DNA of 60,616 nucleotides from Verrucomicrobiota bacterium (lineage in GTDB: Bacteria > Verrucomicrobiota > Verrucomicrobiia > Limisphaerales > UBA11358), in the NCBI GenBank assembly GCA_021324235.1, contig JAJPJM010000157.1, forward strand, positions 1-60,616, written 5' to 3'. The notes beneath the pieces are model-generated. The model had not been told where the DNA came from. It searched no databases and saw only the letters and a list, made by a program, of their open reading frames with translations. Position numbers and translations under genes: made by a program. This document shows positions 1 through 60,616 of the stretch, one piece after another (the first letter of the stretch is position 1; each line of letters begins with the position of its first letter).

Positions 1-2
1 TC

Positions 3-1706
3 ATCACACGCTACGAGGAGGAGCTGCGCCACGGCAAATCGGCGGAAGCCGCAATGACCAAGGCCATGGTCTTCACAGGGCAGGGAATTTTTACCGGCGC
101 CTTGACCACGGCGGGAGCTTTTCTGGCCATGGTCTTCACCCACTTCCGGGGCATCCAGGAAATGGGCCTCATTTGCGGCGGCGGTTTGCTGCTCTGTTTC
201 GTGCCGATGATGACCATGTTGCCGGCTTTGCTGTTGCGCGGCCGTCAAAATGTCATTGACCACCGGACCAGCGAAGACGAAACCCGCGCGCGCATTGAGA
301 ACATCTGGCTGCAGCGTCCCATGTTGGTGACGACGATCACCGTCGCCTTCTGCGTGTTGGCGCTGGTGCTGGCCCGGAAGGTCTATTTCGATTACAATTT
401 GCAGAAATTGCAGAGCATCGGATTGTCGTCGGTCGTCTTTGAGGACAAGCTGTTCGCCGCGGCTGATAAATCCCTGCTGTATGGCGCCGTCGCCGCCGAT
501 TCATTGACCAATGCCATCGACCTGGAGGAAAAACTGAGAAAGTTGCCGACGGTGGCCGATGTGGAACCCCCGGTCAGCCTGCTTGCAGATTTTCTAAACT
601 CCAGCAACGCGGAAAAGCTGAGGTTGATCGGTGCGATCAAGCAGGAGCTGGCACCGTTGAAGTTCGGCACCCCGGACACCAGTCCCGTGGATGTGCAGGC
701 GTTCAGCCGGACGCTCTATTCACTGTACGGCTATCTGGGTGCAGCCCTGGATGCCGTCGGGAACAGCGACCCCGAACTGACGAAACAGTTTATTTCCCTG
801 CGCCAGGCGATCGAAGAACTGCGCAAGACGATGTTGCAAGGCAACCGTCAGGCATTGGCGGAGCACGCGGACAAATTGGCTCAGTTCCAGCAGGCGCTCT
901 TCACCGACATGCGTGCGACGTTCCAGTTGCTGCAAAACCAGGATGATCATACGCGGTTGCATGTGGATGATTTGCCCCCGGCCTTTCGCGATCAATTTGT
1001 GGGCGTGACCGGGAAATTTTTGCTGCAGGTATTTCCCAAAAACGACGTCTGGCAGCGCGAGAATCAGGAAAAATTCATCGCCGACCTGCGGAAGGTGGAT
1101 CCGAATGTGACCGGCACGCCGGTTCAACTGTACGAATTTGAAGAACTGCTCAAGAACAGTTACATCCAGGCGGCCTGGTATTCCCTGGCGGCCATCGCGC
1201 TGTTGGTTTTATTTCACTTCCGAAGCATCGGTTCGGTGGTTCTGGCGCTGTTGCCGGTCGGCATCGGCACGCTTTGGCTGGTGGGGACGATGGGATGGCT
1301 CGGTATTCCGTTCAACCCGGCGAACATCATGACGTTGCCGCTGGTGATCGGGATTGGGGTGACGAACGGGATTCATGTTCTGAATCGTTTTGCGGAAGAG
1401 CGCACTCCGGGCATTCTTGCCCGCAGTACGGGCAAGGCGGTGTTGGTGTCCGGGTTGACGGCCATCGCCGGTTTCGGCAGTTTGATCCTTGCCAAAGATC
1501 GCGGCATCCACAGCCTTGGCTGCATCATGTCCATCGGCATCGCCACTTGTATGATTGCGGGATTAACTTTTTTGCCGGCCTTGCTGAATTTACTGGGTCG
1601 CTGGCGTCCGTTGATAGAAACAAATCAACCCAGTGCCGACAATTCAACGCCGACACTGGGTCAGGAGGAACCGAGGTCAAAAACCTCAAGTGGAAGGCAA
1701 AATTAA
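3..1706 (+). CDS. MMPL/RND-family lipid exporter (HpnN-like), 5'-truncated at window edge
   Basis: Frame is open from base 3 (ITRYEEELRHGKSAEAAM...). RND/MMPL TM motifs GALTTAGAF, LPLVIGIGVTNGIHVLNRF and VSGLTAIAGFGSL flank a large periplasmic loop. Confidence 0.85.
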   Translation: MTRYEEELRHGKSAEAAMTKAMVFTGQGIFTGALTTAGAFLAMVFTHFRGIQEMGLICGGGLLLCFVPMMTMLPALLLRGRQNVIDHRTSEDETRARIENIWLQRPMLVTTITVAFCVLALVLARKVYFDYNLQKLQSIGLSSVVFEDKLFAAADKSLLYGAVAADSLTNAIDLEEKLRKLPTVADVEPPVSLLADFLNSSNAEKLRLIGAIKQELAPLKFGTPDTSPVDVQAFSRTLYSLYGYLGAALDAVGNSDPELTKQFISLRQAIEELRKTMLQGNRQALAEHADKLAQFQQALFTDMRATFQLLQNQDDHTRLHVDDLPPAFRDQFVGVTGKFLLQVFPKNDVWQRENQEKFIADLRKVDPNVTGTPVQLYEFEELLKNSYIQAAWYSLAAIALLVLFHFRSIGSVVLALLPVGIGTLWLVGTMGWLGIPFNPANIMTLPLVIGIGVTNGIHVLNRFAEERTPGILARSTGKAVLVSGLTAIAGFGSLILAKDRGIHSLGCIMSIGIATCMIAGLTFLPALLNLLGRWRPLIETNQPSADNSTPTLGQEEPRSKTSSGRQN

Positions 1707-1806
1707 AGCAATTCGTCTAAATGTCAACATCAATGTTAAAAATAGCTTTAAAATGAATAAAATTTGGAAAATTGAACAACGGATAACGTTAACGTAAAAT
1801 AATTTC

Positions 1807-3279
1807 ATGTTATCCGGTTCTTCAAAGTCTATAAAATTCCTGGCCTGCCTGTGGATTTATTCATGGCTATGGGCCGTGAGCTTTCCCCTCGATGTCTTCG
1901 CTACGGATAATTTTGTTGCTGGGCCGCTCTTTAGTCAATTTACGCTGACCCTCGACACCGGGCGTCGGACCGAAATCATGGGCCCGTTTTTTTACACCCA
2001 AGAGCGGGATTCGGAAAAGACCTGGGCCGTTCCGCCGCTGTTTTCACACGATTCCGACCCTTCCGTTGATTCGGAAGCAGACGATTTACTCTATCCGGTG
2101 CTCACCTACCGGCGTTTTGGGACGGAGTATCGCTGGCAACTCGTCCAGTTGTTGAGTTTTGCCGGCGGGGAAGGCCCGCAGAATCTTCCCCAAAAGCGTT
2201 TTACACTTTTCCCGCTCTACTTCCAGCAACGTTCGCCCATTGAGGGTGAAAACTATACGGCGTTGGTCCCCTTTTACGGCCATCTTCAGAACCGATTGTA
2301 TCGTGATGAAATTTTCTTCTTGATGTTCCCGATTTACAGCCAAACCCGCAAAAAGGACGTGATTACGGACAATTACTTGTTTCCCTTCTTCGATTTGCGG
2401 CATGGTGACGGGATGCACGGCTGGCAATTCTGGCCCCTGGTGGGCATCGAACACAAGGAGGTAACCACCCAGACCAATGGCTTTGGAGAAATTGAAACCA
2501 TCGGCGGTTACGATAAATTTTTCGCGGTCTGGCCGGTTCATTTCAGCCAGGACACCGGCATTGGCACCGCCGACCCGGTGAAATTTCGGGCCGATCTCCC
2601 ATTTTATGCCCGGCTGCGTTCCCCTCAGCGCGATTCGACCTCCGTGCTCTGGCCGTTCTTTACCTGGGTGGACGATCGCGAGGAAAAATATCATGAATGG
2701 GAGGGGCCGTATCCGTTTGTGGTGGTCGCGCGGGGTGCGGGCAAAACGGTTACCCGTTGCTGGCCGCTGTTCAGCCGGGGTCACAATGACACGCTGGAGA
2801 GCGATTATTACCTGTGGCCGCTCTACGTGCACAATCATCTTCACGCGGGCGCCCTGGATGACCAGAGCACGCGCATCCTGTTCTATTTATTTGCGAATGT
2901 GACGGAAAAGAACCTGGATGCCGGAACCGGTCGCCGGCGGGTGGATTTGTGGCCGTTGTTTACTTATCACCGGGATTTCAACGGAGAACAGCGGTTGCAA
3001 ATACTCGCGCCCATTGAGCCCATGCTCCCCAATAACCCGGGTGTGGAACGCAACTGGTCGCCGTTATGGTCATTGTGGCGCTCGGAAAACAATCCTCAAA
3101 CCGGAACTGCCAGCCAGTCGCTGCTTTGGAATTTTTACCGGCATGAGACGGCCCCCGCTGCCAAAAAATCCTCGCTCATTTTCGGTCTTTTTCAGTATCA
3201 ATCCGATGTGGGAGGAAAATCCGTGCGGTTATTCTACATTCCCGTCATCAAAACCAAATCCGCGATCAGCCGCCAATGA
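1807..3279 (+). CDS. Exported Trp/Pro/Phe-rich repeat protein of unknown function
   Basis: 490-aa ORF with a signal-like N-terminus and many [WFLG]-P-[LFV]-[FY] units, located between the MMPL gene and mlaE. Confidence 0.75.
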   Translation: MLSGSSKSIKFLACLWIYSWLWAVSFPLDVFATDNFVAGPLFSQFTLTLDTGRRTEIMGPFFYTQERDSEKTWAVPPLFSHDSDPSVDSEADDLLYPVLTYRRFGTEYRWQLVQLLSFAGGEGPQNLPQKRFTLFPLYFQQRSPIEGENYTALVPFYGHLQNRLYRDEIFFLMFPIYSQTRKKDVITDNYLFPFFDLRHGDGMHGWQFWPLVGIEHKEVTTQTNGFGEIETIGGYDKFFAVWPVHFSQDTGIGTADPVKFRADLPFYARLRSPQRDSTSVLWPFFTWVDDREEKYHEWEGPYPFVVVARGAGKTVTRCWPLFSRGHNDTLESDYYLWPLYVHNHLHAGALDDQSTRILFYLFANVTEKNLDAGTGRRRVDLWPLFTYHRDFNGEQRLQILAPIEPMLPNNPGVERNWSPLWSLWRSENNPQTGTASQSLLWNFYRHETAPAAKKSSLIFGLFQYQSDVGGKSVRLFYIPVIKTKSAISRQ

Positions 3280-3378
3280 AACCGGAACAATACAGAATGT
3301 CGTCAAGCCGGCAGTCAAGGCCATCCGCGACTGGTAATTCTTCCGGCACCGTTCTACCCTCTGCCTTCGTGAAACGTT

Positions 3379-4116
3379 ATGTTTGAAAACATCGGCGAGA
3401 TTATTCTGTTGTTCTGGCGTACGATGCTGGCTCTGCCGCTGGCCTGGCGGCAGCGCCAGAAGGTCTTCGAGCAGTTTTTCGAAATCGGCAATGCCAGCCT
3501 GCTGATGGTCTGTGTGCTGTCGTTTTTCATCGGCGCCGTCATCGCGCTGCAGACCGGCCCGGTGCTGGTGGAGCGCAGTCTTTCCAGCGCCGTGGGCGGC
3601 GTGGTGGGCATCTCCATCGCCAAGGAACTGGCGCCGGTAATGATGGCGATCCTGATCGCCGGCCGCATCGGCTCGGCCATGGCGGCGGAGATCGGTTCCA
3701 TGCGCGTGTACCAGGAAATTGACGCCTTGCGAACCATGAATATCGACCCGATCCACTATCTGGTGTTGCCGCGCCTGGTGGCCATCGCGCTTGGGCTGCC
3801 GATGCTGGTGGTCATTTCCATTCTCGTAGGCTGGTTTGGCGGTGCAGTCGTCGCCGACATGAACAGCCACATGAACATTCCCTTCCAGGTGTTTTTCTCC
3901 GACCTGCGGGACATTGTCCAGCCCAAGGACGTGGCCAACGGCGTGTTCAAGAGTTTTTGTTTCGCGCTGATCATCGGTGCGGTCTCCTGCCACCAGGGTT
4001 TGGCGACCATCGGCGGACCGCGTGGTATCGGGCGTTCGGTGACCAAGGCGGTGGTTAATTCCATCATCCTGATCGTGATTTTCGACTACGTGCTGACCCG
4101 TATTCTTTTGAAATGA
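3379..4116 (+). CDS. mlaE: MlaE-family ABC permease
   Basis: Signature KELAPVMMAILIAGRIGSAMAAEIGSMRVYQEIDALRTM. Confidence 0.95.
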   Translation: MFENIGEIILLFWRTMLALPLAWRQRQKVFEQFFEIGNASLLMVCVLSFFIGAVIALQTGPVLVERSLSSAVGGVVGISIAKELAPVMMAILIAGRIGSAMAAEIGSMRVYQEIDALRTMNIDPIHYLVLPRLVAIALGLPMLVVISILVGWFGGAVVADMNSHMNIPFQVFFSDLRDIVQPKDVANGVFKSFCFALIIGAVSCHQGLATIGGPRGIGRSVTKAVVNSIILIVIFDYVLTRILLK

Positions 4117-4886
4117 TGAACGACGCGACGAACGATCATTCCGGGGTGAGCCTTCAGGTGCGCCAATTGCGAAAAAGCTTCAATGGCGAGGAGGTGCTCC
4201 GGGGCATTGATTTCCAGGTTCAGCCCGGCGAAATTTTTGTCATCATGGGGCCGAGTGGCAGTGGCAAGAGCGTTTTGCTTAAGCACCTCATCGGCCTGGA
4301 GGCGCCGGACGAGGGGGAAATTCTCATCAACGGCGAATCCATCCAATCCTCCGAAGTCGCCGGCAAATACCGGATGGCGCTGGTCTTTCAATCCGGCGCG
4401 TTGCTCAGTTCGCTGACGGTGGGTGAGAACGTCGGCCTTTATCTGAGTGAACATCGCCTCAAGCCGCCCGAGGAAATCGCGCGCATCGTCGCCGAAAAAC
4501 TTGAAGCCGTTGGTCTTAAGGATACCGCCGACAAAATGCCCAACGAACTTTCCGGCGGGATGAAAAAACGCGCTGCCATCGCGCGCGCGCTGGTCATCGA
4601 TCCGCAACTGATTCTTTACGACGAGCCGACCAGCGAACTCGACCCGCTTTCCGCGGCGGTCATCGGGCGGGAAATTGTGAAGCTTAAGCAGCGCATCCAC
4701 GTCACCTCGCTCGTGGTATCACATGACCGTGACCTGGCTTTTGGCATTGCCGACCGCATCGCGGTCATCAACGAAGGCCGCATTCTCACCATCGGTACGC
4801 CGGAGGAGGTGAGACAGTTCAACGACCCGACCCTTCAGAAATTTTTGCACGCAGACTTTCAACACGAATCCCCATCAAGCTTATGA
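4113..4886 (+). CDS. mlaF: MlaF-family ABC ATPase
   Basis: Walker A GPSGSGKS, signature LSGGMKKR, Walker B ILYDEP; overlaps the mlaE stop. Confidence 0.95.
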   Translation: MMNDATNDHSGVSLQVRQLRKSFNGEEVLRGIDFQVQPGEIFVIMGPSGSGKSVLLKHLIGLEAPDEGEILINGESIQSSEVAGKYRMALVFQSGALLSSLTVGENVGLYLSEHRLKPPEEIARIVAEKLEAVGLKDTADKMPNELSGGMKKRAAIARALVIDPQLILYDEPTSELDPLSAAVIGREIVKLKQRIHVTSLVVSHDRDLAFGIADRIAVINEGRILTIGTPEEVRQFNDPTLQKFLHADFQHESPSSL

Positions 4887-5836
4887 AAAATTCACTCGAA
4901 ACCCGTCTTGGCGTTTTTGTCGTCTTTGTGGTCATTGCCGCCGTGGTCGTCGTCGAAACGCTCAACGGCTGGCAATTTTACCAGCACGGCTACCGGGTCA
5001 GCGCCCTGTTTGACGCCGTGCAGGAATTAAAAGTTGGTGACAGCGTAAAAATGGCCGGCGTGGAAGTGGGGCGGGTTGAAAAAATCGCCCTCGAAAACAA
5101 CAAGGTCCGCGTCACGATGAAGCTGAACAGCGGGACCGTGGTGAAGACGGACAGCCAGGCCACCATCCGGTTCACCGGATTGATGGGACAGAATTTTGTC
5201 GCCATTGATTTCGGTTCGCTGGACGCTCCGAAGGCCGTGGATGGCGCCGTGCTCGCCACGATGGAACAACCGGATCTGAATGCCATCATGTCCAAGCTCA
5301 ATGATGCCGCCACCGGTATTCAAAACCTGACCAAAAGTTTCACCGGCGACACCATCAATAATTTGCTGGGTCCCTTGACCGATTTCATCAGGCAAAACAG
5401 CGGCCATCTGGGCGGCTCCATCTCGAACATTGATGCCATTTCCGGTCAGATTGCCAGCGGACAGGGGACCGTTGGCAAACTGATTTATACGGACACGCTT
5501 TACAATTCCGCGCTGGCCACGGTCACCAATTTGCAGGATACCGTGGCTGCGGCGCAGCAGGTCATCAACGGGGTCAACGAGGGCCGGGGCACCCTCGGCA
5601 AACTGGTGACGGACGAGACCCTTTATCATGCCACCACGGCTTCCATGACGAACCTGAATCAAATTCTGCAGAAGATCAATCAAGGGCAGGGTTCGATTGG
5701 GAAACTCGTCAACGACAAGGAATTCTACAACAACGCGAAATTGACCCTGCAGAAGGTGGACAAGGCCGCCGACAGTCTGGAAGACCAGGGACCGTTAAGC
5801 GTTCTTGGCATTGTGGCGAGCAATTTGGGTTTGTAA
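4883..5836 (+). CDS. mlaD: MlaD/MCE-domain protein with long helical extension
   Basis: N-terminal TM, MCE motif LKVGDSVKMAGVEVGRV...GLMGQNFVAI, then three G-x-G-[TS]-x-GKL repeats. Confidence 0.9.
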   Translation: MKNSLETRLGVFVVFVVIAAVVVVETLNGWQFYQHGYRVSALFDAVQELKVGDSVKMAGVEVGRVEKIALENNKVRVTMKLNSGTVVKTDSQATIRFTGLMGQNFVAIDFGSLDAPKAVDGAVLATMEQPDLNAIMSKLNDAATGIQNLTKSFTGDTINNLLGPLTDFIRQNSGHLGGSISNIDAISGQIASGQGTVGKLIYTDTLYNSALATVTNLQDTVAAAQQVINGVNEGRGTLGKLVTDETLYHATTASMTNLNQILQKINQGQGSIGKLVNDKEFYNNAKLTLQKVDKAADSLEDQGPLSVLGIVASNLGL

Positions 5837-5840
5837 GAGA

Positions 5841-5921
5841 ATTTACGATATGTGATTTACGGTTTACGGGCGGCTCCTAATGCTCGGCCGTCGCGTAAAT
5901 CGGACATCGTAAATCGAAAAT
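5841..5921. repeat. Intergenic imperfect palindrome built of ATTTACG/CGTAAAT units (REP-like)
   Basis: ATTTACGAT...ATTTACGGTTTACG faces CGTAAATC...ATCGTAAATC, between convergent mlaD and metF. Confidence 0.6.
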
Positions 5922-5923
5922 GG

Positions 5924-6811
5924 TCAGGCCAGGCCGAGATTTTTCACGACTTGCACGGTCGAGTGCGATTTGTTCAGCGTGTAGAAATGCAGCCCGGGTA
6001 CGCCGGCGCGGAGCAACTCGGCGCACTGGCGGGTCGCGTATTCGATGCCAAACCCGGTGGCCGCCGGGTCATCCTGGCCCAGCCGGTCCAGTTGCGTCCG
6101 CAACGACGGTGGAATCCTGGCGCCGCAAAGTCGCGTGAATTTGGTGATTTGGGTGGCGCTTAAAATCGGGATGATCCCCGGTACGAGCGGAACGTTCACG
6201 CCCAGCTTGCCGGCCACATAATCCCGGAATTCAAAATAATCGGCATTGTCAAAAAACAACTGGGTAAGGACGAAATCCGCGCCCGCCTCCACTTTTTCCT
6301 GCAAGTGCCGCCAGTCGGCATGCTTGCCTTCCTTGCAGGCCATGTGGCCTTCGGGGAAACCGGCAACGCCGACGGAAAAATCGCCGGCTTCCCGGATGAA
6401 TTTGACCAGTTGCGAGGAGAACTCGAAGCCACCGGGTGTGGGCCTGAACTCGCCGCCATCGGGCGGGTCGCCGCGCAAGGCGAGGATGTTTTTACAGCCG
6501 AGGCTGCGGATACGTCCGAGCAGCTCCCCCACTTGTTCGCGCGTGTGATTTACGCAGGTGAGATGTGCCAGTGCCGTCAGGTCGTGCTGACGTTGGATGC
6601 GGTCCACGATCATCAATGTCTTGTCACGTGTGCCGCCGCCCGCACCGTAGGTCACGGAACAGAAATCCGGTTTGGCTTGTAGCAGTGCGGGAATGTGCTT
6701 TTCAAGGAGGGCCGAATCACCTTCGTCCGTCCGGGGCGGGAAGAATTCAAAAGAGATGACCGGCTGCCGGAGCGCCCGTTTTGACGCATAAATGTCGCGG
6801 ATGAATTGCAT
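5924..6811 (-). CDS. metF: 5,10-methylenetetrahydrofolate reductase
   Basis: Motifs SFEFFPP, SVTYGAGG, AHLTC, LALRGD, TQLFFD, HFYTLN. Confidence 0.97.
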   Translation of the reverse strand: MQFIRDIYASKRALRQPVISFEFFPPRTDEGDSALLEKHIPALLQAKPDFCSVTYGAGGGTRDKTLMIVDRIQRQHDLTALAHLTCVNHTREQVGELLGRIRSLGCKNILALRGDPPDGGEFRPTPGGFEFSSQLVKFIREAGDFSVGVAGFPEGHMACKEGKHADWRHLQEKVEAGADFVLTQLFFDNADYFEFRDYVAGKLGVNVPLVPGIIPILSATQITKFTRLCGARIPPSLRTQLDRLGQDDPAATGFGIEYATRQCAELLRAGVPGLHFYTLNKSHSTVQVVKNLGLA

Positions 6812-6900
6812 CTGGCGGAGAATTATGAAGAAGACGCCGGCGAATCCAAGTTTTGTCCTGACTGTTTTTTACGTCTTCGGAGACGGGGGCTGATCGCAGC

Positions 6901-8487
6901 TTATCCGTAACCGAAGGCTTTTACAAACGGTTCGAGTTTTTCCAGATGAGGTTCAAAATACTTCTGGTAATGTCGCCAGCGTCCAATGGCCCCCCTGGAA
7001 ATCGGTTTTTTCACGTCTCCATACGTCGGTGAGCGGACGAGTTTGCGGGTATGTTGTTGAAAGGTTAAAACCCGTTTGTCCCATGGCACGCCGAGGAATT
7101 CCAGGGTGCGCCGCGCGACCGGTTCCAAATTGTTCGTTACCTCCTCATAGCGCACTTCCAGGAAGGGACAGGGCATGTGCGGTTTGAGAGCCTGCCACAA
7201 CCCCATGATGGAGGTGTATTCGGCCGCCGCTGCCTCCAGGCTTGAGTAAGTCGAGCTTGACGGGGTGGTCGGAAACAGGGGTTGCATGAAACAGCTCAGA
7301 CACACGTCGCGCGGGTCGCGGATGGCGATTAAGAATCTGGCTTCGGGAAAAACCCGGATAAAGGCCGGGAGAAGCGAGGTCAGTGATGGGTTCTTATCAA
7401 TCAACAGGCGTGCGCCCACGGCCTGGCCGATGAATCGTTCGATACAGCCAAAATAATCTTCCCGGGCCCGACGCAGCCGTTCCGGGGAAACGGACTCCAA
7501 AATCGGCATGAGGGAGATGGATTCCGGCGACAGGCCGCGAGTGAAGGGAACAAATGCCTCTTCATAGAAAATTTGCGTTTCTTCCGCGGAGACGATTTCC
7601 GGGTGTGAATCCAGTACCTGCTCCAGCAAGGTCGTGCCGGAACGCGGATGGCCGCACAACAACGCCAGCCGTCGTTGCGGAGAAGCGCCGTCAGGTTCGC
7701 GCCAGTGCTGCATGGCGCCGGTCGACAGGAAATCAACCATTTGCTTCATGCCGGCTTCCGCGGTCCGGGAGTTGATGCCGGGCGGTGCGGTCACCGGCAG
7801 TTTCACCGACTTGGCTTCCAGAAACGCCTTCATGGCCTCGTCGTAACGGCCCTGGCGGTCGAGCGTCGAGCCCAGTTCATACCAGCCTTCGGCCCGGACC
7901 CACCCGTTCGCTTCGGGCCGGGTCACAAATGAGCGAAGAATCTTTTCGGCTTCCTCCAGCTGCCCGGCCAGCCGATGCAGGCGCGCCCGGACCAGCAGCA
8001 TCGGCGTAAAATCATGGTTTAACTGTGACGCGCGATCCAACAGTCCGGTGGCGTCGTGGAGACGGCCCTGCCGCAGGTAAATGCGCGCCAGTTCCACCAG
8101 GATTTCATTCGCCTTTTCGTCCCGCTTCAGGGCGCGTTCGAAAAGGCGGGCCGCCATTTCGTACCCGCGGAATGAAAGACAGTAACGGCCTGCTTTCAGG
8201 AAGGATTCGGTTTTCCAACCCTCGACGCGGACGGCCTTTTCGAAATACCGTTCCGCCGCAACGTAATCATAACGCATACCGTGGCAGCGCCCCAGATAGA
8301 GCCAGATATGCGGCTCATTTGGAGCCAGCCGTCCGGCCTGCTCCAGAATTTCAATCGCCTGCTCATAATTATGGCGCGCCCAGGCCGCCTCTGAATTCCT
8401 GATCATTTGCGGCAGCAAATTTTGACGGAGCGACAGCGGTTTGTTCACGGTTGCACTGAAAAATAATGGCCGTCGCGATTTACGCAA
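6901..8487 (-). CDS. TPR-repeat protein with C-terminal PAPS-dependent sulfotransferase domain
   Basis: N-terminal TPR helices; GHPRSGTTLLEQVLDSHP (5'-PSB) and RDPRDVCLS (3'-PB). Start uncertain (8448 GTG or 8406 ATG possible). Confidence 0.9.
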   Translation of the reverse strand: MRKSRRPLFFSATVNKPLSLRQNLLPQMIRNSEAAWARHNYEQAIEILEQAGRLAPNEPHIWLYLGRCHGMRYDYVAAERYFEKAVRVEGWKTESFLKAGRYCLSFRGYEMAARLFERALKRDEKANEILVELARIYLRQGRLHDATGLLDRASQLNHDFTPMLLVRARLHRLAGQLEEAEKILRSFVTRPEANGWVRAEGWYELGSTLDRQGRYDEAMKAFLEAKSVKLPVTAPPGINSRTAEAGMKQMVDFLSTGAMQHWREPDGASPQRRLALLCGHPRSGTTLLEQVLDSHPEIVSAEETQIFYEEAFVPFTRGLSPESISLMPILESVSPERLRRAREDYFGCIERFIGQAVGARLLIDKNPSLTSLLPAFIRVFPEARFLIAIRDPRDVCLSCFMQPLFPTTPSSSTYSSLEAAAAEYTSIMGLWQALKPHMPCPFLEVRYEEVTNNLEPVARRTLEFLGVPWDKRVLTFQQHTRKLVRSPTYGDVKKPISRGAIGRWRHYQKYFEPHLEKLEPFVKAFGYG

Positions 8488-8555
8488 GGGCCTTTATGGA
8501 AACCTCTTCGTCCGGATTTTCAAAACACCAGCGTTGTTAAAGTGCTGACCGACGG

Positions 8556-8591
8556 AATAAAAAACCCCTTCCGGTTTCCCGGAAGGGGTTT
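8556..8591 (-). terminator. Rho-independent terminator of the porin gene
   Basis: 13-bp stem AAACCCCTTCCGG/CCGGAAGGGGTTT, 4-nt loop, T-run on the minus strand. Confidence 0.85.
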
Positions 8592-8608
8592 GAAAGTTCC
8601 AGCTTTAA

Positions 8609-9810
8609 TTAGAACTGGTAGATCAGGTTCAAAGCCAGCAGGAAGTCGTTGCCCCTGAAGGCAGCACCAGTGCTTGAACTAGAACCAAAGGCGTTTCCAT
8701 GTTCAACATGGTCCCAACGGAATTCCACGCGGCTGATGACGTTCGCCCACAGGTTATACTGGGCCGTGGCCGTGAGTTCTTCCGCAGTATTTAGAGGGTA
8801 AACACTCGTGAACGCACCGGCACCGGCGTCCTGGTCATCAAGGTACTCAGCGCGCAGGTCGAAGGACAACTTGTCGGTTGCCTGGAACGTGCTGTAGAGC
8901 GCAATGTTCCAGATGCTGTCGTTGCCGTTGTTGCCGGCAACTTTGCCGTTGTGCTCGTCAAGCCAGTCAAAGCATGCACCGACCTTGAGGGCTGACATCG
9001 GGGTCGGAATGGTGGCACCCGCATAGAAGCTGGTGGAGCCGGGTCCCGAACTGCCATTACCGGCGGCATCAATCACCGCCACGGTCATGGTCGCACCTTT
9101 CATAAAGCCGGCGCTATCCGGCGCCGTAAACTGAATGTCGCCCATGTAGGCCTTTTGAGACTCAATCGAGGAAGTTCCATTAAGGCCAGCCGGCCTCCCG
9201 CCACATTGGAACCGTCAGCGATACCGGCCTGAACAGTGACCATGTCATTGATCTTGTAGGTGGCCAGAATACCCGTGTGAGTGGTTGGCTCAATGGTATA
9301 GCCGTAGGAGCGGGTGTAGTTGGGATTGAGCGGGTCGCTGTTCGACTCGTAGCCAACAATGGTGTCCCAAACGCCGATTTTCCAGTCAATGCCGTTGCCG
9401 ACGGGCGTGCGCAAAGTCAGATAGGCCTGACGAATCTCGTTAAGGCCGATGGCGTTGACATACGAGATACCGACCGGATTATCGGGGCCGAACATCATTT
9501 CCACATGATAACCGGCAGCCCAGGGGCTTTCGTCTTCCGGTTTGTCGATGGCGATATCGACCGCATTCAGGCTGAACCCGTCGTTTTTCGCGAAGGAATA
9601 GCCAGGAAGGTTTGGTCCGACGGTGCCGAAGGGACCAGGTCTTTGATCTGTTCCCGGCCGCCAGGTTGCCGCCGTATCCACGTAACCACTGATGGTGGTG
9701 TTTGAGAGCGCCGTTTGCAGGGGCGTTATTTTCTCGTCTGCGCGAGCGGCCGATGCGAGGCTGACCACCCCGACCGCCGCCAGACCTACTGTCCATTTAT
9801 TAAACTTCAT
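8609..9810 (-). pseudogene. Outer-membrane beta-barrel porin (BBP2/DUF3138-like) split by a 1-bp frameshift near 9190-9197
   Basis: Signal peptide MKFNKWTVGLAAVG after RBS GAGGA; motifs QAYLTLR and GVWDTIVGYE. The second half (...ESQKAYMG...RVEFRWDH...LNLIYQF) is in another frame and ends in the C-terminal Phe. Could be a sequencing error. Confidence 0.8.
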
Positions 9811-10194
9811 CTGGTTCCTCCGATGTTGTTTGTTAATGTTTTTTTGCTTTGTGCCTGTGCACTTCAGGGCAAAAACTGTTTGCCCCGGCACCGCAAGGTG
9901 CGATTAGCGGTGAAAATAGGGAAATTCTGGACATTTGACAACATTTTTTTTGGGGAATTGCATCCATGCAACATTCTGAAAAAGAGTCAGTTACGATTTG
10001 GCCCCGTTTTTTTATCCCATTCTGGTGCACGAATTGGACGAACTTGAGGCACCCAATGGACGCCATTTTCGGGTACAAGTTTGGAATAAAGGATGCTTTG
10101 GTAGGGCCACGGCTAAAGCTGTAAAACACAAGCCGGAAGGCGAACGAAACAACAATACGGGTCGGTCGGTAAAACATTTTAATATCAAACACAT

Positions 10195-11409
10195 ATGCCA
10201 TCTTATTCTTATGTAGCCCGCGAGACGGCCAGCGGTCGTGAAATTCGCAGCACGGTAGAGGCCACGACCGAACAGGCCGCCGTGGCGGCGTTGCTCAATC
10301 GAAGCCTGCTGGTGGTGTCCATCGAGGAAAAGGTCTCCAAAAAAGGCAAAACCAAGGGCGGCCGGGTTTCCCTGGCGGACCTGGTGGTGTTCACGCGCCA
10401 GTTGGCGACGATGATTGATGCCGGTATTGCGATCGTGCAATCCCTCCAGGCGCTGTCCGACCAGTCTCCCAACAAGGTCATGCGCGATGTGATTCGGGAC
10501 ATCACCACGCGGGTGGAAAGCGGCGAGAGTTTCTCGGAAGCATTGCAGAAGCATCCCAAGGCTTTCAGCCGGCTCTACATTTCGATGGTGGCGGCAGGTG
10601 AAAAAGGCGGTCTCCTGGCGGAAATTCTCGCGCGACTGGCGACGTATCTTGAAAACAGTGCCCGTCTCCGCCAGAAGGTCAAGACGACCATGATGTATCC
10701 CATTGTCGTCAGTACGGTGGCCATCGGCATCACGGTATTTCTATTGGTGAAAGTCGTCCCGGTTTTCAAAGACGTTTACTCAAGTTTTGGCGCGAAATTG
10801 CCGGCGCCGACCCAATTCCTGATCACCTTGAGCGACCTGATGGGCCACTATTTGTGGGTCTTTCTGATCGGCCTGGCGGCAATCGTTTATGGCTGGCTTC
10901 ACTTCATCAAGACCAAGAATGGACGCGATTTTTGGGACCGACACCGCATTAAGCTGCCGATTTTCGGTCCCATTGCCCACAAAATCTGCCTGGCCCGCTT
11001 TACCCGCACCCTGGCATCGCTCATCCGCAGTGGTGTGCCGATTCTGGAAGTTTTGCAGATTGTTTCCCAGACCGTCGATAACACCGTCATGGAGAAAGCC
11101 ATCAAGGCCGCTTCCAGTGATATCGAACGTGGTGAAGGAATTGCCACGGCGCTGGGCAAACACCCCGTTTTCCCCAGTATGATTGTCCGGATGATCAGCG
11201 CCGGCGAGCAGACCGGTAACATTGATAACATGCTGGAGCGTGTCTCCAATTTTCTCGATGAGGAAATTGAAACCATGCTTTCGGGCCTGATGTCGTTGCT
11301 GGAACCGCTCCTCATCGTTTTCCTGGGCGTGCTCGTCGGGGGAATGGTCATCTGCATGTACCTGCCGATTTTCAACCTCGGCAACATCGTCAGCGGAAAT
11401 AACGGCTAA
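10195..11409 (+). CDS. pilC: Type II secretion / type IV pilus platform protein (GspF/PilC family)
   Basis: FTRQLATMIDAGI, AAGEKGGLL, SAGEQTGNI, LLEPLLIV, MYLPIF. Confidence 0.93.
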   Translation: MPSYSYVARETASGREIRSTVEATTEQAAVAALLNRSLLVVSIEEKVSKKGKTKGGRVSLADLVVFTRQLATMIDAGIAIVQSLQALSDQSPNKVMRDVIRDITTRVESGESFSEALQKHPKAFSRLYISMVAAGEKGGLLAEILARLATYLENSARLRQKVKTTMMYPIVVSTVAIGITVFLLVKVVPVFKDVYSSFGAKLPAPTQFLITLSDLMGHYLWVFLIGLAAIVYGWLHFIKTKNGRDFWDRHRIKLPIFGPIAHKICLARFTRTLASLIRSGVPILEVLQIVSQTVDNTVMEKAIKAASSDIERGEGIATALGKHPVFPSMIVRMISAGEQTGNIDNMLERVSNFLDEEIETMLSGLMSLLEPLLIVFLGVLVGGMVICMYLPIFNLGNIVSGNNG

Positions 11410-11429
11410 AATTTGCGGCTGCTCCCGCG

Positions 11430-11466
11430 ACCGCCGGTGAATTCAATTCGCCGGCGGTTCTCTTTT
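11430..11466. terminator. Hairpin between convergent pilC and the MBL gene
   Basis: ACCGCCGGTGAATT-C-AATTCGCCGGCGGT followed by TCTCTTTT. Confidence 0.7.
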
Positions 11467-12841
11467 ACACCGTCACCGGGTTGCCCGGTTGGGGTTGGAT
11501 GATTTTAACCTTCGGGTGGCGCGACCGGATCTGCTCCTCGAACCACGCGCGCGAATCGTCGCTGCCGTGACCGAGCAAAATCGCGCGCGGCGAAACCTGG
11601 CCGACAAAATCCAGCAAATCCTCCCGGTTCGCGTGGGCCGTTAGATCAAAATCCTGCACCTCACACTCGCGCGTGACGCGGCCCGCACTGGGGCTGAACA
11701 CAAACGTCTCACCCGGCTTGGCCGCCTTCAATCGTCCGCCCGGCGTGTCCGGGTCAGCGTAGCCGACAAAGAAGATGGATTGCCGTTCATCCCCGATCAT
11801 GCGCGCGGCGAGGTCGTGCGCTGCCGTGTTCTCGCTCATCATGCCGGCGGTAATGACAAAAATCCGTCCGCCGCTGAGCTTCATTTTCTCCGCCTGGCCT
11901 TTTTCCAGCACGATCAACTCCAGCGCCTCATGCAATTGCAGATTCGTGTGCTGGCGATGCGTGCGGTGCGCCTCCAAATCGTAGATTTCCGTGAATACGC
12001 GGCCCAGGCCGCCGATATAGATGGGCTGCGGTTTCAATCTCCCCGAGCGCATCAGCAGCGCCAGCAAGGCCAGCAGCTCCTGGGTGCGGCCCAGGGCGAA
12101 CGCCGGAATCAGCACGCAGCCTTTGCGCTTGAGCACGCGCTGAATGGCCGCGACCAGCCGTTCGATTTCGTTTTCGCGCGAAAATCCCGCGGGCGCGGCG
12201 CGGTTGCCACGGGTGGTTTCCATGATGAGCACGTCCGCTTTCACATCTTCAAACCGCGCCGCCCGCAGAATGGTCTGGTCATGGAAACACACGTCGCCGG
12301 TGTAAAACAGGGTTTCCTTCCGGCCGCGAATCAGGATGCCGGCCGAACCCAGCGTGTGGCCGGCGTCAAAAAATTCCAAGGTAGGCGAAGGCAGACCCGC
12401 ACGCGATTTGTGAAACGCCGCCCATTCGACTTCACGGTTATATTTAAAGCCCTGGAATTGCGGCGCCAGGTCATCCACCTCGTCGTGCGTGTAGAGCGGA
12501 TATTCGCGGATACCCAGTTCATCGCGCTGACGCGTCATCACGTTTACCGAGTTGTGCAGCACGCGTTCGACGATGAAATAACTCAGCTCCGTCATCAGCA
12601 CATGCGCCTTGGAAAAGTGCCGCGCCGCGACCGGCAGCGCGCCCACATGGTCGTGATGGCAGTGCGAGACCGCAATGGCGTCGAGGTCGGCGTTGCCCGC
12701 CTTGTTGAACATCGGCAAGCCGGCGCGTCCTTCACGTTTGGGATGCATCCCGGCATCGAGCAGGATACGATGCTCGTCCACCTCGATGAGCCATCCGCTG
12801 GCGCCGATGTCGGTGTCCGGGTTCAGATTCGTGATTTTCAC
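11465..12841 (-). CDS. MBL-fold beta-CASP RNA-processing metallo-hydrolase
   Basis: SHCHHDH, AGHTLG, YTGD, PAFALGRTQE, TAHA, GHG motifs. Confidence 0.92.
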   Translation of the reverse strand: MKITNLNPDTDIGASGWLIEVDEHRILLDAGMHPKREGRAGLPMFNKAGNADLDAIAVSHCHHDHVGALPVAARHFSKAHVLMTELSYFIVERVLHNSVNVMTRQRDELGIREYPLYTHDEVDDLAPQFQGFKYNREVEWAAFHKSRAGLPSPTLEFFDAGHTLGSAGILIRGRKETLFYTGDVCFHDQTILRAARFEDVKADVLIMETTRGNRAAPAGFSRENEIERLVAAIQRVLKRKGCVLIPAFALGRTQELLALLALLMRSGRLKPQPIYIGGLGRVFTEIYDLEAHRTHRQHTNLQLHEALELIVLEKGQAEKMKLSGGRIFVITAGMMSENTAAHDLAARMIGDERQSIFFVGYADPDTPGGRLKAAKPGETFVFSPSAGRVTRECEVQDFDLTAHANREDLLDFVGQVSPRAILLGHGSDDSRAWFEEQIRSRHPKVKIIQPQPGNPVTV

Positions 12842-12972
12842 GCGCGTGGAGAAACAAAACAGCTTGGGCGCCAGGCCGCAATGAAAATTGACGTTAAACT
12901 GTTTGGAAAGACGGATTTCCGCCGGATGACAGGCCCTCCCTCCGGGCGGTCAAATTCGAGTGGGCAAACGGT

Positions 12973-13049
12973 TGGTGGGCCTGCTCGGACTTGAACCGAG
13001 AACCAAAGCATTATGAGTGCTCTGCTCTAACCAATTGAGCTACAGGCCC
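12973..13049 (-). tRNA. tRNA-Ile2 (CAT anticodon, lysidine type)
   Basis: Minus strand reads GGGCCTGTAGCTCAATTGGTTAGAGCAGAGCACTCATAATGCTTTGGTTCTCGGTTCAAGTCCGAGCAGGCCCACCA: cloverleaf with encoded CCA; body resembles ileX-type rather than Met tRNAs. Confidence 0.93.
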
Positions 13050-13228
13050 ACTGAAGAATGATTCCAGAAGCCATCGCAACTTTCAATAGCAGAGCGGAAA
13101 AGTTGAGGGCACATCACCGTTCCTCACCCGCTTGGCGCACGCATTGGCCGGGGATCTTTGCCTCCAACGCGGGCGCGGATGGTCTTCGACACCGCCGCGT
13201 TCCGGGACGCATTTTGCAGACACGCCGC

Positions 13229-13594
13229 TTATTCCTTCGCCCGGACGGCAGTCATGGCCAGCCAAAGCCAGCCGGCCAGAAAACTGATTCCGCCGACCGG
13301 CGTGATGGCGCCCAGCCAGCGCGCCCCGGTGGCGGCCAGCAGATAAAGCGAGCCGGAAAAAATCACGATGCCCGCCAGAAAGCACCACCACGGTCCGGCG
13401 GCCGGTGGCTTCCGTCCGGCCAGCACAAACAGCATGACGGCATGAAGCAAATGGTACGAAGCCGCTGTCTCCCAAATCGCCGCCGTTCCATTTTGCGCCA
13501 GGATTTTATTCAGGCCGTGCGCGCCAAACGCGCCGAGCGCCACGGCCAGAAAGCCGGCGATGGCTGCAACCCGGGTGGCATTGGCGCTGGTCAC
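13229..13594 (-). CDS. DUF423 (YgdD/TMEM256) small membrane protein
   Basis: AVALGAFGAHGL, WETAASYHLLHA, IFSGSLY, LGAITPVGG. Confidence 0.93.
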   Translation of the reverse strand: MTSANATRVAAIAGFLAVALGAFGAHGLNKILAQNGTAAIWETAASYHLLHAVMLFVLAGRKPPAAGPWWCFLAGIVIFSGSLYLLAATGARWLGAITPVGGISFLAGWLWLAMTAVRAKE

Positions 13595-13680
13595 AATGGA
13601 AGCCAGAATGGCAGACAGGCCCGGCCGGTGAAATTCAATAATTGGTGTTCATTCGCGTTTATTCATGTTTAATTTCGTTC

Positions 13681-14544
13681 GTGAAAATCATCACCGACGA
13701 ACGCTGCGCCGGTTACGTGCGTTATGGTCATCCCGAAAATCCCCGGCGGGTGGTGGCGACCATTGCCCATCTGAAACAGCAGCGGGAACTGCCGCTCGAC
13801 TGGGCGGCTCCGGGCGAAGTGAGTGACGAACAGATTTTGCGCGCGCATGCGCCGGAACTGCTCGCGCGCCTGAGAATTCCGGAGGATTTCGACGGGGACA
13901 CTCCATTTTACGAAGACATTGCCGATTATGCCCGCGCGTCCGCAGCTGCGGCGCTGGGCGCCCTGAACGCCGCGCGCCGCGGTGAAAACGTGTTCAGCCT
14001 CATGCGCCCGCCCGGCCATCACGCCACCCGGGACCAGGCGATGGGTTTTTGTTATTTGAACAATATTGCGATCGCCGCGCTGGAAGCCACTGCGACCGGT
14101 GCGAAACGCGTTGCCGTATATGATTTCGATGTGCATCACGGAAACGGCACGGAAGCCATCCTGCTGGACCAGCCCGGCGTCGCTTTTTTTTCCATCCACT
14201 TGCATCCCTTTTATCCCGGTACCGGCGTCGCGAATGTCGGCAAGAATTGTTTCAATTATCCCATCACGCCGTCCACGTTGCGTGAAACTTACCGTGCCAC
14301 CCTGATCCGCTCGCTGGACGATTTGAAGAAATTCAAGCCTGACCTCATTGCCGTGTCCGCCGGATTCGATGCTTATATCCGCGACCCGATTGGCGACGGT
14401 GTGCTGGAAGTTGATGATTTTCAATGGCTTGGGTCGTCACTGCGGGCATTCGGCGTGCCAATGTTCAGCGTGCTGGAAGGTGGTTACAGCCGCGATTTAC
14501 CCGAACTCATCTTTGCCTATCTCCAGGGCGTGCAGGGAAAATGA
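13681..14544 (+). CDS. Histone deacetylase / acetylpolyamine amidohydrolase family protein
   Basis: GHPE, RPPGHHA, GFC, DFDVHHGNGT, SAGFD, LEGGY; GTG start at 13681 chosen. Confidence 0.93.
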   Translation: MKIITDERCAGYVRYGHPENPRRVVATIAHLKQQRELPLDWAAPGEVSDEQILRAHAPELLARLRIPEDFDGDTPFYEDIADYARASAAAALGALNAARRGENVFSLMRPPGHHATRDQAMGFCYLNNIAIAALEATATGAKRVAVYDFDVHHGNGTEAILLDQPGVAFFSIHLHPFYPGTGVANVGKNCFNYPITPSTLRETYRATLIRSLDDLKKFKPDLIAVSAGFDAYIRDPIGDGVLEVDDFQWLGSSLRAFGVPMFSVLEGGYSRDLPELIFAYLQGVQGK

Positions 14545-14784
14545 TCCTCCTTCCAAAGCGATGACTGGCTTTGGCCGGGTTTGCCGGAATCGACTTCGTT
14601 CAAAAAAATGCGAGCCCATCGGTGCGCGGGTTTATCGGGCCAACCCTGCCACCAATGCCAGTCTGGTCCCCCACAAAAAAGCCATTGATCTGAAGGCAGT
14701 CCTGCGATCTCCGGCTGCCGGCCCGACGTAGTCATGGCAAAAAGGCGTTGACTCAAACGAAGACGGAAGTTTAAGGTCCGAACC

Positions 14785-15858
14785 ATGGACCTCAAACGGA
14801 TTTTCCTCGGGCTTTTGCTGGGACTCTTTTGCACGGCGGTTCCAACGCTTTTCGCGGATGACACAATGTCATCCGCCATCAAGCCGGTCACGCCGAACGC
14901 CTCGCCGGAGGCGGTGCAATTGCTGCAATATCTTTACAGCATTTCCGGCAATCATACGCTGGCCGGCCAGCATGCCGTGCCGCTGTTGCGTTCCGCGCGG
15001 CTGGTCGAGGCGCAACGCGCCGGCGGGCATCCCCCGGCGGTTTTTGGCATGGATTTCGGTTTCGATTCGCCCGGCACCTGGGACGGCATCAACTTCCGCC
15101 AGCAAATTGTGGACGAAGCGATCCAGAAATATCACGAAGGCTACGTGATTGTGCTCATGTGGCATGCAGTGCGGCCGATCGACGATGAGCCGGTGAAATT
15201 CAAGGATTCCATTCAGGGCCGGTTGACCGATGAACAGTGGCACGACTTGATCACGCCGGGAACGGAAATCAACGAACGCTGGAAATCACAGGTGGATGTC
15301 ATCGCGTGGTTTCTCAAGCAATTGCGGGACGCGCACGTGCCGGTGCTCTGGCGGCCTTATCATGAGATGAACGGCGGCTGGTTCTGGTGGGGCAAAAAAC
15401 CCGGGGACGACGGTTATAAAAAACTGTATCGGATGCTGTTTGACCGGCTGGTGAACTTTCACCAGCTGAATAATTTGATCTGGGTCTACGGTGCCAACGA
15501 AGTGACACCGCCGAATGTGGATCCCTACGACACCTATTATCCGGGAGATGACGTCGTGGATGTTCTCGGCACGGACATTTACCACACGGGCTTTGCCCGG
15601 AACCAATACGACCAGTTGCTGGCCCTGGCCAAAAACAAACCGATTGCCCTGGCGGAGGTGGGGGCCGCCCCGTCGCCGGAAATTTTAAAGGAACAACCGC
15701 GCTGGACCTGGTTCATGGTTTGGGACGATCCCACCGAAGGCGGAGCCACGGCGCGGGGAATACGCGCCACCTACAACTGCGACCAGGCCATTACGCTGGA
15801 CCGGCTGCCCTGGGTGGAGGCGGGACATCCGGCCGACCACGCGTTCACCCAGCCGTAG
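14785..15858 (+). CDS. Secreted GH26 glycoside hydrolase (beta-mannanase-like)
   Basis: Signal peptide; LWRPYHEMNGGWFWWG, YYPGDDVVDVLGTDIY, KPIALAEVG. Confidence 0.92.
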   Translation: MDLKRIFLGLLLGLFCTAVPTLFADDTMSSAIKPVTPNASPEAVQLLQYLYSISGNHTLAGQHAVPLLRSARLVEAQRAGGHPPAVFGMDFGFDSPGTWDGINFRQQIVDEAIQKYHEGYVIVLMWHAVRPIDDEPVKFKDSIQGRLTDEQWHDLITPGTEINERWKSQVDVIAWFLKQLRDAHVPVLWRPYHEMNGGWFWWGKKPGDDGYKKLYRMLFDRLVNFHQLNNLIWVYGANEVTPPNVDPYDTYYPGDDVVDVLGTDIYHTGFARNQYDQLLALAKNKPIALAEVGAAPSPEILKEQPRWTWFMVWDDPTEGGATARGIRATYNCDQAITLDRLPWVEAGHPADHAFTQP

Positions 15859-17905
15859 CGGCATTGGAATCGATCGGCAGCAGGATGCGCACGGTACCGT
15901 GTTGGCCGGCCTGCGGCGGAACAATTTCAAGTTTGCCGTGGTGCGTCTCGATGATCTTCCGGCTTACGGTCAGACCCAGGCCCAGTCCGACATTGCGGGT
16001 GGTGAAAAAGGGCGAGGGAACCTTCTGCGCGGTTTCCGAAGTGAAGCCCGTGCCGTTGTCCTGCACTTCAATCTCCAGTTCGCGCCGGCCGGCGTGGCTG
16101 GGATTGGTGTGCAGGCGCACGCCGATTTTGGGCTCCTTGGGATTGGCCTGCAACGCGTTGAGCATGATTTCCGCCAGCGCATGTTTGAGGGCGGCCCGGT
16201 CGCCGGTGATGACGATGGGTTTGCCGCTGTCCTCGCACTGCAACTGGGCTTTTTCGGTGGGTTGATGCCTGCGTGCCTCCTGGTAAGCCTCTTCGATCAG
16301 GGGTTCGACCGGAAACGCCTGCGATTCCGGTTCGTTTTCCCGCGCCAGAAAACGCATCTGATTGAGCAAACGCGAGACGCGCTTGACGCCGTCGGCGAGC
16401 GCAAAGTCGAGCGACTTGCGGAACTCTGCGTCCCGGAATTTTTCCCCCAGCAACTGCTGGTGGGTGGAGAGCGGCACCATGGCGTTGCCGATTTCGTGTG
16501 CCAGCCGGTCGGCCATGGCCTTGATGAGGCGGAGATTGGCGGCTTCGACTTCCAAATGGCGCAACTGCTCGGTTTGGGTGAGGTCTTCCGCGGTGAGCAG
16601 GGCGGAAACCGGCACGGTGGAATTCCCCCGCTGAAACGGCACGACATTGACGCTATAAACGGAGCCCGGGGAGCTCTCGGGTTCGTAACGGAACGGGCCC
16701 ATGGCCGCGCCGGTGTGCAGGACCTGGTAGATCTTCGCGCCCAGCACCTGCGGCAAATCGCTGAACTCGAGTTCGCCGGTGCGCCGGTTTTTGTGGCCGA
16801 AATGCCGGCGCGCGGCTTTGTTGGCATGGAGCACCCGGAGGTCGCGCCCGACGACGACGCACGCGCTGCTGAGTTCGCGCAGCACGTCCGTCATCATTTC
16901 ATGGTTGCCGGCGAGCTGGTCATGCAACCAGATGTTGCGCAGGGCCAGGCCGACCTGTTCGAGCAATCGAAAGATCAGCTCCAACTCGGTGTTGACCAGC
17001 GGCTCGCCGGTGACCCGGCCGTCAAAAACGGCGACGCCCACGACGGTTTCGCGATCGAGCACCGGCACGGCGACCTGGGCGCCGAGCAATTCAAATTCCT
17101 TCTGGGCCTCGGCATCGGCCCGGGCTTCGTCGCTGTCGCGGCGGAGGATTCGGCCCAACCGGACCAGTTGCCCGCCGATGCCGGCCTCGAGTGACAGTTC
17201 AAAATGTTCGAGCAACCCCGAGGAAAGCCCAATGGCGGCGGTGGCATGCAGCCCGCGGTTCTGGCCCGGAGACAGGGTTTGGCCGAGCGGCAGCGCGGGA
17301 CGGTTCACGAAAATGGCGGCGCGATTGACGCTGAAGATTTCACGCAGAAACAGCAGGAATTGTTTGAGCATGGCCTCGGCATTCAGGGAATGCGTGAGGA
17401 TGGATGAAAAATCGCGCAGGACCCCCAATGTTTGCGCCGCGTTGACCGAGCGGGCGGAAGACGGTTCCACCGGACGCGAAAAGGCGGACGATGGCATCAA
17501 GGGGGTATGGATGGCCGGTTGACCGGTACGAGCCTGTTCGTATTTGGGGGTCGCCCACAGGCGTTCCAGCAGGGAACCCAGCAGGCGGGCGCGAACGGGC
17601 TTGGTCAGCACATGAGTGACACCGTGCAGAAAAGCTTCCTCCTCCCATTCGGACTGGCTTTCGGCGGTGTAGGCGATGATGGGACATTGGTTGTCGCGCC
17701 GACGAAGCCGTTCGATGATCCAGATTCCCTGAACCCCGATGAGGTCCATATCCAGAATGCACGCGCTAATCAGCCCGTGAACCAGCAGGGGCTCGGCTTC
17801 CTCCACGCCGATCCGATGAACAACCCGATACTCCTCCCGGTTCAGACCCGCCTCAATCACTTCGGCGAAGTCTGGATGAGGAGACAACACCAAAATGGTT
17901 TTCAT
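15845..17905 (-). CDS. Cytoplasmic REC-GAF-PAS-histidine kinase
   Basis: Atypical N-terminal receiver, GAF- and PAS-like middle, AHEIGN H-box, NALQA, DNGTG, GLGLGL. Confidence 0.9.
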   Translation of the reverse strand: MKTILVLSPHPDFAEVIEAGLNREEYRVVHRIGVEEAEPLLVHGLISACILDMDLIGVQGIWIIERLRRRDNQCPIIAYTAESQSEWEEEAFLHGVTHVLTKPVRARLLGSLLERLWATPKYEQARTGQPAIHTPLMPSSAFSRPVEPSSARSVNAAQTLGVLRDFSSILTHSLNAEAMLKQFLLFLREIFSVNRAAIFVNRPALPLGQTLSPGQNRGLHATAAIGLSSGLLEHFELSLEAGIGGQLVRLGRILRRDSDEARADAEAQKEFELLGAQVAVPVLDRETVVGVAVFDGRVTGEPLVNTELELIFRLLEQVGLALRNIWLHDQLAGNHEMMTDVLRELSSACVVVGRDLRVLHANKAARRHFGHKNRRTGELEFSDLPQVLGAKIYQVLHTGAAMGPFRYEPESSPGSVYSVNVVPFQRGNSTVPVSALLTAEDLTQTEQLRHLEVEAANLRLIKAMADRLAHEIGNAMVPLSTHQQLLGEKFRDAEFRKSLDFALADGVKRVSRLLNQMRFLARENEPESQAFPVEPLIEEAYQEARRHQPTEKAQLQCEDSGKPIVITGDRAALKHALAEIMLNALQANPKEPKIGVRLHTNPSHAGRRELEIEVQDNGTGFTSETAQKVPSPFFTTRNVGLGLGLTVSRKIIETHHGKLEIVPPQAGQHGTVRILLPIDSNAATAG

Positions 17906-18031
17906 TGTACTCTGAGCCAGTGACGGCGATACTCAATTCCAGTCACTGCCGACGATAGTCCACAAATTGACCCAAAAGGTCAATCTAATCTTGCCGGAAA
18001 CGGGGGAATTTTCCCTCCCGGTTGCTAAAAA

Positions 18032-19288
18032 TCACGCGGAAGTTAGCAGTTTTTCCCACAAATTATCATTCAACAACGCTTTTTTGAGGAAATCCGTGTC
18101 GCTGGATGAAATGACAACCGGCTCCGGTTGAAGCGGCAGGTGAAGCGTGAAGGTGGTGCCTTTGCCGGGCTGGGTCCGGGCCTCAATCTTGCCGCCATGG
18201 TGATGCACAATGAAAAAGCAGGCCATCAAATGGATGCCATATTCGGACGGTTTGTGATCGTGCACCACAAACGGGTCGAAAACCGCGCGCAACGCGTCCT
18301 CCGGCAGTCCCGGACCGTTATCGTTGATGCTGGCGACGATTTCCGGCGTCGGGCCGTCCCGGAATTCCGCCGTGAGCGTGACGCGGCTGCCGGCCGGGAG
18401 CATCGCGAGTTCCTCCTTCAACAACAATTCAAACAGCCGGCTGAATTTCAACTTGTCCACCCGCAACAAGGGGAGCGTGTCCGCAATCTGGCTGTCCACC
18501 TGAATCCGCCGCGCCGCAAACGGCTCGTGCAGCAATTTTACCGCGTCGCCAACAATTTGATGCAGCGAGACCTGGTCGGTGAACGGCGCCGAGGGATTGG
18601 ACGACGCGGTCCAAAGGTCTTTGAGCAGCGAGTTGATTCGTTCGATCTGCGACTGGACGTTCTTGTGGTAATCCTTCCAGAAATCGGGATTGCGCAGGCC
18701 CTGTAAATCCGTCTTTTCCTCGCTCATTTTCACCGGCGCGAGGTCGAGGAAAGTTTTCACGGCCACCAGCGAATTGCGGATGTGATGGCTCAAGCCGGCG
18801 GCCAGCAGTCCCAGGCTGACAATCCGGTCGGCGATCAGCATGTTGTGCAGGACGGACATTTTTTCGCGGAGCAACTGGTCGCGCTCGGCCTGCACGATGA
18901 AAAATTCCAGGCCGCGTTTCAGGGTTTGTTCCAGTTGCGGGGGATCCCACGGTTTGGAAACGTATTTGTAAATGGCGCCGGTGTTGACGGCGGCAATGGC
19001 CGCGTCCATGTCGGCATAGGCGGTGACCAGCACCCGGATGACGCGCGGCCGGAACTGGCGTGCGCGTTCCAGAAGCCACACGCCTTTTTCGCCGGGCATC
19101 CGCTGGTCGGTCATGAGCAGGCCGATTTCATCGGCGTGGTCTTCCAACAGCTTGAGGCCCTGCTGGGCGGTCGTCGCCGTCATGATGCGGAATTGCTCCC
19201 CGAACGCGCGCGTGAAGTTGGTCAATGACTTCTCTTCGTCGTCCACGTAAAGGACCGCGAATTTTTTATAGTCGTACAGGTTCTCCAT
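18032..19288 (-). CDS. REC + degenerate histidine-kinase-domain protein (PhcR/PhcQ-like)
   Basis: LYVDDE, TDQRMP and KPW receiver; SHHIRNSL H-box; N and G2 boxes degenerate. Start MENLYD overlaps the upstream stop. Confidence 0.88.
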   Translation of the reverse strand: MENLYDYKKFAVLYVDDEEKSLTNFTRAFGEQFRIMTATTAQQGLKLLEDHADEIGLLMTDQRMPGEKGVWLLERARQFRPRVIRVLVTAYADMDAAIAAVNTGAIYKYVSKPWDPPQLEQTLKRGLEFFIVQAERDQLLREKMSVLHNMLIADRIVSLGLLAAGLSHHIRNSLVAVKTFLDLAPVKMSEEKTDLQGLRNPDFWKDYHKNVQSQIERINSLLKDLWTASSNPSAPFTDQVSLHQIVGDAVKLLHEPFAARRIQVDSQIADTLPLLRVDKLKFSRLFELLLKEELAMLPAGSRVTLTAEFRDGPTPEIVASINDNGPGLPEDALRAVFDPFVVHDHKPSEYGIHLMACFFIVHHHGGKIEARTQPGKGTTFTLHLPLQPEPVVISSSDTDFLKKALLNDNLWEKLLTSA

Positions 19289-21950
19289 GTTCCATTTCCA
19301 GTTCGCTAATTGGTTTGGCTTGGGTGGGGAAATCCAGGGTAAATTCGCAGAATCGGCCGACCTCGGTCTGCACCGAGATGTGTCCGCCGAATCCCCGCAC
19401 AATCCGATGGCAAATACTCAAGCCCAGCCCCATGCCCTCGCCCACTTCCTTGGTGGTAAAAAACGGATCAAAAATCTTGTCCAGGTTCTTTCGCTCGATG
19501 CCCGGACCGTTGTCGCGAATGACGAGGAGACTCCGCTCGCCTTCCATCCGGCCCTCGATCGAAATGGCCGGCGGCTCGTTCCCAAATTTCTTTTCCCGCA
19601 TCGCGTCGAGTGAATTCTGCAACAAATTTACCAAAACGTGAATCAATTTATTGCGGCTGGCCAGGATGATCTGGCCCGGAACGATTTTCAGTTCGACCGC
19701 CACCTTGTCCTTCCATTCGCCGGCCAGAAACCGCAGTGAGGTATTCACCGCTTCGGCCACGTCCACCAGTTCGGCCGGTCCGGCTTCGGGGTGCGTGAAC
19801 ATGCGCAAATCGGACACGATATTGCGCACGCGCTTCATGCCTTCCTCGATGTCACTCAGGATTTCCTCGTACTCCTGGCGTTCCTCCGGCGTGAAGTGTT
19901 TGCACTTGTTGCGCAGGGCGAAGAGGCCCGTCGTGGCGAAATTGAGCGGATTGTTGATTTCGTGGATGATGCCCGCGCTCATGCGGCCGAGCGAGGCGAG
20001 CTTCTCGGACTGCACCAGCTGGAGTTCCGTTTCCTTGAGTTGATCGATGGTGGTGGACAGCGCCTGGTTTTGCTTGGAGAGTTTGCGCCGGGAATCGTAG
20101 GATTCAACGAGGTTTTTGATGCGCGCGTGCAGTTCGGTGGACGAAAAAGGCTTGGCCAGAAAATCATTGGCCCCCAATTCCAGCGCGTTGAATTTGGTTT
20201 CCTCGTCCGCGCGCGCCGTCAGCAAAATGATCGGCACGGCGGCAGTCTCCTCGCGTTTGCGCAACTCCCGGCACACAGCCAGACCATCCATCTCCGGCAT
20301 CATCATGTCCAGCAAAATGATGTCCGGCAGAAATTGGGTGGCCTTTTCCATGGCCTGGATGCCGTCCGCCGCCTCCAACACGTCGTAATCCTGGTCGAGT
20401 TGCGAACGCAAAAAGCGCCGCATGTCCGGTTCGTCGTCGGCCACCAGGGCCACGGGCCGCCGGCCGCGCTTGCCCAGTTCCACCGGTTTGGCCGCGCCGC
20501 GCAGGGACGCCATGGCCGGAAACAGTTCCGCGCGCCGGTACAAATTGGCCAGCCATTCCTCCGAGGCGACCACGCCGGTTTCCGCCGCCGCGCCCGGTTG
20601 GGTTTTGGGCGGCAATTCCGCCTTTTGATATGGCAACTGCACGGTGAAGGTCGTGCCTTTGCCTTCCTGGCTTTCCACGACCACGCGGCCGTGCATCATC
20701 TCGGTCAATTCCTTGACCAGCGCCAGCCCGATGCCGACGCCCTGATATCGGCGTTGGGCCGAACTGTCCGCCTGCCAGAAACGGTCGAACACAAACGGCA
20801 GGTTTTTTTCGGCGATGCCGATCCCGGTGTCGCTGACGACAAAAACGAGTTCTTCGCCGCGTTTTTCCGCCCGCAACTCCACACGCCCGTCGGCCGGCGT
20901 GAATTTCAGCGCGTTGAACAAGAGATTGAGCACGATTTTTTCCAGTTTATCGGCGTCGGTGGCCGCCACGCCCAGGCGCAGGTCGGTGTAGGTTTCCAGC
21001 TTGATGTGTTTGTCCTCCGCCACCTGCCGGGCCGCGCTGGCCAGGCCCTTGATGAAGTCGGCGACCTCCATCGGTTCGTTTTTGATTTCCATCCGGCCGG
21101 CTTCAAGGCGGATAAGGTCGAGCAGATCATTGATCAATTTCAACAGCCGCATGCCGTTGGAGTGCATCGTGAGGAGCAAATCATGAACGCTGTCGTCGAC
21201 CTTGCCGGCAAAGCGCTGGAGCAGCGTTTCCAGCGGTGAGAGCAGCAACGTGAGGGGCGTGCGCAATTCATGGCTGATGTTGGCGAAGAACCGGCTTTTG
21301 AGCCGGTCCAGTTCCACCAGTTTCCGGTTGGTTTCCTCCAGTTCCTGCCGGTTTTTGTTCAGCTCATAGCGCAGGGTGAATTCACGGAAACGCAACTGGT
21401 TGAACAGGCGATTACCGCAAATCACGATGATTCCCGTCAGCACGAGGAAATAAAGATTGTTAAAAATCGACCCGAACCTTTCGGTCTCCAGCCCTTTGAT
21501 GACACAGGACGCCAGGTACATGGCGATGACAAAGCCCACCGCGAGAAACGTTTCCAGCATGCTCCAGTGGCCCACGGCGCTGACGGCCAGCAGGATGAGA
21601 TTCAAACCGGCATAGTAGGGGGAGGCGGAACCGGTCTCATAAACCATCCACGTGATGAAAAACGCGGGGAGAATCACAATAAACAATCCCACCACCGGAT
21701 AATGTTTGCGGGCGATGGCGGTGGAGTGCAGCGACCAGATGACAATCACCAGCAGCGAGCACAGGAGTCGCAGCTCCAGGAACTCCACCAGGTGTTCGGG
21801 ATAAACAAAATAATCGAGTACGATTCCCAGCGGCATCAATACAAATACGAGGGCACAGGCGAGCCGGCCGGTGCTGATGCGCACCTCCCGTTCGTTGGCC
21901 AAAAAGGCCTCCCAAAATTCAGGCTCTTTCAAATTTTGATTATTGGCCAT
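19266..21950 (-). CDS. Membrane sensor hybrid kinase TM-HK-REC-HK (PhcS-like)
   Basis: About 6 N-terminal TMs; SHELRTPL...GVGIGL; VADDE/LLDMMMP; IHEINNPL...GMGLGL. Start overlaps the methyltransferase stop. Confidence 0.92.
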   Translation of the reverse strand: MANNQNLKEPEFWEAFLANEREVRISTGRLACALVFVLMPLGIVLDYFVYPEHLVEFLELRLLCSLLVIVIWSLHSTAIARKHYPVVGLFIVILPAFFITWMVYETGSASPYYAGLNLILLAVSAVGHWSMLETFLAVGFVIAMYLASCVIKGLETERFGSIFNNLYFLVLTGIIVICGNRLFNQLRFREFTLRYELNKNRQELEETNRKLVELDRLKSRFFANISHELRTPLTLLLSPLETLLQRFAGKVDDSVHDLLLTMHSNGMRLLKLINDLLDLIRLEAGRMEIKNEPMEVADFIKGLASAARQVAEDKHIKLETYTDLRLGVAATDADKLEKIVLNLLFNALKFTPADGRVELRAEKRGEELVFVVSDTGIGIAEKNLPFVFDRFWQADSSAQRRYQGVGIGLALVKELTEMMHGRVVVESQEGKGTTFTVQLPYQKAELPPKTQPGAAAETGVVASEEWLANLYRRAELFPAMASLRGAAKPVELGKRGRRPVALVADDEPDMRRFLRSQLDQDYDVLEAADGIQAMEKATQFLPDIILLDMMMPEMDGLAVCRELRKREETAAVPIILLTARADEETKFNALELGANDFLAKPFSSTELHARIKNLVESYDSRRKLSKQNQALSTTIDQLKETELQLVQSEKLASLGRMSAGIIHEINNPLNFATTGLFALRNKCKHFTPEERQEYEEILSDIEEGMKRVRNIVSDLRMFTHPEAGPAELVDVAEAVNTSLRFLAGEWKDKVAVELKIVPGQIILASRNKLIHVLVNLLQNSLDAMREKKFGNEPPAISIEGRMEGERSLLVIRDNGPGIERKNLDKIFDPFFTTKEVGEGMGLGLSICHRIVRGFGGHISVQTEVGRFCEFTLDFPTQAKPISELEMEHGEPVRL

Positions 21951-23469
21951 GGTTCGATTTCCGGGCTTCCAGGAATATGTTAATCCCGGTTTTGTCGCTG
22001 CGAATCCGAACTTCGTCCTCGGGAATGATGTCGACACACACCTGCTTCAGCTGGGCGGCGTCGCGATAGATCAAATGCCAGTCCAGGATGAGTTCCAGAC
22101 TGCCCCGATTGGAAGTGAGGGGGGTTACATTGGTGACGACCAACAATCCGCCGGGCGCCAGCCATTGGTAAAAGATGCTCATCATCTGTTTGCAGGCGTG
22201 GTCGGTCAAATAATCAAACAGGCCGGCGCAATAAATGAAATCGTACTCATTTTCTGTTTTATCGCCGGGCGCAACCGGCCGGTGCCCCTCTTTGAGCAGT
22301 TGGAAAACGCTCTTCTTCAGGTACTGGACGGAGGTGCGCCACCCGAACCGTTCCTTGATGCTGTTGATTGCCTTTTGAGTGTGGGCCAGGGTTTCACTGT
22401 CGAAATCCACCAGCGTGAATTCGACCTGGTCGCTCAAGGGGGAGTAATCGAGAAATTGCTGCACCTCGACCGCCGGGCCGCAGGCGAAGTTGAAGATCCG
22501 GGCCTTTCGCTTTTCGCGCCCGACCCGCAGCGTTTCCATCTCAATGCATTTGGTGAGATACGTCAGCCGGTTGCGATGCGCCGCCGCCGAGCCTTGTTGC
22601 ACCAGCCAGACGTTGAAAATTTTGGCGAACAGGGAGGCGCCTTCCTGGGCATTTCGGGTCATCATGTTGACCATCTCATAATCCCCGGCGTAGCCCAGGG
22701 GTTTTTGATAGGCGCGATGGGCGAACGGCGCACAGAGCACAATCGGATGCAGATGCCTTTGGATGTAATTGCGATGGGCGGGCCGCGCTCCTTCCTCCAG
22801 TTTTTTGGCGATCAATTCAAACCGTTCGAACAAGCCGTTGATCATGGCGATGATGCCCGGGCTTGTTTTTTTGATGACCGCCTGCTCCAGGGGCGCACGC
22901 TTGTGTTCCGGCAGGGAATGAATGCCCAATTCGACCTGCTCCAGCCAGATCCGCAGGTCGGTCAAAAACATCTCGATGTCCGTCACCGCTTCCTTGAATT
23001 CCGGAAGCACCCGGTAGAGTTTTTGCCATTCCTTGACAAACTTGTTGAATTCCTCCACGAGTTGGTCGTCGCATTTCACAACCAAATCAGCGCTCAGGTC
23101 GAGCCACCGGGCATCATCCAGGGTGGCTTGGCACACCATTTTTGACCCGGCATCCACCACGCTGCTGACGACGGCGCGTCCCGAATAAACCTTTCGGGTC
23201 TGGAGAATAATGTTGAATTCATCAATGGCTTCGGAGACCCGGGGGGCGGTACCGGGGTTGTACAGTTCAAAGACGGCGTGGTGGCGTGTCACCCGTACCG
23301 GCACCCCTTGCAATTCCAGACCGTCATGGGTTTGAAACATGACCCGGCTTTCCTTGAGTTCGGATGCCGGCACGTCGGCGGGCGGGGGCGGCGCGGTCCG
23401 TTTTTTGGATGACTGCAACAGGCCGCCGGCCCCGTTCCCATTTCCGTTGCCTTGAGGAACCTTTCTCAT
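21940..23469 (-). CDS. Class I SAM-dependent methyltransferase, PhcB-like
   Basis: RAYQKPLGYAGDYEMVN, FNFACGPAVE, YDFIYCAGLFDYL, LAPGGLLVVTN, LDWHLIYRD; first gene of the kinase operon. PhcB similarity is recalled, not computed. Confidence 0.8.
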   Translation of the reverse strand: MRKVPQGNGNGNGAGGLLQSSKKRTAPPPPADVPASELKESRVMFQTHDGLELQGVPVRVTRHHAVFELYNPGTAPRVSEAIDEFNIILQTRKVYSGRAVVSSVVDAGSKMVCQATLDDARWLDLSADLVVKCDDQLVEEFNKFVKEWQKLYRVLPEFKEAVTDIEMFLTDLRIWLEQVELGIHSLPEHKRAPLEQAVIKKTSPGIIAMINGLFERFELIAKKLEEGARPAHRNYIQRHLHPIVLCAPFAHRAYQKPLGYAGDYEMVNMMTRNAQEGASLFAKIFNVWLVQQGSAAAHRNRLTYLTKCIEMETLRVGREKRKARIFNFACGPAVEVQQFLDYSPLSDQVEFTLVDFDSETLAHTQKAINSIKERFGWRTSVQYLKKSVFQLLKEGHRPVAPGDKTENEYDFIYCAGLFDYLTDHACKQMMSIFYQWLAPGGLLVVTNVTPLTSNRGSLELILDWHLIYRDAAQLKQVCVDIIPEDEVRIRSDKTGINIFLEARKSNHGQ

Positions 23470-23478
23470 TTCACGGGT

Positions 23479-23511
23479 AGAATGGAACATTTTTTGAGCC
23501 AAAACAAAGCG
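23479..23511 (-). promoter_or_regulatory. Promoter/operator copy 1 upstream of the methyltransferase
   Basis: CGCTTTGTTTTGGCTCAAAAAATGTTCCATTCT, 28/33 identical to 25947-25979; TTGTTT-N17-CATTCT lies 9 nt before the ATG. Confidence 0.6.
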
Positions 23512-23669
23512 ATTCTCGCAGGTCATAACTGGCACCACCATTGCTATGTCCTGTCCACGCCGTTCGCAGGTGGATCTCCGGCCAGACTTATCGGATCGGA
23601 ACAGGTAAAACGGGTGCTTGTCTTGTTACGGGACAGGAATCGTATGGGATGTCGCAACACAATTACACT

Positions 23670-24917
23670 ATGAAAAATAAATCGAGCCGGTGGATTAAGT
23701 CAGGCTGGGACTGCCAGCCCGTCGGATTGACATTTTTGCTGGGATTGAGCTTCATTTTTTTGACCCCGACCAACTCGCCGGCGGGCGCGTTCCGTTTGCC
23801 GAACCAGGATCCCGAAGCGATTGCCCGCGGTGATGCCGAGGCGGCCACCGCCGACAATCCGTCCGCCATTTATTACAATCCCGCCGGCATCACGCAATTA
23901 ACCGGACAAAATGTTCGCGTGGGGCTTTACGTGATTTCCCCCGGTGAAAAATACACGTCCCCCTCCGGCGTCACGGCCACGGCCAAGTCGGACCCGGAAC
24001 CGGTTCCCCAGGTGTACTACGTGAATACCTTCACCAATATGCCGATTTCCGTGGGCGTGGGGATGTATTGTCCGTACGGCCTGTCGCTGGACTGGGGAGA
24101 CAACACGCCTTTTAACACCGTCGCTGAAAAGGGCAGTCTCTTATATCTGTCGTTCAATCCCGTCATCGCCTGGAAGGTTTGTCCCACGCTTTCCATCGGT
24201 GTTGGCCCCACCATCAATTATTCCAAGGCGACCGTGGAACAGGCGATTCCTCTCGGCAGCGGTCAATTAAAGTTCGACGGCGACGGTGTCGATTACGGAT
24301 TCAATGCCGGCATTTTATGGCAACCGCATCCGATGTGGTCGTTCGGTGTCAATTATCGTTCGGCCACGGACATCCATTATCAAGGCACCGCCTCCCAGAC
24401 CTTCGGCCCGCCTTTCCCGGCTTCAACCCAGACCAAGGCCTCGGTCAAGTTCCCGCAATTTGTCGTGGGCGGCATCTCATTCCGCCCGACCCCCGACTGG
24501 AATTTTGAATTTGACCTGGATTGGGCGGATTGGAGCAGCGTCAAGCAAATCGATTTTGAGAACACCCCGTTTGGCACCATTCCCCTGACCCTGGATTTCA
24601 AGTCCAGCTTCATGTATGAATTTGGCATTACCCGCCAGTTGGGCAGGGGCTACTTCGCCAGCGTCGGATATATTTACAACGAGAATTCAAGCCCGGACGC
24701 CAATTTCACCCCCCTGATTCCGGATGCCGCCTTGCAACTGGGCAGCCTTGGGTTCGGCCGCCATGGCAAAAACTGGGACTGGGCGATTGCGTATCACTTC
24801 GGCTACAACGGCGGGCGTACCATCAACAACCCGCCCACCGCTCCTGATTTTCCGGCAAATGGGACGTACAAGACGTTCAACAACGCCGTCGACGTGGCCG
24901 CGACCTTCAAATTTTAG
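23670..24917 (+). CDS. FadL/OmpP1-family outer-membrane long-chain fatty acid transporter (copy 1)
   Basis: Signal peptide; ATADNPSAIYYNPAG hatch motif, PYGL, C-terminal Phe. Confidence 0.9.
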   Translation: MKNKSSRWIKSGWDCQPVGLTFLLGLSFIFLTPTNSPAGAFRLPNQDPEAIARGDAEAATADNPSAIYYNPAGITQLTGQNVRVGLYVISPGEKYTSPSGVTATAKSDPEPVPQVYYVNTFTNMPISVGVGMYCPYGLSLDWGDNTPFNTVAEKGSLLYLSFNPVIAWKVCPTLSIGVGPTINYSKATVEQAIPLGSGQLKFDGDGVDYGFNAGILWQPHPMWSFGVNYRSATDIHYQGTASQTFGPPFPASTQTKASVKFPQFVVGGISFRPTPDWNFEFDLDWADWSSVKQIDFENTPFGTIPLTLDFKSSFMYEFGITRQLGRGYFASVGYIYNENSSPDANFTPLIPDAALQLGSLGFGRHGKNWDWAIAYHFGYNGGRTINNPPTAPDFPANGTYKTFNNAVDVAATFKF

Positions 24918-25939
24918 ACCGGCATCTTTCGCCAGAAAAACGTGGTGGGATCGGCCAGCCCGCTCGCCAGGTCCATTTCAATTTCCTTGACCCAATTCTG
25001 CACCCAGGCCCGGGCCACCACGGGATTGGTGGTCAGTTCCGGGTGCGCCTGCATCGTCACGCTTAACCGGTTCTGGAAGGTGATGCATCCGGCGCCCACC
25101 ATCTGGCAGCGCAACACCGGCGGACAAAAAAGCCAGCTGCCCAGCGACTCCGGCCGGGTGATTTCCTTTTGGGCGTCCCAGTCGCCCAGGTTCGAAAAAC
25201 TGCCCAGGTTCCACTGCGACGTGGCCCGTTCCCGGGTGATTAAAAACTTCCGCATCCCCTGCGTCATCACCCGGCTGACATAGCTGGCGTACCAATTGGC
25301 CCAATGCTCGCGCCGCCGCAACGCCGCGTAAATGTTCCGGTGAATGTCGTGCGGAGTTTCATAGGACCTGACTTTGACGCCGACGTAACTTGAATAGTTG
25401 GCCGTGTCCCGGTCCCGCACCAGTTTGCCGCGCAGATTCACCGGGATCATCCAGGGCACCACCGACGATTGATCCTCCAAAAAGGGCCGGATGGCCTTGG
25501 TCAGATGTTTCAGCAGAAAGGAATTGATCGTGATGCCGGCCATGCGGCAGACGCGCCGCATCTGCATCGTCGCCAGTTCGTCGAAGACGTGCCAGGCCAC
25601 CGCCGGGGGCGGTTGCGGGCTGAGTTTGCTGACGGCATCCAGGGGCAGCCATTTGACGTGCCGCCGGGGCCCCAAAAATCCCGGCGCCAGCTTCAGCACG
25701 GAAAGCATGGACGGCTCCGCCGGGTATCGGATTTGCGGCAGCCGGCCGAGGGTGACTCCCTGTTGCCGGAGAATGTGCGCCAGACCGCCAATCCCGTCGA
25801 AGTCGGTATGACGCAAAAAGGTCCATTGCGGTTCGGTCGCCCCGGACGGAATCTGGCCGAAGCGAATGCCGATGTATTCGCCCAGTTCCTCCGCGGCGAG
25901 AAACCACAGGTTGATGCTGTCAACATCTTGCTGGCTCAT
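24914..25939 (-). CDS. CoA-dependent acyltransferase-fold protein (HxxxDG; PapA5/AATase-like)
   Basis: HTDFDG catalytic motif, IPVNLRG, FSNLG; ATG 25939 chosen. Confidence 0.72.
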   Translation of the reverse strand: MSQQDVDSINLWFLAAEELGEYIGIRFGQIPSGATEPQWTFLRHTDFDGIGGLAHILRQQGVTLGRLPQIRYPAEPSMLSVLKLAPGFLGPRRHVKWLPLDAVSKLSPQPPPAVAWHVFDELATMQMRRVCRMAGITINSFLLKHLTKAIRPFLEDQSSVVPWMIPVNLRGKLVRDRDTANYSSYVGVKVRSYETPHDIHRNIYAALRRREHWANWYASYVSRVMTQGMRKFLITRERATSQWNLGSFSNLGDWDAQKEITRPESLGSWLFCPPVLRCQMVGAGCITFQNRLSVTMQAHPELTTNPVVARAWVQNWVKEIEMDLASGLADPTTFFWRKMPV

Positions 25940-25946
25940 GGCGGCG

Positions 25947-25979
25947 TGAATAGACCATTTTTCGCGCCAAAACAAAGCG
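25947..25979 (-). promoter_or_regulatory. Promoter/operator copy 2 upstream of the acyltransferase
   Basis: CGCTTTGTTTTGGCGCGAAAAATGGTCTATTCA; TTGTTT-N17-TATTCA lies 7 nt before the ATG. Confidence 0.6.
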
Positions 25980-25993
25980 TTTTTTGCCGGAAT

Positions 25994-27283
25994 TTAGAAA
26001 TGCATCCCCACTGTCACCAACACCGCATGGCTGATAAATTTGTAGGTGCCATCGGCTGACTGGCCGGCATTCAATGCGGGTTGGGATGATGGAGTACTGC
26101 CGGTCACCGTATGCGCCGGGCCGTAGCCAAATTGATAGGTGACATCGAAATCAAATCGTTTGCCATTGTATCCGGTGCCGGCGCTGAAGAAATGCCGGTC
26201 CAGGTCCGCCGCCAAAGGAGTATAATAAGCATCCGGCACCGAGTTCTGATTGAAAACATAGCCGGCGCTCACATGCCAGCCATTGTCAAAATACCGCGTG
26301 ACCCCGAATTCGTACATCCAGCTCGGTTGCCAATCGAGTATTACAGGAATGTCCTGCAGTACGACTGCCGCGACGTCCGGAGGAAGTGTTCCTTGGTGAA
26401 GAGTTACCGTTCCAAAACTGCTCCAGTCCGTATAGTCGGCATCAAACTCGAGATTCCATTTCGGTGTGGGTCGGTACGAAATGCCAAACACCGCAGTCAA
26501 AGGAAATGTAAAATCCGCCTGCGCCGGAAAACTCACCGGCGAGTTGAGCGCGGGAATTGGTTGTTGCTGAAATTCGGTATGGCCATCCATGGTAATGGTC
26601 GTCGCGCTGCGAAAGGTCGCACCGAGCGAAATCGTTTCGTACGGTTGCCAGAGCACGCCCAGATTGTAGCCCACGGTCCAGCCGTCGCCCTGGAAACGGA
26701 AAAAATTGGCGAAGGGCTGTTGATTGGCAAGCAGCCCCTGCTCCATGTCAATTTTCCCATAATCCACCATCACACCACCGCCGATGGAAAGGTTGGGCGC
26801 CAGCTTGAACGCGATCACGGGATTGGCTCGAAGGTATTTGAGTGAACCTTCCGTGGCGACCGAGCGAAAGCCGGTGTTCTGGGGCCAGTCCATGTTTCCC
26901 CCATAAGGCGCATAAATTCCCAGTCCCACGCTGACCGGAGCATTTTCAAACGAGTGGACGAGAAAAACCTGCGGGATGAAATTGTAATGCCTGCCGACGT
27001 CGTAGGTTTGGCCGGCATTCGGCTGCGTGTCCGGCGGCTGGAAGGTGGGGTCCACATAAATGCTGTAAAGTCCCGAGCGCAAATCATTGCCGGTGATCTG
27101 CGTGATGCCGGCTGGATTGTAATAAATGGCGGACGCGTTGTCCGCCGTGGCGGCAAAGGCTTCGCCGCGGGCGGTCGCAAAGCCATCCTGGCTCGCCAGC
27201 CGAAAACCGTTTGCCGAAACGTTCAAGACGAAAGCGCTCCAAAAGATTGGCGCCAGCAGCCTTGAAATATTGCTTCGGTTCAT
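25994..27283 (-). CDS. FadL/OmpP1-family outer-membrane transporter (copy 2)
   Basis: Signal peptide; ATADNASAIYYNPAG, APYGG, C-terminal MHF; paralog of 23670-24917. Confidence 0.9.
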   Translation of the reverse strand: MNRSNISRLLAPIFWSAFVLNVSANGFRLASQDGFATARGEAFAATADNASAIYYNPAGITQITGNDLRSGLYSIYVDPTFQPPDTQPNAGQTYDVGRHYNFIPQVFLVHSFENAPVSVGLGIYAPYGGNMDWPQNTGFRSVATEGSLKYLRANPVIAFKLAPNLSIGGGVMVDYGKIDMEQGLLANQQPFANFFRFQGDGWTVGYNLGVLWQPYETISLGATFRSATTITMDGHTEFQQQPIPALNSPVSFPAQADFTFPLTAVFGISYRPTPKWNLEFDADYTDWSSFGTVTLHQGTLPPDVAAVVLQDIPVILDWQPSWMYEFGVTRYFDNGWHVSAGYVFNQNSVPDAYYTPLAADLDRHFFSAGTGYNGKRFDFDVTYQFGYGPAHTVTGSTPSSQPALNAGQSADGTYKFISHAVLVTVGMHF

Positions 27284-27390
27284 GTTTACCGGTTTGTCGG
27301 TTCAACTCCTGAACGGGCACCGCAGGAGCGCATGATTGATGCGCCCGGGTCAGCAGGTTACCTGTCGCTTTGAGTCACGCCAGCAAATTT

Positions 27391-27481
27391 GGCAGTGTCA
27401 CGATTTGTAGGAGACGAGGTAACGAGTCATTTGGGGCGGCACTCCTTACGTCGTGCCCTACAGCCAAATTGGGACGCTACC
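27391..27481. mobile_element. 91-bp MITE with 8-bp target-site duplication
   Basis: Ends GGCAGTGTCACGATTTG / GGTAGCGTCCCAATTTG (13/17 match); GCAAATTT directly flanks both sides (27383-27390, 27482-27489); internal GTAG-type palindrome. Confidence 0.75.
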
Positions 27482-27551
27482 GCAAATTTCCCGGGAGGAC
27501 GAGCCATGCGAACCCCTGAAGCTGGCTTGCCAATAGTACGCCGTCTTTACT

Positions 27552-28751
27552 TTGGCGTGGTTTGAAGTAAGCTCTGGAAATGTGAAAAGCCTTATTCGAT
27601 TCACAGGCTATCTCTTGTTGTTCGGATTTGTCGTTTTTCCAGCACGAGCCGCGTTCACGTCCCTTTACATTTTCGGAGACGGCGTTTCCACCACGACCAA
27701 CAACATACAAACTGGCACGCTGGCCGCATATTATTATGGCTACCGTTTTTGTAACGGCCGGGTCTGGGTTGAACTGCTGGCGCAGCAACTCAATCTGACC
27801 AATAACTACTGGTACGCCACCAACAGCTCAAACCAGTTGTCCTACACCAACCTATCCGCTTCCAGTACCAACTGGTCCTACTCCAGCAACAACAACTCCT
27901 ACTTCGCTCATTCCAGTACCATTGTCGTGGCGGATGTCAGCAATTTTGTTGCGCCGGTGGATGTGTCGAACGACCTGTTCATCGTCTGGGTCAATGACGC
28001 TGACTTTGTTTATGACATGCAACATTACACTCCCTATGCCTCGAACAACATAGCCGTATGGACCAATGCCATCAACCAATCCATCTCCAATCATTTTACC
28101 ATCATTACGAACCTCTACGCCAAAGGCGTTCGCACCTTGGTTATGCCCGACGCGGTGGATATTACCGAGGTTCCGGACTATTCCGGTCGGACCGCTCCTG
28201 AAAAGACCTTCGTTCGCCAAAGGACCATTGATTTCAATACCGCTTTCACTGCTACATTAAGCAACGCGATGGTCTTGCACCCCGACCTAAAAATTTATCA
28301 GCCGGACTTTTTCTCCCTGCTCGACAACATACTGACGAATGCCGCCTCGTATGGGTTAACCAATGCCCTCACTGGCGGACATACCACCGATGCGCTGGAT
28401 GATGGCACGCTAGCGAACAAGTCCCTGAATGGTCCGGGAGCAAATTATATCTTCTGGGATTATTTGGATCCATCCGCGAAGGCCCAGGCCATCATGGTTG
28501 ATGTGGTCCAACAACTCATCGCGCCGCCGCAAATCCGACAAATCACATCGCAGAACGGCACCAATCAGTTGAACCTGACCAACGTGCCGGTTGGTTTGAA
28601 TGGGGTCGTGAATGGCAGCACCGATTTCGTGGGTTGGACTTCCGTGACCAATTTCAACAGCACCAACTCCGTGCAACCGGTTTTTATCCCGATTACCGGG
28701 CCGTTATGGTTTTACCGGCTGAATTTCCCCTTTGCCTGGACCTGGCCCTGA
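27552..28751 (+). CDS. Secreted SGNH/GDSL-fold protein with substituted catalytic residues
   Basis: LYIFGDGVS, RFCNGRVWVE, WVNDADF, LYAKGVRT, YIFWDYLDPS; start uncertain (GTG 27582 possible). Confidence 0.82.
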   Translation: MAWFEVSSGNVKSLIRFTGYLLLFGFVVFPARAAFTSLYIFGDGVSTTTNNIQTGTLAAYYYGYRFCNGRVWVELLAQQLNLTNNYWYATNSSNQLSYTNLSASSTNWSYSSNNNSYFAHSSTIVVADVSNFVAPVDVSNDLFIVWVNDADFVYDMQHYTPYASNNIAVWTNAINQSISNHFTIITNLYAKGVRTLVMPDAVDITEVPDYSGRTAPEKTFVRQRTIDFNTAFTATLSNAMVLHPDLKIYQPDFFSLLDNILTNAASYGLTNALTGGHTTDALDDGTLANKSLNGPGANYIFWDYLDPSAKAQAIMVDVVQQLIAPPQIRQITSQNGTNQLNLTNVPVGLNGVVNGSTDFVGWTSVTNFNSTNSVQPVFIPITGPLWFYRLNFPFAWTWP

Positions 28752-28758
28752 TTGGCAG

Positions 28759-28784
28759 GTAGGGACGCGCGGCTCGCGCGTCCG
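28759..28784. repeat. GTAG-type REP hairpin
   Basis: GTAG-GGACGCGCG-GCT-CGCGCGTCC between convergent genes. Confidence 0.6.
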
Positions 28785-28814
28785 TTTCACGAAGCGCCTC
28801 TTAATCGTACTGCA

Positions 28815-29888
28815 TTACGCCGTTGAAGCGGTCATTTCCCGCAATTTCCCCAGCGTTTCGTAACCCCAGCGCAGCATGCGTTCGGTGGTTTCCCAGCCGA
28901 TGCACGAGTCGGTGAGCGACACGCCGTAACGCAGCTCCTTCAGGTTGGTCGGAATGGGCTGGTTGCCTTCGTGGAGGTTGCTTTCGACCATCAGGCCGAT
29001 GAGCGGGCGCGAACCTTCGACGCGCTGCTGGATGACGCTGCGCCACACGTCCTCCTGCTTCGCGAATTGTTTGCTGGAGTTCGCGTGGCTGCAATCCACC
29101 ATCAGCACCGGCGGCAGCTTCTCCGCCTTCAATTTTTCCTCCGCCGCGCGGATGCTTTCGGCGTCGTAATTGGTCTTGGCGCGGCCGCCGCGCAACACGA
29201 TGTGCACGTGCGGATTGCCCGACGTGCGCACGATGCTCGTGACGCCGTCCTGGTCGATGCCCAGAAAACTGTGCGGATGCTGCGTGGCGCCCATCGCGTC
29301 GATCGCCGTTTGCAGGCTGCCGTCCGTGCTGTTTTTCAGGCCGACGGGCATGGACAGGCCGCTGGCCATTTCGCGGTGCGTCTGCGATTCCGTGGTGCGC
29401 GCGCCAATCGCCGCCCACGTCACCAGGTCCGCGGTGTATTGCGGCACAATCGGGTCGAGAAATTCCGTCGCCGTCGGCAAGCCCAGGCCGGTGATGTCGA
29501 GCAACAGCCGGCGCGCGATTTTCAGGCCGGTTTCGATGTCCTGCGACCCGTCCAGATGCGGGTCATTGATCAATCCCTTCCAGCCGATGGTGGTGCGCGG
29601 CTTTTCAAAATAGACGCGCATGACGATTTCCAGACGGCTGGCAAATTCCTGGCGCAAGGCGTTGAGGCGCGTCGCGTATTCCAGCGCGCCTTTTTCGTCG
29701 TGGATCGAGCAGGGCCCGACGACGACCAGCAGGCGCGGGTCTTCCTGCCGCAAAATGCGGATGATCCGCTCGCGGCTGCGGGCCACGGTGGCATTCGCGG
29801 CGTCGGTCGTCGGCAACTGCGCCTTCAATTCACGGGGCGTGAGCAGCCGGACGATCTCTTTGACGTGCAGGTCCTGGGTCCGATACAT
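28815..29888 (-). CDS. aroG: DAHP synthase, class I-alpha (AroF/G/H family)
   Basis: GPCSIHD, RVYFEKPRTTIGWKGLINDP, IGARTTESQTHRE, DCSHANS, SLTDSC. Feedback specificity cannot be assigned. Confidence 0.95.
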   Translation of the reverse strand: MYRTQDLHVKEIVRLLTPRELKAQLPTTDAANATVARSRERIIRILRQEDPRLLVVVGPCSIHDEKGALEYATRLNALRQEFASRLEIVMRVYFEKPRTTIGWKGLINDPHLDGSQDIETGLKIARRLLLDITGLGLPTATEFLDPIVPQYTADLVTWAAIGARTTESQTHREMASGLSMPVGLKNSTDGSLQTAIDAMGATQHPHSFLGIDQDGVTSIVRTSGNPHVHIVLRGGRAKTNYDAESIRAAEEKLKAEKLPPVLMVDCSHANSSKQFAKQEDVWRSVIQQRVEGSRPLIGLMVESNLHEGNQPIPTNLKELRYGVSLTDSCIGWETTERMLRWGYETLGKLREMTASTA

Positions 29889-29992
29889 GCGAACGAGTAT
29901 AGCACGTTTTTGCGGTGCGGGAAGCTGAAAGCAACTGGTGTTGGACACGCCGCCATTTTTGTGTATTTTGGCCCGCGAAGGGGTCGAAGCCC

Positions 29993-31420
29993 ATGGCTAT
30001 GAACGAATCGAAGTTGAGCACTGCGCAAAAGGCACTGCAAATCAATCTGGATGCCGCCAAATATGGCGCGTTTGCCGAGATCGGCGCCGGGCAGGAGGTG
30101 GCGCGCTGGTTCTTCCACGTGGGTGGCGCCGCGGGCACGGTGGCCAAAACCATGTCCGCCTATGACATGGCGGTAAGCGACGCGATTTACGGCCCGTCGG
30201 ACCGCTACGTCAGCCGCAAGCGCCTGCAGGCGATGCTCGATTACGAATTCGACCTGCTGTTGCACCGTCTCGACCGGACGCGCGGCGACAAAAGCGCTTT
30301 TTTTGTTTTCGCCGATACGGTGGCGACACACAGTTTCTCCCACCAGACCGACGGCCAGGGCTGGCTGGGCATCAAATTCCAGGCCGAGCCGCACGGGCCG
30401 CCGTCGGAAATCATCATCCATGTACGGATGCTGGACCGGGAAAATGTCCGCGAACAGGAGGCGCTGGGCATCATCGGCGTGAATTTGATCCACGGCGCGT
30501 TTTATCATCATCACGAACCGGAGGCCTTGATCGGCCGGCTCATGGACGATCTGTCCCGCGACCGGATGGAGGTGGACATGATCAAATTCTCCGGGCCGTG
30601 CTTTACCGACGTGGACAACCGGCTGATGGCGTTGCAACTGGTGGAGCAGGAACTCACGGACACCGCCATGTTCACCGCCGACGGCGAAACGGTCGTGGCG
30701 GGCGAGGTGCTCTACAAGAAGCCGGTGCTGGTCGAACGCGGCAGTTTCCGGCCCCTCACCAATCCCATGCTCGACATGCTGGAGCGCGCGCAGGAACAGT
30801 TCCTCAAGGAGGAATCGCTCAAAGGCGAAACGCCGGTGGTCATCACGGAAATGACCCTGCGCCAGTTGCAGGTGGACGATGTGATTGATCACCGCGATTT
30901 TCTGGACCGCGTGGACACCTTGAGTGCGCTGGGCAAGACCGTGCTCATTTCCAGTTTCCTGCGTTACCACCGCCTGGTCATGTATCTCTCGAAATATACG
31001 CAAAAAACCATCGGCCTGCCGCTGGGCCTGGTCCGGTTGCGCGACGTGATGGACGAAAGTTTTTATACCGACCTCGAGGGCGGACTGATGGAATCGCTCG
31101 GCCAGTTGTTCAAGAACAGCGCCAAACTGTACGTTTACCCGTCCCTCGACCGCAAAACCGGGAAGTTGACCACCGTGGAAAACATGGAAGTCGCGCCGAA
31201 CCTGCGCCATCTCTACGCGCACCTGGTCGAAAACCGGTTTGTGGAAAACATCCGCAATTACAACCCCGATTATTTGAAGATTTATTCCAGCGACGTGCTG
31301 GTCAGGATCAAGGCCGGCGACGCTTCCTGGGAAAAGCTCGTCCCGCCGCCCATTGCCCAGGTCATCAAGGCCAAGCGATTGTTCGGCTGGAGCGAAAAAG
31401 CCGCCGCAGTGACGGCTTGA
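29993..31420 (+). CDS. Conserved cytoplasmic protein with C-terminal nucleotidyltransferase-like (NadD-like) region
   Basis: YGAFAEIGAGQEVARWFF...GGAAGTVAK N-domain; RGSFRP and YSSDV...WEKLVP resemble the NadD fold; no signal peptide. Confidence 0.7.
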   Translation: MAMNESKLSTAQKALQINLDAAKYGAFAEIGAGQEVARWFFHVGGAAGTVAKTMSAYDMAVSDAIYGPSDRYVSRKRLQAMLDYEFDLLLHRLDRTRGDKSAFFVFADTVATHSFSHQTDGQGWLGIKFQAEPHGPPSEIIIHVRMLDRENVREQEALGIIGVNLIHGAFYHHHEPEALIGRLMDDLSRDRMEVDMIKFSGPCFTDVDNRLMALQLVEQELTDTAMFTADGETVVAGEVLYKKPVLVERGSFRPLTNPMLDMLERAQEQFLKEESLKGETPVVITEMTLRQLQVDDVIDHRDFLDRVDTLSALGKTVLISSFLRYHRLVMYLSKYTQKTIGLPLGLVRLRDVMDESFYTDLEGGLMESLGQLFKNSAKLYVYPSLDRKTGKLTTVENMEVAPNLRHLYAHLVENRFVENIRNYNPDYLKIYSSDVLVRIKAGDASWEKLVPPPIAQVIKAKRLFGWSEKAAAVTA

Positions 31421-31460
31421 AAATGGCGGAGGAACGGCATGCCGCCGTTCCGGAAACCGG

Positions 31461-32270
31461 TCAGACCACAACCCCCCGTTTCGGCGACACGCCCATCTGG
31501 TAACGCCCCGTCCGGATTCGCAGCCGTGTCCGGGCATTGAACGCCCGCGACAAGATTCTGGTTTTGAGCATTTTTAATTTTTCCCCGGCGGCGAGTACCC
31601 GGCCGTTTTTCAAAATCAGCACGTGCGAAAACACCGGCATGATTTCCTCAACGTGATGCGTCACCAGCACGAGCGTCGGCGCATTCCGGTCCCGGCCCAG
31701 CCGCTGGAGAAATTGCAGGAAATGTTCGCGGGCGGCGGGATCCAGCCCGGCGCAGGGTTCGTCGAGAATCAACACCCGTGGCCGGGCCATCAGCGCCCGG
31801 CCGATCAATACCCGCTGCCGTTCGCCTTGCGAGAGCACCCGCCAGGGGCGTTCCGCCAGGAGGAGGCAGTCAATTTGCCGGAGAATCCGCCGCGCGCGGA
31901 TCTTGTCGGGCCGCGTCAGGCGGCCCCAGAAATCAATCATCGCGTATTTGCCGCTGGCGACGGTTTCGAGCGCCGGTTCGTCGTCGGCCATCATCTGCCG
32001 GACGGCGGAGCTGACCAGGCCGATGTGTTGGCGCAGTTCGCGCCAGTCCGCCTGGCCGTAGCTTTTGCCGAGCAGCGAAATTTCCCCCGCCGTCGGCGTC
32101 AGGTAACCCGTCAAGGCGCTCAGCAACGAGGTCTTGCCCGAACCATTCGCGCCCAGAATCACCCAATGTTGCCCGCGTTCCACGCGCCAGGACACGCCGT
32201 CGAGGATGGCGATGCCGCCGCGCTCGACGCGCAATTCATTCACCGCCAGAATGGTCTTTGCAATCCTCAA
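31461..32270 (-). CDS. ABC ATPase (ModF/YlmA-like)
   Basis: GANGSGKT, LSQGERQR, ILDEPCAGLD, VTHH; exact start uncertain. Confidence 0.9.
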   Translation of the reverse strand: MRIAKTILAVNELRVERGGIAILDGVSWRVERGQHWVILGANGSGKTSLLSALTGYLTPTAGEISLLGKSYGQADWRELRQHIGLVSSAVRQMMADDEPALETVASGKYAMIDFWGRLTRPDKIRARRILRQIDCLLLAERPWRVLSQGERQRVLIGRALMARPRVLILDEPCAGLDPAAREHFLQFLQRLGRDRNAPTLVLVTHHVEEIMPVFSHVLILKNGRVLAAGEKLKMLKTRILSRAFNARTRLRIRTGRYQMGVSPKRGVVV

Positions 32271-32400
32271 GTAACGGGAGGATTGTATGCCAGGAGCGGG
32301 TGATGGGGAAATTTTTCCGCCGCCGCCGGCGACCGGGCCGGGAGGGGACGGAATGCGCTATTGTGGACCGGCGGTGTTGCCGGTAGGCTTGCATGTCCCG

Positions 32401-32724
32401 ATGAGAGAGATATCGCTGGAACAACTCAGCCTCGCGGATTTTGCCGGCTTGAGGCATTCGCGGTTTCGCGTGCAGGCGGATGCCAGGAACACCGTGGAAC
32501 TGGAATTGGTCGAGGCCACACCCGCCGCCTCCGGTTCCTCCCCGCCCTCCGGAAACTTTTCGTTGCTGTTCCATGGCCCCCTCCGCCCGATTCTGGCGCA
32601 GCGCATTCACCGCTTCGAGCATGACCAGCTTGGCCGTTTCGATCTGTTCATTGTACCGGTCGGGCAGACCGACGCCGGAACGCAGTATCAGGCGGTTTTC
32701 AACCGCCTGATCCGGCCGGAGTGA
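32401..32724 (+). CDS. DUF6916-like small beta protein
   Basis: LELVEA...FSLLFHGP...LAQRIHRFEH..LG.FDLFIVPVG...YQAVFN. Confidence 0.85.
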   Translation: MREISLEQLSLADFAGLRHSRFRVQADARNTVELELVEATPAASGSSPPSGNFSLLFHGPLRPILAQRIHRFEHDQLGRFDLFIVPVGQTDAGTQYQAVFNRLIRPE

Positions 32725-33229
32725 ATCCGGTCGGTCGCCATTCCATTTCTTCGTAAAAGCCCGCTTCGCCGGCGGTGGCGAAGCCCAGCCGCCGGTACCA
32801 CCCGACGGGCCGCGTGTTTTTCAACACGGAGAGCGTCACGGTTTTGCCCGCCCGCGCCGCCTCCGCACACACACGTTGCATCAGGAACGTGCCGATTTTT
32901 TGGTTTCGGAATCCGGGCCGCAACGCCAGATCCACCACGCGAATCTCCCGGTCCAGCCGGAGAATGATCATCCGCCCGATTCGCTCCGGGCCGCGCAGGA
33001 TGATGGAGAAGTCCGCGGTCGGAAACATGGTGCGGTATCCCTGGCGCATGGCTTTGAATTGCATATCCAAAAAGGCCGCGCGGGTCGGGGCATCCCAATC
33101 GGTCAAATCCAGCTCCTCCTGTCGCGTACCGGCGTAAACCTCAAACAAAAAGATTTCGTCTGCCGCTGCTTCGGGCCTTAGCACAATGTCCTCAAATCCC
33201 GATTTAATCCGGTCGCCCAAGTCATTCAT
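32699..33229 (-). CDS. GNAT acetyltransferase of tail-collar gene clusters
   Basis: LRPEAAADEIFLFEVYAGTR, FLDMQF, VDLALRPGFRNQKIGT, YRRLGF. Confidence 0.88.
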   Translation of the reverse strand: MNDLGDRIKSGFEDIVLRPEAAADEIFLFEVYAGTRQEELDLTDWDAPTRAAFLDMQFKAMRQGYRTMFPTADFSIILRGPERIGRMIILRLDREIRVVDLALRPGFRNQKIGTFLMQRVCAEAARAGKTVTLSVLKNTRPVGWYRRLGFATAGEAGFYEEMEWRPTGFTPAGSGG

Positions 33230-33292
33230 TCGCAATACCCTATAATTAAGAAATTGAACGTTGTGATTAGTTGGATTACTATTATAACCGCA

Positions 33293-33730
33293 ATGCCCAC
33301 ACGCCGACAATTTTTAATCAATTGTTCCACCCTGACGCTGGCGGCGGGATTTGTGCCGGCGGCATTTTTTTCAAAATCAGTCCGGGCGGACGGGCTTTCC
33401 AGGAACCGGATTGGGTTCGATGTTTTCCGGGATAATACCGGGTCGATTTTCACCGTCCACGCTGAAACCGCGGCGGCGACCCGATTGAAACTGATGGTGG
33501 CCGAACGGTATCAGGCCGCCGATCCCGGCGCCCACATCGCGCCCGACGCCCGAAACGAAAATTTTTCCGTGCTCTTTCGCCGCACCGCCGGACCCATGTT
33601 GCCGCAAAATACTTATGTCTTCGAGCATTCCGATCTCGGGCGGTTTCCCCTGTTTATCGTGCCGGTCCGCGTCGGGCAGGATCCGGGGCACGATTGTTAT
33701 GAGGCGGTTTTCAACCGGTTACCCTGTTGA
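33293..33730 (+). CDS. Tat-signal DUF6916-like protein
   Basis: MPTRRQFL twin-arginine signal; FSVLF...LPQNTYVFEH..LG.FPLFIVPV...YEAVFN. Confidence 0.85.
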   Translation: MPTRRQFLINCSTLTLAAGFVPAAFFSKSVRADGLSRNRIGFDVFRDNTGSIFTVHAETAAATRLKLMVAERYQAADPGAHIAPDARNENFSVLFRRTAGPMLPQNTYVFEHSDLGRFPLFIVPVRVGQDPGHDCYEAVFNRLPC

Positions 33731-33733
33731 ACG

Positions 33734-34270
33734 ATGAGCAATCCCTACATTGGTGAAATCAGGATCTTTGCGGGCATTTTTGCGCCGGTGGGTTGGGCGT
33801 TTTGCGACGGGTCGTTACAGTCGATTTCGCAATATACGGCGCTTTTCCAGCTCATCGGCACGACTTATGGCGGTGACGGACAAACGACTTTTGCCCTGCC
33901 CAATTTGCTGGGCCGTCTTCCCTTGCATCAAGGCACCGATTCACAGGGCAATCGCTATGTCCTGGGTGAGAGTGGTGGCGCGGAAACCGTGGCCTTGGGT
34001 CCGACCCAGATCCCGGTTCATGCCCATGGAGTGCAGGCCAGTTCGGGCAGCGGCAGCGTCAACAACCCGGCGTATCGCATCGATTTTCCCGTGAACAATG
34101 TGTGGGCAAACTGGACCGGCAGCCAATATAGCGACCAGCCGCCAAACGCCCAGATGAACGCCGGCGCATTGACGACGGCCGGCAGCAATCTGGCGCATGA
34201 CAACCGGATGCCCTATCTGGCGGTCAATTTCATCATTTCCCTGTTCGGGGTCTTTCCGTCACAAACTTGA
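33734..34270 (+). CDS. Phage tail-collar domain protein (MdpB-like) 1
   Basis: PYIGEIR, APVGWAFCDG, LFQLIGTTYGGDGQTTFALPNL, FIISLFGVFP. Confidence 0.93.
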   Translation: MSNPYIGEIRIFAGIFAPVGWAFCDGSLQSISQYTALFQLIGTTYGGDGQTTFALPNLLGRLPLHQGTDSQGNRYVLGESGGAETVALGPTQIPVHAHGVQASSGSGSVNNPAYRIDFPVNNVWANWTGSQYSDQPPNAQMNAGALTTAGSNLAHDNRMPYLAVNFIISLFGVFPSQT

Positions 34271-34273
34271 GCC

Positions 34274-34771
34274 ATGTCATCGCCCTACCTGTCAGAAATC
34301 CGGATTATTTCCTTCAACTTCCCCCCCAAGGGTTGGGCGTTTTGCAACGGTCAGATTTTGCCGATCAACCAGAATCAGGCGCTCTTTTCGCTCTTGGGCA
34401 CGACCTACGGAGGCGATGGACGAACCACGTTTGCCCTGCCCAATTTGCAGGGTCGGGTGCCGATGCATATGGGCAATAATTTCATTCTGGGTCAGACCGG
34501 CGGCGAAACGGCGCATCTCCTCACCCTGTCGGAAATGCCGGGTCATACGCATCCGCCGGTGGTCAGTTCGAACCCGGCCAACCAGGGCAGTCCGCAAAAT
34601 AATTTTTTTGCGAATGGAAATCAGCCCGGTTTCAATTCCACACCGACCGGGACCCTGAATTCCGCCACCGTTGGTTCCGCCGGCGGCGGCCAGGCGCACA
34701 CCAACCTGCAACCCTTTCTGGTGCTGAATTTTGTCATCGCCTTGCAGGGAATTTTTCCGTCACAAAGCTGA
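34274..34771 (+). CDS. Phage tail-collar domain protein (MdpB-like) 2
   Basis: PYLSEIR, PKGWAFCNGQ, LFSLLGTTYGGDGRTTFALPNLQGR, FVIALQGIFP. Confidence 0.93.
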   Translation: MSSPYLSEIRIISFNFPPKGWAFCNGQILPINQNQALFSLLGTTYGGDGRTTFALPNLQGRVPMHMGNNFILGQTGGETAHLLTLSEMPGHTHPPVVSSNPANQGSPQNNFFANGNQPGFNSTPTGTLNSATVGSAGGGQAHTNLQPFLVLNFVIALQGIFPSQS

Positions 34772-34780
34772 ACAATATTT

Positions 34781-35317
34781 ATGTCCGATCAATTCGTTGC
34801 CGAAATCAGGATTGTTCCGTTCAATTTCGCGCCGCTCGGCTGGGCGTTGTGCAACGGACAGGTGATGCCCATCAGCCAGAACACCGCGCTCTTTTCACTG
34901 TTGGGCACAACGTACGGTGGCGACGGAAAAAGCAACTTCGCGCTGCCCAATTTGCAGGGCGCCGCCCCTCTGGACGCCGGAAATGGGGCCGGCCTGTCCA
35001 ATTACGTCGAGGGCCAGTCCGGAGGGGAGACGGCGGTCACTTTGGTTTCGGCGCAGTTGCCGTCACACACTCATGGCGTGTCCGTCAGCAGCATCGGTGG
35101 CGATGTGAACAGTCCGATTGGCGCTGTTTTTTCAACGGCGCACATGGGCAAGACCCCGACCAACATGTATGCCGCCGCCGCGGGCGGCGCTCCGGGGATC
35201 ATGAGTCCGCAGGCAGTGCTGTCCGCGGGCGGTGGTCTGCCGCACAACAACCTGCAGCCCTATCTGGTGCTGAATTTTATCATCGCGTTGCAGGGAATTT
35301 TTCCGGCGAGATCGTAA
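34781..35317 (+). CDS. Phage tail-collar domain protein (MdpB-like) 3
   Basis: DQFVAEIR, GWALCNGQ, LFSLLGTTYGGDGKSNFALPNL, FIIALQGIFP. Confidence 0.93.
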   Translation: MSDQFVAEIRIVPFNFAPLGWALCNGQVMPISQNTALFSLLGTTYGGDGKSNFALPNLQGAAPLDAGNGAGLSNYVEGQSGGETAVTLVSAQLPSHTHGVSVSSIGGDVNSPIGAVFSTAHMGKTPTNMYAAAAGGAPGIMSPQAVLSAGGGLPHNNLQPYLVLNFIIALQGIFPARS

Positions 35318-38011
35318 ATGATACGGATCCGAAACATTTTTCCGGTGCTGGTGGCGTTTGCGTCATTGGTTTCGCAATCGCTGCTCGCGTCCGGGCCGTT
35401 CACCGTCAACACGGCCACGGACACCCATGCTGCCAGCCCCGCCACGTCGCCGCGGGACGCCAGCGGGCATGTTTCCCTGCGTTCGGCGATTGAAGCCGCC
35501 AATGCGCAGGCCGGCGCGACGACTATTTTGCTCCCGCCCGGGACCTATAATCTGACGCTCGGAGAGCTGGACATGGCCCCCGGCGGCGGTGAGACCAACA
35601 CCATTCTGGCCACGGGCAGCGCGCTGAACACCATCGTCAACCAGACCGACGGCTCCAACCGCGTATTCAACCTTGACGCCAGTTCCGCCGGTGGCGCGGC
35701 CGTCGGATTGATTGGCATCACCATTCAAGGCGGCCATGACCGGGCTGACCTGCTGGGAGGCGCGGGGATTCTGGCCGGCGGCCTGACCAACCAACCGCTC
35801 GACACGCTCACACTGGCGGATTGTATCATCGCCAACAATTCCTGCACGCCACCCAACACGAATTATACCGCGCAACCGGGCGGCGGTGTGCAAATGGCCG
35901 GTGGAAATTTAAACGTCACGGGCTGCCTGTTTTCAAATAATGTTTCGGCCGCCAGCCCCGGCGGAGCCATCGCCTTCATTGCCTCCACGATGGCGGGCGG
36001 CGGCAGTGGCGGCACGCTGGAGATTGACACATCCGTTTTCGTGAACAATGGACTCACCAACACGAGCGCCAGCGGACCGGATGGCGCCGGCGCCATCTAC
36101 ATCAACAGCACCAGCAATGCCGTGCACAGCCTCAGCGACTCGACGTTCTCCGGCAATTCGGTGATCGGCCTGTACACCGGCAATGTTGTCGGCGGTGCCA
36201 TCGACTTGAACACCGGTACGCTGAATGTGGACAGCACCAGCTTCACCAGCAATTCGGTCAGCGGAGCGTTGCAGGAGGGCGGCGCGATTTATGTGGACTC
36301 GGGCACGTTAAACGTCAGTTTTTCGCGATTCGAGGGCAACACGGCGCCGGGTGGTGGCAGCGCCATTTTTAATCATACGAGCAACGGAGCCGCTACGAGT
36401 GCCGAGAACAACTGGTGGGCGTCCAACGCCGGTCCCGGCCCGGCGGTCTCCGGCGCCAGCGTGGCGGCCTGGCTGGAACTGAATCTGTTCGCCAGTCCCA
36501 ACCCGGTTTTGATTAACAATATCGCCGTGCTGGACGCGACGTTTGAAATCAATTCCGTTGGCGACGTCATCGCGCCGGCGAACCTGAGCCTGCTGGTGGG
36601 AATGCCCGTGACGTTTGGCAATGCCGTGGGCGGAATCATCTCCGGTGCGCAGACGACCATTCAAAGTTCCGGGACGGCCACCGCCCTCTTCACTGCGGGC
36701 AATGTTGTCGGCCCGGGCAGCGCGGGCGCCACCGTGGATGGAGCAACCGCCACCACCCCGATTGACATTGTGGCCACCAACCTCAGTGTTTTAAACACCA
36801 ACGACAGCGGTCCCGGATCGTTGCGGCAGGCCATCACGGACATTTATCCGGGCGGAACGATTACCTTCGATCCGGGTCTCGCCGGCCGGACCATTTACCT
36901 GACCAGCGGCGAATTGTTGCTGGCTCAAAATCTGAACATTAATGGTCCGGGCGCGAACCTGTTGACGGTCAGCGGCAATCAATTGAGCCGCGTCTTCGAT
37001 ATTCCGCCGGGAGTGATCGTCGCCATTTCCGGATTGAGCGTTGCGGACGGGCTGGCGGGTGGGTCCGTTCCGAACCCCAATCTGGGAGGCGGCATTTACA
37101 ATGCCGGCGCTTTGACTCTGATGAATTGCGCCGTTTACGGCAATTCCGCTCCCAACAGCGGTCTGGGCTGGGGAGGCGGCATTTACAGCACCAATATCTT
37201 GAACCTGACGGGCTGCACCGTCGGGCCAACCAATGAGGCCGGCGAAGTCGGCGGCGGAATTTATGTTCACTTCGGCAGTCAGTTGCAAATGCTCAACTGC
37301 ACGGTCGCCAGCAACAGCTCGCCGTTTCAAGTCGGTGGAATCGCTGCCAACACCGGAGCCACCGTCTCGCTGACGAATTGTACCATTACCGGAAATTCGG
37401 ACGCGGCCTACGGCGGCGGCTACGGCGGCCAGCCACCTCAGCTTAAAAACACGATCATTGCCGGAAACAGCGATTCCGGCAGCGCGGTCATTGATGATCT
37501 TCAAACATTCAACGGCGCGGTTCTGTCCCTGGGCCACAATCTGATCGGCATTACCAACAGCACCACCGGCTGGCTGACCTCGGATCTGACCGGCAGCACC
37601 AGTTCTCCGCTGAACGCGCGACTTGGTCCGCTTGCCAACAACGGCGGTCCGACCCTGACCTGCGCCCTGTTGACCGGTTCGAACAGCCCCGCCATCAACG
37701 CCGGCGACAACTCCGACGCCCCGCCGTTTGACCAGCGTGGCCCCGGTTTTCCACGCATTGTCGGCGGCACGATTGATATCGGCGCGTATGAACTGATCCC
37801 GCCAACGTTGAACATCGCTCACCTGCCTGCCCAGGTGATTTTGTCGTGGCCGACCAATGCCGTCGGGTACGTGCTGGAATCGGCGCCAGCGCTCAATCCG
37901 CCGGTCACCTGGACGCCCGCCGGAGCGCCCGGCATCGTGGGAAGTCAATACTACGTCACTAACGGGATCACCCCCGGCGGGAAACAATTTTTCCGCCTGG
38001 ACGCCCACTGA
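35318..38011 (+). CDS. Large secreted beta-helix surface protein (CSLREA-like/Pmp repeats, choice-of-anchor Q, terminal beta domain)
   Basis: Signal peptide; FTVNTATD..SLRSAI; GGAI/FxxN repeats; NDSGPGSLRQAI; LGPLANNGGPT...DQRG...DIGAYE; ends QFFRLDAH. Confidence 0.88.
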   Translation: MIRIRNIFPVLVAFASLVSQSLLASGPFTVNTATDTHAASPATSPRDASGHVSLRSAIEAANAQAGATTILLPPGTYNLTLGELDMAPGGGETNTILATGSALNTIVNQTDGSNRVFNLDASSAGGAAVGLIGITIQGGHDRADLLGGAGILAGGLTNQPLDTLTLADCIIANNSCTPPNTNYTAQPGGGVQMAGGNLNVTGCLFSNNVSAASPGGAIAFIASTMAGGGSGGTLEIDTSVFVNNGLTNTSASGPDGAGAIYINSTSNAVHSLSDSTFSGNSVIGLYTGNVVGGAIDLNTGTLNVDSTSFTSNSVSGALQEGGAIYVDSGTLNVSFSRFEGNTAPGGGSAIFNHTSNGAATSAENNWWASNAGPGPAVSGASVAAWLELNLFASPNPVLINNIAVLDATFEINSVGDVIAPANLSLLVGMPVTFGNAVGGIISGAQTTIQSSGTATALFTAGNVVGPGSAGATVDGATATTPIDIVATNLSVLNTNDSGPGSLRQAITDIYPGGTITFDPGLAGRTIYLTSGELLLAQNLNINGPGANLLTVSGNQLSRVFDIPPGVIVAISGLSVADGLAGGSVPNPNLGGGIYNAGALTLMNCAVYGNSAPNSGLGWGGGIYSTNILNLTGCTVGPTNEAGEVGGGIYVHFGSQLQMLNCTVASNSSPFQVGGIAANTGATVSLTNCTITGNSDAAYGGGYGGQPPQLKNTIIAGNSDSGSAVIDDLQTFNGAVLSLGHNLIGITNSTTGWLTSDLTGSTSSPLNARLGPLANNGGPTLTCALLTGSNSPAINAGDNSDAPPFDQRGPGFPRIVGGTIDIGAYELIPPTLNIAHLPAQVILSWPTNAVGYVLESAPALNPPVTWTPAGAPGIVGSQYYVTNGITPGGKQFFRLDAH

Positions 38012-38138
38012 GTTCGCGCCGGGTTGTTGGTCCGCTTTTGTCGCGGCATAAACGGGCTCGTTGCCGTCGGGTTTCCAAATGGCCGGGGGCGGCAGTCTGA
38101 AGGTTGCCTGTGTTTGAGGATGGCGAGGCTTTCCCAGG

Positions 38139-38666
38139 TTATAATTCCCGGATTTCCGTCCACAGCGGTTGCAAATCGTCATCGGCCAGGGCCATTTGTT
38201 TGAGGGCATCCGGGTCGCCGGCTTTCATCGCCCGCTGCAACCATTCTCGCGCAACGTCGGGTTGTTGCAGCTGGCAGGCGTAGCACGCCAGATTGTAGGC
38301 GATGACCGGTTCGTGGGGAAATTTCTCCGCCGCCGGCGACAGCGCTTCCCAGGCTTGCGGCAACCCGCCGTCCGGCACGCGGCGCAACGCATAGGCACGA
38401 TGCAGCCAGCCGGCGCAATCGTCCGGTGCCGCCGTCAGTTCGGCCTGCGCAATTTTCAGCGCGTCGGCCCAGCGTTGTTCGCGGGCGCAAATGGTCCAGC
38501 GCGCCTCCAGCACGGCGGGATGTTTTTGTTGGATCGCCGAAATCAAATCCAGTTCGGCCTGCGCCTCGGCGACACAACCCAGCCCCAGCCACCCGACGGC
38601 GGCGTCAAGGTGGTGCGAATCCGGCGGTCCCAGTGGTTGCACCGGCACAGGAAGCCTGCCGGACAT
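38139..38666 (-). CDS. TPR-repeat protein
   Basis: HHLDAAVGWLGLG, WLHRAYALRR, AYNLACYACQL, ALADDDL. Confidence 0.8.
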   Translation of the reverse strand: MSGRLPVPVQPLGPPDSHHLDAAVGWLGLGCVAEAQAELDLISAIQQKHPAVLEARWTICAREQRWADALKIAQAELTAAPDDCAGWLHRAYALRRVPDGGLPQAWEALSPAAEKFPHEPVIAYNLACYACQLQQPDVAREWLQRAMKAGDPDALKQMALADDDLQPLWTEIREL

Positions 38667-38717
38667 GGTGTGTGTCAAGCTGTTGGCAATTTGGCCGGAA
38701 ACGGTTATCGTAACGCC

Positions 38718-39497
38718 ATGAAAAAGATCCTGTCCGCTGCCATGGCCGCTGTCTGCGCGGTTTCGGTTCAGGCCGCCATCCAGACGAAGACGATTGAATA
38801 CAAACAGGGCGACACAACCTTGGAAGGTTTCGTTGCCTGGGACGACGCCCTTCCGGGCGTGCGGCCCGGTGTGCTGGTGGTGCATCAATGGATGGGGCTC
38901 ACCGATTACGAAAAGCACCGCGCGGAGATGCTCGCCCGGCTCGGCTATGTTGCCTTTTGCGCGGATATTTATGGCAAGGGCGTCCGTCCGAAAAACACGC
39001 AGGAAGCCGGCGCCCTGGTGGGCAAGTACAAGGGAGGCGACCGGCAGTTGTTGCGGGCGCGGGTCAATGCCGGGCTGGACGCGTTGCGCCGGCAGCCGCT
39101 GGTGGATCCCGGGCACATTGCCGCCATCGGTTATTGTTTCGGCGGCACCACCGTGTTGGAACTGGCGCGCAGCGGCGCGCCGTTGAACGGCGTCGTCAGC
39201 TTTCACGGCGGACTGGATGCGCCCAATCCGGATGACGGCAAAAACATCAAATGCAAGGTGCTGGTGCTGCATGGCGCGGATGACCCTTTTTCATCGCCGC
39301 AGGACATTGCCGCACTGGAAAATGAAATGCGCCGGGGCGGGGTGGACTGGCAGCTCGTCAAATTCGGCGGGGCGGTCCATGCCTTCACCCAGCCGATGGC
39401 GGGTAATGACAATTCCAAAGGGGTGGCCTACAACGAAAAGGCGGACCAACGCTCTTGGGAATACATGAAATTGTTTTTTAACGAGATTTTTAAATAA
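38718..39497 (+). CDS. Dienelactone hydrolase family protein with signal peptide
   Basis: HQWMG, GYCFGG nucleophile motif, SFHG, HGADD, HAFT. Confidence 0.92.
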   Translation: MKKILSAAMAAVCAVSVQAAIQTKTIEYKQGDTTLEGFVAWDDALPGVRPGVLVVHQWMGLTDYEKHRAEMLARLGYVAFCADIYGKGVRPKNTQEAGALVGKYKGGDRQLLRARVNAGLDALRRQPLVDPGHIAAIGYCFGGTTVLELARSGAPLNGVVSFHGGLDAPNPDDGKNIKCKVLVLHGADDPFSSPQDIAALENEMRRGGVDWQLVKFGGAVHAFTQPMAGNDNSKGVAYNEKADQRSWEYMKLFFNEIFK

Positions 39498-39503
39498 TTT
39501 TTC

Positions 39504-39560
39504 GGGAGGGACGGCGGGTCGCCGTCCCTGAATTTGGGTCGTCGGCACGGCGACCCTCCC
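39504..39560. repeat. Inverted pair of GGAG-type REP hairpins
   Basis: GGGAGGGACGGCGGGTCGCCGTCCC ... GGGTCGTCGGCACGGCGACCCTCCC. Confidence 0.6.
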
Positions 39561-39570
39561 AAATAAACTC

Positions 39571-40164
39571 ATGCGCATCACCGGTGGCAACGCAGCGCGG
39601 CGGATCCTCAAGGTTCCCAAGGGATTCGATGTTCGTCCCACGCCCGACCTGGTCAAACAGGCGGTTTTCAACAGCTTGGGCGCGCGGGTGGTCGGCGCGC
39701 GGGTGCTGGAATTATTTGCCGGCACCGGGGCGTTGAGTCTGGATTGCCTGAGCCGCGGCGCCGTCTCGGCACTATGCCTCGAGAAGTCGCACCGGCACGC
39801 GGAATTCATCCGCGCCAACGCGCGCTCGGCGAATTTTGACGCCGCGCTGGAGGTCCGCATCCAGGACGTGTTTCCGGCCGTCCATCAACTGGCGGAAGGC
39901 GGCCGGCAGTTCGATTTGATCCTGGCCGACCCGCCTTACGGCGAGAAAAACGTCGGACACCGTTCGACTTCGGTTGCCCAACAATTGCTGGACGATGCGA
40001 ATCTGCCGAAATTGCTGGCGCCCGGCGGGCGGTTCATCCTTGGCCACGCCCGGCGCGACACGCTCAGTCTGGCCCGGCCCTGGCACGAAGTGAAGGCGCT
40101 CAAGCACGGCGACAGCGTGATGCGGTTTTTGGAATTGGAAGGAAGCGTGCCGTCGCTTTCCTGA
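39571..40164 (+). CDS. rsmD: 16S rRNA m2G966 methyltransferase
   Basis: MRITGG, VRPT, LELFAGTGAL, DPPY. Confidence 0.92.
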   Translation: MRITGGNAARRILKVPKGFDVRPTPDLVKQAVFNSLGARVVGARVLELFAGTGALSLDCLSRGAVSALCLEKSHRHAEFIRANARSANFDAALEVRIQDVFPAVHQLAEGGRQFDLILADPPYGEKNVGHRSTSVAQQLLDDANLPKLLAPGGRFILGHARRDTLSLARPWHEVKALKHGDSVMRFLELEGSVPSLS

Positions 40165-40214
40165 AATGAGCAGGGCGCGGTCTCCGCGCCCGGAGCGCGA
40201 ACCCGGCCAACCAT

Positions 40215-41387
40215 TCAATCCTTCGTTGCCTCGGCCACGGCTTCGCGGATCCGTTTCTTGAATTTATCGACGCCCTGGTCGAACGCGGCGGAAATCGGCA
40301 GCGGCGAAACTTTTTTTACCTTGGTTTTGAACTGCTTCAGGTTTTTTTCCGCGACGGTTTCGTCCATTTTGTTCGCGACGACCAGGCGCGGCTTGTCGAG
40401 CAGCGCGGGATCGTACAGTTCCAGTTCGCACAGGAGGCTTTTGTAATCGTTCCAGGGCGCGCGATTGTCGGTGCCGGCCATGTCCAGCAGCAGCACCAGG
40501 ATTTTACAGCGCTCGATATGGCGCAGAAAGGCATGGCCCAGGCCGACATTCTGGTGCGCGCCTTCAATCAAACCCGGCACGTCGCAAACCGTGAGCCGGT
40601 GAAAGTCCTCGTATTCCACGATGCCGATTTGCGGGTGCAGGGTGGTGAACGGGTACGGCGCGACTTTCGGGCGCGCCTTGGAAATGGCCGTGAGCAGCGT
40701 GGATTTGCCGGCATTGGGATAACCGACCAGGCCGACCTCGGCGATGATGCGCAGCTCGAACAGAAAATCGCCTTCCTCGCCCGGCTCGCCCGGCTGCGCG
40801 AAACGCGGGGTCTGGCGCGCGGCCGTGGCAAAATTACGGTTACCCAGGCCGCCGCGACCGCCCTGGCACAGAACAAATTGCTGGCCGTGCTGGGTCAGGT
40901 CGGCGACCCGTTCGCCTTTGGGCGATGAACCGGCGGGGGCTTGCCCCGCTCCTTCCCTGCTTAAATCAATTTCCACCGCCAGGTCGCCGCCCGCCCGGCG
41001 AAACAGCGGGCGTTTGCCCGTGCTGGTTTGCAACACCGGTTTGCTGCCCGGGGCTTCATCCTCGTCCTCCGGAACTTCCTTGGCCCCGCCCGCCAACCGC
41101 CAGACGAGTGTGCCGCACGGGACTTTGATCACGAGGTCTTTGCCGGCGTGGCCGTCCATGCCCTTGCCCAGGCCGCCTTCGCCTTCCTCGGCGATCAGGC
41201 GCGGCTGATAATATTGCGCGATGAGATTGTTGAGGTCGTGGTCGGCCTGCAAAATCACGCTGCCGCCCCGTCCGCCGTTGCCGCCGCTGGGACCGCCCTT
41301 GGCGATATAGGCCTCGCGATGGAACGCGACACAGCCTTTGCCACCGTGCCCGGCCCGCGCGTAAATTTTAATTTCGTCAACAAACAT
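40215..41387 (-). CDS. obgE: GTPase ObgE/CgtA
   Basis: MFVDE, Gly-rich Obg fold, GYPNAGKST, YPFTT, DVPG, NKMD. Confidence 0.97.
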   Translation of the reverse strand: MFVDEIKIYARAGHGGKGCVAFHREAYIAKGGPSGGNGGRGGSVILQADHDLNNLIAQYYQPRLIAEEGEGGLGKGMDGHAGKDLVIKVPCGTLVWRLAGGAKEVPEDEDEAPGSKPVLQTSTGKRPLFRRAGGDLAVEIDLSREGAGQAPAGSSPKGERVADLTQHGQQFVLCQGGRGGLGNRNFATAARQTPRFAQPGEPGEEGDFLFELRIIAEVGLVGYPNAGKSTLLTAISKARPKVAPYPFTTLHPQIGIVEYEDFHRLTVCDVPGLIEGAHQNVGLGHAFLRHIERCKILVLLLDMAGTDNRAPWNDYKSLLCELELYDPALLDKPRLVVANKMDETVAEKNLKQFKTKVKKVSPLPISAAFDQGVDKFKKRIREAVAEATKD

Positions 41388-41397
41388 GCGTCAGCCG

Positions 41398-41464
41398 TCT
41401 TAATCCCGCTTTTAATCGTAATCTTAATCCCCGCCGCCCAATGAGATTAGGATCAAGTTTAAGG
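41398..41464. repeat. TTAATC/GATTAG hexamer palindromic element
   Basis: TCTTAATCCC..TTAATCGTAATCTTAATC faces GATTAGGATCAAG between rpmA and obgE. Confidence 0.5.
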
Positions 41465-41475
41465 CCAGCGGAAAT

Positions 41476-41504
41476 AAAAAAGGCGAGGCGCCAGGCCTCG
41501 CCTT
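41476..41504 (-). terminator. Rho-independent terminator after rpmA
   Basis: AAGGCGAGGC/GCCTCGCCTT stem with T-run on the minus strand. Confidence 0.8.
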
Positions 41505-41522
41505 AAAATTCAATTGCGCCGT

Positions 41523-41783
41523 TTAGTTCTTCGCGGCGGGTTCGGCCTTTACATTCACGCGCCGTCCGTTCTTGTCGAAGGCGATTTTGCCGTCCACGAG
41601 CGCAAAGAGCGTCCAGTCCCGACCGGTGCCGACATTCTGGCCCGCTTCAAATTTCGTGCCGCGCTGGCGGATGATAATGCTGCCGGCGGTGACAAATTCG
41701 CCGCCGAACGTTTTTACGCCGAGCCGTTTGCTCGCGCTGTCGCGGCCGTTGCGGACGCTGCCTTGACCTTTCTTATGTGCCAT
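41523..41783 (-). CDS. rpmA: 50S ribosomal protein L27
   Basis: [30 protein letters not shown]. Confidence 0.98.
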
Positions 41784-41854
41784 AAATTTTTTTGGGGGCT
41801 GGGGTTCTGGCGTCCGGGTTCCGGGAAGCCGGACGCCGGGCCCGAGGCCCGATG

Positions 41855-42166
41855 TTACGCTTTGATTTCCTTGATCTTCACCACCGTCAGTTCCTGGCGA
41901 TGGCCGATTGTTTTGTGATACCCTTTGCGGCGTTTCATTTTGAACGTGAGCGTCTTCTCACCACGCTTGTGTTCCACCACATCGGCCACGACGCTCGCTC
42001 CGCTGACCGTGGGCGCGCCCACGCTCACCTTGCCGTCGCGGTTGACCAGCAGCACGCGGTCGAACGTGACGGGCTGGCCGGCCTCGATGGCCAGGCGTTC
42101 AATTTCCACCGTGTCGCCTGCGGCCACACGATACTGTTTGCTTCCGGTTTCCAATACGGCGTACAT
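41855..42166 (-). CDS. rplU: 50S ribosomal protein L21
   Basis: [24 protein letters not shown]. Confidence 0.98.
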
Positions 42167-42353
42167 AAAATTTCCCGCAAAAGGGGTATGAGAAGACCAG
42201 AAAAGCGCCGGGCTGTCAACGCCGGATTTCCGGAAATTTGGCCGGATATGGCGGGTTTTTTTGACGTTTTCCGGGCGGGTACGGGCGTGGCCCAGGGATT
42301 CAGCGCCGATTTTCTGTCACCTCATTGACTTGGCGAGGGACATATTAAACGAT

Positions 42354-43802
42354 ATGACAACCAATGGAAACGTGACTGCGGTACAAGAGAGTGATGCCGA
42401 GCTGGTTTCGCGCGCCCTGGCCGGCGACCGGGACGCCTTCAGCCGCATTGTGTCGCGCTATCAGATCCTGATCTGTTCGCTGGCCTACAGTCGCATCGGC
42501 CATCTTGGCCTGAGCGAGGACGTGGCCCAGGAAACGTTCATCACCGCCTGGAAACATCTCCGGCTCCTGCGCGAACCCGACAAACTTCGCGCCTGGCTGT
42601 GCGGCATTGTCCGCAACCGGATCCGCAAAAACCTTCAGCGGGAGGGGCGCGAGCCGGTGCATACGGCCGGGCCATTGACGGAGGTGGATGACTCGCCGGC
42701 GCGCGAGGCGCTGCCTTCGGAACAAACCATTGGCCGGGAGGAGGAGGCGATTTTATGGCGTTCCCTCGAACGAATCCCGGAGCTTTATCGCGAACCGCTC
42801 ATCCTGTTTTATCGCGAACACCGGTCCATCGAACAGGTGGCGGCGGAACTGGAATTGTCCGAAGACGCCGTCAAGCAACGACTGTCGCGCGGGCGCAAAT
42901 TATTGCAGGAGGAGGTCCAGGCGTTTGTGGAAAACACGCTGAGCCGGACGTCGCCGGGCCGGGCTTTTTCCGGGGCGGTGCTCGCGGCATTACCGGCCGC
43001 CCCGATGGCCGCAGCGGGTGCCGGTCTGGCCGGCAAAGGCACGGTGGCGGCCAAGTCGGGTCTGCTGGGAGCGTGGCTGGCCCCGATGATCGGGGTGGTG
43101 GGCGGCATGCTGGCGCACTGGCTGATTGTCCGGGCCGCTCCCACCGCCGCGGAACGCCGGGTCAAGAAGTTTGCGTTCATCAGTCTGTGGATTTTTGTGC
43201 TGGCCTGGTGCATCCCCGGACAGCTCGGTATGCGGGCCTTGAGCCGGCAACTGGAGTGGAGCGATCGCACCTTTTTTGCCGCCATGGCGGGTTTTTGGTG
43301 GTTGTATGCGTTCGTCATCGTCACGTTCTGTGCCGTGATGTTCCGGCGCATCGTGGCCATCCGCCGTCAGAATGACGAAACCGCTGGCGCGCCGGCCCAT
43401 CGACCGCTGGACCTGGGCCGGAGCATCGCCGTCACTGTTGGTGTGTACGTGGCGTGTTTCTCGGGGTTGATCGAAAGCGCGTGGCGGGCAAATGATCTGT
43501 TATGGGCCGCCATCATCGCGGCCACGATGATGGCTCTGGGGGGCGCGCATTTCATGCGGCTTCAGTGCAAAACCGGTGTGGCGGCGACGCGAAACGTGGC
43601 CGGCCGCCTGGCCCTGGTTTGGGGAGTGATTCTGTTGATATTGAACTGCCGCCTGGACATTTGGATGGCGGCCGATCGTGGAGTCAGTCTGACCGAAATC
43701 CACCACCTGCTGCCGCCGTGGATCATTCCTTTGCTCACTCTGGCGCTGGTTGCCTGGCTCGGAATTTTGGTGGCGATGACGAGGCCCAAACGCAGCGTCT
43801 AG
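42354..43802 (+). CDS. ECF sigma-70 factor with multi-TM C-terminal extension
   Basis: SDAELV, EDVAQETF, AWLCGI, LSRGR (sigma2/sigma4), followed by about 7 hydrophobic segments. Confidence 0.9.
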   Translation: MTTNGNVTAVQESDAELVSRALAGDRDAFSRIVSRYQILICSLAYSRIGHLGLSEDVAQETFITAWKHLRLLREPDKLRAWLCGIVRNRIRKNLQREGREPVHTAGPLTEVDDSPAREALPSEQTIGREEEAILWRSLERIPELYREPLILFYREHRSIEQVAAELELSEDAVKQRLSRGRKLLQEEVQAFVENTLSRTSPGRAFSGAVLAALPAAPMAAAGAGLAGKGTVAAKSGLLGAWLAPMIGVVGGMLAHWLIVRAAPTAAERRVKKFAFISLWIFVLAWCIPGQLGMRALSRQLEWSDRTFFAAMAGFWWLYAFVIVTFCAVMFRRIVAIRRQNDETAGAPAHRPLDLGRSIAVTVGVYVACFSGLIESAWRANDLLWAAIIAATMMALGGAHFMRLQCKTGVAATRNVAGRLALVWGVILLILNCRLDIWMAADRGVSLTEIHHLLPPWIIPLLTLALVAWLGILVAMTRPKRSV

Positions 43803-43858
43803 GCCGCTTTGTCCCCGTCTCCGGAAATGCCGGCTGGCTCAACTGCTGGCCGGCGGGT

Positions 43859-44593
43859 TTACGCCAGTCCTTCGGCCATGGTGCGCATTTGCACTTCAAT
43901 GATGCGCGACTTGGGGGATTGCTTGCAGGCCATCAACACCACACCCGCCACGTCCCCCGCGTCGAGCATGTCGGAAGCCTTGACCGATTGTTCGGTGCGC
44001 CCCTTGCCGAGGGCGAATTCCGTCTTCACGCCGCCGGGACAAATGGCGCCGACCTTGATGCCGCTCTCACGCAACTCGCGGTCGAGCGCCTGCGCGAAAC
44101 CGACCTGGGCGAACTTCGTCATGCAATACACCGCCTCGCCGCCAAAACCGTAAACACCGGCCATCGAGGAAATCATGAGAATCGTCCCTGACTTTTGTTT
44201 CAACATCACGGGCACCGTGTGCCGCGTGAACAGGAACGTGGACCGGACATTGGTGTCCATCATTTCGTCATATTCGGCGGCGCTGGTGTTCACGAGGTTC
44301 TTGTAGTTTCCCACGCCCGTGTTGTTGATCAGGATGTCAATACGGCCGAACGCATCGATGGCGGCCTTGACGGTCTCGACCGCCGTCGCTTCCTCGCGGG
44401 CGTCGCCGGTGACCGTCACCGTCCTGGCGCCGGTGGCTTCGACCTCCTGCTTCAATTGATCCAGCCGCTCCCGGCGGCGGGCGGTCAGGGCGAGATGGGC
44501 GCCTTCACCGGCGAGGGCGCGCGCGCAGGCTTGTCCAATGCCGGCGCTGGCGCCGGTGATGAGTGCTACTTTTCCCTGAAGCTGGTTGCTCAT
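43859..44593 (-). CDS. SDR-family oxidoreductase
   Basis: TGASAGIG, NNTG, YCMTK (YxxxK). Confidence 0.93.
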   Translation of the reverse strand: MSNQLQGKVALITGASAGIGQACARALAGEGAHLALTARRRERLDQLKQEVEATGARTVTVTGDAREEATAVETVKAAIDAFGRIDILINNTGVGNYKNLVNTSAAEYDEMMDTNVRSTFLFTRHTVPVMLKQKSGTILMISSMAGVYGFGGEAVYCMTKFAQVGFAQALDRELRESGIKVGAICPGGVKTEFALGKGRTEQSVKASDMLDAGDVAGVVLMACKQSPKSRIIEVQMRTMAEGLA

Positions 44594-44753
44594 AATGGAA
44601 TTGGTTTTGCGCTCACCTTTAAATGAAACCGTGCGCGTTGTCAGCGGCTTTTTCGGTTTTAGCGCTGTTTTTTTTGAAAGCCGGTGTCGGGCGGCTCCCG
44701 TAACGTCCGGGCCCTTGCGCCCCTCGCGCACGGTCCGCTGCGAAAACGGCTCC

Positions 44754-45119
44754 TTAATCTTCCAGAGCCATGGCGGCTTCAACCAGATTTTCGCAAGTGA
44801 CCACCCGCGGACGGTGGGGATAATGAAAAACCGTCAGGATGTTCATCCCGATGTCCTTGCTCGGATCGGGAATGACCCGAACCACCAAATCCACACCCGC
44901 CCGACCGATCAATTCCATCATCCGGCCCAGCTCCGCCTCGCAATCCAACTGCATGGACTCCAACTGGCTGAAATCCGCCAGCAACCGGAAACCCGAAGTC
45001 AGCTCCCCCAGTTGTGTGGTCAGGTCTTCCCGGCTGCGTTGAAATTCCGCCGGTTGTACCCGTCCGATATAGCGGATATACAAAAGGCGTCGGGACTTGT
45101 TCGACGTGACCAATAACAT
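44754..45119 (-). CDS. Hypothetical protein, STAS/SEC14-like
   Basis: 121-aa ORF with GFRLLADFSQL; -10-like TAGGGT 7 nt upstream. Confidence 0.65.
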   Translation of the reverse strand: MLLVTSNKSRRLLYIRYIGRVQPAEFQRSREDLTTQLGELTSGFRLLADFSQLESMQLDCEAELGRMMELIGRAGVDLVVRVIPDPSKDIGMNILTVFHYPHRPRVVTCENLVEAAMALED

Positions 45120-45206
45120 GAAGATTACCCTAGCCCGGCGGGGACAGGAACACGAGTGAATAACCGCCGGACCGTCTGGCGGCGGCAAAATCAGGCCGGT
45201 GCAGGT

Positions 45207-46139
45207 TTACCTTTTCACCGCGGTGAGGTTGCGATACGTCACCGCCACCTGCCAGTCGGTATAATTCGGATTGAAGGTTTTCATGGCGTTGACCATCTGC
45301 TGCCGGAACGTCGTCTCAATCAGCCCGCCCTGCCCCGGCCAGATTTTGAAATGGACGCGGACAAAATCCCAGTTGCCGCCCCGGGCCGTTTCCACCGGGC
45401 CAATCTCCGGTTCGCTCAAAATAATCGCGGCAAATTGCGCCCACATGCCCCGGGCCACGTTCCGAATGGCCCCCACCGCCCGGTCCCGATCCGCCTCTGC
45501 CGGAATCTGGATGTCTGCATACGCATAGACGCCGCCGTGCGGAAACCGGCTTACATTGGCGATGGTGCGATTGGGAATGAACACCACCTGGTTGTAAAAA
45601 TTCCGGAGCACGGTGAAGCGCAACCCGATTTCCTCCACCCGCCCGATGACGGTCGTCGAGCAGTAGATTTCCACCATGTCGCCGATGTCCATCGCATCCG
45701 AAAAAATCAACGTCAGGCCGATGACCACGTCCTGCACCAGGCCCTGTGAGCCGAAGCTGATGGCCAGGCCGACGACCGACGCGCTCGCCAGATAGGCCGT
45801 CAGGTTGACGCCGAATTCCTGCAGGATGAGACCGATGGCAAAAAAGTAGATGACAAAGGTGATGCCGCTGACAATGAGCCGGGTGAGGGTGATGAATTTT
45901 GGTTGTTGCGTCACGAAACCGAGCGGATTTTTTTGCGCCTGGCTTTTATGGATGAGCCATTCACTGAGGTGCCGGGTGATTTTCACCAGCACATGCACGA
46001 TGATGGCAAGGACAACAATCAGCAGGATGCGTGTTCCCGTGGAGGATTCGTGATGGGAAAAATGGCTGTAAATGCGTCCGACAATGGTGTCATGCACCAG
46101 TTCCCACGGCGAATCGGGCGGCGGATTGGTCGTGTTCAT
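45207..46139 (-). CDS. MscS-family mechanosensitive channel
   Basis: GLAISFGSQGLVQDV, GRVEEIGLRFT, FIPN. Confidence 0.9.
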   Translation of the reverse strand: MNTTNPPPDSPWELVHDTIVGRIYSHFSHHESSTGTRILLIVVLAIIVHVLVKITRHLSEWLIHKSQAQKNPLGFVTQQPKFITLTRLIVSGITFVIYFFAIGLILQEFGVNLTAYLASASVVGLAISFGSQGLVQDVVIGLTLIFSDAMDIGDMVEIYCSTTVIGRVEEIGLRFTVLRNFYNQVVFIPNRTIANVSRFPHGGVYAYADIQIPAEADRDRAVGAIRNVARGMWAQFAAIILSEPEIGPVETARGGNWDFVRVHFKIWPGQGGLIETTFRQQMVNAMKTFNPNYTDWQVAVTYRNLTAVKR

Positions 46140-46306
46140 CAAAATTCCTTCGGCCACTGGAGCGGCGTGCCTGCGGCTTTCCATTTGAGCCAACGCAGGG
46201 GGACGCCGGTCGGGGAAAGATTAAACACGATCTGGCAAATGACGCAAGCGGGCGGGAGGCGGAGACGGAGTGAACCGGTCCCTCAATATCCTGGGGGAAG
46301 GCTGGT

Positions 46307-46933
46307 TCAAGCCCGCTTGACCGTGGCGGCGGCCGGCATCCGGAAAGGCCGGTTTCCCTTCGGCTGGACGTTGGGGACGGAAGGGCCCTGGGCCTGGGGA
46401 AAGGCGATCTTTGAGCGCAACAGCAACGTTCCCAGGCACAGGTCCGCCAAGGGCAGGACGACATTGAAATTCTTGTGCATGTAGCGATGGTGCAACAGGT
46501 GATGGCCGTTCAGGCGGAAGAAGATTCCTGAACGTTCCACGTGCCGTCTCTTCGGCAGGTGCATGCACCAGTGCATGTATTCGTAGGCGGTGAAGTACAG
46601 CGTGCTGGCCACCGCCGCGCCGCACAGAACCCCCCACTTTTCCGAAAGCAGCGCCCAGGCCAGAAACGGCAGCAGGCCCAGCGCCACGAGGACCGGTCCG
46701 TTCCACCACGCCATGGGGATCGTCTTTTTGTCCGGCTCGTGCACCAGATGATACGTATGGTCAGCCTTGAAAATGTGATGGTGCACGAGGGCGTGCCGTT
46801 CAAAGGGATAACGGAAAAACTTCACCAGGAAGGATCGGTGCATCAAATAACGGTGCAACAGCCATTCGAACAGGGAGCCGAAAACGGTTCCGGCCACAAT
46901 TCCAATGGCGCACCAAAAAAGGAACGTCATCAT
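46307..46933 (-). CDS. Fatty acid hydroxylase / sterol desaturase family protein
   Basis: EWLLHRYLMH, HALVHH, YEYMHWCMH, HHLLHH, NFNV. Confidence 0.88.
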   Translation of the reverse strand: MMTFLFWCAIGIVAGTVFGSLFEWLLHRYLMHRSFLVKFFRYPFERHALVHHHIFKADHTYHLVHEPDKKTIPMAWWNGPVLVALGLLPFLAWALLSEKWGVLCGAAVASTLYFTAYEYMHWCMHLPKRRHVERSGIFFRLNGHHLLHHRYMHKNFNVVLPLADLCLGTLLLRSKIAFPQAQGPSVPNVQPKGNRPFRMPAAATVKRA

Positions 46934-47157
46934 AAAACAAATCTCAACTTTCTCTTTTGAAGACAGAAGGAGAACTTTTCCTCACTCCCCAGCCAGCCTG
47001 AACTCAAATCGGTCTTGCTTGTTGCCTCAAAGTCCACCCGGATCCGGGTGAACGCAAGTTTTATTTCAGCCGCCTGTGCCTCAGTGCGCGGACTTCAGCG
47101 CCGCCCAAAGCCCGAAGATCCGGAGTGAGACTGCCTCCGGGCCCGACGTTTAATAAT

Positions 47158-47373
47158 TTAATAAGTATCCCAGACCATCCGGCCTTTTAAATGACTTCCG
47201 GCGCGTTTGAACCCGAGCGAACCGGTGATCAGATAACCGGCTGGCCGGCCCTGGGCATGTTCCCGCCGGGCATCGTTCCGGACATATTTCAGGATCGAGG
47301 GCAGGGACGGCAAATCCGCCGCGACCAAATCATTATCCCGGTAAATGGAATACTTTTGTCTTAAGTGGCTCAT
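47158..47373 (-). CDS. Small hypothetical protein
   Basis: 71-aa ORF from ATG 47373, 19 nt downstream of the 47393-47551 ORF. Confidence 0.5.
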   Translation of the reverse strand: MSHLRQKYSIYRDNDLVAADLPSLPSILKYVRNDARREHAQGRPAGYLITGSLGFKRAGSHLKGRMVWDTY

Positions 47374-47392
47374 ACGTTTGCTCCGGGAATTT

Positions 47393-47551
47393 CTATTCGC
47401 CAACGGCTCCGCGCAGAATCATCACTGCCGCCAGGGCACCGCCGGCGACCAGGCCAAACACGATGGAAGCAACGATGATTTTGAACTTCAATTCGTACTG
47501 TGAAGGCTGCAAGTGCGGATACAGCCATTTACCAAAATAATCTATCAACAT
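47393..47551 (-). CDS. 52-aa single-TM small protein (not in ORF track)
   Basis: Hand translation MLIDYFGKWLYPHLQPSQYELKFKIIVASIVFGLVAGGALAAVMILRGAVGE*; AAAGG upstream. Confidence 0.55.
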   Translation of the reverse strand: MLIDYFGKWLYPHLQPSQYELKFKIIVASIVFGLVAGGALAAVMILRGAVGE

Positions 47552-47666
47552 GAACGCCTTTGGTTGACACTAATCCATTGGAACGGTTATATCCCTCAAT
47601 GTCCACACATTCTTTGGTAAATATCTTCCATCGGCGGATGATTACCCGATTTCAGGGCCAACGGTG

Positions 47667-47939
47667 CTAGGGCAAAGGCTCCGCCTCGGGTGAGTTTTCG
47701 GCAGATGCTGGGGTGCCGGGGGTGGGAAGCCCCTTGCCGCGTCCGTGGTCCAGGTTGATGAACTGATCCGTCTGGGGAATGTGGCAGACGATGTTGAATT
47801 TGCCGATGGCCTCGTGCTTCGCGGCCTGAAACGCAATTTTCGTCGCCGGAAAACTTCTGCCGTCGCGCGGATTTTTTGTCCATTGTCCTTCACCCGACAG
47901 ATATTCGAGCGTGTCCTGGTTTTCGATAAGTATGTTCAT
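47667..47939 (-). CDS. Small hypothetical protein
   Basis: MNILIENQDTLEYLSGEGQWTKN...; TATCCT 8 nt before the ATG. Confidence 0.6.
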   Translation of the reverse strand: MNILIENQDTLEYLSGEGQWTKNPRDGRSFPATKIAFQAAKHEAIGKFNIVCHIPQTDQFINLDHGRGKGLPTPGTPASAENSPEAEPLP

Positions 47940-48080
47940 GGGCGGACAGGATAACAGGCCCCGGGGCACAACCACGACAAATCTCAAAGATATTTGCCCC
48001 TCCGCGCTTCCGGCGTTCCGGCGGTAAAATCCGATGGTCGGCCAACACCGCCATCATCACCGGGTTCGAATTGGAAAATC

Positions 48081-48111
48081 AAAAAAAGCCGGACCAAAAT
48101 CTGGTCCGGCT
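48081..48111 (-). terminator. Rho-independent terminator after the His-rich peptide gene
   Basis: AGCCGGACCA/TGGTCCGGCT stem followed by a T-run on the minus strand. Confidence 0.8.
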
Positions 48112-48143
48112 CGGAACGGATCCCCACCAAATTGTTTTCAGAT

Positions 48144-48290
48144 TCAGCCCTTACGGTGATGTTTCCCGTGATGAGGTTTGGCGTGATGTCTGGCGTGGGC
48201 GTGTTTACCCTGTCCCGCGTCCGCCGGCGACACCATCAACGGCGAAAAGGCGAAAGCCGCCACCGCCAGAATCAACATTAGCTTTTTCAT
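48144..48290 (-). CDS. 48-aa secreted His/Lys-rich peptide
   Basis: MKKLMLILAVAAFAFSPLMVSPADA | GQGKHAHARHHAKPHHGKHHRKG; has its own terminator. Confidence 0.7.
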   Translation of the reverse strand: MKKLMLILAVAAFAFSPLMVSPADAGQGKHAHARHHAKPHHGKHHRKG

Positions 48291-48368
48291 ATATTGGCAA
48301 AGGATCGTGATTTCCACCCGCAACTTCACCGGTGGCTGGCTGGATAGACCGAATCCCCTGCCTGCGGG

Positions 48369-48830
48369 TTACACTTTTTTACAATCGCGGATGACGGCCT
48401 GGGAATTTTCGATCGGCTTGCGGGATTCGGGCAACGGGGCCAGGTCCGGCGGGACGAATGCGGCCTTGGCTTCCGGTGAGGTAAACCGCTCCTTTGAATA
48501 GAAGAACCGCAGCGCCTGTTTTTGCGACAATTGCGGGTGCTGCTCAAAAAAGGCATCGGCATTCTCTGCGGGCCCGTATTCGCACAGGGTGAAATGCACC
48601 AACCGCAGCCACGCCTGCGTCATGGTATCGTGATAGCCGTTCAACAGGGTGTCTTCCACATTGTGGGCGGCGTTGTAAGCCTTGATGTTTTCCCGGATTT
48701 TGATCGCCGCCGTCTCCAGCGAATACCGGCGCACATACAGGTAAGCCACCTTGATGTGCTGGCGATGGTGCCATTCGGCCTTTGGCCAGGCCGTCGATTC
48801 GAATTGTCTGAGAAACGTTTCGTCGTCCAT
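48369..48830 (-). CDS. Conserved hypothetical protein
   Basis: FLRQFE..WHHRQHIKVAY..YHDTMT..YSKER..A..FVPPDL pattern. Confidence 0.75.
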   Translation of the reverse strand: MDDETFLRQFESTAWPKAEWHHRQHIKVAYLYVRRYSLETAAIKIRENIKAYNAAHNVEDTLLNGYHDTMTQAWLRLVHFTLCEYGPAENADAFFEQHPQLSQKQALRFFYSKERFTSPEAKAAFVPPDLAPLPESRKPIENSQAVIRDCKKV

Positions 48831-48904
48831 TATGGGGAACAGATTGATCCCGGCCCCCCGTAACAATCAACCCGCAATTATCAATCGCACCCCTCCGCCG
48901 CGGC

Positions 48905-49411
48905 CTATGCCGGTCCTGCCATCCGGAGGAGCAACGCGTTCAGCGCTTCCAGGTGCGGCGGTTTGTTCACGACGACGTCCACGGACGCCGACAAAGCCCC
49001 GGAGTCCCTTATGGTGTTGCCCGCGCCCGTCATCAGGATGACGGGTGTGTGGGGGGATTCGGTCTTGATCATCTGGGCCACCGCGTAGCCACTGACCTCC
49101 GGCATGTTCATGTCGGTGATGACCACATCGAAAGGCTTGCCCTTTTGAATGGCCGTGCAGAACATTTCTATCCCGCACTTTCCACCGGGGGCCACTTCCA
49201 CCAGATGCCCGAAAAACGCCAGCAGATCTCTCATGCTTTGCAGGATCGGCTCGTCATCGTCAATGCACAGCAGATACAGCGAACGTTTCGGCGGGACCGG
49301 GCGGGTGTCCACCGGTTGGGCGCCGGGCGGGCATGGCCGGGAACCGTTCTGCAGGTCCGGCTGCGCATCTTTCACCGGCGCCATAATGGCTATTTGTGGA
49401 AACGTTTTCAT
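48905..49411 (-). CDS. Single-domain response regulator
   Basis: CIDDDE, ITDMNMP, LMTG, KP. Confidence 0.85.
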   Translation of the reverse strand: MKTFPQIAIMAPVKDAQPDLQNGSRPCPPGAQPVDTRPVPPKRSLYLLCIDDDEPILQSMRDLLAFFGHLVEVAPGGKCGIEMFCTAIQKGKPFDVVITDMNMPEVSGYAVAQMIKTESPHTPVILMTGAGNTIRDSGALSASVDVVVNKPPHLEALNALLLRMAGPA

Positions 49412-49841
49412 TTTAAAAAAAGTTTTGAGGGTTCAGGGTTGCGGTTGTGATGAAGCGCCGCTGTCGGTGGGGTCGGCGTTGCCCCGCAGCCACGCGGACG
49501 GGCCGGACCACCAGGCTGTCAACGGCCCTGCCGACAAAAAACCATATCCATGTTCTTTTCATAATTGCTTCCGTTCAACCCTAATATTGTCCATCTGGTC
49601 AGCCACCCGACTGACTGCCCAAATTTAACACAAACTGGCTGAAATTTAAGGAATATGGGACGGTTTGCGGGGTTTCCGGGGTCAAATACCTCTGCGGAGG
49701 GGTGGAATTTCAAGAAAAAATGACACCCGGCTTCAGATAGTATGATGGAGCCGGCCGGTGTTGCGATGGGATTGATTTCACCGGTGCGGGCAATGATATT
49801 ATCAATGCGTTATTTTTAATGTTGTAAAGTAAGATTGCCTC

Positions 49842-50291
49842 ATGAAAATAAAATCCAACCCGCCAAACCTCAAATCGCAAAATACCTTGCCTCATTTCCT
49901 GGGGCTGTGCTTGATTTCAGTTTTCCTGGTGCTGGCCGGGACCGGGTGCAAAAATGAAGCCGGCGGCAACGCTAGCCTCGATCCCACCGGGGTTTATGCG
50001 CTGGTCAGCGTGGATGGAAAAAGCCTGCCTTGCAGCCTGTTCCATGAAGGGGAGTCGCCGACCATCAAATCCGGGGTCTTCACCATTACGGCTGACAGTC
50101 ATTGCCGCAGTCAAATCATCTTCGCTTTGCCGCCGGGGCAGGACATGACCCGCGAGGTGAAAACCAGCTATACCCGCCAGGGAGCAGAACTCACCATGCA
50201 CTGGGAGGGAGCGGGCGTGACGATGGGCCACGTCAATGGAAACACCTTCACCATGACCAATGAGGGAACAGTCTTCGTCTATCAAAAATAA
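49842..50291 (+). CDS. Hypothetical lipoprotein (beta-rich)
   Basis: Hydrophobic stretch then LAGTGC lipobox-like site. Confidence 0.65.
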   Translation: MKIKSNPPNLKSQNTLPHFLGLCLISVFLVLAGTGCKNEAGGNASLDPTGVYALVSVDGKSLPCSLFHEGESPTIKSGVFTITADSHCRSQIIFALPPGQDMTREVKTSYTRQGAELTMHWEGAGVTMGHVNGNTFTMTNEGTVFVYQK

Positions 50292-50550
50292 AAAACTGTC
50301 CGATGCGGGGTTTTAACCGCTCGACGGGAAGGTATCCGTGGGTCACGCAGATTTGCACCGATTCAATTTTATCTGCGTTCACCTGCGCCATCGGCGGAAG
50401 GATTCTGCCGTTTATCGCGTCGAAGCCCCGCATTGCAAAACAAAGGCGGGCAATTGTCAACAGTTCGATTAATTTTACAATTGATATTAGACTTGATTTG
50501 CTAATGTGACTTCGTTCCAATTCTTCGGCTGTAAACTCAGCATTCGGACC

Positions 50551-51270
50551 ATGAAATCCTTCTGCTTAAAATACTTGTTGCCCACGTGGCTGTTTGCGAT
50601 GGCGGGAACCACCCAGGCGCAGCTGGTCAACGGAAATTTTGAAACCGGCGATCTTACCGGCTGGACCCTGTTCAATACGGTCGGATCGAATACGCCCTAC
50701 GGGGTTGAGCAGGGCGGAACGGCGGTGGCCCGGGCGGTCCAGTTCGATACGGCGAACACCGGCGTGCCTTCGTACAGCGCGGAATTCGAAGTTGGTGAAA
50801 CCGCCGGCATTGTCCGCGGCGGCCTGGGACAGGGGGCCGGCATTTACCAATATGTGCCGCTGGATGCGGGCCAACTGGACATTTCCGTTGATATTGCTGT
50901 GACCAGTTCGGGCGACAACGCGGATGCCGGGACCTTCGAACTGCTGCTGGATGGAACTCTGGTCGCCAGTGACGCCTTCGGCGGCATCAGCGTCTCACAA
51001 ATATTGCATTCGACGTTAAGCTACTCCGGAACCGTTGCGGCGGGAACGCATCAAATCGCTATCGACATGCGGCGCGGGTATGGCATGGGATACGGCAACA
51101 CCCCTTGTCAGTTTCTTGACAACGTTGTGTTGACCGGCACGGCCGTCCCCGAACCCGCGACCGCATTGTTTCCGGGTCTGGCCGCACTCGCAGTTGGAAT
51201 CCGGCGCAAACTGGCGAACGGACAGCCTCCGGCGCGATCGTTTATAAATTTTCATAAAGGTTGGAATTGA
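50551..51270 (+). CDS. PEP-CTERM sorting domain protein
   Basis: Signal peptide, NGNFETGDLTGW, C-terminal VPEPATALFPGLAALAVGIRRK. Confidence 0.85.
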   Translation: MKSFCLKYLLPTWLFAMAGTTQAQLVNGNFETGDLTGWTLFNTVGSNTPYGVEQGGTAVARAVQFDTANTGVPSYSAEFEVGETAGIVRGGLGQGAGIYQYVPLDAGQLDISVDIAVTSSGDNADAGTFELLLDGTLVASDAFGGISVSQILHSTLSYSGTVAAGTHQIAIDMRRGYGMGYGNTPCQFLDNVVLTGTAVPEPATALFPGLAALAVGIRRKLANGQPPARSFINFHKGWN

Positions 51271-51373
51271 GCGGTCGACCGGAACCCGCCAGACTGCCCC
51301 GAACGATGCGAAAACCCCGAACCCGTGTGGATTTCGGGGAAATTCACATATCAACCCAAGCCCACTCAATATT

Positions 51374-51736
51374 ATGTTCTACCCCATGATGCTCGGTTCC
51401 GATCTGTCCGGCAGTTATGCCTCCGCCACGGCCACCGCGGCGGAAAATGACGCCCGGGAGGTACGGACGGATGTTGAATTGTTCAAACATGACCTTGACC
51501 GTCTGCTGATGCTCACCGAGGCGTTATGGACGTTGATGAAGCAGGAACATGGCTATACGGACGACGTTTTGAACGGACTGATTCAGAAAATTGATCAGCG
51601 GAAGATGGCCGCGGACGGAGTCGCCGCCAAAGATCCGCCGGTGACCTGCCCCTCCTGCGGGAGACCCAATCTGGCCAAACGCACCTTTTGCATTTATTGC
51701 GGGAAACCCCTGTCGGGAAATCCTTTTGCGCGCTAA
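51374..51736 (+). CDS. Hypothetical protein with C-terminal zinc ribbon
   Basis: CPSCG...CIYCG. Confidence 0.75.
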   Translation: MFYPMMLGSDLSGSYASATATAAENDAREVRTDVELFKHDLDRLLMLTEALWTLMKQEHGYTDDVLNGLIQKIDQRKMAADGVAAKDPPVTCPSCGRPNLAKRTFCIYCGKPLSGNPFAR

Positions 51737-51800
51737 ACGGCGCCGCCCTTTGACCGGATGCACCGGACCTGTGCATGCCTGGCGCCATGGCGGTAAGACT

Positions 51801-52061
51801 TTAATTTGGATTCGTAGCCGGTGGCAGTGGCGATAACGAGGGTGCCAATGCGTTCGTTGGGCTGGGATTACCCACATTACCCGGAGTGGCCGCGGGCTGG
51901 GATGGCTGATTCGCGTTCTGATCGGAATCCTGAACTTTCTCCTGATACAAAATCCAACCATATACGGCAAACAGGAGAACGCTGATAATTAATATCATAA
52001 CGGACACGCTAATCCAAAACTTCGTTTTTTTGGCAGACCAAAACTGATATTCTTCCAACAT
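51801..52061 (-). CDS. Small single-TM hypothetical protein
   Basis: One TM plus Pro/Asn-rich tail; AT-rich. Confidence 0.5.
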   Translation of the reverse strand: MLEEYQFWSAKKTKFWISVSVMILIISVLLFAVYGWILYQEKVQDSDQNANQPSQPAATPGNVGNPSPTNALAPSLSPLPPATNPN

Positions 52062-52257
52062 AATAATAGGGCCGGTTCCTTTCAGCCATCCCGCGAAAAC
52101 GTATCAAATCCGTCAAACCTTTGAAGTTCAAATTATCCGGACGACCGGGGCCAGCCATCCCGGTCTCGCTGACTCACCACGACGACGCTCAACTTTCCTG
52201 AAAGATTTCGCTTTGGCATCCGTATCAGTAGTTGGGAGCAAGTATAATCCCATAATT

Positions 52258-52644
52258 ATGTCACGCGTATTGGTCATGGATGACGAGGCGGATACGAGGA
52301 GTCTCATCGAAGAGATCCTTGAATCAGCCGGTCACGAAGTGGTTTTGGCCGTCGACGGGCTGGAAGGCCTGCAGTTGTGCCATTCCACGCCGGTGGATCT
52401 GGCGCTGGTCGATCTGTTCATGCCCCGACAGGAAGGGTTGGAAACGATAAAAAAGCTCAGGCAACAATTTCCCGATTTTCCGATTATTGCGATGTCCGGA
52501 GATTCGCTGGCCCTGCCGCTCCTGTCGATTGCCCAGCGGCTCGGGGCAACGGAGGTGCTGCCAAAACCATTTTTACCCGAGGAGTTGCTGGAGGCGATAA
52601 AACACGCGTTGCAACCCAAACCCCGGCAAACGGCCGATAAATGA
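52258..52644 (+). CDS. Single-domain response regulator
   Basis: VMDDE, VDLFMP, AMSG, KPF; TATAAT upstream. Confidence 0.9.
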   Translation: MSRVLVMDDEADTRSLIEEILESAGHEVVLAVDGLEGLQLCHSTPVDLALVDLFMPRQEGLETIKKLRQQFPDFPIIAMSGDSLALPLLSIAQRLGATEVLPKPFLPEELLEAIKHALQPKPRQTADK

Positions 52645-52853
52645 CGGTCACGATCGATAGGGCGGATTGTAAGGATAATTGGATGGAAATCGTGTCTGAC
52701 AATCTCAAGTCGGGAAATACGGTTGCCTTGGAGAATTTCAATTATTCCACCGACCTCGATAAATGCTACCTCCTGGCGCGCCAGTTCCATGTTAAGATGT
52801 TTATCGATGCCGATTTGACGATTTGTCATTTTTTGACGTCACTTTCAAATTAG
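52641..52853 (+). CDS. Small hypothetical protein
   Basis: ATGA overlap with the response regulator stop. Confidence 0.5.
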   Translation: MTVTIDRADCKDNWMEIVSDNLKSGNTVALENFNYSTDLDKCYLLARQFHVKMFIDADLTICHFLTSLSN

Positions 52854-52984
52854 ACACATCGCGCCGCCTCGCATCCGGGCGTAACGGAATCGTAACAAAT
52901 CCATTCTTGTCCAATTGGTTTCGTCTTTGCGAAGTTTCCAGCGATGAGTGGACGCGAATTTCCTTTGCGCGCGCTGCTCGCCGT

Positions 52985-53614
52985 ATGAAACACTATCTAC
53001 CCACCATCCTCGCCCTGGCTTGCGCCGCGTTGGTCGTCTCGCTCATCGTGATCAAACGGGCTGATAACACACAGCATGAAAATGATGCCGGCGCGCTTGC
53101 CGGTTGTTCGAACCAGTTGGCGCTGGCGCAGGCCCAAATCACCGGTTGCAATGAAATCATGCTCACCTTGTCGAACCGTCTCGACTCCAGCCAGTCCGCG
53201 TCATTGACATTTTCCAACCAGTTGATGGAAGCCCAATCCACCCTTGACCTCGCCGCGGAACAGGTCACCAACCTGCTCCACCAGGTCGCGGAGGCGCAGT
53301 CGGAAAGCCAGACTTTCAGCCAACACGTCATGGATTTGACCAACCAGCTGGCCGGTCTCACGAGCCAGATCACTTCGAACCAGGTCGATCTGACCCGGGC
53401 AAACAAAGATTATGCGCTCCTGGAAAATCGTCTGCGCCAGGACGTCGCCGGGCGGGTGGTGGTGGAACGAAAATTTAACAACCCTTCGGAACTGCAGGCG
53501 CAAATGAAGTATTTAAAGCAGCATCCCGCCGAGGCGGTTTCTGCCGACAGCATCTATGCCGGTTTGGACGTGGAGGTGAAATCGAACACCTTCCATGTGA
53601 TTGCCCCGAATTGA
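52985..53614 (+). CDS. Membrane-anchored coiled-coil protein
   Basis: N-terminal TM followed by Q/L/N heptad-rich region. Confidence 0.7.
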   Translation: MKHYLPTILALACAALVVSLIVIKRADNTQHENDAGALAGCSNQLALAQAQITGCNEIMLTLSNRLDSSQSASLTFSNQLMEAQSTLDLAAEQVTNLLHQVAEAQSESQTFSQHVMDLTNQLAGLTSQITSNQVDLTRANKDYALLENRLRQDVAGRVVVERKFNNPSELQAQMKYLKQHPAEAVSADSIYAGLDVEVKSNTFHVIAPN

Positions 53615-53857
53615 TTCGGACCGCTGCTTCCGTCACGAGCTTTACGGCGGCTGCCAGTGGCCGCAAAGGTTTCGAAGCCGGAATCTTTTTTCCTCCCTTC
53701 GCTTGCTTCGCGTTCTTCGCGCGAGGACTCTGCATCCGCCCGTCCCATTCTTTTTTATTTCCACCGCGGTGCATTCTTTATGAAAGATCGGGCCCCTGGT
53801 TGCGTAGCGTTACTGATTGGCGCGGAGCGGACACCACAATGTGAAAGGAAACCAACT

Positions 53858-55357
53858 ATGCGGGGGTACCTCAAGATTTACGCGAAATGGATTGTCGTTC
53901 TTCCATTGATCGGGCTTTGCGGCTGCACCAGCGCGGTCCTTCAACATGATTATGCGGATTATTCCGCGGTGTATGCCGATTCAAGTAACAAGCAGTTATT
54001 GCTGAACCTCGCGCGGCTGTCTCAGGATGACCCGGTTTATTTTATCCAATTGGGTTCGATTAGTTCCCAATATCAAATCAGTTCCGGGGTCGGGTTTACG
54101 CCTTCCTCCACGAGAACGGACCCGGCCAGCATCGGTTCAGTGGGCATGGTTCAACATGCCCTGACCTTCGGAGGCAATCTGACCGCGGGATTCACGGAAA
54201 CCCCGCAATTTCAATTTCTACCCCTCACGGGCAGTAATTTTGTCGGGGCGATCCTGGCCCCGATCACGGACAAGGTCTATTTGACATTTTATGACCAAGG
54301 CTACCCGGCGGACTTGATCATTCGAACCATGGTTTCGTCAATCCAATATGAAAAGGACATTCCGATCGGCACAAATCTGACAACCGTCCTGGCCACAAAT
54401 CAGTTGACCATCATCAGTACGAATCAAGTGGCAGTGATTAAGTACCAAACCAATTATGAATACTGGGTCAACGACCCACATGATCCAACCTACCCGAGGT
54501 TCCTGGAGTTTTGCGCCGATTTGCGCAATGCGCAGCTTTGTCATGCCCTGACCATCGATCCCTCCAGCAGCGACCCCGTCCCGGTTTATACCAGCACGAA
54601 CGCCCGGTTGAACGACGTTATCGGTGCCATCCAGGCTGGGTTGACGGTGAAATGCACGGACACCAACAGTGGTCGCATCGTGGTCACGCATGCGCAGTCG
54701 AACCTTCAACTGGCGGCGGACAACTTTTCGGATCCCGCCAATTTTTTCATATACACCAACCTGCTGACCTTCGAGTCTGAAACCAATTTGATGTTCGATA
54801 ACGAAACGGCGCGCGCGAAAATCACCCATGCGTTGACGGTCGTGAATGATATCCTGGGCAAGAAAATAAAACTCAAAGTCCGGACCTTCGAGGCGGCCAT
54901 GTATTGCGTTGCCAAACAGGAAGCCTATTTTGAGGAATTACGGGAGAGCCAGACGAATCAGCCGCCATTCCCTCCCACAAACGACATCGTCTATGGCACC
55001 GATGCATACGGTCCCTATGCCGTCGTCACGCGGACCAATGATGACAGCATGTTCAAAGTCAGGCCGACCATGACGCTCACGTATAAATACTCCGACGTGG
55101 GGACCAATCATTTTTCGCGATCCCCGGCCACCTGGCAGCGCGGGAACGCGACCTCCGGCGACATGGCCTTTGGCTGTGAACCACCCGATTTCTCCGAACA
55201 GGTTCACGTTGAGTACAACGATGTTCCGTACGTGGTCGGCGACGCGAAAGGAACCGGCCAAAACCGGACGGTTTTTACCATGCTCTGCTATCTGTTTGCG
55301 CAGACGGCCATCAGCACCCAGAACCTGCCCGTCCAGCAACTGATTCAGGTGCAATGA
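53858..55357 (+). CDS. Hypothetical lipoprotein
   Basis: LCGC lipobox; QLLLNLARL..DPVYF..GSISSQY N-terminal motif; AGGA RBS. Confidence 0.75.
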   Translation: MRGYLKIYAKWIVVLPLIGLCGCTSAVLQHDYADYSAVYADSSNKQLLLNLARLSQDDPVYFIQLGSISSQYQISSGVGFTPSSTRTDPASIGSVGMVQHALTFGGNLTAGFTETPQFQFLPLTGSNFVGAILAPITDKVYLTFYDQGYPADLIIRTMVSSIQYEKDIPIGTNLTTVLATNQLTIISTNQVAVIKYQTNYEYWVNDPHDPTYPRFLEFCADLRNAQLCHALTIDPSSSDPVPVYTSTNARLNDVIGAIQAGLTVKCTDTNSGRIVVTHAQSNLQLAADNFSDPANFFIYTNLLTFESETNLMFDNETARAKITHALTVVNDILGKKIKLKVRTFEAAMYCVAKQEAYFEELRESQTNQPPFPPTNDIVYGTDAYGPYAVVTRTNDDSMFKVRPTMTLTYKYSDVGTNHFSRSPATWQRGNATSGDMAFGCEPPDFSEQVHVEYNDVPYVVGDAKGTGQNRTVFTMLCYLFAQTAISTQNLPVQQLIQVQ

Positions 55358-55862
55358 CGGGTGTGCCCGCTGCGCTCTTGTGTAGAATAAACTTACGGCA
55401 ATTCCCATTCGCCACGACCGGCGTGCAGCAATAATCCCAGGTCGCGCACGATTTGAAACGTTCGTTCAGGAGAAAAACCACAGGCGCACGGTCTGGAACA
55501 GGACGAACGCCAGTTGGGCCGCGGCCATCACAAATAGAATGGCCACACGAACTTCAAACCCATCCGGCACCAGCGCCGAACGATGGCACGGCGACCGGAT
55601 CTTCCACCGCCACCCGGCTCTCCGAGCCCGCCGGCGAAATTCCCATTCCCCGGCGGGCGTGGTGGCGACGAAAGCGTCGCGGTCTTCATGGGGAAACGCA
55701 ACGCGCCCGACACGACGAAATCAAATCGCTTTCAGGCAAACGTCAGACACCGCGCTCGGGTCGCGACGAATCCCGCACCGCGGAAGAAGACGAACGGTAT
55801 GAAACGGCAGGCTGGTCTTGACATAACCGGGCCGGCGGCAAAGCATCGTCACGTTTTCTCCG

Positions 55863-56282
55863 ATGAAAACGTGTGCTTGCTGCGGGAAAAAATACCCGGA
55901 CGACGCCGTAATTTGTGACGTTGATCGAACTCCGCTTGGTACCGGGATTTCAGAGTACAACGGTCCGGTCAGTTCCCAACCAGCCTCCAAACGGGCTGCG
56001 GTTTGCCCGGCTTGTGGCGCGTATGACTGTTACAAACCGGCGATTGAACTCAGGGGCTCCTTTAACGTGTTTGTTTTTCTGGCGGGCGGCCTGTTTGCCG
56101 TTCTCTTCCACAACGCCGGCCGGCCCAGGAGGGTTCAGTGCAACCAGTGCGGAGCACTTTTCAACATTCGCACCCGATCTGCCAGAGTTTCCCGGGTCAT
56201 TTTCTGGTTGCTGGTCGCACCCACGGTGATCAGCATTATTATCCTTCTGCTCCTCCTGTTGTGCACATTCTTTGCGCGTTGA
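55863..56282 (+). CDS. Zinc-ribbon membrane protein
   Basis: Several CxxC pairs and two TM segments. Confidence 0.6.
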   Translation: MKTCACCGKKYPDDAVICDVDRTPLGTGISEYNGPVSSQPASKRAAVCPACGAYDCYKPAIELRGSFNVFVFLAGGLFAVLFHNAGRPRRVQCNQCGALFNIRTRSARVSRVIFWLLVAPTVISIIILLLLLLCTFFAR

Positions 56283-56362
56283 TGGGCTCGCGGATGGGTG
56301 GGTGCTGGCTTTGGAATTGAAACCGGAACCCGCCTGGTCATGCCGGCCGGCGCGCCGTATAA

Positions 56363-57769
56363 TTAGGGCGGGGTTTCGACGCGGTAGAAGCGTTGTGGTT
56401 CGTCTCGTGTGACCGGGTCGGTAACCAGCAGCGCACTGCCCGTGGCGGGAGTGTTGGTGACGACCAGAGTGTTCCAGTTGTCCGCCGGCAGATTGCTGGT
56501 CCATTGCACGCGGTAAGCACCCAGCGGGAGCCCTGCAAAACCCAGGGTTACCTGCTGGCTGCCCAGTTGGATGTCGGTGAACGCGGGCGTGGCCAAGCCT
56601 TGCTTGATGGATTGCAGCAAGGGCTGACGTTGACCCGCCGGCAGGGTCACAAAATAGTCCTGGGCCAGTTCCCAGATCATCACTCCGCCCAGTCGTTGAT
56701 TTCGGGCATAACTGATTTTCGCCTGGCAGGTGTGTTGATCGTCGTAGGAAATAAACAGATCATTGGTCGGGACCACGTTGGTGATGCCGAGATAAGCCGC
56801 TTGAGCGTTGGTGTCCCAGTGATAAAGATTTGATTGGTAATAGCCGCTCATGATCGCCTGATAACTCTGCTGTGATGCGGTCGGTACATTGGTGGTGGGC
56901 CATGATTGGCGCGGCTGCCAGACGCCGCTGCCACCCGTCCAAACGTCCCCGTAGAAAGCCATGCCGATGCCGAGTTTGTCCGGAGCGACCCCGTTGCTCA
57001 GATAATTGCCCACCGCCCCGTCCACGGATGGGACCAGGGGACCGGAAGGTGGGAAGTGGTAACCGCCATCGAAAATGGGCGAATTGAACCAGGTCACCCA
57101 GCCGGGCCAGGGACCGGCCAGATCGTAAGTCATGATGTTCAACTGGTCGAATTGGTTTTGGATCGCCGCGAACATGGCGTACTGGGCCGTGGGCGAATCG
57201 CCGTAAGGCGGGTATGCCCCCACCGCCGCCGTCAGCAGTTTGGCCGGCGGAAAAGTATTCAAGGCGGCCCGCAGTGCGTTCACGAAATTCGTAAACTGTG
57301 GAATATCGGACGCGTAAAACGGTTCCCAGTCGATATCCACTCCGTCATAGCCGCGGCTGGCCATGAAGTTCGTCAGATTGTTGATGAACCCGGGGAGGTT
57401 GGTGCTGCTGGTGGCGCCGAGGAAACCGGGTTCACTGCCCGCGCTGGTGGCCGCGCCCCCGACCGAAATGAGCACCGGCCGGCCGGCGGCATGCGCCCGG
57501 GAAACGAGGTCGGCGGAATTGGCAACAGTGACGCCATTGCCGGTGGCATCCAGCGAACCATCGGGATTGACCGTGAGCACGGCGTGAATGACCAGCGTCA
57601 CGACGGTGAAATCGATATTGGAAGCCGGCATGCCCGACTGTTCCCATCCGGGGTAATAGCCGGTGACCCAGAGATCGGCCCGGGCGGGGAGGCAAAACGC
57701 GGATAAAATGCCAATCAGAACCATCGGCCACAGTCTCGCGGGCAGGGGTGGAGGCCGCTTTACTTTCAT
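56363..57769 (-). CDS. Secreted GH18 chitinase-like glycoside hydrolase
   Basis: GYYPGW, ISVGG, DGVDIDWE (DxxDxDxE), MTYD, GGVMIWEL; TTGACA-N17-TAATTT upstream. Confidence 0.93.
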   Translation of the reverse strand: MKVKRPPPLPARLWPMVLIGILSAFCLPARADLWVTGYYPGWEQSGMPASNIDFTVVTLVIHAVLTVNPDGSLDATGNGVTVANSADLVSRAHAAGRPVLISVGGAATSAGSEPGFLGATSSTNLPGFINNLTNFMASRGYDGVDIDWEPFYASDIPQFTNFVNALRAALNTFPPAKLLTAAVGAYPPYGDSPTAQYAMFAAIQNQFDQLNIMTYDLAGPWPGWVTWFNSPIFDGGYHFPPSGPLVPSVDGAVGNYLSNGVAPDKLGIGMAFYGDVWTGGSGVWQPRQSWPTTNVPTASQQSYQAIMSGYYQSNLYHWDTNAQAAYLGITNVVPTNDLFISYDDQHTCQAKISYARNQRLGGVMIWELAQDYFVTLPAGQRQPLLQSIKQGLATPAFTDIQLGSQQVTLGFAGLPLGAYRVQWTSNLPADNWNTLVVTNTPATGSALLVTDPVTRDEPQRFYRVETPP

Positions 57770-57947
57770 CGCTAATCTGAAATTACGTGGCCGGCCGGAG
57801 CGTGTCAAATTCCGCTTTGGCAGATGAAAGTTCTGCCGGAACCCACAGAAGCAAACGAAGAGAACGAAGCATCTTGAAAGGTAGGGCTGGCCACTCGGGC
57901 AATTCGGCGGCACGACATTTTCCAGCGGGCTTGGGATACCCGGTGAT

Positions 57948-59660
57948 TCAAGGAGAAACATTTCCCTGCCAAACCGCCGTCTCAAACGCGCCGAGGTCGG
58001 GCGCGGAACCGTTGAACGGACTGCCCAGAGCCACTCCCTGGTCCACCAGCCGCCCCGCGGGCACCGGGCGCAGGAACGGGGTTTCCGGCAGGCTCCCATC
58101 GTCACGGCGCGGAGCCATCGCCCATGTATAATCAGTGCTGAGAAAGTCGTTGGTGTTCACGTCCGGCAGCACCTGCCAGGTGTTGGCCATCTGAATGGCG
58201 GGATGGTTGGTCGTGCCGCCGATGGCGACGGAACCGATGGCGACGTTGTTGCGCACGACATGGCTGCTTTGGAGCGCTCCATATTGGGAACCGAGGTGGT
58301 CCAGATTGATGGCGCCGCTGCCGTTGTTCCAGGCGGTGTTTTGATCCACCGTCTGGCCGGCGGCGTTGTTGTTTTGGTCAACCCCCCACGCCGAGTTGCC
58401 GAAGGTCAGGCAATTCACCAGCCGATGCGGCGTCGCCGTGCCGTTGCCGCCGAGTTTGAATCCGTTGCCATTGCCGTTGAACTGCGTGTTGTTCGGGTCC
58501 CAGACATTGGTGGCCGCGCGAAACGCCCAGCAGTTGGTGATGAGCACCGGCTGCGTGCCCATCCACAAATCCCAGTTGTCGTCGGAGTTTTCCCAGGCCC
58601 GGCAGCCGCTGAACACGTTGCCGGGCCCCAGGCTCCATTTTGCGGTAAAACCGTCGGCGTTGCCGCCGACCGGTGGATCGTAACTGCGGATGGAGTCACA
58701 GTTCAGAAAGAGGTTGCTGCTGGGCGTCGCGGTGCCGCCGTTCCCGCCGGTGATGTGGAACCCGGTGTTGCGGGCGCCCAGGCTGACACAAAGTTCGACA
58801 ATATTGTTGCTGCCGGAAATCACGATGGAATTGTGGCCGGCATTGGTCATGACCAGGCCGTAAAGCTGATAGCCGTTGCCGCTGATGGAAATGCCGTCCG
58901 TTCCGGTGCCTTCGCCGGAACAATCCAGCACCGGTTTTTCACCGGGATAAGCCCGGATGCGAATGGGTTGGCTGGCGGTGCCGATCTTCGTCAACGAAAC
59001 CTTCGAAGCCACGGCATAAGTTCCACCCCGCAGGTACACCAGGTTGCCGGGGACCGCCAGGCCCGCCGCCTTGCCCAACGTGGCCAGGGGCTGGGCGATA
59101 TTGGTGCCCGCATTGCTGTCGCTGCCGTTGGTGGCCACATAATACGTCGCCGCCTCCGCGCCGCCTTCGATCAATCGCACCGACGGCCGGACAAACCAGA
59201 CGTTGGTTCCCGGCAATGGAGTGCTGAACCATTCCCGGATGGAACCGGACGGGTCGGAAGGCAGGGAATTGGTCGTTGTCCGCAGCCACCACGGACGAAA
59301 CCAATTGGTCAGGTCGGCGGACAGATACAGATCAATCTGTGCGCCGGGCTGATGTCCTTCCCGCTCCAGAATTTCCACGGCGAACGTGGCATTCGTCCCG
59401 CCCGTTCCCCCGGAAACCGGCTGCACCGCGCCCGTGATGCCGCCGGGCACCCGCGGGTCGGTGCCGAAGGCGAACTCGACCAGATTCAAATCCCCGTCCT
59501 GGTCGGGGTCGCTGAGTGGACCGCTCTGCGCCGGAATATCGCTGAAGTGGGCGGCCGCCCAGTTGGTGTAATATTGAACGCCGTTAAGGGGTAATTGCGT
59601 CAGTGCCAGTGCGCCAAGGACCAGACTGCACGCGGGAAAGCGGATACGAATTGCCTTCAT
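57948..59660 (-). CDS. Secreted PL9 (PelL-like) polysaccharide lyase
   Basis: YYVATNGSD, YLRGGTY, NADGFTAK, GCRAWENSDD, GNGNGFKLGG, PDLGAFE. Confidence 0.88.
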   Translation of the reverse strand: MKAIRIRFPACSLVLGALALTQLPLNGVQYYTNWAAAHFSDIPAQSGPLSDPDQDGDLNLVEFAFGTDPRVPGGITGAVQPVSGGTGGTNATFAVEILEREGHQPGAQIDLYLSADLTNWFRPWWLRTTTNSLPSDPSGSIREWFSTPLPGTNVWFVRPSVRLIEGGAEAATYYVATNGSDSNAGTNIAQPLATLGKAAGLAVPGNLVYLRGGTYAVASKVSLTKIGTASQPIRIRAYPGEKPVLDCSGEGTGTDGISISGNGYQLYGLVMTNAGHNSIVISGSNNIVELCVSLGARNTGFHITGGNGGTATPSSNLFLNCDSIRSYDPPVGGNADGFTAKWSLGPGNVFSGCRAWENSDDNWDLWMGTQPVLITNCWAFRAATNVWDPNNTQFNGNGNGFKLGGNGTATPHRLVNCLTFGNSAWGVDQNNNAAGQTVDQNTAWNNGSGAINLDHLGSQYGALQSSHVVRNNVAIGSVAIGGTTNHPAIQMANTWQVLPDVNTNDFLSTDYTWAMAPRRDDGSLPETPFLRPVPAGRLVDQGVALGSPFNGSAPDLGAFETAVWQGNVSP

Positions 59661-59799
59661 GAGATGATTCAGTCTCGCACATTGCCCGCTTCCGTTCAAG
59701 GATTTACACCGTCCCGGAAGATTTGCAACGGCCACACCCGCCGCCGCTACCGCGTTAAGCACGGCCAATCCCGGAAGGTGCCGTCCACTCCCGCAGAAA

Positions 59800-60615
59800 T
59801 CATTTCAGTCCCAGCCACAGCAGAATCACCAAATCGATCGCAAAGAAAATCACGATGATGATTTCCAGCCATAACATCCTTTGCTCGTTCAATTCGGTGT
59901 GAACGACGCTGTACAGCTTGTCGAGTTGGGCGAGGCGTTGCTCCACGCTGGCGCGCCATTGGTCGAGATAAAAGCGGTCGCGCGCACCGAGATAAACACG
60001 GGCCAGATGCCAGTCGCCGAAAAATTTCGTGATGTGCGTGATCTCGTCGGTGAGTTTCGCCACGTCCACGCGGAACCGGCGCAAATGGCGCAACACCTTG
60101 TTCGCCCGGCCGAACAGCGGCATGGACCGCCGTTCCACGTCCTCATAAGCGTGGTCGAGATAGGTGTCGAGCCGGCGATCCATCACGCGGAATTCCTCCA
60201 GTTGCAGGTTCGCCAGTTCCAGCGCATACAACACGTCGTCCACGTAGCCCGTCAAATCCACCACCAGCGCCGCGTCCCAGTCAATCACCGCCAGGTCCGT
60301 GTTCTCGAACGAACGCTGGATGCGCAGCACCTCAGACACCTGCGCCTCGCTCAATTGCGCCGCCGCCGTTTCCGTGAGCAGACCCGCCACCTCGCGCCGT
60401 TGCGCTTCGAGCCAGCGGTTCACATCCTTCACGCCCGCCAGGTCGGTCAGGCAGAACACCGTGTAAGCCTCCGGCGGCGGCGGAAACTCCGTGCGCGCCA
60501 CCAGCAAATCCCGGAGGCTGTCGCAGACCTCCGCGCACAGTTTCAACGCCATCGTGTCCAGCGTCAGCCCGTTCTCCAGTTTCGGATTGTGGAACGGCAT
60601 CAGGCCCGCCACCGC
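59800..60615 (-). CDS. RMD1/DUF155-like membrane-anchored protein, 5'-truncated at window edge
   Basis: VIDWDAA, LELANLQL, DWHLARVY, C-terminal LEIIIVIFFAIDL TM; frame open to the window end. Confidence 0.65.
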   Translation of the reverse strand, partial: AVAGLMPFHNPKLENGLTLDTMALKLCAEVCDSLRDLLVARTEFPPPPEAYTVFCLTDLAGVKDVNRWLEAQRREVAGLLTETAAAQLSEAQVSEVLRIQRSFENTDLAVIDWDAALVVDLTGYVDDVLYALELANLQLEEFRVMDRRLDTYLDHAYEDVERRSMPLFGRANKVLRHLRRFRVDVAKLTDEITHITKFFGDWHLARVYLGARDRFYLDQWRASVEQRLAQLDKLYSVVHTELNEQRMLWLEIIIVIFFAIDLVILLWLGLK

Positions 60616-60616
60616 A

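Follow-up and report, generated by a model that had tools for sequence, protein, structure and literature searches.

In the study of CtCE2, an SGNH active site is reportedly used in cellulose binding. Binding of lipid or membrane by an esterase domain has been described for ZfL2-1 ORF1p (PMC3905857, in part), and in PlaA, the closest solved relative of the protein analyzed here, palmitate occupies a hydrophobic channel of ~20 Å beside the catalytic triad (10.1101/2023.03.24.534060, in part). Genetic pairing with an outer-membrane channel is documented for VolA of Vibrio cholerae, a surface lysophospholipase that is encoded with fadL and feeds the channel (PMC3656444, in part), and the Ralstonia phcBSRQ system comprises phcB, phcS, phcR (receiver and HK) and phcQ (PMC8578825, in part). 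A literature search joining PhcB and FadL returned no relevant paper, and among the matches listed for SGNH pseudoenzyme, pseudo-esterase or pseudo-lipase, subscription journals lying outside the scope of the search, we found no such family.

Here we analyze a GDSL-like protein encoded in a window of 60,616 nucleotides, the whole stretch of DNA under analysis, which corresponds to contig JAJPJM010000157.1 (GenBank assembly GCA_021324235.1) of a Verrucomicrobiota bacterium. With moderate confidence, we put this protein forward as a non-hydrolytic, lipid- or ester-binding partner of a FadL channel, possibly handling the product of a methyltransferase. The gene and its parts are as follows:

27552..28751, + strand: ORF of the SGNH/GDSL-like protein, 399 codons from TTG, open throughout
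27582, + strand: probable true start GTG, in frame (MKSLIRF..., 389 aa)
27582..27650, + strand: predicted Sec signal peptide, MKSLIRFTGYLLLFGFVVFPARA, cleavage after A-R-A, read from the sequence
27651..28526, + strand: SGNH/GDSL-fold domain, aa 34-325 (AF2 model, Foldseek, PDB profile search)
27672..27701, + strand: block I, FGDGVSTTTN (FGDGVS, aa 41-46), in which Gly44 (GGC, 27681-27683) replaces the nucleophile Ser
27810..27881, + strand: clade-specific insertion between blocks I and II, aa 87-110, rich in W/Y/N/S/T
27978..28007, + strand: block III, FIVWVNDADF (WVNDADF, aa 146-152), in which Ala150 replaces the oxyanion Asn
28452..28475, + strand: block V, FWDYLDPS, aa 301-308, in which Asp306 (GAT, 28467-28469) replaces the catalytic His
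28527..28724, + strand: C-terminal six-strand beta-sandwich, aa 326-391, last strand FYRL (AF2 pLDDT 84.4)
28725..28748, + strand: C-terminal tail FPFAWTWP at the protein end, invariant in relatives

The first-pass annotation of this stretch had described an unbroken reading frame, and the 399 codons from TTG are indeed open throughout. GTG 27582 is probably the true start rather than the TTG of the 27552 ORF: the 389-aa database form P0002, 100% identical to the protein, matches this start, and the region around it is kept in relatives. The signal peptide has no lipobox Cys, the clade consensus at its junction with the mature protein reads ...LLFGLxVFPAQA followed by AFTSLY, and the AF2 model places a helix at residues 11-25, within the signal peptide region. 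From this predicted signal and its A-x-A site we infer export through Sec, by which the protein would probably reach the cell surface or the medium.

The AF2 model (pLDDT 88.8, pTM 0.85) presents a three-layer alpha/beta/alpha SGNH fold that matches true esterases such as ChoE and PlaA, bearing out the earlier assignment to the GDSL/SGNH proteins. Foldseek matches ChoE (8d8y, E 2.3e-10, TMt 0.70), PlaA (8a24) and TLH (8h0c), and at E <= 0.001 there are 62 PDB structure matches, with ChoE, AnAE, PlaA, EstA, TLH and TAP among the matches listed. A PDB profile search retrieves PlaA at E 1.7e-33. The NCBIfam equivalog model for PlaA, NF045906, aligns to residues 18-323 with 42.5 bits (E 4.3e-11) against a cut-off of 450 bits; as judged by sequence, the protein is a PlaA homolog, not an equivalog. 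Pfam PF00657 (Lipase_GDSL) gives no match to it even at E <= 1.

Catalytic columns were registered in a MAFFT alignment of 183 full-length homologs, in which canonical relatives read FGDSL[ST]DTGN, W[AS]GGNDF and FWDxxHPT. Because the canonical motifs share the same alignment columns, Gly44, Ala150 and Asp306 stand at the positions of the nucleophile, the oxyanion Asn and the catalytic His, respectively, and an HMM alignment to the solved Legionella PlaA yields the same register, Gly44 aligning with PlaA S30. The Ser-to-Gly change in block I (codon GGC), the loss of GxND from block III and the His-to-Asp change in block V, all proposed in the first-pass annotation, are thereby placed in their proper columns. 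The scaffold, which it had called intact, retains 17 residues common to canonical relatives (F41, G42, D43, T48, R65, N68, G69, W72, E74, W146, D203, P208, G268, F301, W302, D303 and P307), among them the Asp of block V. In block III, whose Asn is 100% conserved in 12 canonical relatives, N148 and D149 occupy the Gly-Gly columns. The Gly column of block II, occupied by Gly in most relatives, here holds Ala119, in the least certain stretch of the alignment, which follows the clade-specific insertion. On this evidence the protein would descend from a GDSL (lyso)phospholipase or esterase and would have lost ester hydrolysis by the SGNH mechanism.

The catalytic positions were counted in 83 copies from 80 species-level genomes, and the canonical Ser/Asn/His set occurs in none of them (0/83). 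Homologs keeping GDS and DxxH would have meant private decay, a concern raised with the first-pass annotation; being clade-wide, the substitutions reflect more than chance or private decay. Position 44 is G in 53 copies, S in 9, T in 8, A in 7 and C in 2, with a gap in 4; position 150 is Ala in 81/83; and position 306 is D in 72, N in 5, A in 3 and H in 2, with one gap. Among the 120 closest homologs, 92 of the 399 columns are conserved at 97% or more, and the loops of the former active site rank with the best conserved stretches, with N150A and H306D fixed (A150 100%, D306 98%) and N-D-A-D in block III nearly throughout. Such conserved loops and fixed replacements favor a working site over a decayed one. 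With dN/dS of 0.11-0.24 in 6 pairs, the gene is maintained by purifying selection. The protein has 1159 homologs at E <= 0.001, and the tree nests the clade within canonical GDS/GGND/DxxH relatives in a graded series, from full S/N/H through loss of block III, which was altered first, to loss of Ser and/or His.

These counts make it highly improbable that we are dealing with an ordinary GDSL esterase of weak activity that tolerates its odd residues. Database names for its relatives include "phospholipase/lecithinase/hemolysin" and "SGNH/GDSL hydrolase", a precomputed PF00657 match is on record for some of the homologs, and Ser is found at position 44 in 9/83 copies; however, Ser44, Asn150 and His306 are never combined in one copy, the protein itself has none of the three, it goes unmatched by the Pfam lipase model and falls far below the PlaA cut-off. 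In one SGNH enzyme, moreover, no activity was left once the block III Asn had been changed to Ala (PMC9487903, in part).

The conservation of the former active site also bears on a second explanation, that the protein is still an enzyme and applies a different chemistry to a substrate passing to or from FadL, which we regard as unlikely. Its site would be built from D43, N148, D149, D151, D303 and D306 with S46 and T47-T49, and could act on a polar head group, for example by hydrolysis or transfer with the help of a carboxylate or a metal. The replacements at 150, at 306 and across block III are indeed non-random, the loops that hold them are strongly conserved, and active SGNH families with unusual blocks II and III exist, SASA and PatB1 (PMC9487903, in part). 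Yet the candidate residues vary in the same context (D/N/A/H at 306, D/N/E at 149 and G/S/T/A/C at 44), the conserved columns contain no His/Cys metal site, and active SGNH families, as covered in the cited part of that source, keep the Ser nucleophile, the typical ones keeping the block V His as well (PMC9487903). Nor do S46 and T48 qualify as relocated nucleophiles, since both are scaffold residues inherited from canonical GDS(L)[ST]DT motifs. S116, which marks a switch from A to S in the clade, was considered in the same role and set aside, having no available base. As position 44 accommodates small residues only and position 306 takes D, N, A or H, a constraint on shape and polarity fits better than a new catalytic residue.

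Outside the catalytic blocks, the insertion at 87-110 is nearly invariant in the 120 closest homologs (W87, Y88, S89, Y98, N100, L101, T106, N107, W108, S109 and Y110 at 97% or more) and mostly missing from canonical relatives; AF2 confidence within it is low, with pLDDT <50 at 87-91 and 93-101. The beta-sandwich that follows the fold domain has no PDB match at or below E 0.001, the rows returned being generic FnIII/Ig/CBM-like ones, and a motif scan finds the FYR-type C-terminal domain, the type to which this one belongs, at the C-terminus of 41 ORFs in this genome. Together with the A-x-A signal peptide, this sharing of the domain type counts in favor of the reading put forward here. Searched against its own genome, the last 80 residues give two weak matches (E 0.04 and 0.4) and the whole protein matches itself alone, with no paralogs. 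The tail is conserved in the 80-aa C-termini of relatives as ...FYRLxFP[FY]xW[ST]WP-stop, with F392, P393, W398 and P399 at 100% in the 120 closest homologs, and its strict pattern occurs a single time in the whole genome.

Upstream of the gene, the window holds the following features:

27284..27581, no strand: divergent intergenic region common to FadL2 and the GDSL-like gene, with conserved blocks in an alignment of 10 relatives
25994..27283, - strand: FadL2, divergent neighbor, an outer-membrane channel of the FadL/OMPP1/TodX family (Pfam Toluene_X, E 9.3e-56)
24914..25975, - strand: WS/DGAT/PapA5-like acyltransferase with an HxxxDG motif (RHTDFDG), accessory insert
23541..24917, + strand: FadL1, second FadL-family channel, accessory insert (Pfam Toluene_X, E 7.2e-45)
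21940..23541, - strand: protein of 533 aa whose C-terminal part is a class I SAM methyltransferase domain; architecture and context are PhcB-like
19266-22037, - strand: two-component hybrid HK (Pfam domains and NCBIfam)
18032-19402, - strand: REC+HisKA+HATPase protein (Pfam domains and NCBIfam)
15845-17905, - strand: REC-GAF-PAS-HK protein (Pfam domains and NCBIfam)

The link to FadL raised in the first-pass annotation is firmer than the single stretch could reveal. A FadL-type gene lies adjacent to the GDSL-like gene, divergent and upstream, in 65 of the 70 loci with >2 kb of upstream sequence, and is absent in the other five (5/70). In a sample of the class, FadL is adjacent in 9/10 clade loci versus 0/20 canonical-type loci (1.5-kb flanks), the latter coming from more distant genomes and including three with short flanks. 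The spacer between the two genes has a median length of 218 bp (68 loci) and here contains, within its conserved blocks, the palindrome CAGGTTACCTG at 27354-27364. A consensus scan of 27200-28900 gave no promoter-like sites and no sigma-70 consensus, together with two terminator-like sites, both within the ORF and at chance level, and an Rfam scan of 27000-29000 gave no matches at E <= 0.1.

This neighborhood is where a third explanation has to be weighed: that the protein's role is a surface, structural or adhesive one, unconnected with lipids, and that the FadL and methyltransferase genes are beside it through inherited gene order. The 80 loci all belong to one order and to related genomes from soil and peat, and a downstream, unrelated DAHP synthase gene is syntenic in 49/80; with one order only and synteny of this kind, part of the FadL linkage may indeed be inherited gene order. 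The occurrence of the C-terminal domain as a generic module on 41 ORFs would also suit a surface role, as would the W/Y/N/S-rich insertion, which may resemble carbohydrate- or surface-contact loops. Against this, separation from the methyltransferase cluster leaves the FadL pairing largely in place: in the 5 sampled genomes with the methyltransferase on another contig, the best FadL2-like match still lies with the GDSL-like gene in 4/5. One sampled genome has the GDSL-like and FadL2-like genes 73 kb apart. Also against it are the divergent arrangement over a short conserved spacer and the concentration of conservation in the former substrate site. Across 34 loci, distances for the GDSL-like protein and FadL2 remain correlated once the neighboring DAHP synthase is controlled for (partial r 0.59, a value reached by 0/999 permutations); both being envelope proteins that evolve fast, this is weak evidence. 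Taken together, we consider a role of this kind rather improbable.

Catalytic loss, selection and the FadL neighbor instead make binding of a greasy molecule, rather than its cleavage, most likely. We infer ligand binding, the FadL partnership and the identity of the ligand from this combination. The match of the fold to lipid and choline esterases, and the palmitate held by PlaA, also speak for this reading. As we envisage it, the remodelled, conserved former active site would bind a hydrophobic or amphiphilic ligand, an acyl chain whose head is polar or an ester, and the protein would pass this ligand to the FadL channel or receive it from there, in the manner of a surface binding protein for a transporter. 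Residues substituted in the lining of the pocket are polar or acidic (N148, D149, D306 and T47-T49); a purely lipid-binding site does not need such residues, and they count against one.

Candidates for the ligand come from the genes beyond FadL2. Co-occurrence with phcB-like genes, suggested in the first-pass annotation, is supported by a methyltransferase homolog upstream of the GDSL-like gene in 45 of the 55 loci with >9 kb of flank, and many loci likewise keep, upstream of the clade gene, the three two-component genes (15845..22037) that lie downstream of the methyltransferase. The 533-aa protein matches Pfam Methyltransf_12/25 below cut-off; its nearest Atlas clusters are 469-aa Pseudomonadota "Regulatory protein"/SAM methyltransferase entries (score 0.99), and it shares 35% identity (E 3e-79) with a methyltransferase of Paraburkholderia graminis, the first member of an operon of methyltransferase, ATP-binding protein (kinase) and two response regulators. 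Since the FadL pair is joined to the methyltransferase and phosphorelay cluster in many genomes, the ligand may be the product of the methyltransferase, perhaps a signal of the fatty-acid methyl-ester type if the enzyme is PhcB-like in function. The link is not universal, the methyltransferase lying on other contigs in 5 sampled genomes. Its family is found in 61/301 genomes of the class versus 12/301 for the GDSL-like protein; the methyltransferase is present in every sampled genome that matches the latter (12/12), a co-occurrence that carries little weight because the methyltransferase is much wider and common in the order. Of the accessory inserts, the acyltransferase, with weak matches below cut-off to PapA_C (E 0.011) and TIGR02946 (E 0.0011), is present in 16/80 loci, and FadL1 is 46% identical to FadL2.

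A more specific proposal, which we rate as quite doubtful, is that the PhcB-like methyltransferase makes a signal of the fatty-acid methyl-ester type, for which the protein is the dedicated carrier or co-receptor outside the cell. An esterase fold without hydrolysis would then hold the ester intact and keep a poorly soluble signal dissolved, and the signal would be passed through the paired FadL channel on to the phosphorelay. If true, this would extend Phc-type cell-to-cell signaling outside the Proteobacteria and would add a channel and a carrier, neither of which is known from the Ralstonia system.

The broader reading of a lipid- or ester-binding FadL partner has consequences of its own. 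Database names for these proteins are phospholipase, hemolysin or GDSL hydrolase, and the catalytic set is found in 0/83 copies, so inventories of metabolism and of "lipases" probably overcount in soil and peat Verrucomicrobiota. The graded series across the clade illustrates the passage of an SGNH hydrolase into a non-hydrolytic protein whose former active site remains under selection, the tight pairing with FadL suggests that hydrophobic molecules are handled at the outer membrane by a binding protein together with a channel, and the frequent link to a PhcB-like cluster, widespread in the class, makes a lipid-ester signaling hypothesis directly testable for uncultured soil bacteria.

Compared with known systems, the protein is closest to the COG3240-type group of PlaA, thermolabile hemolysin, ChoE and EstA, with which it has in common the fold (Foldseek E ~1e-10, TMt 0.6-0.7), profile matches at E 1.7e-33 to 1e-24, a scaffold of FGD in block I, RFSNG-W-E, LPD...P in block IV and FWD..xPT in block V, and secretion, predicted in our case. 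The clade differs from this group in its Ser-to-Gly, oxyanion Asn-to-Ala and His-to-Asp replacements, its conserved 24-residue insertion and its FadL neighbor (65/70 loci). The solved enzymes of the group also lack the C-terminal beta-sandwich and the invariant tail, and their alignment stops at about profile residue 290. Canonical Verrucomicrobial relatives (S, GGND and DxxH; P0166, P0172 and P0180), at 27-34% identity and forming the outgroup in the tree, do have the C-terminal beta-sandwich (W362 100%, G348 75% and F387 73% in 12 rows), but they keep all catalytic residues and have FadL within 1.5-kb flanks in 0/20 loci.

The likeness to VolA and FadL may be one of functional class only, that of a lipid-handling protein paired genetically with a FadL channel; VolA is a lipoprotein and an active lipase, whereas the GDSL-like protein has neither lipobox nor catalytic residues. 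The Phc operon of Ralstonia follows the same gene order as the window, methyltransferase, sensor kinase and receiver-plus-kinase protein, and the likeness rests on that order and on 35% identity to a Burkholderiaceae methyltransferase of a phc-like operon. Phc is not known to include an esterase-like or FadL component, whereas the cluster in the window has both. For non-catalytic binding by an SGNH substrate site, CtCE2 and ZfL2-1 ORF1p may serve as precedents by analogy; both keep their catalytic residues and activity, whereas the clade described here has lost those residues throughout.

The esterase-like protein is encoded by an unbroken open reading frame (27552-28751, plus strand), in which an in-frame GTG at 27582 is the likelier start, since it yields the 389-aa database form (P0002) and is kept among relatives. 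Read from this codon, the N-terminus (MKSLIRFTGYLLLFGFVVFPARA followed by AFTSLY) has the marks of a Sec-type signal peptide: an A-x-A site is present and a lipobox is absent. The first-pass annotation had described a pseudo-esterase with its catalytic set replaced, on the basis of three motifs whose positions were borne out when the reading frame was reread and coordinates were matched (residues are numbered on the 399-aa form from TTG):

Residues 41-46, plus strand: block I, FGDGVS, with Gly44 encoded by GGC at 27681-27683
Residues 146-152, plus strand: block III, WVNDADF
Residues 301-308, plus strand: block V, FWDYLDPS, with Asp306 encoded by GAT at 28467-28469

We aligned 183 full-length homologs (320-470 aa) out of 271 proteins, omitting the identical P0002 and 87 rows shorter or longer than this range. 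At these motifs, canonical relatives carry FGDSL[ST]DTGN, W[AS]GGNDF and FWDxxHPT, so that Gly44, Ala150 and Asp306 replace the nucleophile Ser, the oxyanion Asn and the catalytic His, with Asp303 retained. The same register came out of a profile alignment with PlaA of Legionella, whose structure is solved and whose triad is S30/D279/H282 (10.1101/2023.03.24.534060). The replacement of the catalytic set is confirmed. The block II Gly column, in a stretch that aligns less surely, holds Ala119 in the query and Gly in most relatives.

Homologs are numerous, with 1159 at E <= 0.001 in a word-index search and 1344 in an exhaustive search of 50%-identity representatives (72 at E <= 1e-30). Across the 183 rows, the nucleophile and His columns pair as G/D in 113 cases, S/H in 27, S/D in 7, T/D in 6, G/H in 6 and G/N in 4, the remainder being rarer states. 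A census of 83 copies from 80 species-level genomes found G (53), S (9), T (8), A (7), C (2) or a gap (4) at position 44; A (81), C (1) or a gap (1) at position 150; and D (72), N (5), A (3), H (2) or a gap (1) at position 306. The combination of Ser, Asn and His occurred in none of these 83 copies. Pairwise dN/dS between the query and six relatives is 0.11-0.24, and 92 of the 399 columns reach 97% conservation or more in the 120 closest homologs, including the switched A150 and D306 (Asn and His, respectively, in 12/12 canonical rows). Close homologs thus do not keep GDS/DxxH as a canonical set, and private decay of the query's active site is ruled out by the clade-wide substitutions, the conserved columns and the purifying dN/dS. 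The substitutions belong to the clade as a whole and are kept under selection; that the protein is an ordinary, weak esterase we find scarcely credible.

The origin of this state was examined on a FastTree phylogeny with SH-like support only, whose 103 rows comprise the full set of 63 full-length representatives and one in three of the 120 close homologs. Canonical proteins with Ser, GGND and DxxH fall outside a 73-row clade, whose basal members (P0171, P0153 and P0129) keep Ser and His and have lost GGND (ACSD, ANSD and ANAD). Within the clade, several sub-lineages replace Ser with G, A or T and His with D, N, S or T, and both orders of loss are seen (GDS with DxxD, GDG with DxxH). Because the root was placed on one canonical row, we infer the order of events: block III GGND would have been lost ahead of Ser and His. 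The query's crown group (41 rows) is near-fixed for Gly, NDAD and DxxD, with sporadic S or T. That N-D-A-D and DxxD are fixed in this group would fit an altered chemistry carried out by conserved acids, but both motifs vary in relatives, and we consider such a chemistry unlikely. Since position 44 accepts small residues only and position 306 wanders among D, N, A and H, the two look more like a constraint on shape and polarity than like new catalytic residues. A 17-row sister clade (the P0205-P0250 group) represents a further variation of the active site in this family: it keeps Ser and His, many of its members read FGHSW (Asp to His) at block I, and its block III is scrambled (GFWD, GPVD, YEGD and others). 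In three related genomes (L061, L079, L080) the gene is present as a tandem pair, the copies sharing 41-47% identity with the query.

An AlphaFold2 model (pLDDT 88.8, pTM 0.85; 94-row alignment) pairs an SGNH-type alpha/beta domain with a beta-sandwich of six strands (327-391). A loop modelled with low confidence (87-101) corresponds to a conserved, clade-specific insertion of 24 residues (87-110) rich in W, Y, N, S and T. Foldseek returned 62 PDB matches at E <= 0.001; those listed are all SGNH esterases, among them ChoE (8d8y, E 2.3e-10, TMt 0.70), AnAE, PlaA, EstA, VvPlpA and thermolabile hemolysin (TLH) with bound fatty acids. Profile search of PDB sequences likewise recovered PlaA (E 1.7e-33) and TLH (2.7e-30). 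PF00657 gave no row at E <= 1, and the PlaA equivalog model scored 42.5 bits against a cut-off of 450; by curated models, the protein is homologous to these families without belonging to them. The beta-sandwich had no PDB match at E <= 0.001, and hence no specific structural relative there. Besides the insertion, the clade is distinguished by an invariant C-terminal tail (FYRLxFP[FY]xW[ST]WP-stop). A six-frame scan of the window's genome (G000) found 41 open reading frames of at least 150 aa, many of them very long, that end in a like domain with [FY]YR[LMVI] at most 12 residues from the stop, for example:

Window 2461-4254, minus strand: frame with this ending
Contig C141, 13036-17385, plus strand: frame with this ending
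Contig C47, 1-3129, plus strand: frame with this ending

This domain is probably a genome-wide sorting/export or anchoring module of the organism, from which it would follow that the esterase-like protein resides at the surface or outside the cell.

The gene lies opposite a channel gene:

25994-27283, minus strand: FadL/Toluene_X channel (FadL2), Pfam E 9.3e-56

Of the 70 related loci with over 2 kb of sequence upstream, 65 have a FadL gene immediately upstream on the opposite strand. The 80 related loci, drawn from a species-representative genome set, all belong to assemblies from soil, peat or bog and are mostly labelled Verrucomicrobiota or Limisphaerales. Nine of them (L002, L006, L034, L039, L047, L061, L070, L071 and L079) carry the same block under the labels Limnocylindrales, Sulfopaludibacter, Methylomirabilota, Acidoferrum, Acidiferrales or Bifidobacteriaceae, with flanking genes about 58-90% identical to the window's where matched; these labels are probably binning or naming errors. 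The spacer (median 218 bp) contains conserved blocks; in the window's own spacer (27284-27581), blocks kept in 10 relatives include the palindrome CAGGTTACCTG at 27354-27364, and an additional ~100 bp (about 27390-27490) is absent from relatives.

In a sample of 301 genomes of the class, the protein was matched in 12 at E <= 1e-10, 10 within the window's order and 2, weakly (27-28% identity), outside it. Nine of 10 clade loci in this sample, the window's own counted, have the FadL neighbour, and no FadL match was found within the 1.5-kb flanks of 20 canonical-type loci from other orders (three with short flanks). Five sampled genomes place the methyltransferase and the esterase-like gene on different contigs, and in four (G255, G231, G291 and G036; the exception is G090) the best FadL2-like match adjoins the latter. 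Pairwise distances of the esterase-like protein and FadL2 correlate (r 0.82; partial r 0.59 controlling for the downstream DAHP synthase, 34 loci, reached by 0/999 permutations), which supports the pairing weakly because both are fast-evolving envelope proteins. As a caveat on the linkage, the unrelated DAHP synthase is likewise syntenic (49/80 loci), and all loci of the context analysis come from one order. A surface role unrelated to lipids, with the synteny simply inherited, is quite improbable in our estimation.

Upstream of the esterase-like gene and FadL2 lie the genes for a 533-aa SAM methyltransferase-domain protein, a hybrid kinase, a receiver+kinase and a receiver-GAF-PAS-kinase; the stretch between the methyltransferase and FadL2 (23541-25975) holds another FadL gene together with a WS/DGAT/PapA5-like acyltransferase (HxxxDG motif), the latter with a homolog in only 16/80 related loci. 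In keeping with the association with phcB-like genes raised in the first-pass annotation, 45 of the 55 loci whose flank exceeds 9 kb have a methyltransferase homolog upstream. The Atlas clusters nearest to the window's methyltransferase, to be taken as no more than a lead, are 469-aa proteobacterial "Regulatory protein"/SAM methyltransferases (score 0.99). A methyltransferase of Paraburkholderia graminis, heading an operon with an ATP-binding protein and two response regulators, shares 35% identity with the window's protein (E 3e-79, 86% coverage). The family occurs in 61/301 class genomes, far more widely than the esterase-like protein. By coordinates, 19 genomes have their best FadL2-like match no more than 2.5 kb from the methyltransferase; since 15 of these have no match to the esterase-like protein, methyltransferase, FadL and phosphorelay are the older core, to which some lineages have added the esterase-like gene. 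The order methyltransferase, kinase, receiver+kinase mirrors Ralstonia phcB-phcS-phcR (PMC8578825), and the arrangement, seen in the window at 15845-27283 and widespread in the class, looks like a Phc-like hydrophobic-signal module outside Proteobacteria with an outer-membrane channel as a core part. Elsewhere in the window, at 33734-38011, the products of three tandem genes each begin with a phage tail collar domain (E 1e-26 to 1e-29), and the 897-aa frame that follows had no Pfam match.

The pseudo-esterase interpretation is partly supported. We favour, with middling confidence, a non-hydrolytic binder of an amphiphile that partners the adjacent FadL channel. Such a protein would descend from a secreted lysophospholipase-type esterase that gave up hydrolysis; its remodelled substrate site would hold an amphiphile, possibly the methyltransferase's product where the cluster is complete, and it would work together with the channel. 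Receptors of the alpha/beta-hydrolase fold, such as GID1 and neuroligins, offer a textbook parallel. Our literature search found no published description of this clade, whose SGNH proteins have lost the catalytic set throughout, stay under selection and are tied to a FadL channel. GDSL enzymes of the PlaA/TLH/ChoE/EstA type are homologous and would work differently. Precedents within the SGNH fold are CtCE2 for binding without turnover (PMC2661963) and the ORF1p esterase for lipid binding (PMC3905857). In function there is a resemblance to VolA-FadL of Vibrio cholerae (PMC3656444), from which the esterase-like protein would differ in having neither lipid anchor nor catalysis.

Follow-up and report, generated by a model that had tools for sequence, protein, structure and literature searches.

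A predicted three-chain collar cassette beside the gene for a large secreted beta-helix protein in a soil Verrucomicrobiota bacterium

What does a triplet of phage-type tail-collar genes do in a bacterial chromosome, amid housekeeping genes and immediately upstream of the gene for a large, presumably exported protein? The question is raised by a stretch of 60,616 nucleotides from a soil bacterium of the Verrucomicrobiota (JAJPJM010000157.1:1-60616), referred to here as the window. The cassette in this window probably builds a three-chain recognition head. In the preferred explanation, which as a whole is given slightly less than an even chance, the cassette would be a bacterial construction from a phage tail-fibre tip. 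Collar proteins A, B and C would each give one chain to a single 1:1:1 "head" assembled in the cytoplasm, each chain bringing a collar domain and one HxH metal clamp, a region of variable loops and, at the C-terminus, a conserved strand. The finished head would serve as a sugar- or surface-recognition tip outside the cytoplasm, working with a Sec-exported beta-helix protein whose gene is predicted to be co-transcribed and whose N-terminal module would be the part matched to the cassette.

Layout of the locus and recurrence of the cassette

All seven genes were found as the original prediction had placed them, and its gene order, coordinates and spacing are supported by the ORF calls and family matches (Table 1). 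Reading from the Tat-signal DUF6916 gene through collars A, B and C to the gene for the 897-aa protein, the gaps are 3, 3, 9 and 0 nt, the start codon of the last gene directly following the collar C stop. The GNAT gene is divergent from this operon and does converge, as had been noticed, on the signal-less DUF6916 gene, with an overlap of 26 nt. The GNAT reading frame is open up to position 33310; the methionine chosen as the start of the 176-aa form fits the homologs, whose alignments begin near residue 40 of this longer ORF.

Table 1. Genes of the cassette, with positions counted from the first nucleotide of the window
Gene product	Position	Strand	Family match
DUF6916 paralog, no signal peptide, 107 aa	32401..32724	+	PF21880, E 2.6e-27
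GNAT acetyltransferase, 176 aa	32699..33229	-	Acetyltransf_7, Acetyltransf_1, Acetyltransf_10
Tat-signal DUF6916, 145 aa	33293..33730	+	PF21880, E 3.8e-18
Collar A, 178 aa, PVHAH motif, no signal peptide	33734..34270	+	PF07484, E 1.1e-27
Collar B, 165 aa, PGHTH motif, no signal peptide	34274..34771	+	PF07484, E 7.2e-29
Collar C, 178 aa, PSHTH motif, no signal peptide	34781..35317	+	PF07484, E 2.2e-26
Predicted secreted protein, 897 aa	35318..38011	+	choice-of-anchor-Q NF041518, E 3.4e-21

The family assignments are clear for the collar proteins (PF07484, 92-100 bits against a cut-off of 24) and for DUF6916 (PF21880, 95.2 bits for the signal-less protein and 65.8 for the Tat copy against a cut-off of 27). 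The GNAT reaches 37.3 bits with PF13508 (cut-off 27) and 33.6 bits with PF00583 (cut-off 20.7); its matches to Acetyltransf_7 (E 3.6e-9), Acetyltransf_1 (E 5.2e-8) and Acetyltransf_10 extend to E 1.2e-6. It reached no NCBIfam equivalog, RimI scoring 23.1 bits against the 86.4 demanded. PF21880 has 7274 representatives at E<=1e-3, and a literature search found no paper mentioning DUF6916.

Judged from gene neighbourhoods, the window locus is a local copy of a widespread conserved chromosomal cassette that occurs in the Verrucomicrobiota, the Acidobacteriota and further phyla. Two surveys confirmed that the collar triplet recurs in bacteria together with a GNAT and with DUF6916. The first survey, seeded with the Tat copy of DUF6916, comprised 29 loci plus the window; collar genes and a GNAT gene were each present in 27 of the 30, and a Tat-type DUF6916 in 24, a figure biased by the choice of that copy as the seed. 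The second, an independent metagenome survey seeded with collar B, comprised 80 loci, of which 66 contain three collar genes and the remaining 14 are all truncated by a contig end. Nine of these loci are well flanked (at least 2.5 kb on both sides); all nine have the GNAT and eight have DUF6916, with a signal-less DUF6916 adjoining the collar block in 8/9. By this measure the signal-less DUF6916 is a cassette-wide core partner. Furthermore, DUF6916 scored above cut-off in four of 301 genomes of the phylum, and these are precisely the genomes with the four best full-length collar matches.

Site of action and export

Several relatives indicate an extracytoplasmic role for the collar fold. Two proteins (P0319 and P0329) combine a Sec-type signal, three collar units and a PEP-CTERM end, and giant secreted proteins with three tandem collar units occur in two genomes of the same phylum. 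In addition, a PF07484 protein of Ruegeria pomeroyi was detected in an exoproteome (PMC4949626). From such comparisons, the chance that the collar head acts outside the cytoplasm together with the large protein may be put at a little under one half.

Because the collar proteins have no signal peptide (0/58), decoration of a surface protein would require an export route, and in this lineage the second DUF6916 copy is the most likely candidate to ferry the folded head across the membrane. It carries a twin-arginine consensus and a hydrophobic N-terminal stretch, with TRRQFL starting at residue 3 of the 145-aa form, the form common to database homologs; both arginines (R4 and R5) are fully conserved, and F7 almost so, in 28/28 aligned homologs. 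The signal is followed by a small beta-barrel domain (AlphaFold2 mean pLDDT 82.3, with 10-residue block means of 86-97 over residues 41-140), for which the best fold match has a Z of 8.4, at the noise mark. TatC is encoded in the same genome (E 4.7e-57), and the signal-less DUF6916 has no RR motif. The Tat copy is invariant in the lineage but is found in just 1/9 of the well-flanked collar-seeded loci and in 5/30 of the DUF6916-bearing loci among the 80, so that Tat piggy-backing is a lineage-specific proposal and most cassettes are left with no predicted route for collar export. Export of the folded, signal-less head by this means is therefore suggested tentatively, as possible and rather unlikely. 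In favour of the Tat route, the genomes with fused Sec-signal collar forms have no DUF6916.

The other two partners would be dedicated cytoplasmic helpers of the head. The signal-less DUF6916 is guessed to be a chaperone or adaptor. The corresponding guess for the GNAT, that it N-acetylates exposed Ser, Ala or Gly N-termini, is unlikely on present comparisons.

The alternative that survives best, and that is itself improbable, is that the cassette acts inside the cell. The collar trimer, GNAT and DUF6916 would then all be cytoplasmic, for instance modifying or holding the giant protein before export or acting as a sensor, and the Tat-signal copy would be a side branch. This would account for the uniform lack of signal peptides on the collar proteins, for the signal-less state of the core DUF6916 and the rarity of its Tat type in the well-flanked loci, and for the presence of a GNAT, an enzyme that needs acetyl-CoA and hence must be cytoplasmic. 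However, the Sec-signal and PEP-CTERM relatives and the giant secreted triples place the fold outside the cytoplasm, the phage homologs are external receptor-binding tips, and the cassette has no match to any PADLOC defence model.

The large neighbour, the head and the phage-free setting

The 897-aa protein starts with a signal-like segment, continues with a first module (residues 24-490) and a second region, and ends in a domain of 77 aa. The beta-helix that had been read from the sequence is borne out by the AlphaFold2 model of residues 24-490 (mean pLDDT 95.4), in which a right-handed beta-helix is followed by a beta-sandwich. Among the Foldseek matches are Rhombotarget A, AlgE epimerases and tailspikes of phages, and a beta-helix is a fold that enzymes and adhesins have in common, so that it does not discriminate between the two. 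A choice-of-anchor-Q domain (NF041518, 75.2 bits against a cut-off of 25) lies in the second region at residues 766-826, and the same domain is present in the large neighbours of three other loci (L018, L019 and L028). A location at the surface may be inferred from this domain and the signal-like segment.

The original prediction also tied the collar genes to this large protein. That link is supported by tight, conserved synteny and by the collar triples inside giant secreted proteins of relatives; the interaction itself is a prediction. The N-terminal module is single-copy in the window's genome, and homologs of it lie directly downstream of a collar triple in eight other loci, with shuffled C-terminal parts and with gaps of 0-24 nt between the triple and the large gene in sister loci. 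Among the well-flanked collar-seeded loci, 8/9 have an ORF of at least 650 aa within 2.7 kb; a large secreted protein adjoins the cassette in most of them, and its N-terminal module tracks the cassette type.

Somewhat less probable than an intracellular role is a loose neighbourhood, in which collar, GNAT and DUF6916 would form a self-standing set, such as a secreted lectin, whose genes frequently end up next to those of accessory surface proteins with no contact between the products. The large neighbours fall into three or more unrelated N-module families, with singletons besides; some are upstream and some downstream, and others are encoded on the opposite strand; and the type I N-module is also found in many other proteins, matched by sequence alone, including some from Chloroflexi and Actinobacteria. 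A chance association is nevertheless hard to square with the 0-nt gap here and the short gaps in the sister loci, with an N-module family that follows the type of cassette despite the shuffling of the C-terminal parts, and with the existence of three collar units fused into giant proteins.

Collar A matches phrog_9116 tail protein (E 1.2e-26) and the long tail fibre of PDB 8kec (E 2.5e-7), collar B matches phrog_9116 (E 3.7e-28), and the best phage match of collar C is a tail collar protein from an actinophage, with 41.5% identity across 90% of the length of collar C. Exactly one PxHxH motif is present in each of 58/58 collar proteins and aligns with the HQH of 8kec; in T4, the HxH after the collar domain binds metal on the axis of the trimer. 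Conservation values of 0.7-0.98 at the two ends of the collar proteins drop to 0.21-0.56 at residues about 100-150, and this variable middle between conserved ends counts in favour of a recognition tip.

In the collar tree, clade A contains 17 rows (support 98/93), clade B 18 rows (91/93, not strong and drawn open) and clade C 13 rows (98/83). Thirteen loci each give exactly one gene to each of the three clades. None of the clades takes in the genes of L036 or the third one of L009. By this phylogeny the three paralogs are ancient orthogroups, retained one each. Signal-less proteins in which three collar units are fused have the order A-B-C in all six examined, and five two-unit fusions have the orders A-B (3), B-C (1) and B-A (1). 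These natural single-chain A-B-C fusions support a 1:1:1 stoichiometry indirectly, and it is probable that A, B and C form one such heterotrimer. The heterotrimeric tip of the original prediction is thus strengthened by the one-each clades and the fusions, and by a virophage precedent (see below).

It is quite unlikely that the paralogs instead make three distinct homotrimers with three specificities. Fibres of phages that bear a collar, T4 gp12 and gp37 for example, are homotrimers, and seven loci have single-collar cassettes. Three homotrimers would not, however, lead one to expect the one-each retention in 13 loci or the constant order of the fusions, and a 1:1:1 complex has a precedent in virophage DSLV2 (PMC12724248).

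The setting of the module was described at the outset as phage-free, and this description stands. The genome (3.09 Mb in 185 contigs, 90.9% complete) has no match to sheath (PF04984), Baseplate_J (PF04865), gp25 (PF04965) or HK97 capsid (PF05065), and its three collar and two DUF6916 matches in a profile search are all in the cassette, which is flanked by genes for DAHP synthase, an ABC ATPase, dienelactone hydrolase, RsmD and Obg. The tube family PF06841 gave no match either, but its control also matched nowhere, so that this negative carries no weight. The reported lack of an integrase holds for the window's contig, and the five integrase matches of the genome lie on others. It is very improbable that the collar genes supply spare fibres to a tailocin, a prophage or an extracellular contractile injection system located elsewhere in the genome: although the only named relatives of the collar proteins are phage tail families, a contig with tail genes could be missing because the genome is 91% complete, and a sheath gene occurs in 2/5 other cassette genomes, sheath, Baseplate_J, gp25 and HK97 capsid genes gave no match here, 3/5 other cassette genomes have no sheath, the sheath is distant or on another contig in the other two, and the constant partners GNAT and DUF6916 match no phage family.

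Comparison with known systems

In its widest form, the explanation of a phage-derived head would apply to soil bacteria of many phyla. These would use a cellular "tail fibre" system in which a metal-clamped heterotrimeric head of three fixed paralogs is completed in the cytoplasm with the help of a dedicated acetyltransferase and of DUF6916 as an adaptor, leaves the cell with no signal of its own (by way of Tat-DUF6916 here), and docks as the recognition tip on the matched N-module of polymorphic giant exoproteins. This generalization is improbable as it stands; if it is true, surface recognition by bacteria would have a new logic of assembly and export.

Phage fibre tips (T4 gp12, 1ocy and 1pdi; 8kec; minor tail proteins of actinophages) share the collar domain followed by HxH. 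The cassette's collar proteins have 37-41% whole-length similarity to minor tail proteins of Microbacterium and Arthrobacter phages and match phrog_9116 with E 1e-22 to 4e-28, although T4 gp12 itself is a weak match (E 0.09). In phages the tip is the C-terminal end of a longer fibre chain and forms a homotrimer attached to a tail, whereas the window has three separate paralogs that lack a shaft and are not accompanied by tail genes.

In gene arrangement and protein size, the cassette resembles the DSLV2 / Aquatic Virophage 1 lineage, which has three consecutive co-directional PF07484 genes for proteins of roughly 180 aa each (PMC12724248); here the three such genes encode 165-178 aa. The DSLV2 proteins are reported to co-purify as a single complex (about 55 kDa) and to make fibres, about 16 nm in size, with which Synechococcus cells are bound (PMC12724248). 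The DSLV2 genes, however, are in a virus, beside a minor capsid gene, and their products are modelled on the capsid (PMC12724248). The window cassette is chromosomal, with housekeeping flanks, a dedicated GNAT, two DUF6916 genes and a large secreted protein.

Collar-domain proteins outside phages are also known in bacteria. RhiB of the Rhizobium rhiABC operon and the "microcystin-dependent proteins" (MdpB, COG4675) are examples, with no defined function (PMC13133039). The latter name was given by JGI to several database relatives, and a soil metaproteome included proteins of COG4675 (PMC5579227). The rhiABC operon is quorum-regulated and has one collar gene, in contrast to the fixed triple with GNAT and DUF6916 described here.

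Collar units are shared, too, with the single-chain triple-collar proteins, which are signal-less (P0278 and P0288), equipped with a signal and PEP-CTERM (P0319 and P0329) or giant (in L049-L051); the identity of these units to A, B and C is 40-57%. The exported single-chain forms have three units per chain, shorter per unit than the cassette proteins, and begin with the C-terminal strand motif, in a permuted order; no GNAT or DUF6916 was found within 6 kb of them (three genome loci).

Finally, the proposed export resembles that of Tat hitchhikers such as E. coli hydrogenase-2 (HybO/HybC) and DMSO reductase (DmsA/DmsB), in which a signal-less partner is encoded beside the Tat-signal subunit. 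Unlike these systems, most cassettes have no Tat copy, and binding of DUF6916 to the collar proteins is hypothetical here. By analogy, a single Tat-signal protein with signal-less neighbours would in this lineage carry a folded, metal-bound oligomer as its cargo.

Gene content and genomic setting

The collar (PF07484) genes A, B and C of the window had been placed in a tight seven-gene set, and this set, with its coordinates and spacings, was borne out gene by gene by the ORF list and family scans (see table). The 3' end of the GNAT gene and the signal-less DUF6916 (PF21880) gene overlap by 26 nt, and the gaps that lead from the Tat-DUF6916 gene through A, B and C to the gene for the 897-aa protein measure 3, 3, 9 and 0 nt. 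A promoter and terminator scan of 32000-38600 gave counts not above those of shuffles, and a look-up of sequencing runs listed no RNA data set containing 32401-38011. Two long ORFs lie upstream of the cassette, neither with a Pfam match at E<=1e-3.

Features of the cassette and its upstream flank, in window coordinates
Feature	Position	Strand	Basis
ORF, 399 aa	27552-28751		
ORF, 501 aa	29915-31420		
DUF6916 without signal, 107 aa	32401-32724	+	family scan
GNAT	32699-33229 (ORF open to 33310)	-	family scan
Tat-DUF6916, 145 aa, N-terminus MPTRRQFL	33293-33730	+	family scan
Collar A, 178 aa	33734-34270	+	family scan
Collar B, 165 aa	34274-34771	+	family scan
Collar C, 178 aa	34781-35317	+	family scan
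897-aa protein	35318-38011	+	ORF list, family scan
Last 77 residues of the 897-aa protein	37778-38008		

The original prediction called the cassette phage-free, and its genomic setting upholds this description. The flanking genes are of the housekeeping kind (DAHP synthase, ABC ATPase, dienelactone hydrolase, RsmD, Obg and an ECF sigma factor), and no sheath, Baseplate_J, gp25 or HK97-type capsid gene was found in the window's genome (3.09 Mb in 185 contigs, 90.9% complete). The search for the tube family was uninformative, its control matching nowhere either. The three collar genes and the two DUF6916 genes are the only ones of their kinds in this genome, which also has five integrase genes, none of them on the cassette contig. 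Among five other cassette-bearing genomes, three have no sheath gene, and in the remaining two it is megabases distant or sits on a contig other than that of the cassette.

As judged by sequence similarity, the collar proteins themselves descend from phage parts. They match the phage tail family phrog_9116 (E 1e-22 to 4e-28), and minor tail proteins of Microbacterium and Arthrobacter phages show 37-41% identity to collar C across about 90% of the latter. A PDB match of collar A is the long tail fibre 8kec (E 2.5e-7), on whose HQH the HAH of A falls. The GNAT, both DUF6916 proteins and the 897-aa protein had no phage-family match, and none of the seven cassette proteins matched any defence model in PADLOC. 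The cassette is a clear example of a phage receptor-binding part that cells have retained, with the remainder of the tail absent.

Conservation of the cassette

A first survey, seeded with an alignment of Tat-DUF6916, found 29 loci (30 with the window) in Verrucomicrobiota, Acidobacteriota, one Binatia bin and others. Collar genes are present in 27 of the 30, a GNAT gene likewise in 27, and DUF6916 with a twin-arginine motif in 24; one of the three collar-less loci is cut by a contig end, and the other two have DUF6916 alone. There are three collar genes in 18 loci, a single one in 7, and a cut set in 2. Type I loci share the window's layout (DUF6916, opposite-strand GNAT, Tat-DUF6916, A, B, C, large protein), and type II loci run DUF6916, Tat-DUF6916, B, A, C, GNAT; loci of type III have one collar gene, and type IV covers rearranged forms in Acidobacteriota. 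In two single-collar loci from Blastocatellia (L024 and L029, 10495-11872), two GNAT genes flank the signal-less DUF6916 gene, and the 1313-1315-aa ORF directly after the collar gene has no detectable similarity to other large neighbours.

To offset the Tat-copy seed of the first survey, a second started from collar clade B, the orthogroup of B, and gave 80 loci on metagenome contigs. Of these, 66 have a collar triple arranged A-B-C or B-A-C, and all 14 loci with fewer collar genes stop within 79 nt of a contig end. DUF6916 was seen in 30 of the 80 loci and is of the Tat type in 5 of these 30. Among the nine loci with at least 2.5 kb on each side, GNAT is present in nine, DUF6916 in eight (by profile search) and Tat-type DUF6916 in one. 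The two surveys confirm that the arrangement recurs as a conserved cassette, and the collar-seeded counts define its core as three collar genes, GNAT and signal-less DUF6916. Tat-DUF6916 is an addition of some lineages, the window's among them.

DUF6916 scores above cut-off in 4 of 301 genomes of the phylum, and these are exactly the four with the best full-length collar-B profile matches. Its profile found 7274 of 1.84 billion cluster representatives at E<=1e-3, 2338 of them at E<=1e-10, with the DUF6916 representatives clustered at 50% identity.

In three collar-seeded loci (L059, 2242-3861; L066, 8133-9761; L081, 2613-4253) the collar triple is followed within 35-74 nt by an ORF of about 540-547 aa; the three N-termini are alike by eye, with a motif like RILE..VP.S.S.IW. 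In L095 (1873-3501) a 543-aa ORF lies upstream of the triple, and its start is without such a motif. This ORF has no counterpart in the window and may be a further optional member of the cassette.

The collar paralogs and a predicted mixed trimer

A maximum-likelihood tree was built from 58 collar proteins; rows covering 140 residues or fewer were dropped, namely the third collar genes of L010 and L023, which are split, and in L020, L027 and L032 the genes truncated by a contig end. Clades A (17 rows, support 98/93) and C (13 rows, 98/83) and the more weakly supported clade B (18 rows, 91/93) stand beside a separate clade of the single-collar loci (7 rows, 96/98), and 13 loci have exactly one gene each in A, B and C. 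Outside all of these clades lie the third gene from L009 and two from L036. The latter locus (8360-11002) reads DUF6916, two collar genes, Tat-DUF6916, third collar gene and a 603-aa ORF, and GNAT was not found in it. In L010 (11507-12038) and L023 (11460-11979) the third collar gene was matched in two pieces in different frames, and the large protein of L023 (12075-16465) is split into two overlapping ORFs; these splits reflect frameshifts or else faulty assembly of the two bins.

All 58 proteins begin with the collar domain from the very start and have a single PxHxH motif. The two ends are highly conserved (0.7-0.98) and residues ~100-150 poorly so (0.21-0.56), a pattern that fits a variable binding face.

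A, B and C probably form one mixed 1:1:1 trimer, a reading drawn from the paralogs and from longer, fused relatives. A search found 1911 longer collar relatives at E<=1e-10 among 8000 candidates scored, and the top 120 are mostly single chains of two units (~330-350 aa) or three (~470-610 aa). With each unit assigned to its best match among A, B and C of the window, the signal-less three-unit fusions examined are all A-B-C (6/6), and the five two-unit fusions examined are A-B (three), B-C (one) and B-A (one). In the virophage DSLV2, three consecutive PF07484 proteins are reported to co-purify through one tagged subunit as a complex of ~55 kDa on a native gel, forming fibres of ~16 nm that bind Synechococcus cells (PMC12724248, J Virol 2025). 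Complex prediction with A, B, C and mature DUF6916 (residues 33-145) returned a score of 0.00 in both runs, the tool's mark for no answer.

The large neighbour, export and site of action

The N-terminal segment of the 897-aa protein is hydrophobic, and residues 766-826 match a choice-of-anchor-Q domain. The beta-helix proposed for it is supported by an AlphaFold2 model of residues 24-490, the N-module (pLDDT 95.4), in which a right-handed beta-helix leads into a beta-sandwich. Among solved structures, the closest in fold are Rhombotarget A (E 7.6e-5, TM 0.47-0.50), AlgE mannuronan epimerases and phage tailspikes, and a viral library gave 31 models at E<=1e-3, mostly pectate-lyase-like tail proteins; the modelled fold is compatible with an enzyme or an adhesin alike. 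The protein had no match below E 0.24 among PDB sequences. Its last 77 residues weakly match eight other open frames (214-979 aa) of the same genome, at E 9e-6 to 3e-3 and 27-44% identity, and may be a common C-terminal sorting or anchoring domain that is in no library.

Homologs of residues ~20-495 directly follow the collar triple in eight other loci of the DUF6916-seeded survey (L008, L009, L010, L012, L014, L015, L016 and L023), with gaps of 0-24 nt where the genes are intact. Their C-terminal parts vary (Ig, Big_9/Cadherin_5, PKD, MBG/YDG repeats or choice-of-anchor Q). Single-collar loci L018, L019, L022 and L028 share an N-module of their own, distinct from that of type I, and type II loci L017, L021, L025 and L033 have a third; the last ~690 residues of the L017 protein are common to L010, L012 and L014 at 55-59% identity. 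The N-module thus follows the cassette type while the remainder is shuffled, as would be expected of a docking part. The type I module is single-copy in the window's genome, and eight of the nine well-flanked collar-seeded loci have an ORF of 650 aa or more no farther than 2.7 kb away, upstream, downstream or on the other strand. A strict link between cassette and large protein is, however, argued against by the several families of these neighbours and by the presence of the type I module in many other proteins (182 at E<=1e-3 among those scored).

The collar domain also occurs in exported proteins. By a crude pattern, 46 of the top 120 longer relatives have a PEP-CTERM-like end, and in 28 the collar domain stands at the very N-terminus. 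Two such relatives (P0319 and P0329) consist of an N-terminal signal, the C-terminal strand motif, three short collar units and a PEP-CTERM end; a literature search found no paper pairing 'tail collar' with 'PEP-CTERM'. In both, and in a relative encoded at 8335-6800 of L049 (P0277), the C-terminal motif of the free collars (like LALN.I.A.QGI.P) directly follows the signal peptide, and the last unit is without it. This circularly permuted order suggests packing of one chain's C-terminal strand on the collar domain of the next. Giant proteins of 1721, 1579 and >2262 aa, from two genomes of the same phylum, have three tandem collar domains adjoining fn3, RCC1, InlB-type, TIG or Calx-beta repeats, and one of these proteins opens with a clear signal peptide. 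According to one report, a PF07484 protein is present in the exoproteome of Ruegeria pomeroyi (PMC4949626). These relatives favour an extracytoplasmic role for the cassette, and we regard it as unlikely that the whole system functions within the cytoplasm.

Neither GNAT nor DUF6916 was found within ~6 kb of the three giant-protein loci, and DUF6916 had no match in the two genomes. This suggests that GNAT and DUF6916 accompany the free, signal-less collar state, a comparison drawn from three genome loci only because the metagenome patterns were tied to a free clade B N-terminus and returned standard cassettes only.

The twin-arginine motif is invariant in 28/28 Tat-DUF6916 sequences and TatC is encoded in the window's genome, so a folded collar trimer could piggy-back through Tat in this lineage, an idea that we find rather doubtful. 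Tat cannot be the general export route, since only one of the nine unbiased loci has a Tat copy. The DUF6916 fold had no Foldseek match in the PDB at E<=1e-3. A wide VIA-align search ranked N-terminal domains of PilZ-type proteins (3kyf, 5vx6, 5y6f) best; assignment to this fold family was dropped, as the top score (Z 8.4, rmsd 2.7, 91 aligned) is at the tool's noise level. A lead only is one unnamed ESM Atlas cluster matched at 0.75 by the signal-less copy, and a literature search found no mention of DUF6916 or PF21880; COG4675 or PF07484 was named in seven papers. The GNAT has one weak match among PDB sequences (2ge3, E 0.003). Its weak RimI-like score, together with a small second residue in 54 of 56 Met-starting collar proteins, prompts the guess, improbable as we judge it, that it acetylates collar N-termini.

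In the mechanism proposed here, A, B and C would form a metal-clamped A1B1C1 head, with one bound ion per trimer predicted from the HxH motifs, built in the cytoplasm with GNAT and DUF6916 as its helpers, and the head with its matched large exoprotein would act outside the cell as a recognition device. That the head acts extracytoplasmically with the large protein is put forward tentatively, at somewhat less than an even chance. The family is large and is found in abundant, poorly cultured soil phyla; if it serves cell-surface or glycan recognition, it would bear on attachment, feeding or mutual recognition of these bacteria.

To our knowledge, bacterial collar-domain proteins such as MdpB (COG4675) and RhiB have been without a function for decades. 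RhiB of rhiABC is described as carrying a collar domain, with no role assigned to it (PMC13133039). For bacterial collar proteins of this kind the cassette supplies fixed partners, and the 467-residue N-module of the large secreted protein is a well-delimited candidate for binding them.
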